From Rhina ancylostomus (lineage: Eukaryota): a stretch of 64,000 bases of DNA. The notes beneath the pieces are model-generated. The model worked only from the letters and a program-made list of their open reading frames with translations, was not told the DNA's origin and searched no databases. Made by a program: the position numbers and the translations under genes. Where the stretch lies: the NCBI GenBank assembly GCA_030265395.1, contig JARFYF010000056.1, positions 28,296,905-28,360,904 of the forward strand, read 5' to 3'. Shown piece by piece: positions 1 through 64,000 of this stretch. How positions within the stretch are numbered: the stretch's first letter is position 1; every line of letters starts with the position of its first letter.

Positions 1-132
1 GGGGGGGTGGGGGGAGGTGTTTCAGGGTTCGGGTGTGTATGGGGTGGATCTGAGGGGTGTGGGGAGGTGTTTCGGGGCGAGGGTGAGCAGGAGTTGCATC
101 GATTGGATGGCTGGACTTGGTTTCTCTTTCAG

Positions 133-231
133 ATGGAAATGGAGAAGAAACACGAGACCAGTCAGGAGAATTACTGGCTGATCCAGTACCAGCGGCTGAT
201 GGACACGAAGCCGCTGTCCCTTCGAGCACGG
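133..231 (+). CDS. LRSAM1: LRSAM1 exon ([33 protein letters not shown])
   Basis: tttctctttcag acceptor, gtaact donor, 99 nt, phase 0-0. Confidence 0.93.
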
Positions 232-599
232 GTAACTTCTGCTCATCTGTCTCCTGTCCACACAGTTCCAGGCGAAGGGCAGTGGCCTGAACAGTTGACT
301 TGTTAACCCCACCTTTACTACCTGTGACTAGCTTTTGACTTCACACTGGTTCGCGTTCTGGAAGCCAGTGCGGGTGGTGGTAAGGACGTTCCAAGCTGGA
401 AAGCAGTTCACCCTGCTCCTTGTGTGTTTGGTGCTGATCACAGGGTCAGACCCAAGGCAGCTTCTGGGCAGAGGTGGTTTGTCAGTGGGAACACACTCTG
501 GGCCTCGGATAAGATGGAAACTTGAGAATCAGTTTACTGCCACAGTGGACAGCGCATTGAGTTGGATGTCGCAAACTTCCACTTAATCCCATTTTAAGG

Positions 600-890
600 A
601 GGCCATTCGGCCCAGTCTATCCCAGCCCTCCTACCGTTCCTGTCAATCCCTCACCCCAGCCTCTTCCCCCTCACCCATTCAATGATCATCGACGCTCCGA
701 GTCTCCTGTCATCCCCTTGCACTGGGACTCGCTCACAGCAGCCAGCTAACTTGCCAGTCAGCCTGCCTGTGGAATGTTGGAGGAAACCGGAGCACCCGGG
801 GAGACCCAGAACATGCCAACTCCTCAGACAGCACCGGAGGTCAGGATTGACCGTGGACTGCCGGAGCTGTGAGGCAGCAGCTCCACTGCT
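600..890 (-). mobile_element. Degenerate V-SINE/HE1-like SINE
   Basis: Reverse complement of the V-domain motif (ggaggaaaccggagcacccgg) and a B-box-like head. Confidence 0.6.
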
Positions 891-949
891 GACGGGGTTA
901 GAGGGCTGTGTGGTGTGGAGCCTGGCTGCTCTCGAGGGCAAAGGTTTAA

Positions 950-1160
950 GCTGGGGGTTAGAGGGGGTCTGGAGTGCCCTGCCTGAGGAGGTGGTGGAGG
1001 CAGAGACTCTCAACATTTAAAGCGTACGTGGATGAGAACTTGAATCACCAAGGCTTGGAAGGCCACGGATGAAGTGCTGCTACGTGGCGTTAGTGTAGAT
1101 GGTCAGTATGGATGTGATGGGCCGAAGGGCCTGTTTCTGTGCTGGATGATTCTGTGATCA
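950..1160 (+). mobile_element. CR1 LINE 3' end fragment
   Basis: gaggaggtggtggaggcag...gggccgaagggcctgtttctgtgctg tail, shared with other CR1 copies in the window. Confidence 0.7.
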
Positions 1161-1411
1161 CGACTCAATCCAGGCACGGTTGGAAACCGGGCAGCGCATG
1201 TTCTGAAGCAGGCTGATACCAACATGGTTGGGAATGTTGGGTCAGGAGCTTCCGAGCAGGAACCAGCAAGTCATCCCTGGCTACTCTGAGGCATATTTCT
1301 CCACTTCCCGCCCCAGTTCCCCCACCACTGTCCCCGGCGTTCTGTTTGTTGTTCTCCTGGACCGGCTCATCGTCAGATTGTTAACCTTCAACCCTGTGCC
1401 CCCCCCCACAG

Positions 1412-1543
1412 GAGGAGGGCGTGGAGAAGGCATTGGCGGACTTGTTGACCGAGCTCTCGGCAGATCAGTACCTGCCCCTGTTCGCCCACCAGCGGGTCAC
1501 CCTGAAGATGCTGCGTTACATGACGGCGGAGGACCTACAGCAG
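1412..1543 (+). CDS. LRSAM1: LRSAM1 exon, SAM domain (EEGVEKALADLLTELSADQYLPLFAHQRVTLKMLRYMTAEDLQQ)
   Basis: cccacag acceptor, gtacgg donor, 132 nt, phase 0-0. Confidence 0.93.
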
Positions 1544-2026
1544 GTACGGCGGGCTGTTAATGAACAGACAGTCCGTGCGGTGTGGGAGAACACGGGATGT
1601 GGGAGGGAGGGGTGGGTGACCAACCCTTCCAAGGTGGGTGTAAATGCCCCTCCCATTGAGACGGTGAGTGGCCAAGGCGAGGGGTGGTGTGTGAACGGAC
1701 TCTTCCCTTTTGCTGTGAGGCAGTATGTAGGGGCAGAGGGGATGAAATGGGCCTCTCCCATCGGGGGGGTGTTGGCAGACCCCTCACATTGAGGCGGTGT
1801 TGTGGGGAGCGGTGATGGGTCCCTCCTGTGGGGAGACAGAAAGTCACCTGGCACCAGAGTGCCTCCAAAACCCAACCAGTGCTGGGGGTCCCATCTTGTG
1901 AGAAAGGACGTCTCTCCTCGACACAGCCGGCCGTGCAAGGAGGGGCTGTGAGTGTGCAAAACACTTCAGGATACTACCACAGACATGCGGGCGGAGTGGT
2001 GTGACCAAGGTGTCCTCTGTCCGCAG

Positions 2027-2096
2027 ATTGGAGTCAAGGAGCGCAACCTACAGCGTGCCATCCTCGGACGTGTACAGGAGCTTCTGCCTGCAGAAG
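2027..2096 (+). CDS. LRSAM1: LRSAM1 exon, end of SAM domain (IGVKERNLQRAILGRVQELLPAE)
   Basis: ccgcag acceptor, gtaacc donor, 70 nt, phase 0-1. Confidence 0.92.
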
Positions 2097-2360
2097 GTAA
2101 CCGCACCGGGACAGTTACTTCAATCTCTCCCCTGCTTCCCTCGAGCGCCATGTTTCACGGGCACTGGTGGCCTGCTCAGTGCACACCCTGAAGGCCCACC
2201 ACTGACCCTGCACGCTGCTCTTAATCAGGCTCAGCCTGATGCAGAGCAACTTCCCCCAATGGATGAACAGTCCCTTGGCATTGTTCGATGTGGAGCAGCT
2301 CGATGGACGAAGCAGAGGTAGATGAATGTTTGAGAGATCAGGGAATTGAGGATGTGGGCA

Positions 2361-2646
2361 GGCACGGTGGTGTAGCAGTTAGCGTGATGCTATTACAGCG
2401 CCAGTGACCCGGGTTCGATTCCCACCGCTGTCTGTAAGGAGTTTGCACGTTCTCCCCGTGTCTGCGTGGGTTTCCTCCGGGTGCTCCGGTTTCCTCCCAC
2501 ANNNNNNNNNNNNNNNNNNNNNNNNNNNCGTACTATGTTGGTGCTGGAAGCGTGGCGACACTTGTGGGCTGCCCCCAGAACACTCTGTGCAAAAGATGCA
2601 TTTTACTGTGTGTTTTGATGTACATGTGACTAATAAAGAGATCTTA
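2361..2646 (+). mobile_element. tRNA-derived V-SINE (young family)
   Basis: A/B boxes (tggtgtagcagtt; ggttcgattccc), V-domain gtgggtttcctccgggtgctccggtttcctcccac, tail gtacatgtgactaataaag; close copies at 16022 and 20053. Confidence 0.88.
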
Positions 2647-2871
2647 ATCGGAAGCTGATGGAGGACTGGGGCAGCTCAGCCACAACCGCACTGAATGGTG
2701 GGGCAGATGGCCTACCCGCTGCTCAGACCAATGGCTCTGCTGCTTGACTAGGGGTGTAAGCAGGGAATGCCATCTGTGTCGCTGACCATCAGCAGATAGA
2801 CTGGGGACAATCGGCTGCTTTTGGTGAGATAAAATCCCTCACCTGGTTTCTCATGTAATTCAACTCTGTAG

Positions 2872-3044
2872 ATTGGAGATTGCCATCCGCTCCAGCGAAG
2901 GATGTCGCTGCTGATTCGGGCGAGAGACAACCCAGTGCTCCTGTGGAGGACCAAGTGGGGCCCTCCAGTTCACCAGAGCCCAGTGTGCCAGCCTCGGAAG
3001 AAGTTGTGGCTCAGTCAGAGTGTGTTGTCTGCATGGAGCAAGAG
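2872..3044 (+). CDS. LRSAM1: LRSAM1 exon with PSAP motifs and RING start (DWRLPSAP...QPSAP...SECVVCMEQE)
   Basis: ctgtag acceptor, gtaagc donor, 173 nt, phase 1-0; CxxC of the RING. Confidence 0.9.
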
Positions 3045-4237
3045 GTAAGCGCGCTGCCGGGGTCCAAAGAGTAGCCTGAATCTGCCTTGGTGAAAAGTCG
3101 TGCATTACTGTACTGGGTGCGTGTGTGTTAGTCATTTCCCTGCTTTGCTGAGGAAACTGAGGGTACACAGCTCTACAGCTATCCTGCCACTGAACAGCGT
3201 GAACCTTTCGTCAGAATCAATGAATGGCAGGGGGTCCCGGTTGATTGTTATGGAGCCAGGATCTCTGACACGTTGATAGATGCCAAACCTTCGGGTTTAA
3301 AGACCAAATAGGGTGCTTGTTCCCACTCAGGTGATGCTACTGCACCAGTGGTAATCTAGTCATCACCATGTTGTTCTCTCATATACTGTATGGAACCAAA
3401 ACTGTCTGAATTGTGTCTGGTACCTTTTTACACTTGTCACAATGTGTAATTTCTGTGTGTGGTGATGTCTGATTTTCACCAGTACTAAACACTTCAAGAC
3501 CAGACCTCAAAGTAATGTGAATAAATATACTTTGAGATGCTGCCTTTAGAACTCCAATAATTTTTCATTGCTTTTTTTTAAACAGAGAGCTTGTAATACC
3601 ATGGAAGGCACTGCCAGAATTAGTGATTGAGGGACTGCTTAAGTGAAAGTTGGTTAATGGGAAGAGACAATGGAGTAAACTAACAGGATCAGCACTGCTG
3701 GCACAGAGGTGCCACCTGATTGCTGCTTGGTGTGAAGGGTCTGGCACTTCCAGTAATTTATTTTCATTCAGATTTTGAGAATCCTTTTCCTTTTATTTAC
3801 TTTGTATTGTTAGAAATCATTCTTCATCAGAGTGCAAGGATTGATAGCATTTGTTGCTCAAGTTGCGAACTGCTAAAGGTTCTGCAATGACGTTGTTAGG
3901 TGTGGAACTCTATAACTTTGATCCAACAACAATGACGGTGCAGTTTGTTTCCAATGTTGTGATGAAACGTGTCTTGGGATTGGAGCTGCTGGCATTCCCA
4001 TCGATCTGATACCAATTTAGATGATGAAGGTTATTGGCTTAGAAAGTTCAGTTAACAAAGCCTTCAGAGGTTGCAGCCCCCTCTTCGCTGCCACCATTCC
4101 TCTGGGACCACTCAAGGCCAGGAGCAGCTCTGAGCTGCTAGAGGAGCCAGTCGGTAAAATGACCCAAACAGAAGGTGAAGTGAGATACGTCCCAGATGTT
4201 GGGTGGGGGATGTACTCATGACCTCTCTATGTTCCAG

Positions 4238-4363
4238 AGTCAAATGATCTTCCTGACCTGTGGCCATGTTTGCTGCTGTCACACGTGTGGGATGGAGTTG
4301 CACACTTGCCCTCTCTGCCGGAAGGAAATCGAACAAAAGATTCGCATGTATCGCACATCCTGA
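4238..4363 (+). CDS. LRSAM1: LRSAM1 last coding exon, RING finger (SQMIFLTCGHVCCCHTCGMELHTCPLCRKEIEQKIRMYRTS*)
   Basis: ttccag acceptor; CGHVCCC..CPLCR RING signature; TGA at 4361-4363; not in the ORF track. Confidence 0.95.
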   Translation, partial: SQMIFLTCGHVCCCHTCGMELHTCPLCRKEIEQKIRMYRTS

Positions 4364-6498
4364 GTGGCGTTCCATTTCCTACCCAATGTACGTGAGCTCA
4401 CAGGTGTGCTTGTCAGAAACCATCCTGCTGACCTGGATTAACTAATCCGCCCCCCCACCCCCAGAGGCATCTGTGTTCTCGGTAAAAGGTGCTGACGGGT
4501 TTCAGGAAGGATCAAGATATTGGGCTCCATTGCTCAGGGTGCAGGACTCCAGCAGGGCGCGCGCGCACACATGCAACACAAAAAAAAACTTGGTGTCATC
4601 CCACCCAGTACCCCAGAGTGCACCTGCAGCTTCCATTCCCCAGCCCAGGGACAACCATCTGATTTGTTCACACACCCCTCACACCTCACCAGGTTGTCCC
4701 CATACAGAGTGTTTATTTAATCTTCTCAGCAGTTGTGAGCTGTTTCAGTTGAGCCTCATTGGTTTGACTGCCTGATTCTCACCTTCCTGTGTTCTGGTTC
4801 TTCATATTGTCCCACAATCCACTCCTGCCCCTTCTGTCTTCTCAGAAGAACTTCAGTCAATTTGATTTTGGCATTCCTGAGATTTTGGATAAAACTGGCA
4901 AAGATCATGGATGTTCTGAGATGAGCATGAATTGTTTGCTATTGAAGCATAATGTTGGTACTTATTTCAGTTACTAACTGTGTATCATTGTCCCACAGAT
5001 CTGCCTACAACCTCCTGCACTTCAGCCTGCCTGTGCCTTACACCTCCTCTTTACCCCCACCCCAAAGGTAAAACTGTGGCATAGCCTCCTCCTAGGCTGG
5101 CTTGAGGTCTTCCTGGATGGATAATCTACGGCTGGTCAGGCCTGAATTGTGTTGGCAGTGATGTGAGTTGGTCACGTTGAGCTCCCATGAATTAGCACTC
5201 TAGTAACTTGCTTTATCATGAACTGGTTGTATAGATAGGGAACTGGAATAGAAAATGAAGTCATCTTTTCCTGCTGTTGTACTTGATTTTTGTGCCTGGA
5301 GCTACCTTGGAATGAAACTGTGAGCTGATGTAACTGATCTGCAACCAATCCACATGGGCTCTGTCATTTTTTTGAACTATGGCTCCTGTGGAATCAACCT
5401 CGTCCATATGATCCATTAAGCAGGTGTGGAACAGTGCATCTACATTGCCATTCATGCTGAGACTTCAAGGTCAGGTAGAAGGTTAAACTTTCCAACTGAC
5501 CTTACTCTACAGAGAAGTAATGCAGTACCCATTATTTGTCTTCAATTGGAGCAAGAGGGGGAGAGCAGTAGACTGAGTTGAATGTTTCTAAGATATAGGT
5601 TTAAGACAGTAAACTTTTTTTGTTAAAATCACTAATCCAGTTAAAATTTTGTTGAGCAATAAAACAAATGCTAGCCTTCCTCTTTTATTCATAGTTCAAC
5701 TGCTGCTCCTTGCATCAATGTCCTTTCACTGTTGAATGTGCTAAAGGCAAATTTAATCATGAAACTTGTCAATTTGAGAACTAAGTGCAAAAACTGACTT
5801 TTCCTCACTTCCTTCACTTGAATCACTTACTGAGGATAGTGCCTCTCCACTCAAGATCCACCTTGCCCAGAGCTAGTGATGGATGAGTAACTGCTGAAGC
5901 TGATAGGCTATGCCCAGTGCTGCTGCTTTCTCCAATTTACAGCTACTCCCCCAGAGCCATAAATGCTATTTTGCTCTGATTGGTGCTCAAGTGCAACTGT
6001 TGATCCAGTTTTATTTTGACAGCATATTTTTGGTTACTTTTCTCTGAACACCTTCAGCAGAATTATCACCCAAATTGTCTCTAGACACTTACCTGTCATC
6101 ACTGCTGTTCCATAGTCTTGACTTTTTGCCCACAAATTCCAAATGTGCTCTCTGACCTACTTCCAATCTGCCCCTATGAAATAGAGTATGTGTAAAATGT
6201 CCTTTGTGACACCTTGTCCCTGTCTCTGTCCTGTGTTTCAGCCTTTAGAGGGATTTTACAACCCAGTGCCACCACATCCTAGTTTCTCTTATACCCTCAG
6301 TGACATCCTGTATCACAGGCTTTCTCCCTCAAACTGCATGTTACATGAAGCCAGATATAAGATGAATGTAAAGCATGTTTTTAAGTTAGATGTTTAATTT
6401 ATTATGTCTTTCATGCAGAACATTTGCACTTGTATTGCTGTAAGTTCCAGTCCTACAATTATACATGTTTAAAAAGTGATCTTTATGGAAATTGTTCC

Positions 6499-6504
6499 AA
6501 TAAA
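6499..6504 (+). terminator. Probable LRSAM1 polyadenylation signal
   Basis: AATAAA followed about 20 nt later by a GU/U-rich tract (tggtttgttttgatttttgtc); another AATAAA at 5658-5663. Confidence 0.55.
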
Positions 6505-7091
6505 GGAGAGATTCCCCTTGTGGTTTGTTTTGATTTTTGTCTTGCAGCATAGATTGTCCTTGTAAAACTTGATGTGATTTTATAGATTTGTTGGAGGTAG
6601 TAATCCAGCTGAAAGGACTTTAAATAAAGCACTCAAGCTTGATTGATTGGTTCAAACTAGCTGGTCTGTTCAGCTGCAAGTTGGAGACTAACAAAAGAAT
6701 GAAAGTTAAAGATTGGTGCCTGTGGTGTATAGTGAAGGCCAGGTCCGATAGCATTGAGTGGGAATGGGAACTGGGCAGGAAGGTGGACTTGAGCTACAGG
6801 ACAAGCTGGATCTTCTTGATGATCCAGGGAGAGAGGGGGGCTAAATGACCAACCTTCCATTCTAGGGCTATGTCAGTAGTCCCAGTATCCAGGCCCAAGG
6901 GAAGGCAGCCAGTGTTCATTAAATGACATCTGGTGGAAAACAGCCTTTGTAGATGAGAAGCAAGCTGCGGAATTAGGCTGGTACTTTCCTTGAAGGAAGA
7001 CTAATAATGGTATAAACAAGGGGGTTACCACAGCAGAGATTGGAATAAAACAAATGATTGAGAAGAGACCAATTCAAATTGTGAGCCAAGA

Positions 7092-7097
7092 TTTATA
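7092..7097 (-). terminator. Possible distal FKBP15 polyadenylation signal (TATAAA variant)
   Basis: Minus-strand TATAAA with U-rich sequence downstream; canonical minus-strand AATAAA also at 8404-8409 and 8574-8579. Confidence 0.3.
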
Positions 7098-9080
7098 CAC
7101 ATTACTAGTTCTTAACAAGTCTGTATGAAGGCACATGCAGAAGATTCAGAATCTTTCATGCGATGCATTGGTCAATTCACATCATCCAGAATCCTGCCTG
7201 CACTTGACAAATGGTTCCAGAATTTCCCCAGAGGTAGCAGACCTCTCACACTCACTGGTCGACTGCACTTGCCTGGATCTTCAAGCAGCAACTCAGCCTG
7301 TGAAGCCATCTCCAACCACGCAGCAAAGTTCTGGGTGTAACAGACATCACAGGCCCAGCCACATCTCCACTGGCTGAACTGGCTGTCAAACAACAGCATA
7401 GTTTACAAATGTCCCTTAACGTTCAAAATTGTTCAATGTTAAAACTTAACAACCCTATCAAATTATTTTTTAAAGTTATATAAACAATACTCTCCACTGC
7501 TGCATGGAATTGCTGAACCTGCTGGGAAATTGCAGGGAGCTGGTGATCTACTCGTGGACTCCACGTCAAGTCCTGTGTGGGGTCAGGGAACTCCAGTGAC
7601 CAGCTGCCAGGAAGTGCAGGAGCCTTTAGCTTCCTGGCACTTACGTAGGTAAATGCTCGTGTTTCTCAGAATAATCCAAGCCAGTGAGTACACAATTACA
7701 CATGGCTTGCAAAGGAAGATACCAAACCATATTGGCAGGTTCCCCAAGGCTAGGGGAAAATAGTTTAAAACCCTAGAGTTCAAGCAACAGGAGGCCATGG
7801 GAAAGAGGATCAGAAAACATAAAAANNNNNNNNNNNNNNNNNNNNNNNNNNNNNNNNNNNNNNNNNNNNNNNNNNNNNNNNNNNNNNNNNNNNNNNNNNN
7901 NNNNNNNNNNNNNNNNNNNNNNNNNNNNNNNNNNNNNNNNNNNNNNNNNNNNNNNNNNNNNNNNNNNNNNNNNNNNNNNNNNNNNNNNNNNNNNNNNNNN
8001 NNNNNNNNNNNNNNNNNNNNNNNNNNNNNNNNNNNNNNNNNNNNNNNNNNNNNNNNNNNNNNNNNNNNNNNNNNNNNNNNNNNNNNNNNNNNNNNNNNNN
8101 NNNNNNNNNNNNNNNNNNNNNNNNNNNNNNNNNNNNNNNNNNNNNNNNNNNNNNNNNNNNNNNNNNNNNNNNNNNNNNNNNNNNNNNNNNNNNNNNNNNN
8201 NNNNNNNNNNNNNNNNNNNNNNNNNNNNNNNNNNNNNNNNNNNNNNNNNCCCCCCCCCCCCCCAAGTGGGGTGCAGAACAAATGATTTTTCCTCTTCAGC
8301 AGTTGGGGCCCAAAACAAATAAGCAAATAATGTATTCCCATCACACAAGCTCACTTCTTAAATTTTAACACAGCTGTGCTCCTTTCATGGAGCTGCTAAC
8401 CAATTTATTTTAAATGGATAGCAACCCATAAATAAAAACGGAGAGGGATGTTACATTGTCCACTGAGAATGAGGCTTCCCAATGGGAACCACATCCATGC
8501 AGGTAACATCAACAAACAGGAGTGAAAATGGAAGTGCTGGGCCAACTGACTAAGATTAAGGCACAGGGATAACTTTATTCTGAATGAAGGCTGTACTCTA
8601 CCTAACACACAGGACAAGGACAATGTTTGGTTCCTACTAAGTACCACTCAAACAATTCAACATGAAAACTGAGGGGAAAATATTCACAAACTATGGCAGA
8701 CACCGTAATATATTAAACAGTCATGAATGGCCTGCTGTGCTGCCCCACAACCAAGAACAATACTGTCACAGCAGTAAAATTCGACTGAGATTTGGCAGGG
8801 ATTAAAAAGAAAATTTAAGTCATATACTGTCCAGGAACACTATCAGACTTAGTGCACTTTCATCCACAGTTTCATTCAGTGTTGACTGGGGACACAGCTT
8901 CACGCCAGGAGGCTGTGACCAGCAGGTTACAAAAAATGCAGAGACCCTTGGAATGTTAAGTTCCATCACGTTAAAACACTGTAGAAGCAGGGTTTCCCAG
9001 AAAGGTGTTAGATTCACCTCGTCTTCCTTGCAAACCACCTCTTTCTCCTCAGTACCTATACCGCATCATCAGAAGCTCTC

Positions 9081-9158
9081 TCATCCCAGCCAGTCAAAGT
9101 CATCGTCATCATCATCATCTCCAAACAGTGGTGCTGGTGGTGGGCGACCCTTCATGCT
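9081..9158 (-). CDS. FKBP15: FKBP15 last coding exon (SMKGRPPPAPLFGDDDDDDDFDWLG*)
   Basis: ttctcaactcag acceptor; diagnostic FKBP15 C-terminus. Confidence 0.96.
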   Translation of the reverse strand, partial: SMKGRPPPAPLFGDDDDDDDFDWLG

Positions 9159-9907
9159 CTGAGTTGAGAAGGAAAAGCACAGCAAAAAAAAGAGAAAAAC
9201 AAATCACTCAATAGCTTGTCGAACAAGCTTCTGGTGGACAGGAGAATGCTGCCCAGGGTGGCAGTATTCAGGGTCAACTACACCTGGACTCATACCTTGC
9301 CCACTGGCCAATAGTGTTATACCCAAAATATAACCCCTTTATATTGAAGGACTGAAAGATTCCCCACTATTAAAAGGAGCTTTACTGTGACCAACACTCA
9401 GCTACGAAATCCACACAATCAAAGGGGCGAGCCCCAGGCTCCTTCTGTGACAACCCATGCAGTCAGACAACTTGTGGGCTTCAATCTGCCTGTATATGAC
9501 TCCTGCCAAAGCAAGGGGCACCAAGTGAATCTGACAGAAGCAGCTCATCAGACTGGATATTCAACCATGTGGGCTATCCTCTTACCCAGCGTGTGGGACA
9601 GGATAAGCCAACACCTAACCAGAACTCTGAGGGCAGATGAGGGGAAGGGATTGATACCAACCACACCACCTAAATTATAAAGGGTTTTCTCTTCTACATA
9701 CCATCCCTCAGTCTTTCAAAACTAGGCTTAGTGCATCTCAAAAACCACCCTTATGCAACAGGTCTGCTGGGCTGCTGTAGAGCTCAAAAGTCCCCACCCT
9801 TAGTTACTCATTCTTATGGACCAAACACTCCCACCACTTTACAACATCGCCATGACAATATGGCCCTCGGCTCATTTCACTGCTCCAGCAACCAGCGCCT
9901 CACTTAC

Positions 9908-10025
9908 CACTTCCTCCTCATCCTCCTCCTCCTCGTCCTCCTTCCTGACCAGGTGCTTCACCGTCTTTGCCAGTTTTGGAGTCGCCGATTTGAACAAGCC
10001 CTCATCGTCGTCATCACTGAAAAGG
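9908..10025 (-). CDS. FKBP15: FKBP15 exon (LFSDDDDEGLFKSATPKLAKTVKHLVRKEDEEEEDEEEV)
   Basis: cgtttag acceptor, gtaagt donor, 118 nt, phase 2-0. Confidence 0.92.
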
Positions 10026-10289
10026 CTAAACGGTGAAAGTTACAAAAGTCAGTGGTTTCTTTTGACGGCCCGAGTCAATGACTGGAGGGAGCTCCACAGG
10101 TTTACATTCCTGGGGAGGACTAGCAATGGGGACACGTTTCTTCAAAAGGGGCCCAGCACCCAACTACTCACTCCTCATCCACAGGCCCAGATAGCAAGGT
10201 GCCCAATTAACACACCTACAAATAAGAATAATTAATGGTAAAATACCACGTGCCCATGGGAAATAAAAAAGCTCTAGTCTTTAGAACTA

Positions 10290-10468
10290 CTCAAGGACAG
10301 CACAAAGTGCTTCACAACCAATTAAATTATCTTAAGTTGTAACAAAACCAACTTGTACACAGAAAGCTCCCGTAAAAAGCAAATAGATCACCTGTTTCAG
10401 TGACACTAAATGAGGAATAAATATTGGCCTGGACACCAGGGAAACTCTCCTGATCTTCTCCAAATAAA
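10290..10468 (-). mobile_element. DeuSINE (SacSINE1/AmnSINE1-like) remnant
   Basis: Reverse strand reads ...ccctggtgtccaggccaatatttattcctc...gggagctttctgtgtacaagttgg...gaagcactttg, resembling the Deu domain as recalled. Confidence 0.6.
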
Positions 10469-11839
10469 GTTTAGAAGGTTGAGAGGTACTGAAGTAGGGA
10501 GTGGCAAGGGTCTGAATGGATCTGAAGGGGTCTTGAGTTGAGCTCTACTTCCTAATACTATTCTTGCTGCTTCCATCCGTCATTGGAATATTCACATGGT
10601 CTGGAAATGTGGAAATGGAAGTGCATTAGTGATCTACATTGCTAATTGCTCACTAACAAGAGAGTAGACAAGATGTGAAGTGTTGTTTAATGGACTGTGG
10701 GGGTGACAGCTACTTCCAGGCAGGGACTCCTTTGGGGTTAAAAATAAAAGGCAGCAGGCCTCAGAATAAGATTGGTACAATGTCCTTCACCACAGTGGAA
10801 CAATGCCGTGGATTCCTTGGTTGGGAGGGGTGCCCCCTGCTCTTCCCCATCCCAGAACCAGTTGTGATTTCCTTCAGTTTTTGGGAGGCAGCACCCGTAA
10901 TGGAATCGGACTACCAGTGGGACACAGCAGGAGGAGCAACCACAAGATAAAAACCAGGGCTGAGGAAGGACACATACAAATCCTACACGTCAGAAGGCCA
11001 CACCGAGTCTTCAGGTGCAAGAGGAGAAACAGCCACTCAAGTGATCGCTGTTCCCCTTTCCAAATATCCCTAGAAACCTATTCACAAGCATATATCTAAT
11101 TCCCCTTAATAAAGTTAGCAACAAAGGAATGGAATTCAATTAAATCATAGCTGACCTGCTTATCAGTTCCATAAGCCTTACACCCATCCTTAAAAATCAA
11201 TTTTAATTAACTTGGTCTGAACATTTCGGGGGAAGAGGCTTGCAGTTTTCCATTCTTGAATCCGATTCCATTATTGCAGACAGTACATTCAGAACAACTC
11301 AGCTCTAAAAATAAATTCCCATCCTCATGGTTTGCTTCCCACTTATCCTAAAATGGGGTAAAAATATGCTTTTCAGAGGATGACATAAAACATGTATTTT
11401 ACACAGGGCATCCACCTTGAACGCAAAGCCTGCTGAGGGGAGGCAAACCTAGAACCGGGAACAGCCAGAGGCAAAACCACTCAAAATTTTTGAACGGATC
11501 TTTTAAAAAAAAAGGAAATTTCCTAACTGTAAAGACCGATTACCCCAGAGGGACACGTAACATGCTCTAATCACTCAACTACACTGCAATATTTCATTCC
11601 CACTTGAACAAATTGACCCAGAATTCTTTGATCAGATTCCCATGTTATTCAGAGGATGGGAAGCCCATGAGGCCTGGCCTTACCTTTAGTCACAGAAACA
11701 GAAAAGTAACAAAACATTCAGCTCTTCAAACTGACGCCAATTCTCTGTAAAACTAACGCAGCTAGTCCCAGTTCTTCTGTTCTTTTCCCAGAGTCCTGTA
11801 ATTTATTTTGTTTTTTCACTTAGTGATAAATTCCCCTTT

Positions 11840-12480
11840 TGAAAACCTTGATTATATAGGCCTCCACTGCCATGTCAGGCAATGCATTCCAAACGCTGAA
11901 CACTCACTGTGTAACAAAGATTCTCCTCAGGTCATGCTTTTGTTTGCCAATTTTAAATCAATATCCATCAACAACAGTTTGAGTACTCAACACAACACTG
12001 CTTTTTTTAAGCACCTCTAACATCTCCTCCCAGCTCTTTGCTCTGAAGGAATAATCCCAGCTTCTTCCATTCCCCATAACATCACTTCCTCAACCCTTCC
12101 CAGTGCCACAACCAGAGCTGGATGCTATGTTGCCGTTGTGGGTAAATTAATTTTTTATGAAAGTTCATCATAAACATCTCATTTTTTTTAAACTTTAAGA
12201 AGCCATTTTTAAAAATTGCTTTCTTAACCTGTCCTTCCACCTTTGAAGACTTAGGCAGCCAAGTCTCTATTCCTGCACTCCCTTTGAAATAGTACTTTTA
12301 TATTACCCATCCTCAATCTACAAAACATCACCAGTTCACACTTTTCTGCATTAAATTTCAATTCCAATACATCTGCCATTCCATTAACTAATCTATATCC
12401 TCAAAATCCTCACCCTCCTCCTCACTGTTTATTAGAGTTTTTATATCATCTACAAATTTTGAGGTTACCCCATTGCCCTC
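11840..12480 (-). mobile_element. Old CR1-like LINE fragment
   Basis: Degenerate RT C-terminal motifs (tggcagatgtattggaattgaaatttaatgcagaaaagtgtgaactggtg). Confidence 0.5.
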
Positions 12481-13136
12481 ATCAACCCTCTGATACTTCA
12501 AAAAAAATACTTTTGTTAAACACTATTTTCTTTTTACAAATCTGTGATGGCTTCCATTAATTAGCTCATAATCAATTCAAGTGGCTATTAATTGTGTCCT
12601 GGATTTTTTTTTCCTTAAATACCTCCCTATCAACAAACAAACTTCCCACAGATGCTGCCTGACCTGCTGAGTGTTTCTGGGTTTGATAAGTTTTTTAAAA
12701 TTGTGCTCCAGTTGATTTGCCCCTTCCTTCAACTTTAGAAGTTTTGGATAGATTCCATCGGATGTTTTGACATCTACTTCAAATCCAGCCAGCCTTTTCA
12801 GTGCCATCTCTTCTTTTTAGTCCAACCAGTCACTCAATTACCCTCTTTTACCACTGCAGCAGCATCTCCCTTGCATTAAAAAAGATGCAAGGTACTCGCT
12901 TAGTTCCTCTGCTTCTGTAGAGGAGTCTCCATTTTGTTCCCCAAGCTGTCCTCCTTACTCCCCATTTACTATTTGGATATCTATAGTAGACTTTTGGGAT
13001 TACCTTTTGTTAGCTGCCATCACTTGTCACCTCTTTGCCCTCAATTCCTTATTTCACTACCTTGTCTCGTTTTGTCTTTTCAGCTGGGCACTCACTTGAA
13101 CCGACACTGACCACAGGCCCCCGATGTGCTACTAAC

Positions 13137-13999
13137 CTGGAAGACTTTGTCAAGGAGACAGATTTAGGTTCTGGAACTGCTTTCTCAGTATCGGAGCCAC
13201 GTTCTGCCACATGCAACGCATCGTGCTCCGAAGAAGCCTGGCTTGATTGAGATTGAGGTGCCGAACCTTTTGGGATTTCAGGGCTCCCTTTGCTCCCATT
13301 AAGTGCTGGGACTATCCCTTGGAGGGTCTCTGAAGGCTCAGCAACTTCCTGGACTTCAGAGATGCTGTTGCTGTGTGTCTGAGGTTTCTCTTCCTGTCTT
13401 TCACCGGTTGTTGACCTGTTTGGAAGCGAATCCCTGTCCAATTCGCTGTGCTGCACTTCACTCACATGGTCACATTTCCTCTCTGGTGTCCTTTCATCCT
13501 CTTGGACCTCTGCACCTTGAAGAGATCTTTCACTGCCAGGGAGATCTGCTGGGTCAGGTGGAGGTGCTAACACTTCTTTCTCACCTTCTTCACCCATCCA
13601 TTTCTCCATGTGTCCTTGGTTGTTCCCCAGATCCTCTCCTGCAGGGGGATTCAGTGAAAGAGCAGGAATATTTGGAGCACGAGTCAAAGGTGTCTCTGGC
13701 TGCTCCAACTCGGGTGCTTTTGAATCCTGGGCATCAGCTTGATCTTCTTCGTGCTCGACGGCCACAGGTGGGTAGCTGGATGATAAAGTCACCTCACTTA
13801 ACTGACCTGTTTCTGGTGCTGTGGGACCCTCTTCGTGCACGGCTCCACTCACTCCTTCAGCAGTGTCAGTATCAACCTTAACATTCTGACTCTTGACTGG
13901 AGGAGCTGCCTTCTCTTCAGTCTCGCCCTCAGATTCTTCATCCTCATCGTCACTTCTTGTGTGGGGTTGGTCTTGGCACAAGAGCTGGAGGGTAACTGC
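13137..13999 (-). CDS. FKBP15: FKBP15 large low-complexity acidic exon (AVTLQLLCQDQ...SVSLTKSS)
   Basis: ccccaacag acceptor; the CAG/gttagt donor at phase 2 fits the next exon; overlaps ORF 13049-13981. Confidence 0.88.
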
Positions 14000-15869
14000 C
14001 TGTTGGGGAAGAGGAAGAAAAAAAAAGTCTGTAAAACTAACACCATGGCAATTCGGGTCCCCTCAGGGACCTACAAGATGCTGTCTGATGTGGATCTAAT
14101 CCAGACAAGTTTTNNNNNNNNNNAGTTTTAAAGTACCGACCTCTGCTGAATTAATACATGTAGATGGCTCTAGAGATGAGACTCGATCACAATGATCCTG
14201 GGTTGAATTCCTTGCCAACACACTATCTTGGCTCCTTTAAGAATAACCATGGGTTTGAAGGGGTGAAGGAAATAAAAGGGCCCACAGTTGTCGATATCAG
14301 TCCAATAACCTGTGCATTTCCGGAGGCTGATGAGGACAGCAGAAGGTTTAACTGAATGCCTCAGCCTGTCAGCATTGTCACACCTCCTAGTTAATGGCCT
14401 ATTTTATGGCTCTTTGGGCCAGTCCCAGAACAAGTCATACTTTCCTCTTGGAAGGAGGCATGCTTATTCATTCATTCTAAATATCATGGGTCACTTCACT
14501 TGTGTGGGGATATAACAGATCTCTCTAAAATAATGAAACTGGGTGGGTGTGTAGTAGCACCCTTTCCAATAATCAATGGAAACATCAAGGAACCAAAAAT
14601 ACCAGACTAAATGCCAGATTTGGAACAGAGAGAAGGAGACATTTCTTCAGGGTTAATGGCAGAAGCAAAATTATGTCAAGATTCAAGATTACTGTGGAGG
14701 GGTCAACGAGGAAAAGTATCTAAAGGGATGCAGGAAATGGGGTCTGATCTTTCAGTTCAAGTTCAGGGTAAATACCACCACATATCTGGGTGGAGTCTGT
14801 AGTCTTCATGTTGCAATTTTAAGTTTTTTTTAAATCTTAAAATACAGTTGCTTAAAAGATTCCAGGACTTTCGATCCTCTATAAGCCCCTGAAGTCTATT
14901 ATTGATTTCTATGCTCGAGGATGAATTTCCTAACATGAATCCTGAATATAATATTTATAGTTTGAACCTGCATCATCACATAAATTTAAGACTCTGCCCA
15001 GACAACTGCACAGAAGATTGAGTAACATCGCCGTCAATTATGCAGAGCAGAAGTGACCACAATTGATTTTCTACAAGAAACTAACAGGCAACCACTTCTA
15101 CTGTCTGCATTTTACTGGAGAAATTAGTTTCTTAAATTCAGTTTCTCCCCCTTCTTGCCCACCCCACTGACTGTGACAGTATAGTCAATTCAATGGACTT
15201 CCATTCCTTTAACCACATTACACTTCTGCAACCACCTTCAAGTTTGTAAAGCACATCTCTAATGTCTCTTTGGTAATGTGATGCCTGATATAGGGGTGCC
15301 AACACTGTACTTCAACAATAATTGACAGTTTATTGCTAGGGTCAATTTGTTTTGTCTGAAAAGATTAGAGCAATCCTGTTCCAAAGTATGCTTCAATTAA
15401 TTTGGACTCCATTTCAGATGGAGAATAACTTCCCAGAAGTTGCAAATCCTTGAATTTTTCTACCCCAGGGAGTGGTGGAGCTTGATTCACTGAATACATT
15501 TGAAGCTGGGATGGACAGATTTTTGGACTACAAGTGTAATGGAGAACAGGCAAGAAAGTGGAGCTGAGGCAATGATCAGATCAGCCAGATTCTTACTGAA
15601 TGATGGAGAGGGGGGGAGAAAAAGGCCATTAGGTTACTCCAGCACTGATTTCTTACGTTTTTTTTGTGTCAGTCAACAGAAATTAATAAAGTACCCAAGG
15701 TCTTTGTAATGACAGCTGTGTCTTTCTCGCTCGCTCTCCCTCCGACTTGCACTATTGGCAATGATTTTTAACGGCAGGTTTGCTTTGACTGCTACTCTGC
15801 ATTGCCATGAATCTATTAAAGAATCTGGGGCTCTTTCAGTTTCATTGTTGTCTGTTTCACCAACAAGCT

Positions 15870-16020
15870 TACTTTCTCCCATGTGCAGTACTTTAATCTT
15901 CTCAGTGTTAAGTTTCACTGGCTGCATTCAGCTTGTTTGGTCGAGTTCATTGTACAATTTACAAGCCAACTCTTCCAATTCTGCTATCAGTGCTATTTTG
16001 GTATCACTGGCAAAACTGGC
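15870..16020 (-). mobile_element. CR1-like RT fragment
   Basis: Translates FASDTKI...*MQPVKLNTEKIKVLHMG, resembling the FADDTK...FN.EKCKVLH.G motif. Confidence 0.6.
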
Positions 16021-16021
16021 A

Positions 16022-16305
16022 GGCACAGTAGTGTAGTGGTAAGCGTAACACTATTACAGAGCCAGTGACCCGGGTTCAATTCTGGCTGCTGTCCGTAAGG
16101 AATTTGTATGTTCTCCCCGTGTCTGCGTGGGTTTCCTCCGATTTCTTCTCACATTCCAAAGACATACGGGTTAGAAAGTTGTGGGCATGCTATGTTGGTG
16201 CTGGAAGTGTGGCGACACTTGCGGGCTGCCCCCAGAATACTCTACGCATGAAGGTGCATTTCACTGCATGTTTCAATGTACATGTGACTAAAGATATCTT
16301 ATCTA
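16022..16305 (+). mobile_element. tRNA-derived V-SINE
   Basis: Gap-free copy of the 2361 family; aaaactg on both flanks is a possible TSD. Confidence 0.88.
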
Positions 16306-17004
16306 AAAAAAAACTGACTAATTGGGTTTCTCAGTCTAGATCATAAGGGTAACTTAAAAACTTCATTATCCAGTACTTGCCTCACTGGGTAAAGTTCGAA
16401 TGCAACATCATCAACCTGAAACGTTAACCGTTTCCCTTTGCAGATGCTGCCTGACCCATAAATGCTTCCAATATTTGGAGTTTTTATTTCAGATTTCCAG
16501 TGGCTACATTTTGCTTCCATAAACTGGAATAAACACCATTTTCCACCCTTCAGCCAAATTGTTATCCATTCCCTGGGATTACCCTGAACCGCAGCCGCTT
16601 TGAATTTGGGTAATAGGCCTTGATATAGCATTCCTATCAACCTTTTGGAAATTCGAACATTATACTTCCACTCCTGTCACTTGAGCACTTTGTTTTGCAC
16701 TACAGTTTGCACTCCTGGACTTTGCACCATCCTGTTGCTTTGTGTTTGTCGCTGTATTTAGTGTATGTATTATTATCATGTGTACTGTTTACTCTGAGCT
16801 TCATGCCAACATGCACCCTAGTGTATATGACAATAAAATAATCTAACTAATCTAAATCTAACTACCTAAATGTGCTTACACATGATAATTGGCTCATGAA
16901 CTGAGATAAGGGTGGGGAATCTCCTGTCAATACAGTAAGTTACGGTAGCATTGTCCAGAGGGCTGGACGTTTGATCCAGTGACATCAGTTGAATCACCAG
17001 TATT

Positions 17005-17130
17005 CTGAAGAAGGGTCCTAACCTGAAACATTGACCACCTACTTTTCTCCATGGGTGCTGCCTGGCCTGCTGAGTTCCTCCAGGATCATCATGCTTTTCA
17101 TCTAGATTCCAGCATCTGCAGTCCTTTGTT
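17005..17130 (+). mobile_element. Short Penelope-like terminal fragment with hammerhead-like core
   Basis: CTGAAGA-agggtcctaacct-GAAAC, then tgctgcctggcctgctgagttcctccag; 15-bp flanking direct repeats. Confidence 0.6.
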
Positions 17131-18619
17131 TCACCAGTATTCTGACTCTGTTTTGAATCCCTGAGATGGATGGAGAGGAATACTCCTTCACTGCATCTGT
17201 GTTTATCTTTACTGCCCCTCCCAGATTATGTGACAGCCAGGGCTGATAGGGATGAGCAAGGAAGCATTTACTCCTGACAGAGATGGTTGTCCACCAGTCT
17301 TTTGTGCTCCTCAGTTTTGAATGTATGAGCTCCAATTCGTTGGCCTGGCTCCCATGTATGGAGTCATCACTCATTGTAATCCCACATCTGTAATTGGACA
17401 GATGGGATGGGCCAATCTCAGTGACCTGAAGCATCTTGAACTCTGTTGACGTGGCCTCATCAGTGGCAAGACCTGTGGTGGTGCAGTGAGAAAGCCCTGC
17501 CCTTGAAATGCTCCTGAAAGGTTTGACAGCCAGCAAAGTCCTGCCCCCAACGTTCCCAGCTGTTGAAGCTTCATGTGAAATTGAATGATAGTATTGAGGA
17601 ATTCAGAAAATTGAAAAATTAAAAGCTATTTAAAAAATGAAAGTATTAGCTAAAACACCAAAAACATAATTAAAAACATCAAAGTGAAATAACTTAAAAA
17701 AAAACTTCCCATCTATCCCCTAAGTCTTTGCCCTACAATCCTTTTGAATTTAGTGAGGTTTTGGATCCCAGCAACACTGAGAAGACTGACAAATTTGCCC
17801 TTTTAGAATTGTTGGTAAGTTCGTCACTGGAGGGATACGAACTGACCTCTGGATCAATAGTCCAGTCCTCTACCTACTCATCAAGTAGCTTTACCACCAC
17901 TGTGGTACCAAAACTGTGCACCACATTTTATTGGAATGGACCTTCCTCTTCCTGGAGACACAAGAGATGGCAGATGCTGGATCTGGAGCAACACACAAAG
18001 TGCTGGAGGAACTCAGTGGATCAGGCAACATCTATGGCGATTCGTGCACAGGATCACAAGAGGCTTCAGAGGGTTGTAGACTCAGCCAGCTCCATCACGG
18101 GCACAACAAATTTCACGTCATTTAAGTCAATGCTAATAAACCTGATTCTGAAATGAACCGTTGATGACACGTCCCATCACTACTGATGGTTGACCACAGA
18201 CTCATTGTGGCAGTGGATAGCCACATTGGATTTTTCCTGTTTTTTTTTAAATTGGACAACTTCACGTAGCGATGGGTTCATGTTATTCTTGCAACTAGAG
18301 GAACAGCTCGGGTAGAGGTGCAGCTGCTTCTGGAGTGCAGGTCTTCAGTGTTACAGCTGGGATGTTGTCCAGTTTGGGAAGTACTGTTCAGGGATCTTGG
18401 GCGAGTAACTGCAGTACATTTTGTAGGTGACACCTATTGCAGCCATTATGCACCTATGGTGGAAGGAATAAGTGTTTAAGGTGGTGGATGGGGAGCCCAT
18501 TAAGTGGTCAGCTCTGTCCTGCATGGTGTTGAGCCTCTTGAGGGTTGTTGGAATTGCACTCATCGAGGCAAGTGTAGAGTATTCCAGCATATCCCTCATC
18601 TGTGCCTTGTGGGTGGTCT

Positions 18620-18931
18620 TTCCCACTCTGTCTGCCTCCAGCTATCATTCACCTCCACCGTCTTCCAACTCCACCCACGATCACTTCCCTTATCTGGAAC
18701 TACCTGCTTGTCATCTTACACCCCTCCTTGGTCCCCCAATTGCCTCGAAATCCTTTACCGCCACTCTCCTTCTCTTTATACCGGCTGCCTCTCCTCTCAG
18801 TCCTGATGCAGGGTTTTGACCCTAAACACCAACAATTCCTTTCCTCCCACAGATGCTGCTCGACCCACTAATTTCCTCCAGCAGATTATTTGTTGCTCCA
18901 TATTCCAGTATCTGCAGTCTCTTACATCTCC
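18620..18931 (+). mobile_element. Penelope-like terminal repeat fragment with degenerate hammerhead core
   Basis: Pyrimidine-rich lead-in, cagtc-CTGATGC-agggttttgaccct-AAAC, then cagatgctgctcgaccc; inverted partner at 17954-18035. Confidence 0.55.
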
Positions 18932-19354
18932 GTTGTCCAGTCTCAGCCTTTGCTGTATCCATTCTTTGATTCCCACTGGAACTGAATTGCCTGAAGACCA
19001 GCTTGTGTGATGGTGGGGATCTCGAAGCCAAGGTGGATCATCTTCTTGGCACTTCTGCCTGATTGTGAATGCTTCAGCTTTGTCTTCAGCTCCCCCACGC
19101 TGGGCCCCATAATTGTGAAGAGTGGCTTTGTGCTTGGTTGCTTGGTACCCCCTCCTGCTGTTAGCTGTTGAATCGTCCACCACCATTCACAACTAGATTT
19201 GGTGGGACCACAGACCTTTCTTTGGATCTATTCATTGTAAATCCTTAGCTCCATCTAATGCACGTGTTTTTTTTGCAGTCTAGCCCACTGTGCTGCAACT
19301 GTATCAGGCTGATACCTTCACGAGCATTAGTAGAAGTGACCACAGCAAAATTAG

Positions 19355-19666
19355 CCAGAGACCTGGGTTCAATCCTGACCTTGGCTGCTTTCTGTGTGGA
19401 GTTTTCACATTCTCCCTGTGGTCATGTGGGTTTTATCCAGGTGCTCAGCTTACTTCCCACATCCCAAAGATGTGCAGGTTGGTAGATTAATTGGCCACTG
19501 TAAATTGTCCCTAGTGTGTAGGTGAGTGGTAGAATCTGAAGGGAATGATGGGAATGTGGAGAGAATAACATAGAAATGATGTCGGGTTAGTGTTAATGGG
19601 TGGTTGATGGTTGGCATGGATTCAGTGGGCTGAAGGGTCTGTATCCCTGCTGTATTTCTCTGTGAC
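19355..19666 (+). mobile_element. HE1-type V-SINE with CR1-like tail
   Basis: B box ggttcaatcct, V-domain, gtaaattgtccctagtgtg, tail gggctgaagggtctgtatccctgctgtat. Confidence 0.8.
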
Positions 19667-20052
19667 ACTAATCCTTCTGGAGACAAAGCCCCATTTTCAT
19701 AACAAGGTTACAGTCACACAAAATCAGATGTAGCAGCTGAAAAGTGGGTGTCCCTGAAGCACCCAGCTTATTGTCAAGCCACAACCTGGTGTAAGGAGCC
19801 TGCACCTCAGGAGTAGCTTTCCTTACTGTTTCTTCCCACAGGATAGACATCACAGGGGCCTTGATGGAAACAGTTACTAATGCTGGAGACCCACACCGGA
19901 ATTATCAAAGGAGTCGGATGATGATGTAAAGGGAATTGCTGCTCTCCTGCTTACAACACAGCATCGTTTCACAAATGCACTGAAGGTTTTTTTTTCTGTT
20001 TCATTAAAATTTCCTACACGTAACACTCAGAATCTGCATTCTGAGATGCAAA

Positions 20053-20228
20053 GGGCAGGCACGGTAGTGTAGCAGTTAGCTTAACTCTTTACAGCATCAG
20101 TGACCCAGGTTCAATTCCAGCCGCTGTCTAAGGAGTTTGTACATTCTCCCTGTGTCTGCGTGGGTTTCCTCCGGGTGCTCCAGTTTCCTCCCACGTTCCA
20201 AAGACGTACGGGTTAGGAAGTTGTGGGC
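20053..20228 (+). mobile_element. tRNA-derived V-SINE (3' part in gap)
   Basis: Same family as 2361 and 16022. Confidence 0.85.
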
Positions 20229-20869
20229 NNNNNNNNNNNNNNNNNNNNNNNNNNNNNNNNNNNNNNNNNNNNNNNNNNNNNNNNNNNNNNNNNNNNNNNN
20301 NNNNNNNNNNNNNNNNNNNNNNNNNNNNCACCTTACTGTATATGACAACAAAACTGATCCGAATAATCGGAATCTGGATAGGGCTTTGCACTGTTTCCTT
20401 CAGGAGCCAATTCCTCATGCATTTTAATCAGGCCATTCATGGGTGCTGACTGTAGTTTAGTAGACTTTTAGTAAAATTAAATTTACTTCCCCACAAAAAT
20501 TCTAATTCCTCATTTGACATATTTTTGATCTTTCTTATATATATCAGCTTCTCAATGGTACTTTGTGCCAGCCCAGAATGAGAAAGTAGTGCTCATCATA
20601 AGTACGTTGATGTTGAGATACATAGATGGACTATCTATGGCTGTGTGAGGTCAGAGAAACAGCACAGAATCAGGATGACTGTCAACCACCATATAGTATC
20701 TACTCATCCTACGTTAACCCAACTTTTTATTCTCCCCATGTTACCATCATTTTCCAGTAGAAGTGCAGGAACAGCAGAGAGCTGAAAAGCCTGTAGAGAA
20801 GTATTGTATTCTCAACTTCTGACCTCTTGGGCACCCCACATTCCCTTCTCCTGACTTTTGGGCAAAAGC

Positions 20870-21150
20870 TACAAACGCTTGAAACCACGGACTACTGGGC
20901 TCAAGGACACCTTCTACCCAACTCTTAGAAGGCTATTGAATGGACCTCTTGTACGGTAAAAGAACTCTTGACCTCACAATCTAACTAGTCGTGGCCCATG
21001 CACCTTATTGTCTACCTGCACTTTCTCTGCATTCTGTTATTGCTTTTCCCTTGTACTACCTCAACGTACTTGTGTTTTGAAATGATGGCACGTAAAACCA
21101 AGTTTTTCACTGAATCTCAGTACATGTGACAATAATAAACCAATTCCAAT
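20870..21150 (+). mobile_element. Rex1/Babar-like LINE 3' end
   Basis: Encodes TTGLKDTFYPTLRRLLN-like C-terminus, followed by a UTR ending gtacatgtgacaataataaacc. Confidence 0.55.
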
Positions 21151-21429
21151 AACAGTATCAAATTTTGTCTCAAACACCAGGGGATATTAATGATGCTGTG
21201 CAAATGCATATTGTGCAGAAATAAATGGACCAAGCTTGCCCTTGCCATAGGAGGTACAACAACCTGGGTCATATGGGAACTGATGTATCAGCTCTATTTG
21301 CAGATGACATTGATTTTGTAATACAAGGGGAGCAAGTCAAGGAAAGGATTACACCAGACTCCATTATCAAGACTGGTGCATAGGCACAGGCATGTGCCTG
21401 TCAGGCATGCAGCCAGCTGAAGTCTATAC

Positions 21430-21537
21430 CTTGATGGTGTTCAAGATGATGCCGAGGACTGATCTTCCACTGTACATTTCATCAAGGTCAAACTCTCTGC
21501 GGACCGACTGAAACACGCCATTCATGATTTTCTTCAC
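21430..21537 (-). CDS. FKBP15: FKBP15 exon (VKKIMNGVFQSVRREFDLDEMYSGRSVLGIILNTIK)
   Basis: 108 nt, GT-AG, strongly conserved peptide. Confidence 0.95.
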
Positions 21538-22602
21538 CTACAGGAAGATTTATCATCCGTTACACAGGTAATGAGTCTGATTTTGCAAGACAATGAAAGA
21601 ATCAACGCGAAGGTGATATTTCCATTAATGCTGCTGAATGTCCCCATGAAGCATTCTCAGGTGAAAACCCTTTTGGAAGATCCCAAAATAAAAGCTTCAA
21701 CTCAAGCTCAGAAGAGCAACTGTCAACACAGGGCTGTGTGGTGCTCACTGCAGCTCGCCGACAAGTTTAGTCATAGAGACTTGCAAGCAGGGAGATCATG
21801 GTTGTCTGCTACTCATTACAACACGGAAACATTTCCAAAANNNNNNNNNNNNNNNNNNNNNNNNNNNNNNNNNNNNNNNNNNNNNNNNNNNNNNNNNNNN
21901 NNNNNNNNNNNNNNNNNNNNNNNNNNNNNNNNNNNNNNNNNNNNNNNNNNNNNNNNNNNNNNNNNNNNNNNNNNNNNNNNNNNNNNNNNNNNNNNNNNNN
22001 NNNNNNNNNNNNNNNNNNNNNNNNNNNNNNNNNNNNNNNNNNNNNNNNNNNNNNNNNNNNNNNNNNNNNNNNNNNNNNNNNNNNNNNNNNNNNNNNNNNN
22101 NNNNNNNNNNNNNNNNNNNNNNNNNNNNNNNNNNNNNNNNNNNNNNNNNNNNNNNNNNNNNNNNNNNNNNNNNNNNNNNNNNNNNNNNNNNNNNNNNNNN
22201 NNNNNNNNNNNNNNNNNNNNNNNNNNNNNNNNNNNNNNNNNNAGAGCTCAGCATAATCCACCAGATATTCATCTTTAAACTCTGGATCCCTGAGCAACAG
22301 CACTGTGGAACACCACAGACCCTCCTTTGTCACCAAATATTTCAAATCTCAGTGACAAAATACATTGCGCATTTTGATCCAGGAGGATTAAAATGACCAA
22401 ACACAGGCTCCTTTCAGGCACCCTCTAGTGGCTGGCGACTAAATAACACGCTGGGAATTTGGCTCAGATCGACGCAGAGGAAGGCAACAAGCAAAATTAA
22501 AATACTATTTAAAAAAATCTAGCAAAAGTTGGCAAAAATCTAAATTAATCCACAGGTGTACTTAGAAACACGATGTTGGCACTGCTGGTTTACTGTCCAT
22601 AC

Positions 22603-22725
22603 CTCCTCAGCGGTGTTGTCTGGACGAAGTGCTTCATTAGCCACAGGGGCTTGCTGTTGAAGTTCCTGAATGCGCCCTTCATAGTATTCCTTCATTGCAA
22701 CAGCTCTTTTCTCCAAGGATGAATA
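22603..22725 (-). CDS. FKBP15: FKBP15 exon (YSSLEKRAVAMKEYYEGRIQELQQQAPVANEALRPDNTAEE)
   Basis: ttttacag acceptor, gtatgg donor, 123 nt, phase 0-0. Confidence 0.88.
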
Positions 22726-24019
22726 CTGTAAAATACAGAGACAGCACTCAAGAATGCATGTGATCAAAAGCGTCTCTGCCACAACAGTTGGCTGTAGGGC
22801 ACACTTGTACCGAGATGTCACTTAGACAGGAAACCGTACCCAAAGGGACTGATTTAAGAGACGAGACTCTGGAGCAGAGTGCAGTCCTTAGGCTAATCAT
22901 TCAGAGTGAGTTTCAGTCTCGTTTCAGACAAATGGCTTTTCAGCTGATCACAACAGTCAATCTTCCTGGTCTTAATGCTATAATGTTAGTCAATGACCTT
23001 GACTCTATGATCTCATTATTAGTTCTTTGGATGCAAAACTACTGCTTGTTTGCCCAAATAAGTTACGGTATTGCAAAAGCAATTCTTTGTAAGGTTGTGA
23101 TTGCTGATTAGATGTAATATTTCTTGCACTGTTTCTCTACTGAGTACACGTCTCACAACACTTAAGTGTGGCAGGGGAGGTGAGGGGAGGAGGGAGTAGG
23201 GAAAATAGCCAGAGGGGTAGAATCCACTTCGGCTCTGTTGTGCACCATTACAGTACAAATACTGCAGGCAAACACACTGCATTAACAGTGAAAGCGCTCA
23301 CTCATTCTCAAATGACTTAAAAAGGTTATCCAATCATTGCTGTTAATTAAAACAAATTTACATTAGTATAGTACCTTTAATATAGTAAACAGTCTCAAGG
23401 TGATTCAGAAGATCATTATCAAACAAAATGTTGCACTGAGACATACGAGGAGATATAGCAGCTTAGTGAGGAAACGGCAGAGCATGGGGCCTGGTCAGCA
23501 TGGCCACAAATTCAAGGGAAGCTACCAACACAGCCATATAGAAACTCAGGGGAGTGCAATAGGTTGGAAATGGAGGAGGACAAAGATACTGCAGAGCTGA
23601 AGGAGGAACAATGATGGAGAGGGGTGAACCCATAGAGGGATCTTAAGTGACTGGTAAGATGGGAGCCAGCACAAACAGAAAACATTGGGGTTTTGTATAT
23701 TGGTACCTGGTGGATAAACAGATATGTCAGAATTCCACATTATTCAGATCGGAAGATGGGACTGGGTTGGTACAATCAAGTCTAGAAACTCAAATAACAT
23801 GGGGTTGAGCAGAAGGTGAATTGATAGGAGGGAAATCAGGCAATATTAGTGAAGCACAATTGGAAGCTCACCTTGGTTCACAAACTACACTGGAGGTTAT
23901 ATGAGGTGGCTCAACGCAAGACATTTGCCAGCAAGATGAATTTTGAGGCCAATGTTGAGTCAGTTCAGGTCAGAAGCTGAGTGTCTAGTGCCATCTGACT
24001 CACCCAAAAGCCTTTTCAC

Positions 24020-24485
24020 CAACAATGCTCAAGAAGTTTGATAACATCCAGGACAAAGTAACCCAGCTGACCGGCACCCACCAACTAACCGAAACATCGC
24101 CTCCCTCTACCATCACTGCACAGTGGCTGCGGTGTGCACCAGCAACAAAATGAATGCAGTTACTTGCTGAGGCTACTCCAACAGAACCTACCAAACCTGC
24201 GACCTCTACCGCAAAGGACAAGGGCAGCAGGTTCATGGAACACCAGCACCTGCGGGTCCCTCTTCAAATCACACAACATCCTGACTTGGAAATACACGGC
24301 CAGTCCTTCATCTCTGGGTCTAAATCTGAGAACTTCCTGCCCCACAGTATCCTGGATGCACACCTTCACCAGAAATGCAACGGCAGTTCGATAAAGAGGC
24401 TCGTCACCATCTTCTCAAGGGTGGTTAGGGAGAGCCACAAACGCTGGGCTTGCTCGTAATAACCCAGATCCTGAAAATGAATATT
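24020..24485 (+). mobile_element. CR1-like LINE 3' fragment (second family)
   Basis: catccaggacaaag...catcctgacttggaaata...caccatcttctcaaggg tail; related copies near 38950-39360, 44290-45960, 52450-53270 and 56030-56850. Confidence 0.65.
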
Positions 24486-25013
24486 TAAAAAAGCCAAGAG
24501 CCAAGGTTAAAAATGAGGAATTCACAGATCCTTAGAAACTAGAAAAGGGCATTTAGCCCATTGTCTCTTGCTCTATTTAACAAGATCATGAATGATATGT
24601 AACCTAACTCCATAGATCCAATACTCTATAGCAATGGCTCTAAACAGACTAATTTATTTTCAGGGAAGCTAACAAATGACTGTAACATTACTGGCTCCTC
24701 CAAGTACTGAACCCACAGCTCCAATGCACCCACCAGATTACACTGTTGATCTTATAAAAACACCAAATTCCAAATCTCTCCCTCACCCAAAAATCACATT
24801 GCCTGTGCAGTTTGGAGAATTAAGGACTCACAGTGATGCACTCAGCTCAATCCGAAGATTGTGCATTCCAAATCCCATTCCAGGTACGTATCACTCCAAT
24901 CTAAGGCCAGCAATTCATGCAATATCAGCTCACACTGTCTTTCAAAAAGCAAGTAGTACATGAAAACTTCCTTGATGAGTCAAACTAAGGTTCTGCTAGC
25001 CATCTGGCAGTAG

Positions 25014-25049
25014 TGTTAAGGACTAGGACTATTAGTGAGTGTTCCTTTA

Positions 25050-25108
<59 letters not shown>

Positions 25109-25330
25109 CGTGCTTACGTCAACAGAAGNNNNNNNNNNNNNNNNNNNNNNNNNNNNNNNNNNNNNNNNNNNNNNNNNNNNNNNNNNNNNNNNNNNNNNNN
25201 NNNNNNNNNNNNNNNNNNNNNNNNNNNNTTTTACTTTTATTTTACTTATTATCATAAGTAGTTATTAATAAAGTAGTTTTTAACACTTATACATGTCTCG
25301 GTGTGCTTCTTTTGTTGCTGGTTCGTAACA
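25014..25330 (+). mobile_element. LTR (solo, or collapsed across gap) with 4-bp TSD
   Basis: TGTTA...TAACA termini, GTAG duplicated at 25010-25013 and 25331-25334, AATAAA near the 3' end. Confidence 0.75.
25053..25106. repeat. (GT)27 microsatellite
   Basis: Direct reading. Confidence 0.97.
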
Positions 25331-25334
25331 GTAG

Positions 25335-25590
25335 ATGTAAAACAAAACACCAATGGTGTAAAATTGTTCCTCTTTATGCGTCCAATATTTATTCCTCAAT
25401 CAATGAAACTGAAAATGATGATTTGAACCATCGTATCACTAATTGTGGGATCTTGCTGTGAACAAATTGACTATCATGCTTCCTGCATTACCACAACACT
25501 CACACTCCAGAGGGTTATTGTCATCTGGGAAACACTGGGACTTGCCCTAAGTTTGGAAAGGCTGCAATGCAAATTCTTTTATCTTTTGGC
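25335..25590 (+). mobile_element. DeuSINE remnant (continues left of the LTR at about 24970-25013)
   Basis: ccaatatttattcctcaatcaa...gtgggatcttgctgtgaacaaattg...gcttcctgcattac. Confidence 0.6.
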
Positions 25591-25781
25591 TCACAGGATC
25601 ACAAGCCATTCGGCCCATCGAGACTCCTTGTGACCCAGACTGGTCAGACAACTTCCACCCCCTTCACCTACATCCCTTTCCTTTTCCCTTACCTCAATAG
25701 GGCTGTACAAAGCTGATCCACAGCTGAATAGTTTAACAGTTTCAATACAGCAAGGAGCTTGGTTAGTGCAAGCATCATTAC

Positions 25782-25874
25782 CCTCTCCTTCAGGGCCTGT
25801 AGCTCATCTGCTTGTTCCTGGAGAGACGAGAGCTTCGCTTCCTCCGTGACACGAGACTCCTTCCATGTGGCCAA
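25782..25874 (-). CDS. FKBP15: FKBP15 exon (LATWKESRVTEEAKLSSLQEQADELQALKER)
   Basis: atccag acceptor, gtaatg donor, 93 nt, phase 0-0, coiled-coil composition. Confidence 0.8.
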
Positions 25875-28140
25875 CTGGATATTGGGGGAAAGTCACCATG
25901 TGAGAACGCAGCAGCACTTCAGATGTACAGCGATACCTATCACTCCTACTCTAACTTTATCACATTAAAATTTACAGACAGAAGCAGGTCATTTGACTCA
26001 ACTGGTTTGTACCATTGTTTGTACTCCAGATGTGCTTCCTTCAATCTATTTACCAAACCCTTCCAGCAAATCCTTTTATTCCTTTATTCCTTATATGCAG
26101 GTCTTTAATCTCGTGTTATTCATAACCCCATGATGTAGATTAATTAAGTCAGGAGTGATTCTGAACTAAAAGAACATTGGGAATGCAAACAAGATAGTAT
26201 GCTTGGAAGGAGACAAACTCAAGTTAGTCTTACAGGTAGGTGACTTGACACAAAGGTGGCTTGTTGATTGTTACCTCACTGATGGGTATTTCCAGCATTC
26301 TTGTTTCATATTACTCGGAAGTTTCAAGTTTCAGTTTGGTTTGTTTCCCCCCCCCCCCCCCACTCCTGTTCTCATTTATCTTCCTCTGTTTACAACCCCC
26401 TTGAGCAGATCAGCTATGATTAAAAAGCAATGACTACTAATAGCATTGTTTTTCCTAGATTCTCTTGCCCTTCAGCCTATCACAGACATCCCATCTGTTC
26501 TCTCCATGTAAGCACTCTCAGCACGTTTTCTCACTTTTCTAGTTCTGGGGATTGATAATCAACCCAAAATGTTAACTCTCTCTCCCCAAAGAAATTGTTG
26601 GGTATTTGTTTTCAATGGGTTCTAATTCTCACTGCCACGATGAAGCATTTTCTGTTGTTATTTTAGATTTTTAACATCTGCTATTTTTTTGCTTTAAAAT
26701 CAATACCTGAATAAATACTCAGTGTACAAGAGCTGGAAAGTGAGATTAGTTCCAGTATTTTCAGCCAATCTGGACACTGGGTAAAACAGCCATCTCCTGT
26801 GCTGTAAATTTCTATGATAATTTTTGCAATCTTGTGAATTAGTTCACTAACTCTGCTAAAATTAACAGTGAGGTGACTAAAATTTACAATTTCAGCAAAG
26901 AATTAAGGAATGGAAAAAGTAAACGAGCATGGCATGCTATTTAAAAAGATTGTAAAAGCTTCCATTAGTATGCAGATAGGAAGTGATTAACAAAAGTAAA
27001 CACTTTTAGCTAGAGACGGCAGAAATTGTAACATTCACAAGGAAACAGTCCAGACATTAAACAAATACTTTGCAACTGTCATCAGGTTAGAAGGCACAAG
27101 ACATCCCAGAAACAGTGGGAAGTCAAGGTTACAAGCAGAAGGAAGATTTTAAAGAAATTAATATTAATGATACTAAAAGTAATCTGTTCCCCTGGGTCTG
27201 ATGACCTACATGAATTCATGAAGGGGGAAGTGGGGGAAGGGGTGAGAAAAATAAGGAATCATGTGGGAAAGTGGAGTTAAAGCAGATTGATTGCATTGAA
27301 TGGTGGAGCACTCTCCTCCTGCTCCCATTTGTTAGATTCTATTAATGGAACCATTGGCAGGAGTAATAAATCAGTTATCATTACAGTGACGTCTATCAGG
27401 GGTTGGTCTTTCTTTTTGCTTTGGACCTAAGGTTTATAAACACCCTGCAGAAACAGGAACAACTTACTGCACACAGGAAGGAGAAATAATGGGAAATACG
27501 AGCACCCTGTAAATGAAGCTGAAGTTGCTCTGGATAAAGATGTACAGTCAAGGGGGTTTTGCATATTTGATAATCAACTTATCCAATCACTAAAGAGCAG
27601 AGCTAATAAAATGTTGCATTGAGAAATTTGGAACAGTAGAGGACATCAGAAGAATTAAAAAATCAGAATGATTTCTAAGATGCAACAGATAGGCGATGCC
27701 AAGGTCATTTTTGAACCCCCGCTTGTGNNNNNNNNNNNNNNNNNNNNNNNNNNNNNNNNNNNNNNNNNNNNNNACTAGGATCATCATACAAACGCAATGT
27801 ATAATCATACCGAGACACATTCTAGATTCATCATACAAATAATCTTACATCTATCAGTAAAATTGATAAAGTTTGATTGCTATAGAAATTTTGGGCATGT
27901 TCACACAATGGCAAATTAAAGACTGCAGAAATCCCGGCTTCAGTTTACTGTACTCCTGAAGCATCCTTGGCCTCTCCAGGAAGTTAAAAACCACAATGCC
28001 TGACATAGACTAGCCTCATCAACAGACCATGGCCGCACTAGATAACTCAGTGAGTAGATTACTGCCAAGTGTTATGCTGAGTCTACTAGTTAGGACTGGA
28101 TTTGCTGATCTCACAGCTAGTGCAACTGAGGTTGTGCTAT

Positions 28141-28337
28141 GGATCAAACCACAAAGCACTGGAGGAACTCAGCAGGTCAGGCAGCATCTATGGAGAGAAA
28201 TGGACAGTTGACGTTTCAGGACATGACCCTTCACCAGGACACTATGCTATGGATGCAGGGTTTCAAGCCAAAACAATTACTTTCTCCCACAGATGCTGCT
28301 CGACCCGCTGAGTACCCCCCAGCAGATTGTTGTTGAA
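28141..28337. mobile_element. Palindromic hammerhead-bearing (Penelope-like) insertion
   Basis: Two inverted arms; gttgtgctat duplicated on both flanks. Confidence 0.65.
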
Positions 28338-28859
28338 GTTGTGCTATAATTGACTTCAAAGCTCTGGGTTAGGGGAAAAGTGAGCACAGTGGAGCAACAG
28401 TTAATGCTACTGCCCTCCCAGCTCCAGGGACCCAGATTTAATCCTGATCTTGGGTGCTATCCTTGTGGAATTCTCCCACTGTCAAGTACATTGTACAGCC
28501 TGATGCTCCATCTGGTGCACTGAGGATAGGATGCACTTGAGATGTCAATCTGAGGCATCATCTGTATTCTCAAGTGAACACAGCCAGATTCCACGGTACA
28601 ACTAGTACATTAATAATATAATAAAACTTATTAAAACATTTTAACAATGGCACTTGCTGCAAAAATCAGCTAACTTAGCACTGACTAGAAGCAATGAACA
28701 AAATTTGATACCAACAAACATTAGGAGATATGAGAGATGACAGCAACTTGGTCAAAGTAGTATGTACAAAATATGTACCCTAAATATGTACAAAACTAGA
28801 GAGGGACATGGCTATGGAGAGATTCGGAAAGAAGGACAGTAAATTAATAGAAACCTCAC

Positions 28860-29012
28860 CTTGGCCTCCAGCTGTGAAATCTTAAGTTGCTGGGATTCCC
28901 GCTGTTCACAGACTTCTCGATACTGCTGGCTGTGTTGTTCCCTGGCTGATGCAAGCATCCGGTCACACTTGGCTTGCCACTGTGATTCCAGCTCTGCTTG
29001 CATCACTGAAAT
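28860..29012 (-). CDS. FKBP15: FKBP15 exon (ISVMQAELESQWQAKCDRMLASAREQHSQQYREVCEQRESQQLKISQLEAK)
   Basis: 153 nt, GT-AG, conserved QW.AKC..LASA. Confidence 0.94.
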
Positions 29013-30012
29013 CTGGAGGAAAAAGGAAGAAATACGTCTCAACCAACTCCTGTTCACATCCCAATAAGGATCATCTAATATGACATGCTGGAATAAAATT
29101 CTTCAAAGAAAACAGATGTGCACAGATGCCCCATAGCATCCACATTCTGATAAGAAGGCATACAAGATGAAGCTATTTCCAATTTGTCCATTTTAATATA
29201 CACTAAGAGAAAAAGATCCCCCAATCAGACAGCTGACATCTTCTGATCCCTACCCAATTCTTAGTAAAACTTCTAACTCTACATCCAGGCCACCTACTAC
29301 CTCCTACATAAGCAGCACCTCTACCTCAACTTGTTTGCTCCTGAAACCCTCATACAAGCTTATTTGCTGCTAGTTCCAACTGCTCCAATGCTCTTCCAGC
29401 CCCTCTCTCACTTAGTACCAGACAGACTTAGTACTTACCTAAAACAATGTTGGCCTGTATTCTCACTCTCAGAAAATCACCATTCACCACCACTTTTGTG
29501 GTTACTTGCTAACTTCTGATACAACAAAGTCTCTCCTTCCCGTTTCTGATCAACAGTCCATTGTCCTGTGTGTCACTTCTCTGGAACTTCCTGTTCCGAA
29601 ACCCTCCTACGATCTTCCAACTCCAACCTTGTTCTTATGTCTTTGCAAGCTACCACGCCAGAGAATTTGGGAAGCAAATACATCTCCTTCCTCTGAAATC
29701 TCTTAGAGGTTGCTAGTGATCTGTCTCATAATAGGCTTGTGTGAGGTTCAAGATTATTTGGTAGTTATAAAAACAATGATATAATTTCTGGGGTTTACCT
29801 GAAGTGGTTGCAATTTAAAAGTAATAATTGCAGTGTGCTTAGATCCTGATGAAACAGAGAACTTAAGACTCTATACTGCCCTCTGTAAATTAACACAAGA
29901 CATGTCTGTAATTCAGAGTTGTTCAAATAGCTGCCCACTTCATTCATCCACCTCTGCAAAGATCAGGAGCAGTTCCAAGTAAGGCTCTACGCTGTAGTGC
30001 CAACTTCTTTAC

Positions 30013-30168
30013 CTGCTCTGCCGCAGCCTGATCAGTTGATGACCGGGTTTTCCTCAGCAATGATCGTACATTTTCCAGCTCCTCCTCGTACGATTTCCGG
30101 ATTTCGTCCACCTCTTCCTCTGCTCGCTGCCGCTCTGTTATCGCTTTCCTCTTCCTCTCTGCTAAATT
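30013..30168 (-). CDS. FKBP15: FKBP15 exon (NLAERKRKAITERQRAEEEVDEIRKSYEEELENVRSLLRKTRSSTDQAAAEQ)
   Basis: 156 nt, GT-AG, conserved STDQAAAEQ. Confidence 0.95.
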
Positions 30169-30292
30169 CTGACCACAGAAGACTCAATGACCACAAGATC
30201 TTCCAACAGCAGCCGTGATTATTTCTGTCCATCTAACCTCACCCTTCCAGACCTTCTCCTCCGCCCTCCACAACACGCCCCACCCCCCCCCC

Positions 30293-30294
<2 letters not shown>

Positions 30295-30332
<38 letters not shown>
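30295..30332. repeat. (CA)n microsatellite
   Basis: Direct reading. Confidence 0.95.
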
Positions 30333-30334
<2 letters not shown>

Positions 30335-30384
30335 TAATTACCTCCTGGTATTGAAATTCTTGCAAAAACAAGGTTTAAAGGGAG

Positions 30385-30545
30385 AAAATATTCAGGCAGG
30401 TATCTGTGGAGGGAGAAACTAAGGATATTTCAGGTCAATTACCTTTTATCAGAAAGATCACCGAGCTGGAAAGTTAAATCTGCTTCACCCTCCACAGATA
30501 CTGTCTGACCTACTGAGTATTTCCAGCATTGCTTGTCTTTATTCC
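30385..30545. mobile_element. Palindromic Penelope-like terminal fragment
   Basis: 14-bp perfect inverted repeat gtatctgtggaggg/ccctccacagatac; hammerhead-like core on minus. Confidence 0.55.
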
Positions 30546-31043
30546 TTAATCATGATCATTTGTCTTTACCAGCTTTGGAAAGTTAAACCAAATATTTAGA
30601 GCATACAGATAGTTCATGCAGCTTTTGACTCTTCTCCGTACCCCTCCACAAATAAGTCAATTTTGACCAAGATTTTTCAACAAATTTCAACTACTGAACT
30701 TCAATAATGCAAATCTCTGACAGCAAGGTGCTTCAGCATTCCCAGAGGTTGTTAAAGGCACAAAAAAAACAAAGCCTTTTTCAATATCATTCCTTCAGGT
30801 GAGAACAGTATGGAAATAGGAAGCAGTTCATCCTTGGTCCCCTTTTGACAGAGGAGTCCCATATTTTCAAGTTGAGTCAGACAGAGTGAAGGATCACTGG
30901 GAATGTCTAGGTAGAAAACTGCACATCACAAACTTACAGGACATCAGCAAGCTGCAAAGTCACAATAGCACGGAATTTCACAAAGGAAGCCCTCTGGATT
31001 AGTAACAGCTACAGCCCACCAAGTTCTACACTTCCAACCACAC

Positions 31044-31180
31044 CTTTTCCAGATTATCCTTCTCAGCTCGAAGGTCCACAAGCTCTTCTTCCATGCTGGC
31101 AACCTTCACTTCCAACTGCTTACGGCTTTGTTTCTCAGCTTTGCACTTGGTCTGAGCCCGCTCCGATGCCTCCTGCAGCT
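31044..31180 (-). CDS. FKBP15: FKBP15 exon (ELQEASERAQTKCKAEKQSRKQLEVKVASMEEELVDLRAEKDNLEK)
   Basis: 137 nt, phase 1-0. Confidence 0.94.
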
Positions 31181-31849
31181 CTGAGGTAGACAAGCAGTGG
31201 AACAAATCAGCTATCTTGCATCTACCAAACCAGACAGAGCAGAGACAGCCAGATACAAGTTCCTCATGGACTCGCACCAATCTCTGCCTGCATTACCGTA
31301 CCACACCTCTGAAATGCACCACAAGCAAACCTATAAGAAATACAATCACAAGGTTGGTTGGACACAGCTCAGAATTCCTAACCATGACTTTGATGAAATG
31401 GCAAAGTGATAACTTGTTTCAACACTGGTGCAGCGACCTGTCGTACCAGGATACTACAAAAGGTAAAGCAATGACTTGAACATGGTTGTTTTTGGCCATA
31501 GTTTCCCACAAAGCCTCCTCCAAAACTTAGCAATGTTAATCAAAGAAAAAGTAAGAAAGCAAATGACTGATGCTTCTTAAATATGAGGAAATCAAAATAA
31601 AGACACAATATCTGCCTGAGTTTTCCCAGGCACTGGTCATAGGACATTCTGTAAAAATGCTATTATGTTGCACAACCTCATTCTACCGTATGGGATTGTG
31701 CCAGCTTTTTTCAAAGAGCTATTGCCCATTAATCCTGATTCCCTGCTCCTTCCACAGTCATGAAAATCTCTTCTTTGAATACATCTCCAATTAACTTCTA
31801 AAAGTTACTATTGAATCTGGTCTTTTTCAGCAATCTTTCAGGATTGGGG

Positions 31850-32420
31850 ATAGCTGATGAGGTCCATGTGAGAACTGCAAACACTTCCACAAATGGGACA
31901 GATGGGTAGTTTGTGAGATAGCACTGTCCTTCTGCTGCTTACACTGGGCTTGCTGCACGTATAAAGTTCTCAATACCACCCAAAATCCTCCTCCTCCACT
32001 CTGAGCAATCAGGGACCACGATTTCCCAGGGGTCAGTGAAGATATTGCATTTCCTTCAGTTTTCCTGGTAATCTCCCCTCGTGAGAGAGCTCAGAATAAA
32101 GTGGCTGTTTTGGGAGGTTTGTATTGGGAATGTTAGCAGAGTCCATTGCGTGTAACCAGGCCTCAGTGCTGGGGACATTGGCCCGAGAGAAGATGCTGAC
32201 AATGGTTCACTTATCCTTCTAGAGTTTCGAGGATTTCATGGAGACAGCATCAGTGGCATACACTGTCCAGGTCTCAGAAACATATAGAACAGGAGGGATC
32301 ACCACTGCCCAGGTTTGAGGTTTTGTTCCTGAAACACCCTTTCCTCAACCAGCTATGATGGTGCACCAAAGGTGGTGGTGAATTTCATCATCGATATCAT
32401 CTGCTTTTATTACCCTTTCA
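31850..32420 (-). mobile_element. RTE-like LINE remnant
   Basis: Reverse strand resembles an RTE ORF C-terminus (..ANVPSTEA.., PKTATLF*ALSRG). Confidence 0.45.
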
Positions 32421-32684
32421 TTCCATACTGTAACAACTTGCGAAGTAAATAAAAGCTAATCTGTCTGGTTCTTTTGCCACTTAAATCTATATCCTCTTGT
32501 CACCTATTGCCCCAATCAAAACATTCCACATCTATTCAATAAAAATCCTTAATTTTTGAACACCTCTATTAACTTCACTGCTATGACAAAAATCTAACTC
32601 TGACCTCCCTACATAATTCTGTTCAACTATTCTGAGCCCCCATTCTGTAAACTTCCGCATTTTTTCGTATGGTATGCTGGCCCA

Positions 32685-33748
32685 TAAGGTTAGGCATATA
32701 GGATCCGAGGAGGGCTGGCTCACTGGATCCAAAATCAGCTTGGTGAAAGGAGGCAGATGTAGAGGTGGTTTTCCCAAATTGGACGTCTGTCACTTGTGGT
32801 GTACCACAGGGATCAGTGCTTGGACCTTTATATATTAGTGACTTGCATGTCAATGTAGGAGGCATGATTAACAGGTTTGCAGCATGAAAATTGACAGTGT
32901 TATGAATAGCAAGGAAAGTTAGTCAAGGCTGAAGCAGGATATAAATCAGATGGAAAGTTGGATTGAGCATTGGCAGATGGAATTTAATCCTGACAGGTGC
33001 GCAGAGATGCATTTTGGGAAGTCAAATAGGGGTAGAACACACATAATAAATGGTAGAGCACTAAGGAACATGGTGATCAAGAGTCCCAGTCCATAGTTCC
33101 CCAACAGTGGCAATACAGGTTAGTAGGATCGTGAAGCATGTACATGGCATGGTTGTCTTTACAGATAAAGAATACAAGAGTTGAGAAAACATGAGTTAAA
33201 ATACTCCTTGAAGTACTGTGTGCAGTTTTTGTGAGCACACTCCAAGGAGGACGTGATTGTACTGGGGAAAGTGCAGAGAAGACTCACCAGGACGTTGCCT
33301 GCATCAGAGGATTTCAGTTATGGGAAGGAGATCGGACAGGCTGGACTTGTTTTCCCTGAAGCAAAGGCGGCTGAGGGGTAACTTGATACAAGGATATCAG
33401 ATGATAGGTAAAGATAGGGTAGACAGTCAAAATCTTTCTCCCCTATAGCAGTAATATCAAAATTAAGAGGTCATAGATTTAAGGTGAAAGGAAGGAGTTT
33501 TAAAGGGGATCAGCAAAGTTAATTTTGTTTTACAGAGAGTGGATGATATCTGGAACGTGCTGCCAGACATAGTGGTGGAAGCAAGTACAATCACTATGTG
33601 TAAGAGACATTGAGATATGCAGTTATGGCATAGGGAGATATGGTCCAAATGCAGGCAAATGAGATTAGAGTAGATGGGCAAGAAGATCAGCGTGGACATG
33701 GTGGACTGAATGGCCCAGTTCTATGCTATATATCTCTATGACTCCATC
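32685..33748 (+). mobile_element. CR1 LINE 3' fragment (RT domain to tail), decayed
   Basis: GVPQGSVLGP (ggtgtaccacagggatcagtgcttggacct), WQMEFNPD.C..MHFG, LFSL..RRLRG.LI motifs; ctatgactcc tail. Confidence 0.9.
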
Positions 33749-33955
33749 ATGACGAATAGGCTTAGAGAGGAACCTAATCAGTGAATTAACCCAACTTGTT
33801 TCTAGACTGTTTATTTTGTTTAAACAAATGCCAGGATTCCTCATGTTTTCTCAAATAGCATCTTTTGCACCACCTTCAAATGTATACACACAGCTCCAAG
33901 TCTCTCTTCCCTCTTACTGCATTCATAATTCAAAGCACTGAGCCTCCCTGAATAC

Positions 33956-34127
33956 CTGTTAACTGGACTTCCACGCTGTTGAGCCGCAGCCCTTGCTCCT
34001 CTGCCTTCTGCTGTGCTGAGGCAAGCTGACTGCGCAGCTCCATCTCCTTCTTCTGATGGGCTGTGAGCTCCAGCTGCAGTCTGGCAACCTGGCTAGTGGC
34101 CACTGCTAGTTCCTCAGTCACTTTCAC
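33956..34127 (-). CDS. FKBP15: FKBP15 exon (VKVTEELAVATSQVARLQLELTAHQKKEMELRSQL...VEVQLT)
   Basis: 172 nt, phase 0-1. Confidence 0.95.
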
Positions 34128-37100
34128 CTGCATCACAAAAAAGGAAAAAAACAAGACTTACTTCACCTCAATAGCTTTTTAAGAAGAGAATTTTATATTT
34201 CCATTACCTTTTAAGAGATAGAGTGCTTGATGACCCTTTGGTCCAACTTTAAGGTAATATACCAGGTTCTGGACTCCCATACCAGTTAGAATAGTTTCCA
34301 TCCACCCTATAAAATCTTTATACTAAGAAATTCAGCTAGTTCACCACTTTATCCCCTAGAATGCAGAACTAAATGCCAATCTAACCTGTGCATATAATTT
34401 AATCCTTTAGTCCCACAAATCGNNNNNNNNNNNNNNNNNNNNNNNNNNNNNNNNNNNNNNNNNNNNNNNNNNNNNNNNNNNNNNNNNNNNNNNNNNNNNN
34501 NNNNNNNNNNNNNNNNNNNNNNNNNNNNNNNNNNNNNNNNNNNNNNNNNNNNNNNNNNNNNNNNNNNNNNNNNNNNNNNNNNNNNNNNNNNNNNNNNNNN
34601 NNNNNNNNNNNNNNNNNNNNNNNNNNNNNNNNNNNNNNNNNNNNNNNNNNNNNNNNNNNNNNNNNNNNNNNNNNNNNNNNNNNNNNNNNNNNNNNNNNNN
34701 NNNNNNNNNNNNNNNNNNNNTAAAACCATGAGGAATTCTGTTAATCTGTCAACCCCCTTTGGCACTGTTCTTTTACCACCTGCGATACCCAATGTGCCAA
34801 CTAAAATGGTTGCACAAATCAGTGCAATTTCAGAATCAAAGTAATTTTGGAAGATGACTGGAGCATGTACAATTCCTCACTTATTTTTAATAGACTGGGG
34901 TGGGAAACTATTGGTCTTGGAGATAAGTGAATCTTTAGACTTATTATTGTTTCCATTACTATTTTAATTTTAGACAGCAAGTACCTACCATTTTAGGCAA
35001 GAAAATCTTCAGTTTCAGTTTTCTCTGATTTACTCTCAAAGTATTTACGTAAACCTTTAACGTTACCCCTGATATCACCCACATACATTGTTTCTATGGA
35101 TCTTATTAATCTTCTTAGTGTTCTGGATCTAGTCGTCCTCTTTCCTGATAACAGGATCTCTACTGTTCTAGCAAGCACAAAATGTTTTCTTTTAGTTGTT
35201 TATCATTTCTCATTTCCTCTTCAAGGGTCATAATTACACACTTAGACCTCTTATCATCTGGGCTATTTTTAGATCTTGTGTTCTACCATTTGTTTCAACA
35301 TCACCCAATGTTCTATCTGCTGTTTTTCCTGGTTAACAGTTCTACAGTGTTTAACTTCTTTCTAACAACTCCAAATTTTGGCTTACTTAAACTTAAAACC
35401 GTAGTTTTTGACTCCCCCTTCACCAACACAACCGACTACTTCAGGCTTAAAACTCGTAACTAAACCTAATGTGATTTGTTCTCTCCTATTGTGCCAGAAA
35501 TCTCCGTGAAGAGAATTAAAATTACCCATGTATTTGAGCCTCAAATTATTTTGCTTTTCCCAATCTGAGATAATTCATGATTCCCACTTTTGTTCACTTG
35601 CTTTTGCAAAAAACTTCTCCAAACCCCACTGCTTTATTACTGACACTGGGATGTTTGGAGACAACTCCTAAACCCCCACATAGTTTCCGACTTCTCATTT
35701 CCATGCAGTGTTTCCACTGTCTGCTCACCCTATGAATGCCCTTCCACGCTATTGCAGTATCCTCTATCGATGCTGGTAAACCCACTTTCCCAATTTCACT
35801 TTTTTTTAAAAAAAGACAATAATTACCTCCCCATCATGCCCAACTTTAGGTAACTCTCAATGGCAGCCAATACATCATACACTGTAAATATCAAACTTAC
35901 TTCTTTCAAGTAAGCATTTTCATAAACATTTTCCATAATTTTTCTGTGGCTTTGATATTATTCCCATTTCCTGAGTCCAAAATACTTAAATGACCCTAAC
36001 CCTACAAGCATAACAATGACTCCCTTCTCAACTCTTTATCTGTAGATTATTTTCAAAGGTTTGGCTCATAGCAAAAGACCAGTTCCTCACACTGAAGCCA
36101 AAATGCCTTGAAATAGCACACCTCTGTACCACACCACTCCTTCCACTACATTTCTATCTACTCCTTCTCACTTTGGCAACCAACCGCTCAGCAATGCTTA
36201 AGTCAGTGACAGTTATCTTTCCCCCATTTTTCTCATTATCCTGCCTTGTACCAATTCCACATGTTTTGCATCCTGCAATCCCCCCCCCCCCCAAACACAG
36301 CTCAGCATTGCACACACCATTGGAATAAACAGACAGCCCTGTCTTTTAACATGTCTAGACTTGTACTGCCCACAAAGACTTCCATGTACAAAATGCCACT
36401 GAAGTGCTGAACCTTTTGAAATACACAAGAACCCTGTACTAACCATAGCAATCCATCAATATCTATGTACATCACAATGCATTAATCCACACTGTCCTTG
36501 AATTCACAGCTCAATGACCCAGCACAACACTGAGTGGCTCTGTGCCAACCCACACATAGCTCTCTACTATAAACTAGACTCAACAGCATAGATTAATAGA
36601 TTATAACCCTAGAACAGAATGCAGGTAGAATATGATTTATCCAACATAGAGCAATGCTATTCTGCAGGTACTTGCATATATTGACAGAACTACACCAGAT
36701 TATAAAATCTTTGATGTGACCAATGATGTACAGTGCCGCCAACAGGAGGGAGATATAGGAAGAGAATTAGAAGGGATAAAGAACTGACTGAATAGAATCG
36801 ATATTTAAGGAATATCATTACCCCAGAATCTCCTCAACTGAGAATCCAAAATTAGACTAAAATATTGCAGGTGTGAGAGTGGGCACAAAATTGTGGTCTA
36901 TAGCTAAAATAACTCCCAATAAAAAACTTGGAATAAAAGAAGGGAACTTTGCCATTTGTCTTGTTCATAACAATGCTTTTTCAACTATTAAATGTTATAT
37001 CTGGGATACCATTTTCCCAGCATCATGCTGTGTTTTAAACACACAAGCTGCAACTCAAACCTGTTGGTAGAATCCTCATGTTACACACGTGACAAGTACT

Positions 37101-38346
37101 TCATGCAGAGCAGTAAACCCCACATCTGATCTGAACATAAAAAGCACACTACAAGTTTGCACTCACTTAGTGATCTTAACACAGCAATATAAAAATCACT
37201 TTAATTTGGGTCAAGTGTACTGTAATGTTGTACACTTTCTGAACTTAATTTATGCTTAAGGTGTATATAATTCAATGTACTTCAGTAGTAATGGTGGGCA
37301 GCAGGGAAAAGCAAGGGAGAAAGGAAAGACAGGGAGAGTAATCTGCTTGAGCTATGTCCTCTGTCCATGATTCCCCATTCTGGTGACTGTGTAGAACACC
37401 ACTGTAGTTTGGAAGTGTAAAATATTAAGAAAAAGGTAAGTATTCTGGATTGTTACTGGCTAAGGCAACAGAACAATCGGAAACACTGGGCGACTCCATG
37501 AAAAACCACAGTATTTCAAATTGTTTGGCATCCTAATCATGGACTTAAATATCAGACATTCCTCCTCCTCCTCACCCCTTCCCCAGTAGATATACTGTAT
37601 ACGAATCACATTTTCTATTTTAAAAAAAACCTGTTACTAACAAAGAACGAGTCAACTCGAGGGTATCCTTACATAGTGTTTGCTGGCAGAACAAATGGTA
37701 GAGGAGACAATCATCTCCTCAGCCATAAAAGATCAAATATCCTGTTGAGGCAGGACACCAATCCACAAGTTCCTCAAACATGCACACATAGCAAACTTCA
37801 AATCTCACACTGAGTCAAGGAAAATTGACATGGGTGTTAAAAGAAAAATCAGATACCGCACAGTACTTCATGAAACCCTCCATTAAACAGATTAAGAGTG
37901 TCAACGAGTTCTTGAAACTACAATGACCATACTGGACATCCCAAGCCATTTAGACTAGAATCCCCTTTTCTCTTCTGCTTGAAGTTTTAATATAACCTGT
38001 GACATTCACTGGCAAGACCAACAGTGCTAGCATTAGTCACACTGGTGGGTGAGTGTCGACATCTGTAGGTTGGGAACATTTCCCTTTATCCTCTGGGTTT
38101 GAGGGACATGCAAGATCCAAGGCGGAGGTTTAAGGGAGGATTAGCAAAGAGCCAAAAAGAAACAATAATTTGCAAATGGCAAACTAAGGTGCAGATGGAT
38201 TTTGCTGCTCTCATTAGGTGGAAACGCCAAGGAGGTTACATGATTCCAGCCAAGTAATGCTTAAATCAAAATGTCAACCTAAGCAGAAAGGGCAGAAAAT
38301 TAAACCAAGCGCACACACACTAAAAAGACAGTATGGGCACCCTCAC

Positions 38347-38379
38347 CTGTGCTCTTGCCAACTCCACTGGCAGTGCAAA
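38347..38379 (-). CDS. Candidate FKBP15 alternative microexon (FALPVELARAQ)
   Basis: tttactttctcttcccag acceptor, CAG/gtgagg donor, 33 nt, stop-free in a phase-0 intron. Confidence 0.55.
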
Positions 38380-38430
38380 CTGGGAAGAGAAAGTAAACTG
38401 ACAGTCAAGTGCAACACGTACTAAACAAAG

Positions 38431-38458
<28 letters not shown>
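38431..38458. repeat. (CA)14 microsatellite, read as (UG)14 in FKBP15 pre-mRNA
   Basis: Direct reading. Confidence 0.95.
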
Positions 38459-38461
<3 letters not shown>

Positions 38462-39609
38462 CTGAGCAAGAACACATACACAGTTGCAACAGTCACTAAT
38501 ATTTGTGTCTCCTCAAATGTCATTTGCAACTTTGAAATAAGGAAACATAATTCACACAATTTTATGATCCCACCATACACAACAGAAATTCATACTCCCT
38601 CCACTTACGCACTTGCTGCACCTCAACAAATACTAGGATCTTTGAATCCCATGAACAGTTAGACCCGATATGAAATGTTATACTTTTTCTAAATGGGTAT
38701 ATCTTTCATCCGTAGTCTACAGTGCATAAACAACATTCTTGCTGAATAAGCAATCAATTACAAGAAAGTTGGTCCCAGATGAAGAAAGCTCACTGCCACT
38801 GGGCCGAGCAGCCCAGGTTACAATAGAAGGAAAAGGTGCCACTTACTCACTAGTATTATCCAGAAAAGCTTGCATGTGAATCACCTTCAAAATCCAAAGC
38901 CTTTCCACCAAAAAGGCATAACCAAGGAGTGTGAGGGATGCGTCCACTTATCTGGACAGCACCACCCAAGACAAAGGAGCACACCCGATTAGCATCTCAT
39001 TCACCATCGTACGGTGCTGCATGGCTGCACATGTACGCCATCCATAAAATGCACTGCAGGTTTTCACCCAGGCTACTTTAACCACACCTCCCAAACCTAC
39101 AACCTCTGTCCCCCCTGAAAGGATCAGGGCAGCTGTCCAGGTAAACAAACCTATCTGCAAGATCCCCATCAGTTCACACGTATACTAAGTAGGAAAAATA
39201 TTAGCATCCCATCATTATCTAAATCCTGGAACTGCCTCCCCAACAATGAGGATGGATTCATCAGAGGAACTGCAGTGGTACAAGACACTGGTTCTCCAAC
39301 ACTTTCTCAGGAGTAATTAGGCGAAGGAAATATATGAAGACTTTGCCTAATGTTCAGTGACACAAACAGGTTTGAAATTGCTCTCAGCACAAGTAGAATA
39401 ACCATAAGGTGTAGCTTAGCAAAAGAGTGTAATGTTTTAAATGTACAAGCTTACATGCAAGTGTTTCTGATTGGTCTTACTGTTTTGAAGTTGCTAATTA
39501 TACAAAAGATCATTAAAGCAACCACAATCTGATAACATGTTGCAAGGCATGGTGTCGAGTCCAAAAGTGATGCTAAATACAAAGGTGGCACTGAAGCAGG
39601 GATACATAC

Positions 39610-39621
39610 AGAAGCTTCACA
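39610..39621 (-). CDS. Candidate FKBP15 12-nt microexon (CEAS)
   Basis: tttacttcctgacttacacag acceptor, gtatgt donor, in frame. Confidence 0.35.
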
Positions 39622-41514
39622 CTGTGTAAGTCAGGAAGTAAATCGAGATGGTGGTTACGCAATGTTGGGCTTGAAACAACAAATGACTTAATTGATGTCC
39701 TCTTCCTAGTTAAGTCTTAGATACAGGGTAGTTCAGTCTTTATAAGAACCAAAAAGGGAAAGGAATAATTCAGTTAGAGAAAGGAAAGAATATAATAAAA
39801 TTCAAGATCTATTGTTAAGAATGGGTTAAACAAATCAGAAGATTGTTAGCTACTGTAAAATATTAAAGGAGAAAGGCATATAAAAATACGGACTCAGAGA
39901 GGACACAACTGAGAGTAGGAGGGAGTAGGGAGAGCGAGAGAAAGGCTGCACATGAACAGGAGGAAGAGAACTCACAGTCGACAGAGTCTACAGTATGAGG
40001 AATGGATACCACACCACAATCACTTGGGAGGATGACTACCAAGGTTTCAAGGAACAGACTGTGACTGCCACTTTTGTTAAGTATTAAACACAAAAAACCA
40101 CTGGAGGAACATGATGCCACTTGATCCACTGACTTCCTTCAGCAGTTTGTATTTTACTCCAGAACCAGCATTTGCAGTCTCGCTTGCGTCTCCATTTTAA
40201 GTATTACTTTCGTACTGCATGTAAATTACTTAATAAATCTGCGGCACTTATAACCAATATATCTGTGCCCACAGTGGTTTATTGTTGTCACAAGCAAATT
40301 GCTCAAGTCAAATTACACTGAATCTTGAATGCAGCAAATAAGTAGAACAAGCAGAATTTTACGTAGCCTGCACTTGTTTTATTGATTTATCATAGAAAAA
40401 TTGTCACATTAAGTTTTATCCATACAGAAATTGATGTATTTACCTAAATAGTAATAGTTCTTGTAAATTCTGTTTATTGTAAATTCTGAGCTCAAATGCA
40501 ATATTCAGACTGTATATTTGGGGTTAAATGCAGATGTAAGGTCACTCTGCTCCATCTAAACATTGTTACCCAAGCTGTATTCTATGATTATTAACACGTT
40601 TTCATTCACTGTCATTCTCTGCTGCTTCTTACATACACTATTATATAGTTCTTACTGGAGGATGATTTTGTGCTGCGAGCCAGGCTCACAACCAAATCAG
40701 AATAATCCTGTCTTAACTTGGAGGTACTTCAGTTACAATTCCATGTACCAATATACTCCAATATCCCTTTCAAATCAAACTTCAAAACTATTTTCTACAG
40801 AAAAAAATTTGCCAAAAGCAGAGTGAACAGGAACTTAGTTGATACATTTAGCAATAAAACAAAAAAAGGAACAACCAAGTTGTGGCAAGGAAAAGACCTT
40901 GCATGAAGCAGCAACTGAGAAACAGCACTGCCCTATGTAAATATGGGATCCACATGTTCTGATGTGACACAACACTTTGATTTTTTTTAAACCTGGTGTG
41001 GACCCAGATCTCTTTTACAATATAGAAACTTGCAAACATTGGATCACAGAAATAGTTATTTCTACCCATTTTTTAAACTGTATTTTTTTTAAAAGACATA
41101 CATCCACACACTTTAAAGGGATTCACTGACAGATGCAGTGAACAATATCTACATTGAAAGCCTGAACTATCCCGATGTATCTAAAAAAAACTAGGAAACA
41201 TAGATTAAAATGTACTGCTGCAGAGATTATCCACCCCCCCCCCACCCCAGAGGTGGAGCAAATTTCCCCATTAGAACCAAGCTCAGTTTGCTGCAAGGCC
41301 TGGGCTGGTCTTAGCAATTCTGCACACATTTCTTCCTCCTTGAATGCCAAATCTGATTATTCCAATACACCCAAATTGATTGCATTGCTTCTCCCAAATT
41401 GGACTTCAAGTATTCCCTTCAGGCTCTGTCCCAATCCTCATTCCTCACAAGAATCTGCCTCAGTTTCACCACAACATTAACACACTTGTACGGATGCAAG
41501 AAAGCCAACCTCAC

Positions 41515-41617
41515 CTTCTCCTGCTCCGCAAGCAGGATACGGGCTTGGTTATTCTCTGTTGAGGATATCAGAGAGTCGTTCCTCTGTTCCATCAGCAAAT
41601 TACTCTGCTCCACATAT
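41515..41617 (-). CDS. FKBP15: FKBP15 exon (YVEQSNLLMEQRNDSLISSTENNQARILLAEQEK)
   Basis: 103 nt, phase 2-0. Confidence 0.95.
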
Positions 41618-42513
41618 CTGCAAGCACAGGGAGACAAACCATTATGAAAATGGAAGACAGGTAAATGAGAGACAATAGGAAATGAGAATAAGGACTGCCC
41701 TCGGATTTACAATGCGAATGATAATATTTAATGAATTGAGATGATGAGATGCAAAAAAGATACAAGGGAAATTTTTTCTTCTGGTGGAGAAATCCACAAG
41801 GTGTAGTAACTTAAAATCTGAACCAGGATATTTAGTGGTGGAAATGTTCGAGCCCAAGATAAATATGGATCACACTGTGGGAGAGGAATAATCAAGAAAC
41901 ATAGAACTGTTATGGCACAGGGGGATGTCCACGCAGACAAACAGGTTCACTACCCAGTCCCACTTTCTTTCCCTGTGGCCCAGCAAGTTATTACCCCATA
42001 ACTACCTGGACAATTCAAAGGCAGAGTTCTAGCTCATAACCACTCTCTACGCAAGAGTTTTATCCTTAGATCCCCTTGTACATTTTGTCCATTGCTCTCT
42101 GACCCTGGAGCCAAACACTAATAGTAATAGCTTCCCTATTTACCCTAAATACATCATGGCATTGTACACCCTTATCAAATCTGTTGTCTGTCTGCTGTGT
42201 TCCAAAGAGAACACTATATAGCTTTCCATTCTATCCCAAAAGCCCTCATCACTGAAACAGTGCTATTTTATGCATTCTCTCCAGCAACTTAACATTTTTC
42301 CTGAAGTATATTAACCAGAATTTGATGCAATGCTCCAGTTGTGACCTAACCACATTTTTAAGGAAGATTGAACAAAATATCACTGCTTTTGAACTCTCAA
42401 ACTTCAAGGCCAGCAATAAATATGCATCACTAACTGATTTCTCATCATGTTCTGCCATTTTTGTCTTGCTTCATACTGCTCAGAGTTAATGCAGTTTGAT
42501 GTCTTCCCAGTAC

Positions 42514-42608
42514 CTTTGGTTTCTCTGGATCAGATCACTGATCTTTCCATTCTGTTCTTCAATCCGACTGCTTTTATCAAACACTTCTTGCTTCAATCTC
42601 TCGTTTTC
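42514..42608 (-). CDS. FKBP15: FKBP15 exon (ENERLKQEVFDKSSRIEEQNGKISDLIQRNQ)
   Basis: 95 nt, phase 0-2. Confidence 0.95.
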
Positions 42609-43379
42609 CTACAAAGAATCAGAGTGGATGGAAAAGGAAAAAGAAAAACAAACTCAATACTTTCTACTCATTGAGAAGCATCAATACCCATTATGATATG
42701 CAACTTAGCAGTGTGTCAGCATTGATGCCTGATAGCACACATAACAGAAAACAAAGGCTGGTAATCTTAACATTTCTGAGCACAGTACCATCAACTAGCT
42801 TTTTCTGGAGCACAATGCTAATGAGAACACAGTTTCAATCTGAGCCTGGAGTAAGTGGCAAATGAGAGAGTTACGTACTTGACCTTCTCCTCAGTGTACA
42901 GACTGCAGATGTATCTGCATTATGTTATCAATAGCAGTGAACCCCACCAACCCTCATGGAGACAAAGTCTCANNNNNNNNNNNNNNNNNNNNNNNNNNNN
43001 NNNNNNNNNNNNNNNNNNNNNNNNNNNNNNNNNNNNNNNNNNNNNNNNNNNNNNNNNNNNNNNNNNNNNNNNGGAGACAAAGTCTCAGCTTCACACAGAA
43101 GACATTTCCATTAGATTGTGGCACTAACACATCAGATGGGAGAAATTCAGAAGAGATCTGGAAGTTCAACATTAGACAGCCAGAGGCACTGTTGGCCATC
43201 AGAAGCAGCAGAGCTGTATTTACTACCAGCTCAACATAGCCCCCATTCTACCATTACCATCACCATCACGTCTGGGGACTAACCTTGGCTCAATGAGTTC
43301 TAGAACGGTGTGCTAGCACCAGGGATATCCAAAAGTGAAATGACAACCCAGCAAAGCTGTAACACTAGATACAAGACGG

Positions 43380-44225
43380 TTATCAGGAATTAGAGGGATC
43401 TTAATCAGCTGGGTAAATGGGCCAAGGAACAGCAAATGAAGTTCAATTTGGAAAAGTGCAAGGTGTTGTATTTTGGGGAGACAAAATACAAAAGTAGGAC
43501 TTCCACAGTGATGTTAGGGCCCAGGAGAGTGTTGCAGAGCACAGAGACCTAGAAGTACATCATTACTGGAAAGAGGTGGCACAGGTAAACAGGCTGCTGA
43601 AGGCAGCTTTTGGCATGCTGACTTCATCAGTCAGGACATTAAGTACAGGAGGTGGGATGTTATGTTGCAGTTGTACAAGATGTTGGTGAGGCTACGTTTG
43701 GAATATTGTGTTCGGTTTTGGTCACCCAGCTATTGGAAAGATGCCATTAAGCCAGAAAGAGTGCAGAGATTTACAAGGATGCTGCCGGGACTCAAAGATG
43801 GAGTTATGGAGAGAAGTTGAGGAGGCTGGGACTTTATTCATTGGAGCACAGGAGAACGAGGGGTGATATTATAGAGGGGTACAAAATCATAAGCGACATA
43901 GATAGGGTGAATGCCCAGCGTTTTTTTCCCCAGGGTTGGGGAATCAAGAACTAGAGGGCATAGGTTTATGGTGAGAGGGAAGAAATTTAATAGGAACTTG
44001 AGGGGCAATTATTTCCACCCATAGGATGGGCTGTACATGGAAGGAGTTGCCAGAGGAAGTGGTTGAGGCAGGTATGTTAACTACATTTAAAAGATACTTG
44101 GATGGGAAAGGTTTAGAGGGATATGNNNNNNNNNNAAACAAATGGGACTAGCTTAGATGGGAATCTTGGTAGGCAAGGACCAGTTGGGCTGAAGGACCAG
44201 TTTCCATGCTGTACGACTATAAGAC
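43380..44225 (+). mobile_element. CR1 LINE 3' fragment
   Basis: QMKFNLEKCKVLYFG, LYKMLVRLRLEYCVRFWSP motifs; CR1 tail. Confidence 0.9.
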
Positions 44226-44289
44226 AATATGTGCACTAAACAACATTCAATATAAAGAGCTAAGCAATTCCATGGCCATCAAATCAGAT

Positions 44290-45960
44290 CAAAGCCATGC
44301 AGTTCTGCTACATCCAATTGTGTACGGCTGTGGACAATCAGAAAGAACTTCCAGGAGGCTGTTCTACAAACATCCCCACCTTCAACAACAGCAGAGCACT
44401 GTATAAGAGTATTAAAATCAAAGCCCAAATATTCACAATGATATGACTGGGTAAATCTCCATGCAATTTCATGGAATATCCGGATAAAGCAAAGACAATA
44501 AGACCAGTCAATACCCTGGCTGTAGTGCTTTCTCTAGAATTAGCCTCACTTGTACTCACTCTCTTTAGGGCAGCTACAACACTTAATATGAAAAAACAAA
44601 ATTATGGAAGGTATCATGGACAGTGCTGTCAATCTGTTCAAGATGCTGTTTGGCTTTTGTCTGGGTAGCTCAGCCCCTCAGCCCCTGATTTGGCATCATG
44701 GTCGGCAAAGGCAGTGATATGAAAGGCTTGTTCCTGTACTGTACAGTTCTATAGCTCATAACACCCTGTCCAAACATACAATAGAATGGAGTGTCAGAGG
44801 CAAGATGCTAGCGACTGCCCTTGATGTCAAGGTAGTATCTAATACAGTGTAGCATCAAAGTGACTTCATAAAACTAAAGTTAATGGAAATCAAAAGCTAA
44901 AACTTTCCATTAGAGACAGACCTTTCAAAAGGAAGATGGTTGCAGGTGTTGGAGGTCAATCACCTTAGATCCAGAACTTTTACTGAACAAATTTCTCTGG
45001 GCAAAATCCTAGGCACAGCCACAATCAAATGCTACATCATAGAATTTTAGTCCAGCAAAGGTCAGAAGTGGGGCTGCTCACTGATAGCCCAAAAATGTTC
45101 AGTTTCATTCACATTTCTCATCTCAGAAAATAAACCAGCCATGTTTGCAGGCAGAAATCGTTTGTTGGGCATAGGCTGTTATGTGGCAAGATATACACAC
45201 ACACACACACACAAAACACACGCTCCAACAGCTATCTCCAACAAAGGAATCTAACTTTCTACTTTTGACTTTCATTGGTATTACCAAAGAGCTCCCCTCA
45301 TCAATATCTAGGGGGTGGAGTAAGGGCCACAGGAGTCACCACTGACAAACTGGACCATTCACCTAAATGCTGGGGCTGCAAGAACAGGTCTGAATTGGGT
45401 GCCCCACAACAAGTGACCTTTCTTTCTCCCCCAACTCCCCAAAGCATTCCCAACACCTCTAGAGCATATATCAAGGATATGATGGAACACTCATAACTTG
45501 CTCAGATGTATACAGCTGCAACTACACAAGAAGCTAGACACCATCTGGGAGGAAGGAAACAGCTTTCAGTAGCCATTCACCATCCTTAACATTCATTCTC
45601 TGTCTTTGCTGCACCGCAACTGCATATGCATAGTCTACAAAATGCAATGCAAATACCTGCTGAGCAGCTCTGAAACTACAGCCTCTACTACCAAGAGGGA
45701 GGAAGGCAGCAAATGCAAGAGAGCAGAATACCCTACAAGCACCTTCCTCAAATCACACACCAAACTGACGCAGATATACATCACTGCTCCTTTGTCATTG
45801 CTGATTCTATACCATAAACCCTCCAAGCAACAGTACAGTGGGAGTAGCTTCACGAGACAGATTGCAATGGTTAATACAGGCAGCTCACTACCTTCTCAAA
45901 AATAATTTGGGAGAAGCCTAAACCCCAGCCTTCTCAGTAACTCTCACATCCTATAACCAA
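44290..45960 (+). mobile_element. Long decayed CR1-like LINE (second family)
   Basis: Degenerate RT (cccttgatgtcaagg...tagcatcaag) through a caccttcctcaaatcacacacc...ccttctcaa tail like 24020-24485. Confidence 0.6.
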
Positions 45961-45994
45961 ATAGGAGTATTAAATAGACAGCGATTGCACTTAC

Positions 45995-46099
45995 TTGTAT
46001 AATCCTCTGGATATTATGCATTATCATGCTTGTTTCCATGGTTAACGATGAAATGCCTGGGATCGAAGGACCAGTCATGTGTTTCTGCAAGTCTTCCAT
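45995..46099 (-). CDS. FKBP15: FKBP15 exon (MEDLQKHMTGPSIPGISSLTMETSMIMHNIQRIIQ)
   Basis: 105 nt, phase 0-0. Confidence 0.95.
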
Positions 46100-46499
46100 C
46101 TGTGACATCAAACAACAGATCTCAGCTTCAACAAGCTGTGTGAATCTACTTTATGCTACATTCTTATTCTCATCTTTTACCTGCACCATCATTCTCATGC
46201 TCCACATCATTTGCACCCCCTAAAGCTGGATCCAAGTGCCCATGTGTTGCCTGAACCCAAATACTTGCAGCTTATCATCAGAGGTGGGAGTAAGCGATTG
46301 AACTGACCTTGAAGTACATCACATTCAATCCTCTCCACCCAGAGTTTTTTTTAAATAATTCTTTATCCTACAAACAAGATCAGCATTCAATAGCAATTAC
46401 TAGAGTATATTAGCCATGAGTAAAACACTCATGGGATTGAACGTGGTCAGTGCGAAGAGGATGTGATTATTTATAGATTAGGTAAGGGAATATCAGGAG

Positions 46500-47180
46500 A
46501 TATTGCGTACCTTCAGAAAGCCTTTGATAAAGGTCCCAAGCAAGAGATCAGTGCACAAAATTAAAAGACATGGCATGGGGAGGTGATATATGGACATGAA
46601 TTGAGAAGTGGTTGATAGACTGGAAACAGAATAGGAATAAATGAGTCTACTTCTGGGTAGCAGCAATCAGTATTTGGGCTCTGAGCCATTTACAATATTT
46701 ATCAATGACTTGGTGATATTGAACTAAATGCAATATTTTACCATGGAGGGCACCTAAATTTACAAGACTGCTTCCTGCAGGCCTGACATACAAGAAGAAA
46801 TAGTATATTTACTGGAGAATAGAAGAGTGAGAGAGGACCTCACAGAAACCAATAAAATTCAAACATGATTGCCCAGACTAGATACAGGGAGGATAATCCT
46901 GATGGCTAAAGAATCTAGAACCAGGGGTCACAGACTCAGGGCTATTTAGAACTGAGATCAGGAGGCATTTCTTTACCCAGGGTAAGGTGAACCTTACTCT
47001 ACCAAAGGTGGCAGTGGAGGCCAAGTCATTACATCTGTTCAAGGAGAAGTTCAATACCAAATGGGATCAAGGGATAAGGCGAAGGTGGGAACAAGGTACT
47101 GAAGTGAATGATCCCAGTGGATGAGGAGCAGGTCCAAAGGGTCAACCGACCAACTCTTGCTCCAGTCTTCTATGTTTCTG
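46500..47180 (+). mobile_element. CR1 LINE fragments
   Basis: FQKAFDKVP-like ttcagaaagcctttgataaaggtccc; ctagaaccaggggtcacagactc; 3' tail. Confidence 0.75.
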
Positions 47181-47472
47181 AGTTAACTAATTGCTGTTGA
47201 TGGAGGGATTATCAACAAGATGCATATCCTTGTGTGCATTCTTCTAGCAAAGCATAATTAATTGAAACAATGGCTTTTAAAAAAAACTCTTACAGCCATC
47301 GCATGCCCATAATTAACCCAGCTGAGATTAGCTAAGATTACTTAAATCCCTAGTGTCCCAATAGCTCCAAGTAGATCATCACCACAGCACCTGGAGCAAA
47401 CCCCTCAGTTTATTTAACATTTGGCCCAGCATTCTTTAACATGCAGGCCTGCAGAATCTACGATCAGCTCAC

Positions 47473-47582
47473 CTTAAGAGCAAGCTGGTCAATTTTATCT
47501 GATGCCTTGCTGATGGCCAGTCGAATCTCAGTGTTATGCTGCCGTGCCTCAGTCATCATAAAAGAAGTGACATCTCCGCCAG
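47473..47582 (-). CDS. FKBP15: FKBP15 exon (AGGDVTSFMMTEARQHNTEIRLAISKASDKIDQLALK)
   Basis: 110 nt, phase 1-0, conserved MTEARQHNTEIR. Confidence 0.96.
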
Positions 47583-47896
47583 CTGTTAAAAAAATGAAAC
47601 CAGTGTTAAAATGTTATTTGGGAGCGATACCAAACGTTTAATGTGATTCTCTGCATCCACTAGATGCAAATCACAGATTATATCATAAAAAAGCACATCA
47701 GCACTCCAATTCCTCAAAGCTACACCCTGGACACACTACTTTGTTGAATGGTGTACAGGGGCAAATTGTTGGGGTTTTACTACACCACCTTCACATGGAG
47801 GTGCATGCACAATACTCAACTCAAATGTCCCAAGGACTACAACAAAACAAACCCCAAAGCACTGGCTGCTCACATTGCACAGATAAAGACACAACT

Positions 47897-48262
47897 TAGA
47901 ACATAGAGCAGTACAGCACAAAACAGGCCCTTCAGCCCACAATGTTGTGCCAACAAAGCTAACCCCTCCTATCTACAGAATGCTCATATCCCCCTACTTG
48001 CCTCTCATTCATGTGCCCATCCAAGCCCCTCTTAAAAGCCCCCAATGAATTTGCCNNNNNNNNNNNNNNNNNNNNNNNNNNNNNNNNNNNNNNNNNNNNN
48101 NNNNNNNNNNNNNNNNNNNNNNNNNNNNNNNNNNNNNNNNNNNNNNNNNNNNNNNNNNNNNNNNNNNNNNNNNNNNNNNNNNNNNNNNNNNNNNNNNNNN
48201 NNNNNNNNNNNNNNNNNNNAGGAAAAAGATATTGCTTGTCCATCCTATCTATGCCCCTCTTC
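47897..48262 (-). mobile_element. CR1 LINE 3' end (gap inside)
   Basis: tagaacatagagcagtacagcacaaaacaggcccttcagcccac is the reverse CR1 tail; RGIDRMD motif. Confidence 0.8.
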
Positions 48263-48340
48263 AGCTTCATTCCAAAAACCCATTTAAACCATTCAATACA
48301 ACAGTATTAACAGTGCCTGATGCAAACACTGCACACCCAC

Positions 48341-48443
48341 CTTGATACTGTGGTGCTTGAGCTGGGTACATCGGTCCAATTGTCTGAATCTGTGTCTGAG
48401 CTCCATGGCCTTGTGTGTAACCATAGGACATCCCTGTGTATGG
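48341..48443 (-). CDS. FKBP15: FKBP15 exon (PYTGMSYGYTQGHGAQTQIQTIGPMYPAQAPQYQ)
   Basis: 103 nt, phase 0-1. Confidence 0.9.
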
Positions 48444-49235
48444 CTGAAGTATAACATTAGCAGATTGAGAAAATTATTTTAAAATGCCCTAATATCTTGT
48501 GCTTTTCACCTCTATTCAACACACTCAAGACTTCAGTAACCCCTCCCTTAGCCTACAAGGCAAACATTGCTACACACCACCTTGATCAGCACAAAGAAAT
48601 GAGTATCAGTGAGCATAGGCTAAACACTCATGAGAAAAGGCAACTTTTTTTTTAAATGTGGGTAAAAACAGAGTTTGTGATGTAGAAAATGTAATCCATG
48701 GAGTGCACTGCCCAATGGCCTGGGTACGAACACTGACAGACTGGCAGAAACACCAGCCGCATTAAGGACATTAAAGTTCACTGCATTAAGCTGGTAGACC
48801 CTCTCTGTTATAACCTCCTCTATCTCTACAACCTCCAAGAACTCCCCATTCTTCCAATTCTGGCATCTTGTACATCCCAATTTTATCAGTCCATCACTGG
48901 AGGCTAAGCCTTGGTTTCAACATCTAGAATTCACTCCCTACACCTCTCCACCCCACTGCCCTCCTCTGATATGTGCCATACAATCCATTCCTTTGACCAA
49001 TAGTTATTATTGACCTGTCCCAGCATCTCTCTATGTAGCTTTAAGTCAAATCTTGATAATCTTGAAGTAGTTTGATACATACTTTTCCTACAGTAAAGAC
49101 ACATTACATACACAGGTTATCATCTAATCAAACTTCAGAATCCTAAATTATGTGACAGTATGGGTTGACAAGTTTTGCTCATTATATTCCCCTACCTCCA
49201 CTTACTCATGTCAAATGAAAGATACTGCAATGTAC

Positions 49236-49333
49236 CTGGAAGGATTGACTACTGCCAGACAGTCCTTGCTGGGCAGGCAAAGCAACTGGCATTAGTGCTG
49301 CAGAAGATGTCGGAAGCATAGAAACTGGAACTG
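49236..49333 (-). CDS. FKBP15: FKBP15 exon (AVPVSMLPTSSAALMPVALPAQQGLSGSSQSFQ)
   Basis: 98 nt (95 nt with the second AG of TAGCAG), phase 1-0. Confidence 0.88.
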
Positions 49334-49712
49334 CTAAGATAAAAAAATTACATCAGGAAAAACTGAGAAAATTAACTACCTGCAAAAAAAATGAAAACAG
49401 ACATTTTGAAAAATGTAAGACAGTTAGCTAATGTTTAAAACTATTGTGAACGAGCCACATAATAGTAATTGGGTGAGATATTAAATAATAGAGCAAACCA
49501 AGACAGGAAGTTCCCTCTGCTTCAACTCTAGTCTGAAAAGAGCTAGTAACTGGCAAATCAACAATGAAGGTATTACAATAGGTAGCAAATAGGGTCAATT
49601 TGCACAGACACAAATTGAAATGAACTCTGCACAGATGAACATTAATGGCTCAAATTAGGATAAAATGCAATGGGTGATTTAGCGATGAGGAATGAAACTA
49701 ACTGTACACTAC

Positions 49713-49809
49713 CTGGTGGTGGATGCTGTGGAGGTAGACTGTGAACAGGAGCTGCCGTATGCTGAACTGATGGTGGGGCAGCAAGTGGAGCTCCCTTTGA
49801 AGAATGATC
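49713..49809 (-). CDS. FKBP15: FKBP15 exon (DHSSKGAPLAAPPSVQHTAAPVHSLPPQHPPP)
   Basis: 97 nt, phase 0-1, proline-rich linker. Confidence 0.85.
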
Positions 49810-51697
49810 CTGCAGGATTGTTATAAAAGATCACAAATGAAATATATCCAAAACGTTATAATTAACCAACCCAGTACACAACAATTCACCCCAAAGTATT
49901 TATATGTTATTATATATTGATACATAATATAACTAATATATAGTTATTATATGTTAATATATGTTATTATATATTGCACAAAAGAGTTAACAAAGTGAAC
50001 TCAGTTGCACCTTGTATAGGTCTTATTGATTATAATGGAATAAGAATTTAGACAAAGCATGCAATGCAACTTGCATTTGCATACCTCTAACCATTTACAA
50101 CCATGTACAAAATTCAAATACTAAACTAAGCCAAACAATGTTTTATTTTAAGAAAAGGGAAGAAATGGGGTGAAAGAAAGCCCAGACATGGAGTGCATAA
50201 AAACAGGTCCTTGATGGGAAAAAGATGGTGAGGGAGATGACTGGGACACGGAATTGCAGTTTCCATCAGTGGTGAATGATAGTATGGCATAGAGAATGGA
50301 GAAGATTAAAAATATCTAACAGGCAAGAGTCAGATCAAGGAGCCAGCATAATGATAAAGGGTGGTAATATGTTATTAACATTGGGAGAATAAAGGCCATG
50401 GAAACAAGAAGAATTTTAAATGAGGCAAGAATCAGGGTTATAGAGAGTTTAACATGGGGAGGGAAGATAAAGTATGCTTGAACAAAAATATCGCTGATGG
50501 CTTGGAAGAATTTGTAGAGAATTGTCTATAGTCAACAAACTTCAGATCCCAAAGTTGGCAGAAATGGAGTACAGGAGCCCAATCAGCAGAGCAGAAGAGC
50601 AATTAAGTACGGAAATGAGCAAGGTACAGCTCAGTGTTTCAGTTGATGGTCAGTGGATGTGGGCAACGGTGATGGTAGAAAATGGTGTTTGTGATGACAG
50701 AATGTGCAGTCATGGCTAGAGTCAATTAGAATAATATACTCAAGCAGGATGGTTTAAGCCTGTTAAAAAGACAAATAGTTGTGGATGAGCAATGCAAAAT
50801 CTGATTAATTCCCTGCTCATAATACAACTAAGCTCAGTGAAATGGTCATGTGTTATTAGCTAAAATGGCATAATTCTGCCCTAATAGAATAATGAATTAT
50901 CCACTACATTCTTATCCATCCTTGATCTAATTTTTAACAGAAGTATATTCTACCACGAGAGTGCTACAAGTGGTGCACCAATATATGGAAAATATATTTT
51001 GTTCCATTATGCCACATTTGCTTAGGATAACTGATCTCCACTTTCAATATTTAAGGACACAGTGTTGTAGAGTGGTGTAATCAAGAGAGAGATCAACAGA
51101 TTTCTAATCAAGGATAACGAGATTAGTGCAGAAAGGTACAGCTAAGATAAAAAGGTCATCCACAACTTCACTGGAAAAAGTACAAGGGGTTGAACAGCCT
51201 TCTACTGCTTCTAATCCTCAGGCAAGGTGATGTTTGCATCTCTAATTCACATCATGAGTGAATTATTCTGTATAGCAAAGTGCAGTGCAACCTGACAGTT
51301 GTGAAAGAAGAGCTACAGAGATCACAACAGAAATACATATTCCCTAGAGGTGGTGAACCAAATTTCAAAATTAACAGTAATGAAACCACAACATGTATAT
51401 TACATCTTGTATTGGGAACAGTTGCCTCACCTCCATCCTATTCTTGCTATTTAGAACAGCAATCAAATATTCACAAGATGAATATTCACTTGCTATGATG
51501 TAAATTTATGCTTCTACTTAAGTCATAATTAGATTTGCATTTACTAAATCTCTTAAGTGGACAAGAGTGGAGTTTGCATAGTACGTGTGATCATTTATTC
51601 CATTTGCACTCAAAACAGAATAAAACTCACTCAATAGACTAAGCAGATTATTTCAAACTCTCCCACATAGAACAGAATGAAGTTGCTAAATTTTTAC

Positions 51698-51814
51698 CTC
51701 AAGTTCAGAGTCACTGGAGTCAGGCTGTGCAGAAAGAGCTCCTGCGAGAAATGGCATTGGTTGCCCCATTTTCGCCATTCGAGAAATTAGTTTGGCTTTA
51801 GTTGTATCAGGATT
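51698..51814 (-). CDS. FKBP15: FKBP15 exon (NPDTTKAKLISRMAKMGQPMPFLAGALSAQPDSSDSELE)
   Basis: 117 nt, conserved KAKLISRMAKMGQPM. Confidence 0.96.
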
Positions 51815-52449
51815 CTAACGAAAACAGGAAGAACAAATACAAGGAAATGGTAATTCCCTACGACTTGGGAAGCAAATCCAACAATCAAAAGCAACAAGTG
51901 GGAAATCAGTTCGTTCGTGAAAGGCGCATGATCAGGGTTTAACATTTTGAGCACAAAATCCTGGACATTTAAAAAATATTGGCAGAGTTAGCCAGTTCTG
52001 CTGCAGGTCACCCATCTGCAATAATGGCTCAATTTTTCTCTCCCCTAAAGCATAGCCTGACCTGCTGGGCATTTCCTACACCTCTGCATTTCAAAACTTT
52101 TACATGTCCCTTCCTTTGTGTTCTCACTTCCTCTCTTTCTAACTGCCCTCTTTAATCTATGAAACCATCAATAGTTTATCACCAGAGTATCCCTGGCTTC
52201 ACCCCATCAGGGATATCTCCAATGTCCCATCCATCTTTCCTCCATCCTCTCTGCAACTTAAAACTAACTCATTTTCTTTCTTTCACAGTTCTAACAAAAG
52301 AGTCTTCAACCCAAAATGTTTATTGCTCCTTCTTCCACACCAGGTCTGTAGAATGTTTCCAGCAATTTTGTTGTCATTTTAAATGAAACAATGCATGCCT
52401 GCATGCACCAAGATCTTGACTGTATCAAGGCAAGGGCTTCTAAGTACCA

Positions 52450-53270
52450 CGTTACAAGTGTCAGGCAATGAGCATCTCTTAAGGAAAGAGCCCAACAACC
52501 TACCCATTACATTCGATGGTATTATCAGCTATATATGTGGGTCACCAGAAATGTAATTGGTTGGACCTGCAACAAACACTGAAGCTATAAGAGCAGGTCA
52601 GAGACTGGGGTATCCTGCAGCAAGTGATTCACCTCCTGACACCCCAAAGACTTTCCATATACCTGTGAAGCAGAGTCAGATGACTGAGCACCTGATTCTA
52701 AAGTGTCAACTTTTCTGAAGAAATATTAAACCCAAGATAAGCTATATTAGGTAAATCTCAAAAATTAAAAGTGCACAATTGTCAGACTTAGCTCCATAGA
52801 GAACAAAACTAAGATAAAATATTGTTGACTCATCTGGATGAGTGCAGCTCCAACAACACTCCAAAAGCTTCACACCAAAGTCAAAGCAACCCATTTGATT
52901 GTAACTGTAAGTCACCATCCTTGGTATTCATACCCCTCATTACCAGCTTACCATAGCTGCAATGAAAATTCGCTGTAATTACTTGCCTTTCCAATAGCAC
53001 TTTGCAAATCCACAACATCCATCTAAAATGACAGGGATAGAAGGCACATGGAATCAACACCTGCATCACACACCATTCTGACTTGGAACTACGTTGCCAT
53101 ACCTTCAATACTGCTGGCTCTAAAACCAGAAACTCCTATCCAACATCATAGTCCTTGATCAGAGGAGCTGCAACGTTCAAGGTGGCTCCACACCACCTTC
53201 AAGGGCATTTATGGATGAGGAATAAATGCTGGACTTGCCAGCAGCAACCACTGCCATAAATGAGTAAAGT
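52450..53270 (+). mobile_element. CR1-like LINE fragment (second family)
   Basis: ctggatgagtgcagctccaacaacactc...caccaccttcaagggc...aataaatgctggacttgccagc. Confidence 0.65.
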
Positions 53271-53515
53271 ACGCAGGCCAAGGTGCCCCTTTCAGCAATA
53301 ATTGCAAGAAAAAGCAGAAGGAAGGAATGATTAGAAATGAGCCAAGTTTCTGTACACATCATTATGGATGAACATCAACTGCAAGTAGTTGTCGAATCAT
53401 TTCTTCCGTTAAGGGATAGAACAGGAAATAAAAGGAGGCATAGAATATTAATAGCCAAAAGAAACCAAGAGTAGAAATTATAGTTCAATAACCAAGAGGC
53501 AACCCCCATACTTAC

Positions 53516-53564
53516 TGAAAGCATGTCGCTTAATGAGGTGGACTTTGCCCGTACATTATGCTCC
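53516..53564 (-). CDS. FKBP15: FKBP15 exon (EHNVRAKSTSLSDMLS)
   Basis: 49 nt, phase 2-0, tttttttcag acceptor, gtaagt donor. Confidence 0.9.
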
Positions 53565-56029
53565 CTGAAAAAAAATGAATTGAAATTATGCTCACTGATG
53601 ACAAAATTAACAACCTTTTTAAATGATGAGCCCTTTTGCTTCTTTCGTCTCCTAATACGGTCATGATAATTCGACTGATGCCAGAAATCTTGTGAGAGCT
53701 CTTTTTACAAATAAGCCAAACAGAAAACTGGAATGTCAGCTGCAGAAATCAGTGCAATGCCTCAAAACACCCAGGCCACCTTTACCAAAAATCCATACAA
53801 AGGCTGGGTTGTGCAGTGAAGCTACAAGGAGAGGCACATCAGTCCTCCTGGAATCCCATTCATTAATCCACTGCTAAATTATTCCTTAATTGCACTGAAT
53901 GCAATACACAGAATTTTAGAAACTAAATATCATAGTGATTTAAACCCAGAATAACTGAAGTTAGACGAATCCCAGAAATCAAAACCAGGTGCTCAGTGGT
54001 CAAATTCTGCTCCACACAGAGAAATCACAATCCAACAAAGTAATGAACTCATTAGGTAAACCTTTTGTTAGTTTCTAATTGAAGGTTCTGAAGATTCCTG
54101 CAAAATTGTAAAGAGACTAAAGATACTTTCCCTCTCAAAAAGACCAATGATCCAACCCACTAAGATTGGCAACATTGTCCTTTATTCTTGAAGTAGACTG
54201 TGCATGGAACTTGTACCTCACTGGGAAGGAACTCCCCCCCAGAAGTGGTCAGCGGGAGCACATCGGCTCACCACTGGTTGCAAAATCCTGAACAGTGCCC
54301 TTCAGGTAGCCCCAGCATAAATACCATCTCAGTCATTCAACACTGACCCAGGATTTGATCTTTGACAGGGAAGTGCACAAGCAGAAAAATTATACCAGCA
54401 TTTGCGGGGGGGGGGAGACAGTTTTCTATTCTAATGTGGGTTTGCTGGCAAGCCGTCTCCTCCTCCATCTACCTCCCACCTGCTGAAGCTATTAAATTAC
54501 AATGTTTGACAGCCAGCTTTGTCAGGGGCATGGTTTTGCAGCTATCAAAGTTCTTAAGATTTTTTTTGGGGGGTGGTCTTGTTTTACGTCAGCATAAAAG
54601 GGCAGCTACTAGAGGGCCTTGGAACTCACACTGGGAGCACCTCTCCAAATAAGGTTTACATATATTTCTGAGGTTAGTGCTTACTATAAACAGAGCCACT
54701 GCATTGCTTAGGTAACTGTAAGAAAAATACTATCCCCAAGTCACCTGACCCAGGACCAAAACAGGACTCCACCTTTGTTAGGTGACCAGGTATAAAATTA
54801 AACAAAGGACACCTCAAATGTAACAGCCTAATTCCCCATTTAAATATAGGCTGGCTCACTGAATACAAGAGCATTGGGAGCCTTTCTCTCTTCTCCTAGA
54901 AGGTCAGATTTGGCTTTCTTTTAGTTTAATGCAGTCTCAGAGAAATCACTAGCCTGAAAGGTACAAACTTTTTGATAAGGACAGGATAACACAACCTATT
55001 AATTTCCACGTTACAAGGAATGCTGCAAATAAAAAGGTTAGTGTTCATTCAAAATACAACTGCTTGCCAAATCATTTCTCAGTGACACCAGAATTTTCTT
55101 TCAGTCATCACTACACTAAAGACATTAGGTCAGCTTTCCTCAAAGAATATCTGGCCTGCTTCAGCGGACGTTTTAGTATACAGTTCTCCCTCAATCACCC
55201 TTCCCCCTTGTGCCACTTCCCCAAGGACTTGGTACTGTGCAGATGAGGCAGACATGTGGTCAACCTCTTTGAGAACAGAACTGGTGAATCAACATATGTT
55301 AAAGATTAGGGAAGTGCCAGTTTCAAACCCTGCTGTTGAACTAGCTGATAACAGAATATACGGTTGGCTGCATTCTGTTAGATATCCATCTATTTGCTAT
55401 CGCACTCAGTTCAGAGCAGGTCACTTCCAATTCTTCCCCAGCATCCCCCCCCCCCCACCTCCCAACCACCCCATTTGAAAAAGCCCTTGCTACTGACAGT
55501 GAGATTCTGTCTTTAAAGTGCCTCAGAGAATTGCAAGATTCAGATTTAGGATCACTTTGTTTGGATGTACAAGAAACTGTAGTAGGTAGAATCAGCCCTG
55601 CAGCATAATGAACCTACCCTGTCATTCAACAAGATCTTAGCTGAACAATAGTGAATTATATCAACCACAGTTTTCTGCCCCATTGCTTGATTTCCTTTGC
55701 CCAGTATCCATCGCTCAGTACTGTTTATAGAGAATAAACAATTGTCTATAGAGATAAGGGATGGAGAGTTCCAAAGATACACAAATGAGTAAAGAAAGCC
55801 CTTGGGTGTGAATCAGCCAATTACTCTAAGAACATGCCTGCTAGTACTAGATTCCTCAGCAGCTGCCAGCATCCATTATGTCAAGGCCTTCAGGAATTTT
55901 GCTTCTACCAGATCTCCTCTCATACATCTAAACACCAGGAAGTATAGCCCCACCCTTCTTAATTTCCGGGATGAGGGGGCTTTCTAGTCAATATCATTGT
56001 GCTCTCTTCCTTAGTTAAGTAAGATGCCC

Positions 56030-56850
56030 TAGGCCCAGACATCTTCAGCTGCTTCATCAATGACCTTATTTCTATGAGCAGGATGTTCACTCAGGATTGC
56101 ACAAATGTTCACTTCCATTCACAGTTCCTCAGAAAATGATTCATCCACTGCACACAAGAATCTAGAAAACATTCAAGCCTAGACTGTCCAGTGGTCAATA
56201 ACATTACCATTGCACATACTGAGCAATAGCCATCTCCAACAGGAGAGAATCTAGTCACCTGTGACCCTCAGTGCATTACCATCACCAAGTTCCCCACCAG
56301 GAACAGCCTGGCGGTCACCATTGATCAGAAGTTCAGTTGAACAAACTACATAAATATGATGGCTTTAAGTGCAGGTGCAAGGCACAGCATCCTCCAGCAC
56401 AACTCATCTCCAAACACTCCAAAAAGTTTTCTAACATTTACAAGGGATGTCAAAAGAAATATGGAATACTCTATTTGTCTGGATCAGTGCAGTTCCAACG
56501 CAAGAATTTCAACACGATCCAAGATAAAGTAGCCCACTTAATTGGCACCTGATGCACCGCTGTAAACACTTGTACCTGACATCACTGAGGCATAGTGACT
56601 ACAGTGTGTACCACCAACTGAGTATTTTAGTTACTTGCCCAAACTACTCTGGCAAACCTCCCAAACCTACAGCCTTTTTCATCTAGAAGATAAAGGACAC
56701 CAGATACATAGAAACAACATCCTCTGTAGCCTTCCCGAGTCTCATACCACCTTGAATTGGAAATACATGACCATTTCTCTATTATCCTTGTGCACAAATA
56801 TTAGAAATCCCTACCGATAACAGAGCACCATTACTGGGGCAGCTTACCTT
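56030..56850 (+). mobile_element. CR1-like LINE fragment (second family)
   Basis: cctaggcccagacatcttcagctgcttcatcaatgacct RT motif and downstream similarity to 24020-24485. Confidence 0.65.
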
Positions 56851-57426
56851 TATTTTATCAACAGCATCTGAGAATAGACAAAAATGTTGACCTTGACAGT
56901 AATGCCAAATTCCCATAAAATCCTTGTGCATCCTCAAAGCCCTATATAATTTCAGAGCGCTTTTTATTCTTGCATTTCGATCCACCCTCAACATACAATA
57001 CAACTTGCCTCTAATTGATTAGAAATAAAATTTGACACAAGAGCCACAAGAGTTCAAGCACAAAGCCAGAAATGTAATTTTCTATACCCTGTAAATCACA
57101 GAACTTAAGCAAATGGTCAATTCATTGCATTCTGGCAACAAAGTGCCCTTTTTTTTTGTAAACAGCACCCCGTCCCCCTCCTTTTCATACCCAATACCAG
57201 CAGAAGTCAGAAGGAAATGCATCTGAATCCTCACACTTGCAGTGTCCTTTCTCACACTGACAATTCAACAATAGATCACACAAAGCATGTTAGAATCAAG
57301 TCCCAAACGCAAGATAGAAAGTACGAATCTTTACTAGAAAACCACTGATCTTGGTCAAATTGTAAACAGGAAACTTGGGAGTGGCACAGGACATGTTGAG
57401 CTCTCAATATTCTACAGGTTTCCTAC

Positions 57427-57569
57427 CCAGGTTTCGGAGGAATAGACACTGGTGCTGGGATTGAAGTTTCCATTGGCAAGCTTTCAACACTGGGAGCTGG
57501 TGAAGATGCAACTGAATCACGAGAGCCAATACTCTGCCTGTCGAATCCCGATTCCTTTGCAAACTTTAC
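57427..57569 (-). CDS. FKBP15: FKBP15 exon (VKFAKESGFDRQSIGSRDSVASSPAPSVESLPMETSIPAPVSIPPKP)
   Basis: 143 nt, phase 0-2. Confidence 0.93.
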
Positions 57570-58077
57570 CTGAGAGTTAAGAATACTGCAGTGAAACTCC
57601 TGCTACGAAAATATTAAACATAACCCTACCAACTCACATACGTGGTCACTGGTCAAAACAGAAATCAGTATTTTGCTTACATATCTGTGCAATGAAAATT
57701 GGCATTCCACTTAACCCAAAAACATCAACATATATAAAATTCTTAAACAGGTCACGCTACGTCCAAAATACTAATCTTTGAAACAAAAATCATATCAATT
57801 TACACGTACCTAATCCCACCACTCCTGCATTTATACAATTGTCTTTTATTGTCCAAATTCTCACAAGCCTCATCAAACAGCACCATTCTCAGCTACGGAA
57901 GATTTCAAAAGGTAGCTGAAACTTTGCTAAAGATTTACGATCTTTAGGGAAGAACAGAGGAAGTCCCTATTAGTCTCTAAATTAGCCTAGACATGAGAAT
58001 TTAATCTCAGGGATTAAAGATCCATTTATATGCAATTACCACTCTATTTGATTATCTCAATCTCAGATAATACTCAC

Positions 58078-58221
58078 CCTTTTAACCTCCACCTCAAAGA
58101 TAAGTGTGGAATCAGGTGGAATCCTGTTTGGCATTCCTTGTGATCCATATGCCTGATTTGGAGGTATAATCAATAGCCTCTTTGCACTTTTCTTCATTCC
58201 CAGCATCCCAACTTCCCAGCC
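58078..58221 (-). CDS. FKBP15: FKBP15 exon, FKBP domain C-half (GWEVGMLGMKKSAKRLLIIPPNQAYGSQGMPNRIPPDSTLIFEVEVKR)
   Basis: 144 nt, FKBP signature GW..G..GM...AYG...IPP.STL.FEVE. Confidence 0.96.
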
Positions 58222-59223
58222 CTGCAAAAAATGGCAGTTCTAAAATTAAACAAAGTATATGCAATAAACTAATATAGAAATATAAATCTAACAACAGTAG
58301 AAGTGGTCACAAAGCTATTTGGAAGTGAAAAAAACCAATCAATTCATTAATGTCTTATTCATAACATAGTCTGGCCAAAGTCTGCATGTGTGATTATAGT
58401 TGTGCTATTGTGCCATTGTGTTAAACAACACTTATTGGTATTGAATAATAGGTTAAAAAAAAGTGGGAGGAGAAAGGTGGTGCCAAAATCTGATGGGGGT
58501 TCATTGAGACCATGACAGTAACTGCAAGACAGTTAACAGCAAGGCAGTCGGCCAATAACTGTTTTCCTTCAGTCTCCACGGTAGATAGGACAGTAATGTT
58601 GCAACCCAAACTAAATCTAGAAATTAATAAACAGTTGAAATAATATTTATACCAGAAAATGTTACCACATGACAAATGGCACAGAAGTAGGTGGCCCCAA
58701 ACAGTTTCCAGACAAAGTTACTAAAAAGAAAATCACTGAATTTGAGGATGAGACCTTAAGATTGGATAGCACCATTGGACACAAGTAAGAGACCTGCTAA
58801 GTAACTGAAGGCCAGTGAGGCAGCAGTAGAAAATTTTCTAAAGGTCACCAATTTGATAAAGTGCATGAAAGCTACCAGTACTCAAGGTCTCCAACCAGTG
58901 ATAGCATCAGAAAACAGCATCTTCTATACCAAGGATAATTGTGAACTACCATGTGAGCAAGGCACGAGCATGACACAGACCCAGCATAAATAAAAAATGA
59001 AGAAAATCAGTAATAACAAACTGTGGGAAATGATGAAACAAAACCCTTACAGTAACACGATACAAGTCCACATTTGATACATGTGCTTAATATTATCATA
59101 GATTGCAAATTCATTGGACTTAAATGCACTGCATTGATTATAACAATCTACAAACATAGACCCCATCCATGCCCCATTTTCCTTACACGAACCAGTGTCC
59201 TATGCATTCACCCCGGGAGCTAC

Positions 59224-59292
59224 CTTGATCACTTTCCCCGATCCTAGTTTCAATCGCAGCAATTTGTCTTTGTTGACATTTGTGTCAAACAC
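59224..59292 (-). CDS. FKBP15: FKBP15 exon, FKBP domain (VFDTNVNKDKLLRLKLGSGKVIK)
   Basis: 69 nt, phase 0-0. Confidence 0.96.
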
Positions 59293-59727
59293 CTGAAAAA
59301 CAAAATGAAGAATGAAGATTTCTCTGTTCTACTCCTTTCTCAGCCACAATCAAACAAGCTTCTTTTCGATTATTTTCGTCACCAATCATTCCAAGGTCTT
59401 TGGAATGGAACTGAATCTCAATAAGCATTGTATTAGTTTAGGAAGTGAATCAGGATTGCCATGCATGGGCACACTTACAGCCAACAAACAAAGGCATCCA
59501 TGAGGCTTTATTTTAAATAACTGATTGACTGTACCACTCAAGAATCTGAAGTCAGAAAATGTAATTATTATCTATTGTTTCACATTCCAAGTTTTGGCTC
59601 AGATGTTATTTGGACTTTAACCATGGCCTATTTTAAAAGGACAAACCATAACACTGAAGGGGAGAAACAGAACATAATTCAGTAAGACCCCACACCAACC
59701 TAATTTCACTAACTCAATTAACCATAC

Positions 59728-59877
59728 CTGTCCAAATGTGTTGTTCTGGTAAAGCCAACCTGTGTACGACACTTCCAGAGAGTCACCTGTTTCAACTGCC
59801 TGTCCTTCACCTGGGATCAGATCCTGGATTAGCACAGATTCCAACGATGAGGTGCAGTTGCATTTTGCTATGCACAC
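59728..59877 (-). CDS. FKBP15: FKBP15 exon (VCIAKCNCTSSLESVLIQDLIPGEGQAVETGDSLEVSYTGWLYQNNTFGQ)
   Basis: 150 nt, start of FKBP domain. Confidence 0.96.
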
Positions 59878-61261
59878 CTGCACAGGGACAAAATGTAGAG
59901 TGACACAGGAGGGCCTGAGAAGAATGCATCCTAACAATGGTTACAGTAAGAATTTGGCAGAGCAAAGTCTTCAGTTACAGCTATTGTGACAAGCCATAAA
60001 ACATGAAGACATTATCATGCCGCCACTTTTACAAACTACACAACAAGTTAATGAGTATACTATGTTCTCTGAAGAACTCTTATCAAATCAGTGATGAAAA
60101 CTTGTATATGGTGAATTCAAACTGTTAATCAGGTTATCATGGTATCAAAAGGATAATGCCTGATTATTTAACCAATCCAGGATAACATCAGAATGCCACA
60201 AAATTATATTAGCCATCAAAAGGTTTACAAACATTAGAATATTTTTCTTCCTCAAAAAACTTAGGATGGTCTTCCAAATAGACTAGACAGCAAGATTGGA
60301 TGCAATCACCTTTTTGTGTGAATATTAGTTTAAAGAGAACAGAAGTATCTGCACTGTGTTCTGAATATACACAGATTCAGAAAATGCAGAGAGAATACAA
60401 GTAGTAATAAGCCATACAGCCTTTCAAGCCTATTCCATCATTCAATATAACAGATGGAGCTGTGCCTCAAGTCCATGATTGCCATCTCTTCCGATTACCT
60501 TGGTGCCCAAAAATCTATCAACCTCAAACTTGAATATACTCATTAGCAGCATCCACAGATCTCTACAGCAGAGATTTTCCTACACTTACAAACCTCTGAA
60601 CAGGAAATCTCTCTCCTAAAATGCTCAGGTGTTTATCATGAGATCATATTCTCTTGTTCTACAGACTTCAGTGCTGGCAGAATTAGCTCTGTAGTATCTA
60701 CTCCTTTGCCAATTCCTCAACCTTATGTTGTCCTGAGAACAGTACTGAGGGAGGAACAGTTCCTCAATATTCAATGATATTACTGAGATCACAAATAGAC
60801 TTGCTACACCATAGTCCAAACTCTACTCACAATGCCTCAACATGATTCCACAAGCTTCCAGCTGCCTCCTACGAGGAACCAGGAGATAAGTCTGAAGCCA
60901 TTCAAGAAAGTTATCATCCACCCACATTTCATTGTGTGCTGCAGTAGTTACAAGATGAGCCAAGTAATCCAGAAACTATGTATTAAAAATTCAGGAGTCC
61001 AAGATCAAATTCCATATTTTCTGCAGGAGTTTAAGAAAGTGACTTATTTCTAGCCCCCAGACTTGTTAGCAACACTCTTGTGAAACCATTCACTTAGATC
61101 ACAAAACTTCAGTTCCCTTGCTCTACATTTTTTATGTTCTTTTTTTAAAAAAATCAATAATTGTTAAATTTTAACTTGCTCATACGTTAAAATTTTTTAA
61201 AAAGTTATANNNNNNNNNNNNNNNNNNNNNNNNNNNNNNNACAGAGCAACTTGAACTTTAC

Positions 61262-61360
61262 CTGTTTGCTGAATTCCACTACAGCCTTCTCAGATTCAAA
61301 CATGATTGACCAGTTCTGCCTCTGATCATCATAAAACATACAGTAATTATTGGCTTGAAC
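61262..61360 (-). CDS. FKBP15: FKBP15 exon (VQANNYCMFYDDQRQNWSIMFESEKAVVEFSKQ)
   Basis: 99 nt, WH1/PH-like N-terminal domain. Confidence 0.96.
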
Positions 61361-62905
61361 CTGAAGGGAAAGAATATTAAGATGAGTTTCGATAACCAGA
61401 ATGGTCTCCAATGGCTCATTTGATAACACACTTCATGTGGATTTGGTACAGTTAATTTCACAAGTTGCCCTCAACTAAGATGCTAGAATTGGTCACATCG
61501 TCCTGGAATTGAGCTGAAAGGGAGGGAGGGGTTGGCAGTGATGGGACTGTTGAGAGCAGAAAAGTTAAAAATCAAGGATCCCTCTGCTGTTTATCATCCA
61601 GAGGTCATCAATATTGAATAACTTATGTTTGAAAACTTGAATAGTTTTCTGACACATCCCTCAGTTCAAATTGGACTAATGGCCACTGAGGCAAGTTAAT
61701 GAGTGACTAGGATCTGCAGAACTTTACCCAAAACACATGGTACCTTTAAACAAACCAAAAACATAGTAGTGGAGCAGAGGATTGAAACAGAAGGGAAATA
61801 TACATAAAACTGTGTGGTCCCAAATCATATTTGGCACAACTGCTATTACGTTTACCCTAATAGGAGCAGGCCATATAGCCCTTTGAGCCGCCCAATCCAC
61901 GTAGACTTTGATTCCCTAGACTTCAAATCTCTCAGTCAGCCTTAATAGCTCAGAATTCACAGTCCTGAGGCAGAAGATTCCAAAGATTTGCAACCCTCTT
62001 GGAAGAAATTCCCTCTCATAAAAGTCTTAAGTATCAACTTCTTATCCTGGAATGATTTTACATACTCTGTAAACCCTCCTCAGAATCTTAAGGATCACTT
62101 CTCATTCTTCTGAGCTCCAGGAGTACAGGTCCAATCTACTCACCCTTTGCCCAAAGAAATTTCTTCATCCTTGAGAACGATCCATTATAGATTCTCCACA
62201 CTGCTTCCAAGTATACTATGCTCCAGTTGTGGTCTCAAAACCATACACAGCTATAGCAATACATTTGTTCAATATCCCCTTTCTAATAAAGGCCAACATT
62301 CCATTCTCTTATTTAACCAAAATACAGGCCATTATTCTAAAGCTGAACCATGGTGATTGAGCAAGGCAAGCCCAACTTTGCAACTCAGTTTGCAAGTCAA
62401 CCTGCTAACAGCAGCGTACAGTCCAAGGAAATACTTCCAAAAGCAACAAGAGGAGAGAAACCTAAAAAATACCTATACCAAAAACAGCATGCTTCTTTAA
62501 CCACTACCAACAAAAAGGAAATATATAATCTGAATTCATCAACAATCCAATCTATAAGTGTAGAGGCCTAACCAGAATTTCACCATTACTTAAATCAACA
62601 CCCAAAGTAATTTTAAATATTCCCCATTAAAGAAGACTATATGAAACCTCCAAATTCTTTATTGGCATGTTTCCAGTTGAGATAACCTATACTAATGTTA
62701 ATTCTATCACATTATCCCCAGGAATTCCCTCCAAACACACATTGAAGTTACTATTAGCAACAAAAACATCCCCTTATTCATCATTTGAATAATATTGAAA
62801 GGTGACAAAGAATTTACTTTTGATTGTTAAATCTCAACTAACACAGTTATGAACAGATGAACATCATATCCAATAACCACAACCTTCAAAGAAATAGTTA
62901 CTCAC

Positions 62906-62980
62906 AGTAAAAGTGAACATTGAAGTGATGCGAGCAGCTGCAATTTTCTTCTGTTGACTAGCATACAGTAGAATCTTGTA
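62906..62980 (-). CDS. FKBP15: FKBP15 exon (YKILLYASQQKKIAAARITSMFTFT)
   Basis: 75 nt, gtgagt donor. Confidence 0.93.
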
Positions 62981-63108
62981 CTAATAGGGTCAGAGAATAA
63001 GGAATTAACTTCCAAGCAAAATACACAAACTCACATTCATCTTACTTATTAACTGAAGAAATAACCACATCATACTGTACTTCTGCTTGCTTGATCAGAA
63101 GGACCCAC

Positions 63109-63178
63109 CTCTCCTGAAGCATGGTTTCCAAGAATTGCTGCCCCCAGCTTGCCTTGTTTAACATACTGACCATTCAGG
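63109..63178 (-). CDS. FKBP15: FKBP15 exon (LNGQYVKQGKLGAAILGNHASGE)
   Basis: 70 nt, phase 2-0, conserved NGQYVKQGK.GAA.LGNH. Confidence 0.95.
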
Positions 63179-64000
63179 CTGAAACACAATAAGTGTAATC
63201 AGTAACTGATCTGCAACACCAACCAACACACCCTCCTTCCACACACTTGCCCATATCACGTGTGAACTAGTCCTATATAAATCTAGTAACAAGAAGTTTA
63301 AGTATTTCAGGGTTTCAAAAAGCACAAAATATCTCATCAAATGTGCTTTAGTGAAACTGCTTAACGTATACATCTATTGCTCTGGCATCTCAGATGTGAG
63401 AAAGATCCACATTTAAAGCATGTACATCATTCTTGTACTTTATCATTGGGCAAATCTGGGGCGGGAAATAAATGCTTTCCATCCAATGGCGCCTGCATTC
63501 AGATCAAGGCTGATGGAACAGCAGCTCTGGATATGTTTGAAGGAATCACAGTCAGAAAATCCCACTCCTTTGGACACATTGCCTAGGTGGAATCAATGCT
63601 TGAACCCTGCACGCCATCACCAATAGTGCAATGCAAGACTGATGATGACCCTGGACTAGGCCAGCATTCACATGGATGTGAATAATCAAGGCTGATTCAC
63701 TCTACCTGGTCTCAGTGTGCCCTTAATTCAACATGGTGAGGAACAGACGATCTCATGGCAATTGTCAAGCCTCAGCCAGGTGCAAGCAACCATTAGATAG
63801 ATACAAACAAAGTTGACTGGAAATGAAATATTCTTTCATTGTCAAGATTTGTGGATAATGACCAAGTACGGATTGAAATCATACATAAAAGCCTTCGATC
63901 AGATTATTTGGGTCAAATTAGTACAAATGCCAAGTGGCATTTTAATTAAAATTCACTTAATTTTAATTAATACTGCACCTATGCTTCAGAGAAATAGTTG

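What the first reader, a model, noticed from the sequence alone, without database searches (positions are those of the whole stretch)
28127..28347. Palindromic mini-element with two inverted hammerhead-like arms and a triplicated target site
Seen: the left arm on minus (28240 to 28210) reads GTC-CTGGTGA-agggtcatgtcct-GAAACGTC, then ...agatgctgcctgacctgctgagttcctccag. The right arm on plus from 28251 reads ggatgcagggtttcaagccaaaac...cagatgctgctcgacccgctgag. gttgtgctat flanks both ends (28131-28140, 28338-28347), and tgctatggat occurs at the left junction (28135-28144) and in the centre (28245-28254). Known: GAAACGUC with no stem-III loop is the minimal type-I hammerhead of Penelope-like elements, thought to cleave as dimers. 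Inference: a non-autonomous, retrozyme-like family that inserts as inverted units, or re-targets its own insertion site. Every copy here has substitutions in core or stems and is probably inactive.
Basis: partly seen in the sequence, partly recalled or inferred. Interest (0 to 1): 0.75.

Follow-up and report, generated by a model that had tools for sequence, protein, structure and literature searches.

The report
Two stacked Penelope retroelement stumps
The apparent palindrome is two old, broken tail-end fragments of a very common Penelope-like jumping gene, from two different subfamilies, lying head to head at one insertion site in an intron; this layout is mostly known, and only the third copy of the target sequence in the middle is unusual.

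Summary
The sequence features are real. The unit is not one palindromic element. The two arms are short 3' stumps of a very high-copy repeat that carries a minimal hammerhead; 33,070 to 69,038 contigs per run were laid on the stretch, nearly all of the depth on the arms. The arms come from different subfamilies: 11 sites group each arm with a distant copy and 0 group the arms together. The outer duplication (13 of 14 bp) and the inner one (10 of 10 bp; 12 bp with the base seen in two related organisms) both exceed chance. The simplest reading is two insertions 4-6 bp apart, each with its own 12-14 bp target duplication. The rival is one event primed on both strands from two different RNAs. Both hammerheads are broken and lie on opposite strands, so they cannot form a dimer within one RNA. 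Head-to-head pseudo-LTRs with target duplications, tails and insertion next to earlier copies are all published for Penelope-like elements. No autonomous partner could be sought beyond the window. The unit is shared by four organisms with flanks 3-7% apart, so it is old.

The parts
28127..28140 (+). Outer target duplication, left copy (12-14 bp; TSD1)
   Evidence: 13 of 14 bp identical to 28334-28347; 2 of 1392 random units score as high
28133..28144 (+). Inner target duplication, left copy (TSD2): 8 nt of TSD1 plus GGAT; TGGA also matches the element's own end (priming microhomology, inferred)
   Evidence: 11 of 12 bp identical to 28243-28254; alignment to the copy at 17984-18040
28140..28240 (-). 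Left arm: 3' stump of the repeat, subfamily A, short (tail-less) end; 5' end at hammerhead stem I
   Evidence: 82% (47 of 57) to copy 17951-18040, 78% (62 of 79) to copy 17004-17131; profile hit (a seed of that profile)
28207..28240 (-). Decayed minimal type-I hammerhead: A6 is G, U-U mismatch in stem II, C-A mismatch in stem I
   Evidence: Sequence, alignment; does not fold better than shuffles, 170 of 200 fold as well
28241..28254 (+). Centre: 2-nt filler AC, then the inner duplication's right copy (28243-28254), which overlaps the first bases of the right arm
   Evidence: base 28244 reads G in one contig each of runs X2 and X3, which lengthens the match to the window's left junction to 12 of 12
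28252..28335 (+). Right arm: 3' stump, subfamily B, 5'-truncated inside the hammerhead core, cleavage triplet deleted, short (tail-less) end
   Evidence: 88% (73 of 83) to copy 18800-18932 against 79% (42 of 53) to the left arm; four-copy site count
28334..28347 (+). Outer target duplication, right copy (TSD1); first TG overlaps the arm's end
16994..17145 (+). Comparison copy: single arm with tail and a perfect 15-bp target duplication
   Evidence: 0 of 1392 random units score 15
18610..18932 (+). Comparison copy of subfamily B with tail; seems to run about 190 nt upstream of the hammerhead (5' boundary judged by eye)
30364..30548 (.). Second head-to-head unit: arms joined at the hammerhead core, no filler, no duplication found
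   Evidence: arms 82%, 41 of 50

Best explanation
Two dead, 5'-truncated 3' ends (pseudo-LTR stumps) of a Penelope-like retrotransposon family, inserted one after the other at almost the same site by target-primed reverse transcription. First, a subfamily-B RNA was copied in on the + strand (28252-28335) with a 12-14 bp duplication (28127-28140 / 28334-28347). Later, a subfamily-A RNA was copied in on the - strand (28145-28240) at nicks shifted 4-6 bp, duplicating 12 bp that span the old target and the first bases of the first insert (28133-28144 / 28243-28254). The 8-mer common to both duplications therefore occurs three times. Shown: the repeats, the two subfamilies, the high copy number, presence of both arms in related organisms. 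Inferred: Penelope-like origin (about 0.9 on its own), the order of events and that they were separate. The hammerheads have no present role.
For: Arms are not sisters: 11 sites group right+18800 against left+17006, 6 group right+17006 against left+18800, 0 group right+left; three-way count 17 against 4, P 0.007. Each arm has its own duplication of a length like the 15 bp of the solo copy at 17006. Runs X2 and X3 read G at 28244, extending the inner repeat to 12 bp. One model explains both oddities (subfamily mismatch, central target copy). Chance adjacency is about 1% per window like this, not negligible in a scan that picks oddities. A review states that these elements tend to insert into or next to earlier copies (PMC6765202, passage), and the Anolis enzyme cuts its own ORF-pLTR junction in vitro (PMC11167929, main text). 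Family marks: hammerhead motif at the 5' side (loose-end consensus), two 3' end classes about 33-38 nt apart.
Against: No one-armed or empty ortholog was seen: flank contigs run into the left arm in 4 of 4 runs and into the right arm in 3 of 4 (only 15 of 151 joints and 32 pieces were shown). Head-to-head units also arise far above chance in this family (P about 4e-5), so a single event has a high prior. Part of the inner repeat (TGGA left, GAT centre) is element sequence, so fewer than 12 bases are independent. In runs X3 and X10 base 28133 is G, so the inner repeat is 11 of 12 in X3. The G at 28244 rests on one contig per run. The subfamily test uses four copies. No RT or GIY-YIG frame was found in 300 of 307 frames scanned, so the link to an autonomous element is untested. 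Covariation among 9 window copies was not above shuffles (34 of 500 reach the score).
Confidence: 0.55

Rival explanations
1. One concerted event with two templates. A staggered cut was primed on both strands, each by a different subfamily's RNA. The first cDNA began to copy the opposite overhang (leaving the central target copy), the top strand was then diverted to prime on the second RNA, and the two cDNA ends were joined.
For: The Anolis Penelope-like protein cleaves and extends both strands and is predicted to be a dimer (PMC11167929). Head-to-head units are enriched in the window, and 12 of the 15 joints shown link a left-arm piece to a right-arm piece in contigs from other loci (sides mostly under 30 nt, so weak). 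Both arms occur together in the related organisms. Both arms lack the tail and start at the hammerhead edge.
Against: Needs two subfamilies active in one cell and a templated filler as separate extras. The other head-to-head unit in the window has similar arms and no filler. The sequence outcome is the same as for two insertions, so nothing here demands it.
Confidence: 0.3
2. An ordinary single-template inverted insertion (fold-back or twin priming on one RNA) whose arms later diverged, or one of which was converted by another copy; the central target copy is repair filler.
For: Inverted pseudo-LTR units with 8-10 bp duplications are the usual layout (PMC3846280, passages; PMC8557442, passages). 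One outer duplication encloses both arms.
Against: 0 informative sites group the two arms against 11 that split them by subfamily; the differences run along the whole arm, so conversion would have to replace it entirely.
Confidence: 0.08
3. One reading: a non-autonomous, retrozyme-like mini-element that transposes as a two-armed palindromic unit.
For: A 195-bp unit enclosed by one duplication; strong hairpin on either strand (z -4.0 and -7.3); animal retrozymes are proposed to derive from pseudo-LTRs (bioRxiv 10.64898/2026.07.22.740005).
Against: No second copy with this arm pair and centre in the window; the joints shown from other loci differ in position and filler; 7 of 11 arms are single with varied 5' ends; retrozymes are direct tandems.
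Confidence: 0.05

Closest known systems
Insertions of endonuclease-bearing Penelope-like elements (Penelope/Poseidon, Neptune): inverted 5'-truncated pseudo-LTR, optional 30-40 nt tail, short TSD (Arkhipova et al. 2013, PMC3846280; Craig et al. 2021, PMC8557442; Schostak et al. 2008, PMC2377424; passages read)
   Same: Head-to-head arrangement, 5' truncation, target duplication around the unit, two 3' end classes about 33-38 nt apart, solo copies with their own duplication.
   Different: No ORF between the arms; the arms are from different subfamilies; a third copy of the target sits in the centre; duplications are 12-15 bp against 8-10 bp in the rotifer examples.
Minimal type-I hammerheads of metazoan Penelope-like elements (Cervera and de la Pena 2014, PMC4209133; results and discussion read)
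   Same: Short stem I, one extra base between position 9 and stem II, G-C pair at 10.1-11.1, no helix III with a palindromic 15.2-16.2; mostly single dispersed motifs, some pairs on opposite strands 100-700 bp apart.
   Different: Stem II is 4 bp here (7-8 bp in the schistosome motif); the two motifs are about 11 nt apart; both are broken; subfamily B has C at position 9 and much of the read consensus has A at position 4.
Poseidon of Anolis carolinensis in vitro (Frangieh et al. 2024, PMC11167929; main text read)
   Same: Cleavage and extension of both strands offers a route to head-to-head units; two start sites give the tail; hammerhead cleavage is not needed for insertion, and these arms keep sequence on both sides of the cut site.
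   Different: That enzyme prefers AT-rich ATT sites and primes without homology; here short microhomologies are seen at the junctions, and no protein is in hand.
Animal non-LTR retrozymes (Cervera and de la Pena 2020, PMC7229834, passages; Li, Clavereau and Pollet 2026, bioRxiv 10.64898/2026.07.22.740005, abstract to discussion read)
   Same: Short, non-coding, hammerhead-bearing, related to pseudo-LTRs, reported also in one cartilaginous fish.
   Different: Retrozymes are direct tandem repeats with a hammerhead in each unit; this is an inverted pair of unequal, variably truncated stumps.

Membership tests
EN+ Penelope-like element (fragment) | Linked ORF with telomerase-like RT and GIY-YIG endonuclease | not testable with these tools
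   No genome held; no RT or GIY-YIG Pfam hit in 300 of 307 window frames of 60 aa or more; no family member in viral, metagenome or prokaryote collections
EN+ Penelope-like element (fragment) | Minimal type-I hammerhead in the terminal repeat | tested here: met
   At family level: intact CTGAAGA..GAAAC spacing at 17005-17029 (alone not above chance, 0.62 expected); majority consensus of 9 copies; loose-end consensus of hundreds of contigs gives stem II GGGT/ACCC and core C(T/A)GATGA (agreement 0.5-0.6, read by eye)
EN+ Penelope-like element (fragment) | 5' truncation with inverted, head-to-head partner | tested here: met
   2 head-to-head units among 11 arms, P about 4e-5
EN+ Penelope-like element (fragment) | Optional 30-40 nt tail | tested here: met
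   Short ends at 28140 and 28335; ends about 33-38 nt longer at 17131, 17951, 18932, 40195 (alignment)
EN+ Penelope-like element (fragment) | Short target-site duplication | tested here: met
   15 of 15 bp at 17006, 13 of 14 around the pair, 10 of 10 around the left arm; only a 6-bp repeat between the centre and the right end; nothing scoring 6 or more at the other 9 of 13 units
Active minimal hammerhead (these two arms) | Intact CUGANGA, GAAAC, NUH and stems I and II | tested here: not met
   Left: A6 is G, mismatches in both stems. Right: core truncated, G12 is A, triplet deleted
Active minimal hammerhead (family consensus) | Covariation in stems I and II | tested here: inconclusive
   64% of cells paired against 15-48% for slid controls, but no measure above shuffles (34 to 405 of 500 reach it); only 9 decayed copies
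Active minimal hammerhead (family consensus) | Self-cleavage as monomer or dimer | not testable with these tools
   Needs an in vitro assay
Non-LTR retrozyme | Direct tandem units, each with a complete hammerhead | tested here: not met
   Arms are inverted and incomplete; 2 of 15 joints shown are tandem-like and come from other loci
Non-LTR retrozyme | Unit of fixed length, expressed as circular RNA | tested here: inconclusive
   5' ends vary among window copies; expression could not be examined
MITE or palindromic DNA transposon | Near-identical terminal inverted repeats, unit copied whole | tested here: not met
   Arms agree at 47 of 84 columns and come from different subfamilies; single arms carry their own duplication

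The most novel reading that the evidence does not exclude
The locus is a fossil of a two-template insertion: one Penelope-like enzyme complex primed reverse transcription on both strands of one cut using RNAs of two different subfamilies, and left a third copy of the target at the joint. If such mixed-arm units with a central target copy are common in these genomes, they would be in vivo evidence that inverted Penelope units are built by dual-strand priming on separate RNAs and not by self-priming on one template, a point the papers read here leave open.
Probability: 0.25. Interest if true: 0.55.

Novelty: new member of a known kind. Interest (0 to 1): 0.22.

Why it matters
On the best reading it matters little: one old nested pair in a family with tens of thousands of copies. 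Its use is as a test case. How Penelope-like elements make their inverted and tandem insertions is described as unresolved (PMC8557442, passages). Pairs whose arms can be told apart by subfamily, and whose centres carry target sequence, let one count two-template events against one-template events and measure re-cutting at earlier insertion sites.

Tried and rejected
Rfam scan of the whole window to E 1: 2 weak unrelated matches, no hammerhead family; the library has not been shown here to cover minimal variants. Whole genome not held, so genome-wide counts, a subfamily tree and the partner search are open. Pattern scans: 0 loci in viral contigs, 0 in prokaryote genomes, 43 loci in metagenomes, none a family member: BLAST gave only 21-24 nt matches in 22 of 43, and 13 of the 14 read by eye were the 3' end of another LINE-like repeat with no hammerhead. 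Pfam on 300 of 307 frames (the last 7, 62175-63998, not sent): only SAM_1, FKBP15 and weak chance hits. A recalled GIY-YIG C-terminal word pattern found nothing in six frames. Folding of four single hammerhead regions and the two whole arms: none better than shuffles. Covariation test not significant. TGTGCTAT alone is not enriched in the window (5 matches, 2.5 expected). No RNA holder listed. No empty or one-armed ortholog among the pieces shown. Lunse et al. 2016 was not held and is known here only through a review passage. Nine paper searches listed no paper on this repeat in sharks or rays or on mixed-subfamily inverted units; repeat databases (Repbase, Dfam), subscription journals and all supplements were not seen and may hold the family. 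Rejected: pure chance; fold-back of one template; cis dimer (opposite strands).

Full report
Setting. The finding lies in a vertebrate-type window. Pfam FKBP15 hits fall on five minus-strand frames between 29947 and 46150, and a long minus-strand frame at 13052-14062 is probably a later exon of the same gene, so the unit most likely sits in an FKBP15 intron (inferred). The repeats resemble those of sharks and rays; that label is recalled and was not tested. No whole genome is held.

Observation. All quoted strings are at the stated coordinates. The outer repeat is 13 of 14 bp (28127-28140 / 28334-28347) and the inner repeat 10 of 10 bp (28135-28144 / 28245-28254). Among 1392 random pseudo-units, 2 scored as high as the outer and 7 as high as the inner. 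The 11-nt centre shares a 7-mer with the left junction, matched by 64 of 20631 random 11-mers. The triplication is real. The palindrome is loose: 33 nt at 82%. It still folds as a long hairpin on both strands (z -4.0; z -7.3), as any inverted pair of related repeats would.

The arms belong to a very large family. A 21-nt arm motif occurs 7 times in the window against 0.01 expected. A profile built from ten window copies gave 13 hits to E 1, 11 below E 0.001 (ten of them its own seeds), and none in the reversed window. Laying four public runs of four organisms at 80% likeness placed 34,360 of 9.7 million, 33,070 of 10.8 million, 47,912 of 23.9 million and 69,038 of 26.8 million contigs on the 1121-bp stretch, with depth concentrated on the arms and far higher on the left arm than the right. 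Loose ends from hundreds of contigs read, on the element strand, stem I, C(T/A)GATGA, one extra A, a 4-bp stem II with a tetraloop, then GAAAC and the triplet (agreement 0.5-0.6, read by eye). This matches the minimal hammerhead that Cervera and de la Pena describe for Penelope-like elements (PMC4209133). Covariation among nine window copies was not above shuffles, so the fold rests on motif identity, not on covariation. Copies end at two places about 33-38 nt apart, like the optional tail, and the solo copy at 17006-17131 has a perfect 15-bp duplication. No RT or endonuclease frame was found in 300 of 307 frames; membership rests on these non-coding marks.

The two arms are not one template. 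The right arm is 88% (73 of 83) like a copy 9.4 kb away and 79% (42 of 53) like the left arm over their shared core. In a three-way count 17 sites join the right arm to that copy and 4 join it to the left arm (P 0.007); with four copies, 11 sites split the arms by subfamily, 6 give the other crossed grouping and 0 join the arms. This argues against fold-back of a single RNA. The sample is small.

Orthologs. Flank contigs 2.8-6.5% different from the window (run X1 matches it exactly) run into the left arm in 4 of 4 runs and into the right arm in 3 of 4, so the unit predates the split of these organisms; no empty or one-armed site appeared among the rows shown (15 of 151 joints, 32 pieces). One contig each in X2 and X3 reads G at 28244, which makes the centre identical to the window's 28133-28144 over 12 bp and puts TGTGCTAT at all three places. 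Against this, X3 and X10 read G at 28133, so the match is 11 of 12 in X3. The X2 contig across the centre has six gap letters and the X3 contig stops fitting at 28275, which suggests that the right arm lost its cleavage triplet recently (position inferred).

Mechanism. Best reading (0.55): the right arm inserted first with the outer 12-14 bp duplication; the left arm inserted later on the other strand, 4-6 bp along, duplicating 12 bp across the first insert's 5' junction. TG at the right end and TGGA at the left end match the element and may have helped priming (inferred). This one model explains both the subfamily mismatch and the central copy, with duplication lengths like the solo copy's. 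Chance adjacency alone gives about 1% per window, and preference for earlier copies is reported (PMC6765202 passage; PMC11167929). Rival (0.3): one event in which both strands of a staggered cut primed different RNAs, as the two-strand activity of the Anolis enzyme would allow, with a templated central filler. The locus cannot separate these two. Head-to-head units are enriched in general (2 among 11 arms, P about 4e-5; 12 of 15 joints shown link left-arm to right-arm pieces at varied points, weak because most sides are under 30 nt), and the second unit at 30364-30548 has similar arms and no filler, the ordinary form.

Ribozyme. The left motif has G at position 6 and mismatches in both stems; the right lacks C3-U4, G12 and the triplet. 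That A6 and G12 are needed for cleavage is established knowledge, recalled. The two lie on opposite strands, so one transcript holds only one in sense. Both arms keep sequence upstream of the cut site, consistent with the report that uncleaved RNA is the main substrate.

Comparison and novelty. Inverted pseudo-LTR units with 8-10 bp duplications, head-to-head as the most frequent form, are in PMC3846280; the inverted 5'-truncated partner and tail are in PMC8557442; solo copies with duplications are in PMC2377424; opposite-strand hammerhead pairs are in PMC4209133. Retrozymes are direct tandems, which this is not. Earlier notes of this scan report the same class of palindromic stumps and hammerhead-edge 5' ends in other genomes; they are unchecked and add no independent support. 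Nine paper searches listed nothing on mixed-subfamily pairs with a central target copy; repeat databases and supplements were not seen.

Verdict. Real, old and mostly explained: new member of a known kind, interest 0.22. The most novel open reading, two-template dual-strand insertion, has probability 0.25 and would deserve 0.55.

Noticed in passing
window 30364-30548: Second head-to-head unit of the same family; arms 82% alike over 50 nt, joined at the hammerhead core with no filler; no target duplication found.
   Followed up: partly
window 16994-17145: Single arm with tail and a perfect 15-bp target duplication whose last four bases coincide with the start of the hammerhead core (5' microhomology).
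   Followed up: partly
window 17006, 28240, 28252, 30448, 30453: Five of 11 arms begin at or just inside the 5' edge of the hammerhead (profile positions 2-6; a sixth hit at 18804 starts there too but that copy seems to run further upstream), upstream of the cut site.
   Followed up: no
loose ends at 28208-28220: Much of the family consensus has A at core position 4 (CAGATGA) and subfamily B has C at position 9; whether these variants ever cleaved is unknown.
   Followed up: no
window 28260-28280: The right arm's missing cleavage triplet looks like a recent deletion of about 6 nt: a contig of run X2 has six gap letters across the centre and one of X3 stops fitting at 28275.
   Followed up: partly
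window 28380-28480: A second common repeat (hundreds to thousands in summed depth) starts about 35 bp right of the unit; it resembles a V-SINE/HE1 head (recalled label).
   Followed up: no
window 29947-46150 (minus), 59617-59940 (minus), 1385-1789 (plus): FKBP15 exons (Pfam PF23649, five frames), a frame that looks like an FKBP-domain exon by eye (no Pfam hit), and a SAM-domain exon on the other strand.
   Followed up: partly
L001, L003, L005, L006, L008, L014, L027, L029, L031, L032, L035, L038, L041: An unrelated LINE-like repeat in 13 metagenome contigs carries the same degenerate 21-mer near its 3' end, with no hammerhead or other likeness; probably coincidence.
   Followed up: partly
window 17951-18040: A minus-strand arm with tail is cut off before its hammerhead by a fragment of another repeat (LINE-like by eye).
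   Followed up: no
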